From the NCBI GenBank assembly GCA_003344405.1, contig NOWV01000135.1, forward strand, positions 186,001 through 206,518: a DNA stretch of 20,518 bases, given 5' to 3'. This DNA comes from Trichoplax sp. H2 (Eukaryota). Positions 1-20,518 of this stretch are shown here, in pieces. A program made the translations under genes and the position numbers. Under the pieces are notes generated by a model that saw only the letters and a list, made by a program, of their open reading frames with translations, had not been told where the DNA came from and ran no database searches. Numbering within the stretch: the first letter of the stretch is position 1; each line of letters opens with the position of its first letter.

Positions 1-142
1 CTTTCTACTTGATATCATGATGCAGCTGTTTGCCATGCAAAAATTGGAACGAAAATAAACACATCGTTTTTTTAGTACTACAGTCCATGCCATCAACATG
101 TACCGCCATGGACTATTCAATTGGCGGGATGCTAAAATGGAC

Positions 143-510
143 CTTTAACACAGTACAGTACTGAATGGCGGGGGAGCAGGACTTGTATGAAGAGAAATTC
201 TTCCAAGTTGTTGAGTGACAGCTCATTGTGTAAGTGAACAAGTGTACACTGTCCACTTGTACAGTGTTGTCTTTGTTGGTCAGTCAAAAGGGGAGGGATT
301 TCAGTACAGTACAGTACTGGTACTGTGTACCAGTAACGGAGACTTCGAAGAAGTCCATGGGAAGAAAGAGCGTTTTTGACGTACAGTACTGTACTGTACA
401 GTAAAGATCACGGACAGTACCTTGGCGAAGGGAGTTGACGGTGAAGAAACCACTCCAACGCAATGAGTATTTGCTTGCCACGCAAGTTTCCTGTACACTG
501 TACTGTAGAC
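143..510. repeat. Cluster of (TACAG/CTGTA)n-type pentamer runs, partly palindromic
   Basis: acagtacagtactg (~149-163), cagtacagtacagtactggtactgtgtaccagta (302-335), gtacagtactgtactgtacagta (381-403) and ctgtacactgtactgtagactg (491-512). The motif also recurs near 745, 1237 and 20438. Confidence 0.6.
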
Positions 511-780
511 TGGCACTAACTATATTATTGGAAAAGCTGAATAAAATCATTCATACAGTAGGTGTAAGTTGATCAGCAAGGGGGAAAAGATATAAATAAA
601 TAACTACGTAAACAATCTAGTGCAAGTAATTACGGTAATCTGCTTTGTTTTTCCAGTTGCTAGTATACAAACTCACTGGTCCCTGGTGATTACCCCTAGT
701 GGCGTCTTAAGTGCTAGTAGTCCTACAGTATACCATGGACTAAAGTACAGCACTGTACTCAAAATAGGAATTTTTCAATC

Positions 781-798
781 AATAATAATAATAATAAT
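781..798 (+). repeat. (AAT)6 microsatellite
   Basis: aataataataataataat read directly. Confidence 0.85.
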
Positions 799-842
799 AC
801 TTTCTACTCGTTGATGACAAGTGCAGTATGTCGTCTCCAGTT

Positions 843-1242
843 GTAACTTGAATTGATGAAAAAACGACTGGTTCTATCGAGGAACGTGACCACGTCCAGT
901 TAGACCTGCGGTCCAGTCGATTCCTGTACTGACTGTAGACTGTGTACTCATAGTAATGAGCATGGAGCTTTTTACTGCCTGTTCAATGGTCCAACCACTC
1001 TCATATAGTAGAGTAGACAGTAGGAAAAAGAGGAGAAACTCATTTCAGTCTCAGTGTACAGTAACTTGAATTGATGAAAAAACGACTCAATTCCTGTAGA
1101 CTGTCTACTCATAGTAATGAGCAATGGGAAGGAATGACTTGACATGGAGTTTTTTACTGCCTGTTCAATGTTCCAACCACTCTCATATAGTAGAGTAGAC
1201 AGTAGGAAAAAGAGGAGAAACTCTTTTCAGTCTCACTGTACA
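843..1242 (+). repeat. Imperfect tandem duplication (copy 1 ~843-1060, copy 2 ~1061-1242)
   Basis: Both copies start gtaacttgaattgatgaaaaaacgact. They share actcatagtaatgagca and tttttactgcctgttcaatg-ccaaccactctcatatagtagagtagacagtaggaaaaagaggagaaactc-tttcagtctca-tgtaca. Each copy carries a private insertion. Confidence 0.93.
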
Positions 1243-1282
1243 GTGTACAGTACAATGCACTCTGGCCTAGCCAGCAGGTTGG

Positions 1283-1311
1283 GTCACGTGATCCCCCTGT
1301 CATGTGAGTCA
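1283..1311. promoter_or_regulatory. E-box/CLEAR-like (GTCACGTGAT), M-box-like (GTCATGTGA) and AP-1 (TGAGTCA) motif cluster
   Basis: GTCACGTGAT at 1283-1292, GTCATGTGA at 1299-1307 and TGAGTCA at 1305-1311, all within 30 bp and upstream of the SOCS TATA box. Function is inferred only. Confidence 0.35.
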
Positions 1312-1487
1312 AATCCAGTTTTTCTTTGAATAATTCCAATTTCTTGATTAATTTAAGCGGCGGCTCCTTTGAGCTCCTTTGAGATACTGTGTTAAGGCGT
1401 TCGGACTGTAAGAGGTAGCTTGAATAAATAAGCTATTGTCTACTTTCATCACAAAGACAATAGAACAATCATTCGATAACATTATTA

Positions 1488-1517
1488 TTCCGCGAATAGG
1501 AAATGCGTTTCCAAGAA
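1488..1517. promoter_or_regulatory. Tandem STAT-binding GAS elements (TTCN3GAA) upstream of SOCS
   Basis: TTCCGCGAA at 1488-1496 and TTCCAAGAA at 1509-1517, 12 bp apart and ~30 bp before a TATA box. A third site, TTCTTTGAA, is at 1322-1330. SOCS/CISH genes are canonical STAT targets. Confidence 0.6.
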
Positions 1518-1547
1518 ATTTTAAATATGGGCCGGTGCATCCTGTTG

Positions 1548-1555
1548 TATATAAG
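1548..1555 (+). promoter_or_regulatory. Putative TATA box of the SOCS gene
   Basis: TATATAAG matches TATAWAAR and lies directly downstream of the GAS pair. It predicts a TSS near ~1580. Confidence 0.45.
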
Positions 1556-2171
1556 CTGGTGGAATTTGAAAGTAATTTTATTCTACTCCATGAAAAAATA
1601 AAAAGCCGTACAAGGTAATCTCGTCTCGACGACCAAGATAGCTGCAAAAAAGTGTCTCGTCGGCGCTTTTTGAATGTCTGCAGTCGTTTTGCCTTGTGGG
1701 CTGCATCACTCTAGCGTTTTATCCTAGACTCAACATTGATTTGCAGTAAGAAGAACGAGAAGACAGACGATCCACTACTTTCATTGATTGATGATCATCA
1801 CGCCTTGGAATTCAATCCTATTCTACTGATGGAAATTGATTGAAAAAATTGATTTACGGACTGTAGGATTCTTCTCTATTTCCATTTCAATCGTCGTCGT
1901 CAGTTTTTCAATCTTGATCAAGACAACACTTCAATAGGATTAAGCCTATTGCAACCATCGCCTTATACATAGCAACTGCATCATTTTGGGGGCCATAGTA
2001 AATCAATCATTATCATCGTCTATCCCCAAATTGCTCTTGCGTCGATCTCTATCAACTGATTAACTCATCCACTACAGTCAATTCTGTCGCCTTACCGAAT
2101 CATCATCGTATTACCCTACGTCCAACTCGCAAGACCTGCATTCATTATATTACTCAACCAAATCTTGAGTC

Positions 2172-2753
2172 ATGATTGGCCAACATTCTCATAACGTATT
2201 GGACCATGGGTTGGATCAACAAGCTATCATTAGTATTACCAAAGTGTTGTACATGTTGAAGGAAAGTTGTTGGTATTGGGGCAGTCGATTGACTAGCGAT
2301 GAAGCTAAAAGGATGCTCAAAGCAGCACCTAGTGGCACATTCCTCTTACGGGATAGTAGTAATGAGCGCTACTTATTTGCGCTCACGGTCAAGACCGATG
2401 GCGGTGTTACCAATTTACGCCTCAATTATTGTAAAGGTAGATTTCAATTAGAATCCAACGACGATATCGTCTCTCCAAAATTGCCATCTTTCGATTGCGT
2501 TGTTCAATTGGTCAATCACTATACCCAATCCAAAAGGCGTATATTATATTGCTCAAAGTCATCCAAGACGTCGAATAAACGAAAAGCCATGCTAAAAGTT
2601 GAACTGGCTCAACCCTTTTATAACAATGTCCCTAGTCTACAACATTTATGTCGTAGGGCAGTTCATAGTCAAATGAATTCTGACACCCTTCGTCACTTAC
2701 CTATGGCAAATACCCTGATGCAATACATTATGAAATATCCTCATTCCATTTAA
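2172..2753 (+). CDS. SOCS2: Suppressor of cytokine signaling protein, SOCS2/CISH-like (SH2 domain + SOCS box), single coding exon, 193 aa
   Basis: SH2 signature WYWG...EAKRML...GTFLLRDSS..YLFALTVKT..G.TNLRL.Y..GRFQLES...FDCVVQLVNHY (~2271-2522). C-terminal SOCS box VPSLQHLCRRAV...LP...L.QY...YP (2628-2750). An in-frame TGA at 2166 sits just before the ATG. The family call is certain. The SOCS2 versus CISH label is by-eye similarity only. Confidence 0.93.
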   Translation: MIGQHSHNVLDHGLDQQAIISITKVLYMLKESCWYWGSRLTSDEAKRMLKAAPSGTFLLRDSSNERYLFALTVKTDGGVTNLRLNYCKGRFQLESNDDIVSPKLPSFDCVVQLVNHYTQSKRRILYCSKSSKTSNKRKAMLKVELAQPFYNNVPSLQHLCRRAVHSQMNSDTLRHLPMANTLMQYIMKYPHSI

Positions 2754-5700
2754 ATGGTAGTAGCACACGCTCAACTTGCATCACTCCAAACGCTATCAAG
2801 TGAATAGATTGATAGCCTAAAAGTATAAAGTTGCTTGATCCACATCAAACCGAGCATCAATCTGCCTCTTACTGCTTATATTGTCTATAAATGTACTTTC
2901 AAACATGCTAGAGGAAAAGTTTATTTCAAATCAGCGTGTATCACCGATCGTCAATGACTAAAATTAGACAACTATGATGTAGCTAAGGTGATGGCAGTTT
3001 TTTTTCTCCATATAAAAATAATATTAAGGTAATGATCCAGCATAGCTAATCAGGTTAGTTATATCTTGGATCGACTTCTTTCGTTCTTTGGAAATACTAG
3101 ATCGGAAGTGGGTACGGCTTTCAAGCAAGACAATATGCTATTTATGGCGTTCTTTAAGACGTGCACAATCAGTATACTGCACAGTATTACACAATGTGCA
3201 GTCAATTTGTAGTTCAATTACGACTTTATAATTTTCAACTAGACACTATAGTATGTTAGTGATTGTTGTTATTTGATAATTATTAAATCCATCAAATGGT
3301 TATAGTAATTATACGAGTTATAATGATTGAAAAACTTGATTGTTTCTTCCATTACTCATATTCTCTTTGACCTTAGGAAATCGTCTAGTAAATGGTGATT
3401 GCTAATTACGTATTATATTATTACCATGTCTATGATACGGGACAGTAACATTAACTGTTTGTCATTATTTGGATGAGTTTGTTTTAATGTCTGCTTTCAA
3501 GTCACAGTGTGATCTCAGTACATGAATCAAGTATCCAAGTTCTAAAGCAACTCTTCAATGACTGCTATTCTTAGTAGTAAAGAAAATTTCAAACTAACTT
3601 GTACATTCTGATTCGCAAGGGTAGTACCCTATACATCTGTGATTGAAACTGTCAACGACTGACCAACACCAATGTTCTAAATCTTAATAACTAAGTTTTA
3701 TTAGCAAATTATCTCAATTTATATCAACCAAGTTGTAGGAAGTTTTGTATATTTTGAAAATAATTATACTGTACACAATTGCAAATGTGTATATCAATAT
3801 AACACTACAATTTTTTTGTTCAATTTTATCCAAGATTGTCTCAACTTATTACGTGACAATGCAAAAATTTTTCAATTTTTATTTTTAGCATCGTTTATAA
3901 ACTTCTGCTACATTGATGGCTCATCTTTCATCACTATTCAATCCATAATCATGATTACTGTGTATATAGATAACAAAGTCATCCATTTCTATCAATGGAT
4001 ATAGTGATGTACACCAGCCACAGAATTTATCCCCTATAAAATAGGCTATGGCGTCTTGATCCACTATACATATCTTTACATATCTAATATGTGTTAGGGG
4101 CTGTCATGCCACCATAATTTGTACAATTATTTCTAAACTGATTTTTATCCATGAAATTCTTGTACTGGAGTGTTTGATATTGCTTTTTAAATCTAAATCC
4201 ATCGTCTTATTTATTACTATATTTATATAATGCAATACCTTCTTACTAATGGATTAACTCAATATAATCGTATTTCCATGATTTTGATACCATCAAATCA
4301 AATAAAATACTCTGACTTCGATATTATATCTGCTTGGTCTACATTACAGTATATATTTATTCATATTTAGAAATTGCCTGTCCACTAAAACAGAGTTGTG
4401 CTAGGTTTTGCTAATGTAAAAATACCAAGTAATCCGACTAATTTTTAACACGCGAGTTTGCTTACAAATAGAAAGACGATACTTGCACTAATGTTGAAAC
4501 ATGCCGTAATACACGTTATGTAATGCATGATGGTAACATGCAGTTTATCACATCAAGCAGTATAGTAAGCAAAAAATTTCTTAATAGTATAATCTAACTA
4601 CGATAGCATTACCAATATTTTTTACCTTTGGATGGATCATATCTTACTGCTGGATATTAGGATGTATTTGTACTGCAAGCTACAAATACGTGACGCTAAT
4701 TCAATCCATATGCAAAATAAAGCATACAGGCATGTATATGAAACAATTTAGTGCAGGGTCACAATATCGTTTTTGATTCCAGCTAGCATCCTCGTTTATT
4801 CCTGACATTACTTAATCATTTACTAGTTGCTTAAAATTACCCTAGGTAGTAAAACTAGAATCTCCGTATCTCAACACCATTTTATTTATTACGTCAACAA
4901 GAGCTATAGTAATTATTATAGCTAAGTGTTTCTACTACTCACTCTATCGTCAACTACATGAGGACAATTACCACTTTTGTATAATAATATAAGGTTCAGC
5001 GCACAGCACAGCTTTAATGGTCTTCATTTCATTCATTCTTTCGATTTGGATGGTGTTTTGTGTTTTGATCATTTTTTACTATTTTATTTATTATATTATT
5101 TCATTAGAGACATAGTAGTTATCCAATCCGAATAATACGTTATCTCACTTCAGTTCTCTCGTAATATGATACATTGATTCAATCATACTCGTTAGCAAAT
5201 TTGCTCTATCTTGTATAATTTAATATCAATGCACACAGTAGTTATGCAAGACATCTGCTGTAATGCATCTTTTTATAGCTACCCAGTTAAATATTGATAT
5301 CAAGAAGCTGAAATTGTAATTTTACTCTGTCAACCCACTATTCTACGAAGTGTGCATCATATACGCGCATTAAATCTAGCTCTATAGCTGGAATAGCTCA
5401 GTTTAATCGGCTTATTTTCAATTCACCATAGTTTAAACCAAGGATTCACTAATCATGATAAATGGTTTCCATCATTTATCAATATTAAGGAATTTTGAAT
5501 GGTACATTTATTTCGCTAGAGTCAGATCTGTTGTTAAACATTTTACTGCCCTATTACGACTCTCCGTTAAACATAAACACCCATATTGGTAATAAAATAA
5601 CTTGCTTCTCTTCGTGTTCATTCTTCATGATATGCCAATAAGATTACTGTACAATCTATTGAAGCTTCTTGTGCTGATGCCATGTGTTGATAAGAGACTT

Positions 5701-8700
5701 TTACAGCTACGATTTATTATTATCTCAATAACCTTTCTATCGTATCCCATGGATGGATGTGTATTTCCGAAATAAGTGCAGAAGAGACTATGCAAATATT
5801 TTGATATGAATTTTATTTTTCGATCACTTTGCACAATAAATTTCCACTAAGCTTAATATTTTATCACTCCCACTATCATAGTGAATATGATCACTGTCAT
5901 ACTGCATAAATTTTGTCTGGCTCTGTTGTTGATGTATGTTAGGCAAAAGTAACTCGACGGTATTATTACGGATAAATAATTAACATAAAAATTCGATGTG
6001 ATTGTCATATTATTTAAAATTGTGCACTAAAAGAATGCAAATTTGGTAATAGATAGAGACATTCCGTCAAAATAACAAAAAGTCAACAAAAAATCTTCAT
6101 TGAAGAGCCTTCTATTTTTCAGATTGACGTCATTATGACAAGAAAAAGTCGTAAAAACTATTAAGAAATTATGAAGAGTGAAGATTAAGAGGTATACCAT
6201 TTGTAAATGATTTAAAAGGAATTCTAGATGCTATTGGATATTAAAAAGGTGTAATTTTGGAGAGCATTTTCTTATAATAGATTTTGAAGATCTGATAGGG
6301 ACAGTTAGTAATTCCAGTACGAGTTTAGCAACATTAGAGTTCCATATTCTATGTAAAAATTTGGAGATGATGCATGAAAACGTATCGATCCGTTTATTTG
6401 GTAAAAGAACTGTAGGAAACACTCAGGGCCAAAGTTAAAGCAAATAACTCTAAACGGATTGACATTATACTCAAAATCGACTTCGCTACATCATTGATAT
6501 TTAAGAATTTTGGGATGTTTGTCTACGTAGATAGCAAAAATGGAAAATTACAAATGGGCTACATGGTCACCAATACTCTCTATATTTACTGTAGTAAGAC
6601 ATTGACAGCGAGCACATTTTGATGCTTTCTCAACATGTATCATCGAATAGTACTGATAGGACTAAAAGAATAGAAGTAGCTTGTACAATATACACAATAT
6701 GCCATGAGTATACACTAGGAAAAACATGAGTTTAATCTTCGTCTTCATAGTATTTGTACAGCAGACTCAAATTCTATTGACTTTTTGGAGTCTCTACAGT
6801 AGAAGCAACTAAATTAGAAAAACAGAAGGCAATTAATACTATCTTATTTACTATTCTGCCAAATTATCATATTACTTGCCATTGGTTGATTTTCAACGCT
6901 AAATAGGAAACATAGTGGTCATAATATTTCAACTTAACATATATGTCACGAGATAAAAATGAGATCATTAAAGTTTAAAAATAAAAAAATATGCATGTTT
7001 CGATTGTAAATACAGACGTCATTTTGATCATGTCTATTGCAAGTTCGTACTACGTCAGTAATATAATTACGGATAATATTGTAGAAATTGAGCTTATGTG
7101 CTACAGTATTGTATCGTGTTATGATTGATGTAGAGAATAGATTGTAAATATAACTCAAGTGTTCCATGGAAGATCAACACTAAGGAAGACAGCAGTTTTT
7201 ATTATTTCATTCAACTACAGCCTATAAGAAAATTATCATGACTTTGAGTATATTACATTATGTCTGCCATTCATTTCTGATAAAAATGGAAAATGAAATC
7301 ATTATCTGCAAATCTTTCATCTATTTGGTAGACTTGTAAATGATCGCACATTACATTACACATCTGGATTTTAGTTGTTGGATGATGTTATTCCTCAATT
7401 ATAAAACAACAATAGATTATCCACATTTACCGTAAAAGATGATTACAGTAAATTCCATGCAAGATTGGATTGTCCTGTTGTGTGAGGTATTATCATCTTT
7501 TCAGACAACATAATGATTGATGCTTTTTATTCGTATGCTATTAAATAGAATCACTGAGGTTAACAAAGATCACATTGACCTAGGATACAATTTACCATCT
7601 AATTGTGTAGTAACTAAGAATGTTTTATATCTTTTAATTGTCTATATCGTACAGTGATATTGATAGTAGCGTATATAATATGGATGGTCGTTTTCTAATG
7701 ATGAATAGATTAATTAGGCATCATAAATGTGAATAGGCATGAATCAATATCGATATGCAATATGGCCGTTGATGATATCTAGTTTATAGCTTATTGTTTA
7801 TTGCATATTAACTATTTTAAATTACTAGAATATCATTTCAATCTATAAATGAAGTAGAAACAATTAATCAAAGTAACAACAGCCAGTTGCAACATCGACC
7901 ATCGACGAATACTTTAACAAGTCGAAGTAAGTACCGCTTATTTTGGTCTAATTTGTTCACAACTGCGTAGGTGAAGGGTTTAAAATGATGAAAAGAAATA
8001 CGACATCAATCAATGTAAGTATTAAGCTATTTTCTGCTTAGTTACAAGTGTAGAATGGACTGTGCTGAGGCTCTTAACTCTTAACAGTAGGCAATTATAT
8101 TGTATCTTACAGTTCCAATTTTTTTTCTATCTTTCTATATCACCACGTCAGCTGGTTAGCAAAAAAGACAGTTGTATAAATGAGTGGTCAAGGTATTTCA
8201 TCTCGACATCAGTAAGAATAATATTGCTAAGAATAAAAAAGGTGAAGGGTTACGTAATGCGAATAGGAATATTTTAACTGATTAGTAACATCCTGTTATA
8301 GCTGCAATTATTTCTCGCGGCTTCTATTAAATTGATTTTTGCGATCAATTTTCTCTCATTCTACCAATATCTATCAATCGCATATCATTGTAATAACTAT
8401 GGGGACAAAAGTACTGTCAGGATAAAGAATTATATTTTTTCTCTTCATAAATTATCCTGTTGAATAATGAATGATGCAGCCGACAGTGCTATTAATCTAA
8501 TGAACAATAAAATGAGAGATTATAATGAGATGACGTGATATCCATTAACTATGATCATTTCTAGTAAATCAGTATGTGGTCTACAATAGTTTATTTGATA
8601 TAATGTTTGTTTCATTTTATTTGGATATAGGTTTAAGAATTGTGCTAGGCTTGTTGTTTACAGAAAGAGTATTTCATTACTGCATCATCTGCTCTGAATG

Positions 8701-8949
8701 GTGTGTGCATTATAAAATAGTTAGAGGAAGTTGGTCTGTATACAGTAATAATGGAGTATAGGGATGAAAAGATCTTCAACAATCGCTCTTTTAGACACAT
8801 ATTGTATATAAATGAATGAATCTTAAAATAAAATTAATGTAATAGCATGGGGAAAGACCGCCCTCATTCGAGTCCTGTAGTCTTGAATTTTTAAACATTC
8901 TTCATAGGTGTCATGCGCTTTCTCACTATTTTCAATAGCCAACTTAAAT

Positions 8950-9395
8950 CATGGATCACTAGTTCTCTACAAATAATTGTTACTTTTTATTTTCTAGTAG
9001 TCCATGTCTTGAATAGTTTAAATTTAATTTGGATTTCACTACTTTATCCGTTACCATGAATAGTATTGCAAATTAATAGATTCCAATTGGAAAGTATATT
9101 AGCATTCTCATGGCATATGGACATAGATCTTCTTAAATTCTAATTGAATACAATAATATAGCATAGGCTGCTCTTTAGAGTGTTTCTGCTAGTTCTTTAA
9201 CTTTTAAATACCGTTCATTCATGTATGATAGCACCCTTGATTTATGGAAAACTAAAGAAAAATCTTACATTTTCTTTTAATGGTCCATAACTTGAATAGT
9301 AAGGGTTAAAAGCTTATTTTACCATCTCTATACTTGAATTATGAACAACTAGAGAACAATCTTACATTTTGTTTTAGTAGCCCATAATTTGAATG
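8950..9395. repeat. Three degenerate copies of a ~50-60 bp imperfect hairpin element
   Basis: Copies at 8950-9006 (catgga..actag...ctagt..tccatg), 9242-9290 (ttatgga..taaagaaaa atcttaca ttttctttta..tccataa) and 9337-9389 (aattatg..actag..aacaa tcttacat tttgttttagt..cataatt). Each is followed within a few bases by ttgaat. Confidence 0.55.
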
Positions 9396-12300
9396 TTCAG
9401 TATTAAGATCTTATTCCACCACCTCATCAATTTATCATAGCATAAAAAATAGTACAAGTTACAGTAGATGATGTAAATTGGCCTGTATAGAGCAATAATG
9501 TACATATTACAGAGTACCGGTAATTCTTCATTCTCAACTTTTTGTACAAGTAGTTTCTTACATATTGCGAAATATCTATACAGGCTACAGAGATAAACTA
9601 TAAAATGCTGATATTTGATTCCGTTGATCATATTTTCACTATCGTATGTACCTAGGTCTAATTTTAGACTGCTAATTCATGTATTGTTACGCATAATGCT
9701 CCGTTGGTGAACTACTGAGGTTAATTTATTATAAGATGTACAAGTTCAGTTAGAAAGTGTGGCAGATGCAAGCAAATACCGTAGGTCCACTTGGTCATAT
9801 TGATGATAGATTGTACAGTAAGGATATAGAATGATATTGAATAATATTGTTGAATGAGAAATTTAGTAGTTACAGTTCAAATAACGCAGACTGTAGCAAT
9901 CATATCTGACTAGGCCTTGCCATTAGTAAAATATGTAGGCTAACTGACTCAAATTTAGTGCCATAAATGATAGTAAATAGATAGAATGGCAAATTTACAA
10001 TTGCCTAATAGATTATATATATATATACAGACAGGTAATCCAGCTCAAGTTTTTAGATTGTTAGGTTCTACTCCTAGCTGATATTCAATTAGTAACCATT
10101 ATTAAGCTGCGAAAAATACATTGTACAGTAAAGCTCAATAAAGGACTTTAAGCATACTGTATTTCTAATAAAGTGAGATATGTCTCATATAATTCACTTA
10201 ACTTTCGTGATGTAACTTACTATTAAGAAATATAGTATACTTTCGTCCGTAGTCTATATGTTTCTCACGTACTATAGACCACAAAAGATTTTAATATAAT
10301 AGATTAGTAGTCATAATGAATACCTAAAAATAGATCAAAAGTTTAGTATAGTAAATCGTGCATAGTTGTCTTTTGTGGTATATCACTAATAAGTCGTACC
10401 ATTAAAAAACATTTAATTCATACGTACTATAAGCCATAGAAATTACACTGTGCTGTATAAGCTATATCAGTGATAATGCATATTTTGGTTCTATATTTCG
10501 GTATACGCCTTCACTAGACTCTGGTATACGCTATCAAGCTGTGCAATTTGTTGAAATAATCCTATAAGAGTCATTGATATATTTTAGCGTCCATCATCCA
10601 AATGCAATCTACAACGAAAATAAATAATCTGTGATGATAAATGCAAGTGTTTTGTTACAAATAACATACTGTAATATGATTGATGCCGAAAAGTTAATCG
10701 AGAGTAATTCTAGTCAAGGAAATGCATAACAGGGCGACTTTCAGAATTTGCCTATTTTACGTTTAGGCAATCTATACTGCGTAAACTCACCGCTCAGGAC
10801 GCAACATGAACGCGTTAATGATATCTATACGTGTTGAAATGAACTTCATCAGTACAATTCTAAATATGCCTTATGTAAGTTAATTATTTTGTATTCTCAA
10901 GACTTAAAATGACGATGCTAATGCTATAGTTTTGAATTTGACTTGATCATTGCCACTTATCCAGTATTGACTTGTCTAGGTCTCATCGATGATACCGTCT
11001 TGCGCTACAAGTCTAAATTATTTCACTTTAATGTAGCCATGTCACATTTAGTTATCCATAATAGATTAACTAAGAATGAGCTGAAAGGGCTAATCACTTT
11101 GCAACATAAGAATAATAAAATAATCCAATTTAAATTTCATGTATCCACAGAGGATGAATACATTGTGTCTCGTATTTACAATATATGATGTTCAGACGAT
11201 AATGATAACTTACTCTTTATGCACTCGGTAATCAATATCAGAAAATTGAAGGTTTAAAAAAAGCCGTTTAATAATGTTGAAAGTTACTATTTAAAAAAAG
11301 GACTGCAATAACTACTCATGCGTGAACTCATTCAATTTCAATTACTGTACAGATCATGGATGACATTTATATACAATATCTTGCTGATAAACAGGACATT
11401 GTGTGCCATTACATCCCTAAGTGAATAGGAGAATCCAATCGATACTAAAATCCTATTGACCAGAAATATCTGTCCAGAGCATAGCGGAAATCTTTTCATT
11501 GATATTTGTATAAGGCATTTTTTATTGTATCAGAAATCGATCATCACCAATTTAAATATAAGAAAGGAAAACATTAAAAATATGCTTTTACTATCACGTG
11601 CAACGTTTTCTTGTTTAGTAATATATCAAGACAACATTGGCAATAAATTTAATAATTTATGTTTCATACGAGGCAGTCGTGTTAGCTTATACCCGTATAA
11701 TGAATGATATGTATACATATATATATAGATAAATATACTGCACATATATACAGTATATACCTTTTATAAGTTATAATTTTTATATAGTATCAATGAATTA
11801 TAGTTGTGAACGTTATCAACTCCAATTTTAGATCATTTAATATCGAAGCACTATTAAGCATAAAATTTACCCAAACTACTTCTGTAGTACTTGAAAAATT
11901 ATAATATATAAAGAGTGATCAATAAAGAAGTGATAATTAACAAACACGCTTTCACATGGCAGCATCAGGTCACGGCATCAAGATATACCGTGTTTTTTTT
12001 CTATGAAATGCAGTCACAATTACCTTTCGCTAAATTCGTCAAATTGAATTGGCTCGAGGACAGAAAACTTTATAGTTATTACAATATTTAGCAGTTTAAT
12101 CAGTTAAATATATTGCACTAGTGAAATATTAATTATTACTATTCCTAATTTACATCTTATAATGCGTAATAGTGTGTTATTCAATTAAACAAATTTCGTA
12201 ATATGCTTATAATGTCATCTTAATTGCACTGCAAGATTACTATAAATGTTATAAGCTCTAATTTCATTTCAAGATCATATTCTCAAGATGCATTGATTAT

Positions 12301-12928
12301 TATTTTCAATCATCACTAACTTAAATAACGTTATTAAACATCTCTAGTTAATACGTACTTAGATATATACATATGCTGTAAATATATACAGCTATATTAT
12401 ACATAGATACAGTGTTAACCAAAATATACCGTTAGGAAATCACTTGAAATTTAAAAAATTGTACATATTCGTATACTGATGTCAGGCCAAACTTATTTAG
12501 CAAGTGAACACATTGATGTCATTCAGCTTATTATTTAGAAGACAAGTATACATAGAGAAATTGTGTTAACGGCAGTGTGTTGCATGCGGACGGTTATAAA
12601 AAACTAGTCTATATAAGCAAGATGTACATAAATAATATCGACTGATTAGCCATTACACGTCTAAGTTTAATTAACGTCACATTAGGTGTATATTAATTTT
12701 TAAAGGCATTGATATAATAAATATCCACGTAAACGTATCACAAATAATAGATATCTAGTTCGTAACTGCATTCGTGCAAGTACATAATTGTGGTGTAATA
12801 TAAAATTTAGATAAATCTTAAACTCATCTTTATCAGGATGATATGCATTGTTACTTTAAGCTTTCGTTGTAAATTTATAACGAAAGATACATCGTTAGAT
12901 GTAATTCATTGATGTTATAAATACAGGT

Positions 12929-12934
12929 TTTATT
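12929..12934 (-). terminator. Candidate polyadenylation signal (AATAAA) for CLEC16A
   Basis: tttatt on the + strand, ~145 nt downstream of the CLEC16A stop codon. The hexamer is common in AT-rich DNA. Confidence 0.3.
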
Positions 12935-13077
12935 CCAGTGAATATCAATATAAGATATAAATAATTTTTCTTCCGAGATATTAAGACGGGTAGATTTTAT
13001 ATAAAATTTTATGTACTGTACAAGTATACCTGGCCTTCTACGTATTAGCCAAGATTGAGTAAAACTGCACTAAAAAT

Positions 13078-13821
13078 TTAATTTGTATCATTTCTTAACT
13101 CCTCAATGTTGTTGTCTGAATCCCCATCTACTGCATTTTTTTGTGCAGAATTACCTTTTAAAGGAGGTAATAACCTAACTGAATCATTATTACCTAAGTT
13201 TGCAGTTCCTAGGGAGCGATTTAGACTTCCTTTCAAAGACATATCTTCACTAATTTCATTTCCAGACGTTATTTCGAATACAGGGGAAGGAGGTAATAGT
13301 TGTACATTAGAAGCGGAAATTTCACTTTTATCTGTTGCTTTGTTGACAAAGGCATCGCTGTTGCTGCTTTGTGTTTGTACAGTTGCTTCATCTGTAACTG
13401 AATCATTATTAGAGCGACTATTATCGATGGTAGATTCATCCAGTTTCAACTCATGTTGAGGTTTCGGTGCTTCATTAATAATTGTAGAAAATTCTTCAGT
13501 TACAGCGGGTTTCATTTGCAAATCGGATGTGGAATCATTTTTTATAATATTAGCAGCATCATTGGCATTTGCGGCCTGGTTTGCTGCTGAAAATGAAATG
13601 CCTAGCACTTGCCCAAGTTGATATAATTTCTTCTGTCTGACGATAAGTCGACCTCCTTTTAAACGCTGTCTAGCAACACTACAGTTGATATGGTCAGTGA
13701 AAACAAACTTTGCCGTTAACATGGACAAAGTACCGCGACTAATAGCAGTTGCAGTTGAGGTTTGCCGTATACTAATTTGAAGAGATTTGTTGTCATCACG
13801 TTCGCTGGACACTTCCACGTC
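13078..13821 (-). CDS. CLEC16A: CLEC16A terminal exon: [20 protein letters not shown]...[18 protein letters not shown]...ELRNDTN*
   Basis: actaaag| acceptor, 744 nt to TAA. A conserved block is followed by a Ser/Asn/acidic tail. Confidence 0.9.
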   Translation of the reverse strand, partial: DVEVSSERDDNKSLQISIRQTSTATAISRGTLSMLTAKFVFTDHINCSVARQRLKGGRLIVRQKKLYQLGQVLGISFSAANQAANANDAANIIKNDSTSDLQMKPAVTEEFSTIINEAPKPQHELKLDESTIDNSRSNNDSVTDEATVQTQSSNSDAFVNKATDKSEISASNVQLLPPSPVFEITSGNEISEDMSLKGSLNRSLGTANLGNNDSVRLLPPLKGNSAQKNAVDGDSDNNIEELRNDTN

Positions 13822-16800
13822 CTTTAGTAAAAATAACGACACCGACAAAGTTATAGTTTATATTACATTAATATCTTGAACTGAATGAAACTTAAAGCAA
13901 AGAATATATAAATCCATCAACAATTTGAAGGATTTATCATTATACCTGCAAGTTTCCAACAAAACGAACAATACCCCATCCATATTTCGTTGAATCTGTA
14001 TCAACCAAGATAAACTGTGTTTCTCTAATAGCTAGAAAGCGTCGGACCATTCTAAAAATTAAATTTTAAGAAATTTTTAACGTTAATGGTACAAATAATA
14101 CCAATAAAACAAAATCAATTCAGCTTAGTATTACTTTTCGCTCGTTATGACATGGCAAGCTATTAAATCGATATTGCCTAGTATTAAAATAAGAAGCAAA
14201 CGTTATTTGCGCGTTAATACGCAATTATTTCTTGATTTGTTAGAAAGAAATATTCAAATGATATGCTCACACATAGAAGATACTGTGTGAGGGGATATAT
14301 TACTAACTTAATTCCAAAACATCTTTAACATTTATTGATCCAATAATATCAAATAGCGATAGATTGTTATTTCTTGTTCCTTCGAACTTGTTAACTAATT
14401 TTCTGGTCATTAAGTAGATTCTCATAGCCTTAAGCATATAGCAGAGTATAAATTAAGATTAAATTCAAGGATCTCATCATTTAATGATAGTTAGCAATGT
14501 TATTAGCTTACTCGGCGTGCCCTTTCTATTGAATTACAAGGTAAACGTTTAGAAAATTCTATAGTGGTAATTGAGGAGCGGCTGTAGGGAAGTAGCAACG
14601 ATCCGTCCATGATTAGCTTACTAATTCCAATAGGCTTGTTATTCTAGTATACGAAGTTTATTAAAAACATTGATTATTAAGTATTTAAAACCCTAATAGT
14701 ACATTTCAAGAGTGTAATATCTTCATACGGCAAACCTTTAAACTCCGGTATTCATCCTCAAACATGTCTAAGAATACATCTTCCACCTTTATTTAACGCC
14801 ATCATATTACAAAAGAGTACTACTGTTAGTTTCGTATGATCAGTAACCAAGAATGTTTTAAAAATTTAGTTAGAATTCGGAATTACCGTATAAAATACCC
14901 TTAGTTGCTCAGCAGAAAGTTCTAGTACCCTCTATGCAATAACAACAGATTGAAATGCAATATCAACATAAGCTGCCAACATAGACATTATCAATTTGCT
15001 AAACAGTTAATCTAGCAATTAAATACTTATTGAATGTTAAAACTAACGTAAAGTGATTGCACATGATTTTCACAAAGCAATCGCGCATTTGAATGAGGAT
15101 TTATAGATAGGTGTTCCAAAGTTCTAATTAAAACTTCAAAGGTAACAAGACGGGTATGGCTTTCTGTTTAATGGGATAAAAACCAATATTAAGTGATAGC
15201 TTTAAATTGGCATTACAGCTATCGTTACATCTATTATTCAAGTATAACTTTGTAACCTTGAGAGCAAGACATTTCAGTAATGCTGAATAGTTTTTCAACA
15301 AGTTCATAATGATGAGGAGCCTCCTTGCGTATAAAATATTAGAGAAGATACATTCATATTTTTTCAACAATATGAGCACATAAAATTTATTACCGCTTTA
15401 GGCGTTTCTCCTAACGGTAGAAGGTTTTTTAACAAACTTGGGGATATACCTTGTAGTAGAGATAGAGTATAAACACAATCATTTCAGTATAAAAAGCTCT
15501 ATTAAATAAAATAGAATTAATATCTTACCTTTAGTTTCCAAAATGCCATTTACTAAAATTAATATAAAAAGTATAGCAGTATCTTCATCGCTACTTTCAA
15601 TATACTTTAGCAATTCTTTCCAGAACAGCGTTGAGCTTCTGCAAAATTGATAGTTACAGTCAGTATAGCGATTGATACGAGCAAAACGCAGTAGCACAGT
15701 TAAAGAGGAAGCGCATATTTAATTGAAGCAATTTAAGGTCGCATTCAACATTAGTACAGTATAATTGGCGTACCTATTATTTAGTTGTCCCTGCATAACA
15801 ATCAAAAAATATGAATAAGTATAGAAATATTTAGAACATAGAAAATGCAAGACTATTTAATTACCTCGACAGTAGATAGATTATCCGTCGCTTCAGTGGC
15901 TAATAATAAAAAAAAATTTCGATAAAGATGATGAGCCGCTTTATGCATTTGCAATAGGTTCATAGTTGATAACTTACATTCAGAATTTGCGTCATCGCAA
16001 ATGTTCGAATTTTTTTCAACAGCTGAATCGATCAACGATCCATTTTCTGTGTTGATCTCGGAAGGCCATCCAGAATCAGCAGTTAAAGTTGACGTAGATT
16101 TCAGTGTTGATAAGGAGTTCTCATCCAGTTGGTTGTCAATTTTCGACATCGCCGATGAGCTTGCATCTGATTGGTTATTAGAATTTTCTTCATCTTGCCG
16201 CTGCTCAATTTCTGTTGTTGTGCTAGTGCCAACGTCGGAAAAGCTACTCTCACTGTCCGAAGAAACACTAAGCTCATCAGAAGAACTTTCTGGAAAAAGA
16301 AACTGATCTCCGTCGAAGCTAGTATTGACGGTAGCTGTAGTAGTCTTGACTTTGAATGCAGATAATGTCTGACTTAAGCCTTGTTGTGGAGGCCCAAAGA
16401 CGCGGTAACAGCCAAGTAATGATACGCTTCTCTTTTTCATCTTTGGGAATGTTAAAAGTAATTACTTCGATAGCTGTCAAATGATCAATGAAAAATAACT
16501 ATATTGTAATAAAATTTTGTACATACTAAGCCTGAAGAAGTATTACTGCTAGCATCTGACGATTTATGAGCTTTCGCCATTAGAATAGATTCCTCGCCAT
16601 ACAGTACAATATCGCAAAGGCAAGAGATCAGCGGTCGATAGGAAATAATATAGAATATCTATAACAAAATATAATCATATATAAGGAATATAATTTTTAG
16701 TTAATAACAAAAAATACCAATTATGTTAACTGCAAATATTCTAGACTGTATCTTGAAGATATATAATAATTGCATAGCTGTAGTATAAAGACATACTTCA

Positions 16801-19800
16801 CTCGAACTGTGATCCATTTTTATGCTTACATGATAATATACTGTAGTGTAAGTTAGCCAATAAAAAGAACTATAAAAACAATGTCCAGCATTTACCTGAG
16901 AGAGTAAATAAATGGCAATGGCAGGATGAATTCTAGTTTTCGCGCTCTGGAAGATTAAAATAGTACATTTATTGTGAGTTTTTAAAATTTTGAACTCAAC
17001 TACAGTTAAATCGACAATCAATTAAACTTGTACAATAAATGTATAAATAATAAGTTAGATTAAATCTTACTTGGCCGTTGTCGCCATCGTCTCTTGGCAT
17101 TTCTTGAGTAAGCAAGGAATTAACATACAAGGGAATTATCAATCGATTGAGTAGTTGATCTGTTAAGATACTATTTAAGCAGCCGATATTAAGACAATAA
17201 ATGTCGTTGATATAGTGTAAATGATCCACATGTTCAGCAACGAGATCTTTTAATCTTGAACAATTTGATAAACTATATCAAAAATTATGACGCATATATT
17301 AGTGCACATATCCTTATAATATTTACTATGGTCCTGAAAAAGAAAACAGTATCTGATCTAAAGAAAGCAAGAAGGATTTTTGACTAACCTAGATTTAATG
17401 CGATAAGTATCAATCTGCAAAGTTACATTTCCAATCGACCATGCTAAGCTAGAAAAGTACGGAATAGCGGTTCGATTTCGAATAAATCGTAACATCGGAG
17501 GATCAGCAACTGTTAAGTGTAACAAACAAATTGTGTATAGCATAAACACATTATAATCAGTAAAATGAAAATAGCTGCAATTCTCTCTATACATGCGTTT
17601 GATATATATAAATAACATACAATACAGCATACAGGGTGTATCCAGTAAATATACTCGTAAGTGATGTAGTACCTCTGAAAACATTTAAGGTGAGTGTTCT
17701 AACGGCCGTACGGACCATACTCTCGCTGTGATCAAAAAACTTGATTGCTTCGGTGTATAAAGGAAAATTTTGTTGATGCTAACATATGTAATACAAAAAA
17801 AGCCAACTTACGTAATGCTCAAATAATACTTCATGAACAGATGAAATACTATAGGTGGTGTATACGTATAAAGGGTGATAGAGAAAATGTATGTCATAAT
17901 ATTCTATGTATGAATATGTCGTTTATTGAAGTGGGGTATCATATTATTAAAGAGTATATTATTTTCTCAGATTTACGTCTACAGTTGACTATTATTATAA
18001 TGCATACAAATAGGTAACATTCACACAAGTAACGATGACATTAGGTTAAACTAGTTGTTACAATGTAATTTTTAATTGAAATTGCATCCAAGTTATACAG
18101 AATACGAGTATAGTAGTATTATTATGAAATATCGATTGTGAGTACCTCATTGTAGAAGAAATGGATTGTGTCTTGATCCAATTTTAAAGATAGAGTTTTC
18201 AGTATAGAAATATAGTACGCTAGTGTCTGAAATATAAGCCGTTAAACAATTAGTAGTGCCCTTATTAACTGAACCTTCGATGAGAATTCTATACTTGTTT
18301 ATTTATCCGTTCTACGTACCTCATCATCGGAAAAGTCATATTTATAAACAATTACATTATTGATATGGTTATTGGATAGCAAATAATCTGAAAAGATCAA
18401 CATTAAGTGAAGCAATTAAGACCCACGTAAATAAATTTCTTTGGGGTAATAATACTCGTCATTAACTATTTCCTGAATCAGTGATGACTGTCATGTAAAT
18501 AATACTAAACTGCTAGTTATAATATAGTACCGTATAATTAAAAGCGAAGGTTGATTTTATAGCATGATATGCAACATCTGCGCACATTGTAAAGATGACA
18601 TTAAGGCAATATCATTTTCAATGTTCATCATATCAATTAAAAATTAATGTTTAACTTACATAAAGAATTTCTATTTCGAAGATTTTCCAGCAAGATATTA
18701 ATTGTTTGCAATAATTGAACTCGTACAATCTGTGATTTTTGCTCCAAGAATCTTATTAATAGTGACAACATGTTCTTCTCGGCGAATAAGCTATAAAGGC
18801 AATCATGGTTATAGACTTATAGATATTGTTTTCATTGACACACACCTGAGTATAATATTTTGAAATATATCGGCAACACCGAACTTATGAAGTGTATTGC
18901 AAGACACCCTACTACTAAAAATGAGCATGTCATATTTATCCTAATCATAAGCATATCAAATAGCTCTAGTTAAAATATTTATAGGTAGTAATGGAATCAG
19001 TGGTATACATCCATCCAGTAGTTGCTGTAAATATTTATCGCAAAAGGGGGAAGCCATGAAGGCAATAAAAATTTCCCGTATAAATGACTCCACTAAATAT
19101 GAGTACATGACTATAATTACATCTAAATTAACCAAAGCGAGAATTGATCGAAGAAAAGTTATTCCTACAATGTAACATCTTACAATTATAATATCTTGAT
19201 ATTTGTTGTCGTTGTAAGATTTTTCTCGTATAGTACAATGATCAAACTACTTGCTGTCTATTTTTCGTACATGCCATAATAACACATTGCATTCAATTGA
19301 AAAATCTTTACTACTTCCTGCTACAAGGATAATTTTCAAACAAGTTAGTTTTACTAGTAGTAAAGTAAAAAGTGACGAAAGGAGTTTTGTGCATTTCAAC
19401 TAGCATTATAATGCTAGTTGTGAAGTCATTACCCTCCATGCCTTCTCCTAAACATAGGATATACGAGAAACTTTCTTGCATGTTATATCAACATTGATGT
19501 TATTTTGCTCAATCAAACTGGATTCAGTAATTGGATAGAAAATGGAAAATCGCAACAATATGGTATTGAAAGGAATCAACATTCTACTCTTAATATTATA
19601 AATAAATATTACTATCACAAACAGGTTTAAAATGTTATGGTTAAACTATTTACAATTGCTTTCTTTTACCGATAAGAGTTGCTAAGACATCTTATCTTCC
19701 ATTGCTCGAATGTTATTTATTGTAGATGATCGTGATAATCTCAGTATCATGTCCTAAGGACAATACATTATATATCAAGACAGCAGCAAGGGTATTTTAT

Positions 19801-20229
19801 ACTGATAAAGTAATGGCAATTATGATTCATGATAGCCAGGCAAAGTCTCATTCCATGTGATACAATATACAGTAAGTTTAAATTGTATCGAAACGAACGA
19901 GTGAATTCAACTATTTCTACTGGTGGTCAAAAAATGTCTTTTGATGAAAGGGAAAGTCTTATTGATTTTTGACAAGCTGAATGCTGTCCTACTATTTTAT
20001 CATCATTTGTCTATATACATACAGTATCCATCGTACACGATTATGACGCTAGTTGGATGGAATTTTCCAAGACTATTCATTGTTGACAAAATGAACTTAC
20101 TCAAATATTCTTCCATCGTGTTGATCACCCCAGATAATAATTTCTGCCATAGAACGCAAGGATTCAACGATTAATCCTCGATTGCGGTCAGTAACGGTAA
20201 TGTTTTTCAACAAGACGGTATATAAATGC
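13078..20229 (-). CDS. CLEC16A: CLEC16A / gop-1 / ema family endolysosomal trafficking-autophagy protein (N-terminal FPL domain), 22 exons in the window, 5' exon missing
   Basis: The spliced translation is open for 3205 nt and every intron is GT-AG with matching phase. Hallmark blocks: [132 protein letters not shown]. All closely match human CLEC16A as recalled. Confidence 0.95.
13946..14051 (-). CDS. CLEC16A: CLEC16A exon: [35 protein letters not shown]
   Basis: tttttag|...|gtataa, 106 nt. Confidence 0.92.
14135..14177 (-). CDS. CLEC16A: CLEC16A exon: [13 protein letters not shown]
   Basis: atactag|...|gtaata, 43 nt. DLIAC is conserved. Confidence 0.88.
14308..14428 (-). CDS. CLEC16A: CLEC16A exon: [40 protein letters not shown]
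   Basis: gcttaag|...|gttagt, 121 nt. Confidence 0.88.
14512..14643 (-). CDS. CLEC16A: CLEC16A exon: [44 protein letters not shown]
   Basis: atactag|...|gtaagc, 132 nt. Confidence 0.9.
14736..14786 (-). CDS. CLEC16A: CLEC16A exon: [17 protein letters not shown]
   Basis: aataaag|...|gtttgc, 51 nt. [11 protein letters not shown] is highly conserved. Confidence 0.9.
14887..14931 (-). CDS. CLEC16A: CLEC16A exon: [15 protein letters not shown]
   Basis: tgcatag|...|gtaatt, 45 nt. Confidence 0.82.
15048..15163 (-). CDS. CLEC16A: CLEC16A exon: [38 protein letters not shown]
   Basis: taaacag|...|gttagt, 116 nt. RLVTFE corresponds to the conserved RLATLE. Confidence 0.82.
15257..15323 (-). CDS. CLEC16A: CLEC16A exon: [22 protein letters not shown]
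   Basis: acgcaag|...|gttaca (weak donor), 67 nt, phase-consistent. Confidence 0.75.
15394..15449 (-). CDS. CLEC16A: CLEC16A exon: (G)[18 protein letters not shown]
   Basis: ctacaag|...|gtaata, 56 nt, phase-consistent. Confidence 0.78.
15529..15638 (-). CDS. CLEC16A: CLEC16A exon: [36 protein letters not shown]
   Basis: tttgcag|...|gtaaga, 110 nt. Confidence 0.85.
15774..15790 (-). CDS. CLEC16A: CLEC16A 17-nt microexon (GQLNN-R)
   Basis: tgttatgcag|GGACAACTAAATAATAG|gtacgc. It converts phase 0 to phase 2, as the flanking exons require. Confidence 0.75.
15865..16440 (-). CDS. CLEC16A: CLEC16A large exon (Ser/Thr/acidic internal low-complexity region): MKKRSVSLL...DNLSTVE
   Basis: cccaaag|...|gtaatt, 576 nt open frame (ORF 15853-16440). 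Confidence 0.82.
16527..16658 (-). CDS. CLEC16A: CLEC16A exon: [44 protein letters not shown]
   Basis: gttatag|...|gtatgt, 132 nt, phase 0/0. Confidence 0.85.
16896..16946 (-). CDS. CLEC16A: CLEC16A exon: [17 protein letters not shown]
   Basis: cttccag|...|gtaaat, 51 nt. Matches the conserved ..LYLLSQ block. Confidence 0.88.
17071..17272 (-). CDS. CLEC16A: CLEC16A exon: [67 protein letters not shown]
   Basis: gatatag|...|gtaaga, 202 nt. Confidence 0.9.
17389..17509 (-). CDS. CLEC16A: CLEC16A exon: [39 protein letters not shown]
   Basis: ttaacag|...|gttagt, 121 nt. Confidence 0.9.
17673..17778 (-). CDS. CLEC16A: CLEC16A exon: [35 protein letters not shown]
   Basis: atgttag|...|gtacta, 106 nt. 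Contains the FPL motif. Confidence 0.93.
18146..18226 (-). CDS. CLEC16A: CLEC16A exon: [27 protein letters not shown]
   Basis: atttcag|...|gtactc, 81 nt. Confidence 0.93.
18320..18387 (-). CDS. CLEC16A: CLEC16A exon: [22 protein letters not shown]
   Basis: ttttcag|...|gtacgt, 68 nt. Confidence 0.93.
18660..18790 (-). CDS. CLEC16A: CLEC16A exon: [43 protein letters not shown]
   Basis: tttatag|...|gtaagt, 131 nt, FPL domain. Confidence 0.93.
19397..19420. repeat. Perfect 24-bp palindrome in the largest CLEC16A intron seen
   Basis: caactagcatta|taatgctagttg is its own reverse complement. Confidence 0.9.
20101..20229 (-). CDS. CLEC16A: CLEC16A exon (first found in window): [42 protein letters not shown]
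   Basis: tttttag|...|gtaagt, 129 nt. It begins mid-codon, so an upstream exon is required. Confidence 0.93.
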
Positions 20230-20518
20230 CTAAAAATGAATGTCATGGTCAATTTTTACATCCTTTTGACTGTTTTTTTTATTCATAAATTGAAGGCAAG
20301 TCATTGAAGGGTGCTAAATTGTCATGGGTGTAATCCTATATTGGACTATTTTTGATGGCTAAAGAGGCTTGTCGAACTGGTGGATTACCATTTTCTTTTA
20401 ACACATGTTTAAGTGGCTCAGCAAGAGTGTCCAATACTACAGTATACTGTATAGTTGTACGCATACATACTACTCGTCTAGATCATGCTATGGAGATCAG
20501 ATTGAAGCAGTGTAACTA

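What the first reader, a model, noticed from the sequence alone, without database searches (positions are those of the whole stretch)
2172..20229. Tail-to-tail SOCS / CLEC16A gene pair: possible deeply conserved microsynteny with the human CLEC16A-SOCS1 autoimmune locus
Seen: a short-N-terminus SOCS gene (+) and CLEC16A (-) converge across ~10 kb with no recognisable gene between them. Established: at human 16p13.13 SOCS1 lies downstream of CLEC16A in convergent orientation, and the region is an autoimmune GWAS locus where CLEC16A introns are thought to hold enhancers for neighbouring genes. Inference: this genome looks non-vertebrate (divergent proteins, tiny introns), so the linkage may predate bilaterians and may be held by a shared regulatory block. 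I cannot tell whether this has already been reported.
Basis: partly seen in the sequence, partly recalled or inferred. Interest (0 to 1): 0.8.

Follow-up and report, generated by a model that had tools for sequence, protein, structure and literature searches.

The report
Ancient SOCS–CLEC16A tail-to-tail gene pair
In the simple animal Trichoplax, a SOCS2-like signalling-inhibitor gene and the CLEC16A gene face each other tail to tail as SOCS1 and CLEC16A do at a human autoimmune-disease locus, and the same arrangement in a soft coral suggests the pairing is older than bilaterian animals.

Summary
The window comes from a placozoan: its CLEC16A is about 99% identical to Trichoplax adhaerens TRIADDRAFT_53756.

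- **SOCS gene.** An intronless, expressed gene on the + strand (CDS 2172-2753, 193 aa) is a short-N-terminus type II SOCS. It scores 115 bits against SOCS2, 81 against SOCS3, 63-70 against SOCS1, 54 against SOCS6 and 44 against SOCS4.
- **CLEC16A gene.** It lies on the - strand, with 23 exons in the window (13081-20229). Its first coding exon lies beyond the window end.
- **Gap.** The stop codons are 10,324 bp apart. Nothing recognisable lies between them.

New evidence on how old the pairing is:
- Two contigs of an unnamed octocoral (L002, L003) carry a SOCS2-like gene and the last CLEC16A exon tail to tail, 413 bp apart.
- In the brachiopod Lingula both proteins map to a contig of the same length (1,837,862 bp), so probably one scaffold.
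- In human and zebrafish, CLEC16A is a published syntenic neighbour of socs1.
- The linkage appears lost in a locust (different chromosomes). It is not seen in one amphioxus assembly (different scaffolds).

The linkage therefore very probably predates bilaterians. The "regulatory block" idea is untested, and CLEC16A introns here are tiny (median 108 bp). I rate it a new member of a known kind (a conserved ancestral microsyntenic pair). It may already sit in published supplementary lists, which I could not read.

The parts
1577..4254 (+). SOCS transcript, unspliced, with a 5'UTR of about 600 nt and a 3'UTR of 1.2-1.5 kb
   Evidence: RNA contigs of runs X18, X19 and X15 cover 1576/1577/1622 to 3340/3943/4254 with no joint. 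An AATAAA lies at 4301 and an ATTAAA at 3282.
2172..2753 (+). SOCS coding sequence, 193 aa: short N-terminus, SH2 domain and C-terminal SOCS box (type II, SOCS2-like)
   Evidence: Pfam finds SH2 and SOCS_box. The PDB ranking is SOCS2 115 bits, SOCS3 81, SOCS1 63-70, SOCS6 54, SOCS4 44. None of the 30 top-hit representatives whose names I looked up carries a SOCS4-7 name.
4255..11514 (.). AT-rich spacer (31% GC) with no recognisable gene and only patchy, low-depth RNA contigs
   Evidence: Of 61 ORFs, 0 reach a Pfam cut-off; Rfam 0; tRNA 0.
11515..13080 (-). CLEC16A 3'UTR and stop codon; long form ends about 11515, shorter contig ends lie at 12484 and 12587
   Evidence: RNA contig ends. AATAAA on the - strand at 11521-11526 and 12929-12934. 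Stop codon at 13078-13080.
13081..20229 (-). CLEC16A coding exons 2 to 24 (23 exons, 1041 aa), with FPL and CLEC16A_C domains; the first coding exon lies outside the window
   Evidence: Pfam. RNA joints for 17 introns. Five 5'-side introns were inferred from reading frame, GT-AG sites and the homologue consensus. About 99% identical to TRIADDRAFT_53756.
15774..15790 (-). 17-nt micro-exon of CLEC16A
   Evidence: 14 letters lie between the joints at 15640 and 15864 in X18 and X19, and as loose ends in X15. They were located in the window, and the borders become canonical after an allowed shift.
18791..20100 (-). Outsized CLEC16A intron of 1310 bp (median intron 108 bp)
   Evidence: Inferred from the reading frame and homology of the flanking exons. 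RNA depth in bin 19195-19861 is 0-3.6.

Best explanation
This is a real pair of neighbouring genes in a placozoan (Trichoplax). An intronless type II SOCS gene is the single SOCS2-like precursor of vertebrate CISH/SOCS1/SOCS2/SOCS3: an SH2 adaptor that brings phosphotyrosine proteins to an elongin-cullin ubiquitin ligase. CLEC16A is an endolysosome/autophagy regulator. The two are transcribed towards each other.

The pair is an ancestral animal arrangement, present before placozoans, cnidarians and bilaterians split. After the two vertebrate genome duplications only the SOCS1 copy kept CLEC16A beside it. I put the probability of this part at about 0.85-0.9.

Why it has lasted is inferred, not shown. 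I think the likeliest reason is that the two 3' ends and the DNA between them are regulatorily entangled, so that breaks between the genes are selected against. The entanglement could be shared enhancers or insulation in the spacer and the 3' part of CLEC16A. In compact genomes it could be physically overlapping 3'UTRs. I put this part at about 0.45.
For: Shown:
- Both genes are intact and expressed.
- The organism is Trichoplax.
- The SOCS is type II.
- Of 80 metagenome loci holding SOCS-like genes, 2 (L002 and L003: one organism, two assemblies, 99.9% identical) hold the last CLEC16A exon on the opposite strand. The stops are 413 bp apart.
- That CLEC16A piece is 91% identical to the octocoral Dendronephthya gigantea and 70% to Nematostella. 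Its SOCS is 64% identical to Xenia SOCS2-like and groups with it at 100/99 support. It ranks SOCS2 103 bits, SOCS3 75, SOCS1 52 and SOCS4 45.
- Control: another SOCS locus (L064), from a contig whose record name has the same prefix, is SOCS4-type (195 bits). It sits beside an ORF with many leucine-rich-type repeats (by eye, not scanned), not CLEC16A.
- Lingula anatina SOCS2 and Lingula CLEC16A both list one contig of 1,837,862 bp.
- The vertebrate socs1 assignment rests on synteny with NUBP1, CIITA, DEXI and CLEC16A (PMC3296744, passages).

For the constraint part (inferred):
- L003 is a spliced, RNA-derived contig. It lacks the 254-nt intron that L002 keeps, yet it runs through both genes. 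Poly(A) signals on the two strands (1160 on +, 1074-1079 on -) predict overlapping 3' ends.
- In humans, CLEC16A-region SNPs correlate with SOCS1 expression, and the genes are co-expressed in thymus and lymphoblastoid lines (PMC3634488, passages).
- Conserved non-paralogous pairs are a known class attributed to cis-regulatory constraint (PMC3514665, passages).
Against: - The linkage is not universal. In Schistocerca serialis cubense the SOCS2/CISH-like gene lies on a 639,668,871-bp chromosome and CLEC16A on a 1,163,909,630-bp one. In Branchiostoma belcheri the SOCS2-like gene is on contigs of at most 3,940,229 bp and CLEC16A-like on one of 4,871,909 bp.
- 78 of the 80 metagenome SOCS loci show no CLEC16A. 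Most are too short to tell: among the 45 near-full matches the median downstream flank is 1,143 bp and only 10 have 2 kb or more. One locus (L006) has a PBD-domain exon 3.4 kb downstream and one (L005) has a second SOCS gene.
- The Lingula inference rests on equal contig lengths. It gives linkage within 1.84 Mb, not adjacency.
- No test of shared regulation was possible. Trichoplax CLEC16A introns are tiny, and the Trichoplax transcripts do not overlap (a gap of about 7.3 kb). Convergent pairs are not the orientation enriched among conserved pairs (PMC3514665). 3C found no loop from CLEC16A intron 19 to SOCS1 in three human cell lines (PMC3634488).
- The human gene orientations are recalled, not checked with a tool.
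Confidence: 0.45

Rival explanations
1. The pair is ancestral, but it has persisted neutrally. Placozoans, cnidarians, brachiopods and vertebrates rearrange slowly. In compact genomes a short spacer offers few harmless breakpoints. No functional coupling is needed.
For: The pair is lost in a fast-rearranging insect and is not seen in one amphioxus assembly. The octocoral spacer is only 413 bp. Convergent orientation is not the class enriched for co-regulation (PMC3514665). No regulatory element was demonstrated here.
Against: The Trichoplax spacer is 10.3 kb from stop to stop, which gives ample room for a break, yet the pair is intact. The human spacer is tens of kb (recalled). Survival in four deeply split lineages is unusual: only 595 non-paralogous pairs passed a four-lineage criterion in the 2012 survey (PMC3514665).
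Confidence: 0.4
2. The adjacency is a coincidence: the two genes came to lie together independently in Trichoplax, an octocoral and vertebrates.
For: The Trichoplax case alone would be weak.
Against: The octocoral test was made after the hypothesis was stated. By my arithmetic, the chance that a given gene is the convergent downstream neighbour of another is of the order of 1 in 10,000 per genome (gene numbers recalled).
Confidence: 0.03
3. The genes are not true neighbours in Trichoplax: an unrecognised gene (a lineage-specific protein or a long non-coding RNA) lies in the 7-10 kb spacer.
For: Low-depth RNA contigs occur in bins 5855-7855 (X19, depth 1-6.4) and 7856-8522 (X15, 4.9), with others of depth 2 or less. 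Only ORFs of at least 38 aa were scanned, and only against Pfam.
Against: Of 61 ORFs, 0 reach a Pfam cut-off. No spliced joints were reported in the spacer among those shown. There are no Rfam or tRNA hits. Such low-depth contigs may be genomic DNA carry-over. An intervening orphan would not undo the linkage in any case.
Confidence: 0.1
4. The two genes are joined only by a mis-assembly of this contig.
For: The ends of the window hold repeats at which DNA contigs of another run fray (loose ends at 1234-1253 and 20435-20455).
Against: A DNA run from another study covers all 30 bins at even depth, with colinear contigs including 4020-7161 and 9309-16732. The frayed repeats lie outside the gene pair.
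Confidence: 0.02

Closest known systems
Human and zebrafish CIITA-DEXI-CLEC16A-SOCS1 locus (16p13.13)
   Same: CLEC16A sits next to a type II SOCS gene. The tail-to-tail orientation in human is recalled, not checked. CLEC16A is a stated syntenic neighbour of socs1 in zebrafish and human (PMC3296744, passages). The human gene order and the SOCS1 expression correlations come from PMC3634488 (passages).
   Different: The Trichoplax gene is the unduplicated SOCS2-like precursor, not SOCS1. CIITA, DEXI and the protamine genes were not seen in this window. The spacer is about 10 kb, against tens of kb in human (recalled). CLEC16A spans about 7 kb here with introns of median 108 bp, whereas the human gene is far larger (recalled).
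Conserved ancestral microsyntenic pairs (CAMPs; Irimia et al. 2012, PMC3514665)
   Same: Two unrelated genes are kept as neighbours across deeply split animal phyla, including non-bilaterians.
   Different: The pair is not named in the main text of that paper (0 occurrences of CLEC16A, SOCS or KIAA0350). I could not read its supplementary tables. The pair is convergent, an orientation not enriched among CAMPs. The formal criterion (at least 4 of 11 lineages, at most 4 intervening genes) is only partly tested here.
Genomic regulatory blocks (a target gene plus a bystander gene that carries its enhancers)
   Same: In humans CLEC16A behaves like a bystander: its intronic variants correlate with expression of DEXI and SOCS1 (PMC3634488, passages).
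   Different: Bystander genes are marked by long introns rich in conserved non-coding elements. In Trichoplax the introns are 70-367 bp plus one of 1310 bp. No conserved non-coding element was tested.
Invertebrate 'SOCS2-like' genes (crab, shrimp, molluscs, Lingula, amphioxus, Nematostella)
   Same: Same architecture and best similarity. The tree groups follow the species groups. Liongue 2012 describes one socs1/2/3/cish intermediate in invertebrates and in Nematostella.
   Different: At 193 aa it is among the shorter members. No protein from any source other than the window's own contig fell in its 90% cluster within the length range searched, so it may be missing from the 2008 T. adhaerens gene set.

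Membership tests
Type II SOCS (CIS/SOCS1-3 group) | Central SH2 domain with the phosphotyrosine-binding arginine (FLxRDS motif) | tested here: met
   Pfam SH2, E 6.4e-10. GTFLLRDSS aligns with SOCS2 and is invariant in A2.
Type II SOCS (CIS/SOCS1-3 group) | C-terminal SOCS box with a BC box (S-L-x-x-x-C-x-x-x-V/I pattern, recalled) | tested here: met
   Pfam SOCS_box, E 2.9e-7. SLQHLCRRAV aligns with the SOCS2 box. The Cul5-box LPxP (recalled) reads LPMA here, so that sub-motif is only partly kept.
Type II SOCS (CIS/SOCS1-3 group) | Short N-terminus, in contrast to the long N-termini of SOCS4-7 | tested here: met
   The alignment to SOCS2, including the helix before the SH2 domain, starts at residue 19-22 of 193. 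The SOCS4-type control L064 lies in a 442-aa open frame.
Type II SOCS (CIS/SOCS1-3 group) | Closer in sequence to SOCS1-3/CIS than to SOCS4-7 | tested here: met
   PDB bit scores: SOCS2 115, SOCS3 81, SOCS1 63-70, SOCS6 54, SOCS4 44. I looked up names for 30 of the top 150 representatives. Of these, 12 carry SOCS2, SOCS3 or CISH names, 0 carry SOCS4-7 names, 5 carry uninformative names and 13 carry none. No CISH structure appeared among the matches listed.
SOCS1 specifically (orthology) | Groups with vertebrate SOCS1 and carries a kinase-inhibitory region | tested here: not met
   The gene scores higher against SOCS2 than SOCS1. No named vertebrate SOCS1 was in my tree. The kinase-inhibitory region was not tested. 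According to Liongue 2012 the gene is the pre-duplication precursor, so only positional correspondence to SOCS1 is claimed.
CLEC16A | N-terminal FPL domain plus the CLEC16A C-terminal domain | tested here: met
   Pfam PF09758 and PF19439 on exon pieces. About 99% identical to T. adhaerens TRIADDRAFT_53756. The exons match the consensus of 8 CLEC16A proteins.
Conserved ancestral microsyntenic pair (Irimia 2012 criterion) | Neighbours, with at most 4 intervening genes, in at least 4 major metazoan lineages | tested here: inconclusive
   Adjacent in Placozoa (this window) and Cnidaria (L002/L003). Vertebrates come from the literature (PMC3296744). For Brachiopoda there are only equal contig lengths. 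The pair is not linked in one insect, and lies on different scaffolds in one amphioxus assembly.
Genomic regulatory block | Bystander gene with long introns that hold conserved non-coding enhancers of the neighbour | tested here: not met
   Trichoplax CLEC16A has 22 introns with a median of 108 bp and a maximum of 1310 bp. This covers the intron-length feature only.
Genomic regulatory block | Physical contact or shared enhancers between the two genes | not testable with these tools
   No chromatin or accessibility data were available, and assembled contigs cannot rank expression.

The most novel reading that the evidence does not exclude
[quoted passage not shown] This antisense overlap, or a shared terminator and insulator zone, coupled the output of a phosphotyrosine-signalling brake to that of an endolysosomal-trafficking regulator. 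That coupling has locked the pair for more than 600 million years. It is the evolutionary root of the cis-effects that link CLEC16A variants to SOCS1 expression at the human autoimmune locus.
Probability: 0.12. Interest if true: 0.75.

Novelty: new member of a known kind. Interest (0 to 1): 0.55.

Why it matters
At human 16p13.13 it is still debated which gene the autoimmune risk variants in CLEC16A act through: CLEC16A itself, DEXI or SOCS1. If CLEC16A and a SOCS1-lineage gene have been tail-to-tail neighbours since before bilaterians, their linkage predates adaptive immunity. It also predates CIITA as a neighbour in this window. That makes a shared, ancient cis-regulatory or 3'-end relationship a testable hypothesis in small, tractable genomes such as Trichoplax, Nematostella and octocorals.

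The finding also shows that SOCS1 kept the ancestral genomic position while SOCS2 kept the most ancestral-like sequence. This is useful for naming and for reconstructing how the SOCS family evolved.

Tried and rejected
- **Whole-genome search.** No genome is held for this window, so I could not count SOCS paralogues in Trichoplax or look beyond the window.
- **Earlier notes of this scan.** Nothing relevant turned up.
- **First locus scan.** The smaller alignment A2 worked.
- **Prokaryote genome contigs.** Scans with SOCS (A2) and CLEC16A (A3) looking for eukaryote contamination found nothing.
- **Other metagenome loci.** 78 of 80 SOCS loci have no CLEC16A at E up to 0.1. One 30-aa hit at E 0.098 in L029 is noise. 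These contigs are mostly too short to count as absence.
- **Downstream neighbours.** Pfam on 128 downstream ORFs of the 7 longest loci gave only a second SOCS gene (L005) and a PBD exon (L006).
- **Spacer transcripts.** The low-depth RNA contigs in the Trichoplax spacer cannot be told apart from DNA carry-over.
- **FastTree of 128 hits.** This tree (25 partial rows dropped) left the Trichoplax branch in an unresolved polytomy. The careful 24-row tree also has an open backbone.
- **Literature.** CLEC16A+SOCS1+microsynteny returned 0 papers. CLEC16A+SOCS1+synteny returned 2. CLEC16A+Trichoplax returned 0. CLEC16A+Nematostella returned 1, which is Liongue 2012. My six-term search was too loose to be informative. 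Kamm 2019 (PMC6321704) does not mention SOCS, JAK or STAT.
- **Repeats.** No repeats flank the pair apart from a local tandem repeat at 933-1244 and a 93-nt pair at 9236-9425.

Full report
**What is in the window.** The sequence is eukaryotic and AT-rich: 26-41% GC in 1-kb windows, about 30% across the middle of the window.

An ORF at 2172-2753 on the + strand encodes 193 aa. Pfam finds an SH2 domain (E 6.4e-10) and a SOCS box (E 2.9e-7), both above the curated cut-offs.

On the - strand, pieces of the FPL domain and of the CLEC16A C-terminal domain lie between 20255 and 13078. No whole genome is held for the window.

**Gene models from RNA.**
- I laid assembled contigs of three RNA-type runs and one DNA run on 519-20518.
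- The SOCS region is covered from about 1577 to 3943/4254 with no splice. The gene is therefore intronless, with a 5'UTR of about 600 nt and a 3'UTR of 1.2-1.5 kb. An AATAAA lies at 4301.
- CLEC16A is spliced. The output showed 15 joints, plus two more around a micro-exon. All read CT..AC on the + strand, which is GT..AG on the - strand.
- I inferred the five 5'-most introns from the reading frame, GT-AG sites and homology. The consensus of eight CLEC16A proteins confirms those exon junctions.
- The result is 23 exons at 13081-20229, with 22 GT-AG introns of 70-1310 bp (median 108) and a 17-nt micro-exon at 15774-15790. The product is 1041 aa.
- An RNA contig continues past 20230 into letters that are not in the window. 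The first coding exon therefore lies beyond the window.
- CLEC16A RNA contigs reach down to 12587, 12484 and 11515. A - strand AATAAA lies at 11521.

**Organism.**
- Exon 17071-17271 is 100% identical to Trichoplax adhaerens TRIADDRAFT_53756.
- Where the 2008 model and mine share exons, they differ at 7 residues.
- The window is therefore placozoan, either Trichoplax adhaerens or a very close relative.
- The old model appears wrong at the N-terminus. It uses pieces inside the 1310-bp intron and skips exon 18146-18226.

**Is anything between the genes?**
- The distance is 10,324 bp from stop to stop, and about 7,260 bp between the ends of the RNA contigs.
- Of 61 stop-to-stop ORFs of at least 38 aa overlapping 3300-13000, none reaches a Pfam cut-off. 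One 17-bit match is noise.
- Rfam gave 0 matches and the tRNA scan gave 0.
- Patchy RNA contigs of depth 0.5-6.4 occur in the spacer. I cannot tell them from DNA carry-over.
- A DNA run with another organism label, from another study, covers all 30 bins at depth 19-56 with colinear contigs. I see no sign of an assembly break. A few 50-75-bp gaps between the listed contigs are not bridged in the rows shown.

**Which SOCS?**
- *Solved structures.* The protein scores 115 bits against SOCS2, 81 against SOCS3, 63-70 against SOCS1, 54 against SOCS6 and 44 against SOCS4. The alignment to SOCS2 runs from residue 19-22 to 190.
- *Full HMMER search.* It found 1495 relatives at E up to 0.001, of which 150 were listed.
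- *Names of the top hits.* I looked up 30 of those 150 representatives.
  - 12 carry SOCS2, SOCS2-like, SOCS3-like or CISH-like names. The species are fish, deer, hagfish, Ptychodera, a chiton, shrimp, locust, Xenia, Lingula and amphioxus.
  - None carries a SOCS4-7 name, 5 carry uninformative names and 13 carry none.
- *Tree.* A 24-row maximum-likelihood tree rooted on a SOCS4-type sequence recovers groups that follow the species groups.
  - Supports: Trichoplax with an unnamed 81%-identical relative 99/98; octocorals 100/99; protostomes 95/92; vertebrate SOCS2 100/98.
  - The backbone is unresolved.
- *Fit with the literature.* This matches Liongue et al. 2012 (PMC3296744, passages read). 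Invertebrates and Nematostella have one socs1/socs2/socs3/cish intermediate ('SOCS2-like'), which the two vertebrate genome duplications split into four genes.
It is not a SOCS1 orthologue in the narrow sense.

**Test in other lineages.**
- *Locus scan.* No tool gives eukaryote genome context directly, so I used SOCS as an anchor in metagenome contigs. There, 224 stretches matched, 98 encode relatives, and 80 loci were kept.
- *Search for CLEC16A on those loci.* tblastn with 9 CLEC16A proteins hit exactly 2 of the 80 loci, L002 and L003. A second run with 131 proteins hit the same two, plus one noise hit.
- *The two octocoral contigs.*
  - They are 99.9% identical to each other and come from two assemblies.
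  - In L003 the SOCS frame ends at 927 on the + strand. The last CLEC16A exon, on the - strand, ends at 1341. The genes are tail to tail, 413 bp apart.
  - L002 keeps a 254-nt CLEC16A intron that L003 lacks. L003 is therefore a spliced, RNA-derived contig that nonetheless runs through both genes.
  - Poly(A) signals at 1160 (+) and 1074-1079 (-) point to overlapping 3' ends. This is an inference.
- *Whose contigs are they?*
  - The CLEC16A piece is 91% identical to Dendronephthya gigantea, and 70% identical to Nematostella, Actinia and stony corals.
  - The SOCS is 64% identical to Xenia SOCS2-like and has the type II score profile: SOCS2 103, SOCS3 75, SOCS1 52, SOCS6 51, SOCS4 45.
  - The contigs therefore come from an octocoral.
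- *Control.* L064, a contig whose record name has the same prefix, carries a SOCS4-type gene (195 bits against SOCS4, 65 against SOCS2). Its neighbour is an ORF with leucine-rich-type repeats (judged by eye), not CLEC16A.

- *Lingula anatina.* SOCS2 and CLEC16A each list one contig of 1,837,862 bp. It shows linkage, not adjacency.
- *Schistocerca serialis cubense.* The SOCS2/CISH-like gene is on a 639,668,871-bp chromosome and CLEC16A on a 1,163,909,630-bp one. The linkage is lost.
- *Branchiostoma belcheri.* The SOCS2-like gene is on contigs of at most 3,940,229 bp and CLEC16A-like on one of 4,871,909 bp. These are different scaffolds in that assembly.
- So 1 of the 3 bilaterian invertebrates for which I had both proteins shows linkage.

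**Negative and weak results.**
- The other 78 loci are mostly uninformative. Among the 45 near-full matches the median flank downstream of SOCS is 1,143 bp. Ten have 2 kb or more and two have 8 kb or more (I left out the 35 partial matches).
- In the seven loci with the longest flanks, 128 ORFs of at least 70 aa gave two Pfam hits: a second, convergent SOCS in L005 and a PBD exon in L006.
- Scans of prokaryote genome contigs found nothing.

**Interpretation.**
- A chance reunion is very unlikely. By my arithmetic, with recalled gene counts, the octocoral adjacency alone has a prior of roughly 1 in 10,000. It was tested after the hypothesis was stated, and the orientation is the same.
- With vertebrate socs1-CLEC16A synteny in print (PMC3296744) and Lingula linkage, the simplest reading is an ancestral convergent pair. 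It would date at least to the common ancestor of placozoans, cnidarians and bilaterians, with later loss in some lineages.
- After the vertebrate duplications only SOCS1 kept CLEC16A. This fits the report that ancient regulatory blocks are mostly kept in single copy (PMC7530604, abstract seen in a search listing).

**Why the pair persists is not shown.**
- The human locus shows expression coupling. CLEC16A SNPs correlate with SOCS1 and DEXI expression, and the genes are co-expressed in thymus and lymphoblastoid lines.
- However, 3C found no contact between CLEC16A intron 19 and SOCS1 in three cell lines (PMC3634488, passages).
- In Trichoplax the introns are too small for the classical bystander model. 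Any shared elements would have to sit in the 7-10 kb spacer, the 1310-bp intron or the long 3'UTRs.
- In the octocoral, overlap of the 3' ends is the obvious candidate.
- I favour regulatory or 3'-end entanglement at about 0.45, over neutral persistence at about 0.4.

**Novelty.**
- Deeply conserved pairs of unrelated genes are a known class: 595 pairs in Irimia 2012 (PMC3514665).
- Neither that paper's main text nor Robert et al. 2022 (PMC8851819) mentions CLEC16A or SOCS.
- Full-text searches found no paper linking CLEC16A with Trichoplax, with microsynteny, or, beyond Liongue 2012, with Nematostella.
- The lists of pairs are in supplements that I could not open, so the pair may already be tabulated.
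- No protein from any source other than the window's own contig shares the SOCS protein's 90% cluster within the length range searched. Surveys based on the 2008 Trichoplax annotation may therefore have missed it there.
- I rate the finding a new member of a known kind. It is of moderate interest because of the medical weight of the human locus.

Noticed in passing
window 17389-20229 (-): The public T. adhaerens model TRIADDRAFT_53756 (P0154) seems mis-built at its 5' end. It starts with pieces that lie inside the 1310-bp intron. It lacks the conserved N-terminal exon 20101-20229. It also skips exon 18146-18226, which is conserved in eight other CLEC16A proteins.
   Followed up: partly
window 2172-2753 (+): The SOCS protein's 90% cluster holds only the window's own sequence (1 member, 1 contig of 206,518 bp). 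The gene may therefore be unannotated in the named T. adhaerens protein set. The nearest relative is an unnamed protein, 81% identical, from a 2.8-kb contig.
   Followed up: no
window 15774-15790 (-): A 17-nt micro-exon of CLEC16A is supported by contigs of two RNA runs and by loose ends in a third.
   Followed up: yes
window 18791-20100: One CLEC16A intron is 1310 bp, against a median of 108 bp. A low-depth contig (3.8) of run X15 covers 19440-19959. I did not examine whether the intron holds a regulatory element, a small transcript or a degraded insertion.
   Followed up: no
window 1-1260 and 20435-20455: Repeat-rich ends. There are runs rich in TACAGTAC-like words and a tandem duplication at 933-1244. 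DNA contigs of another run fray or jump between 1234-1254 and 20435-20455. This suggests an interspersed repeat family on both sides of the gene pair.
   Followed up: partly
window 4254, 6293, 8919: Three low-depth RNA contigs end in similar short loose letters (CAAACACA or its complement). This may be a library artefact or a common short repeat.
   Followed up: no
window 9236-9425: Two tandem copies of a 93-nt unit, 78% alike, lie in the middle of the spacer.
   Followed up: no
L005:4867-5349 (+) and L005:7021-7734 (-): An unnamed metagenome contig carries two SOCS genes (each with SH2 and SOCS box) facing each other about 1.7 kb apart.
   Followed up: no
L003:925-1340: In the octocoral contig, poly(A) signals of the two convergent genes lie so that the predicted 3' ends overlap by roughly 100 nt. 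The spliced contig L003 spans both genes.
   Followed up: partly
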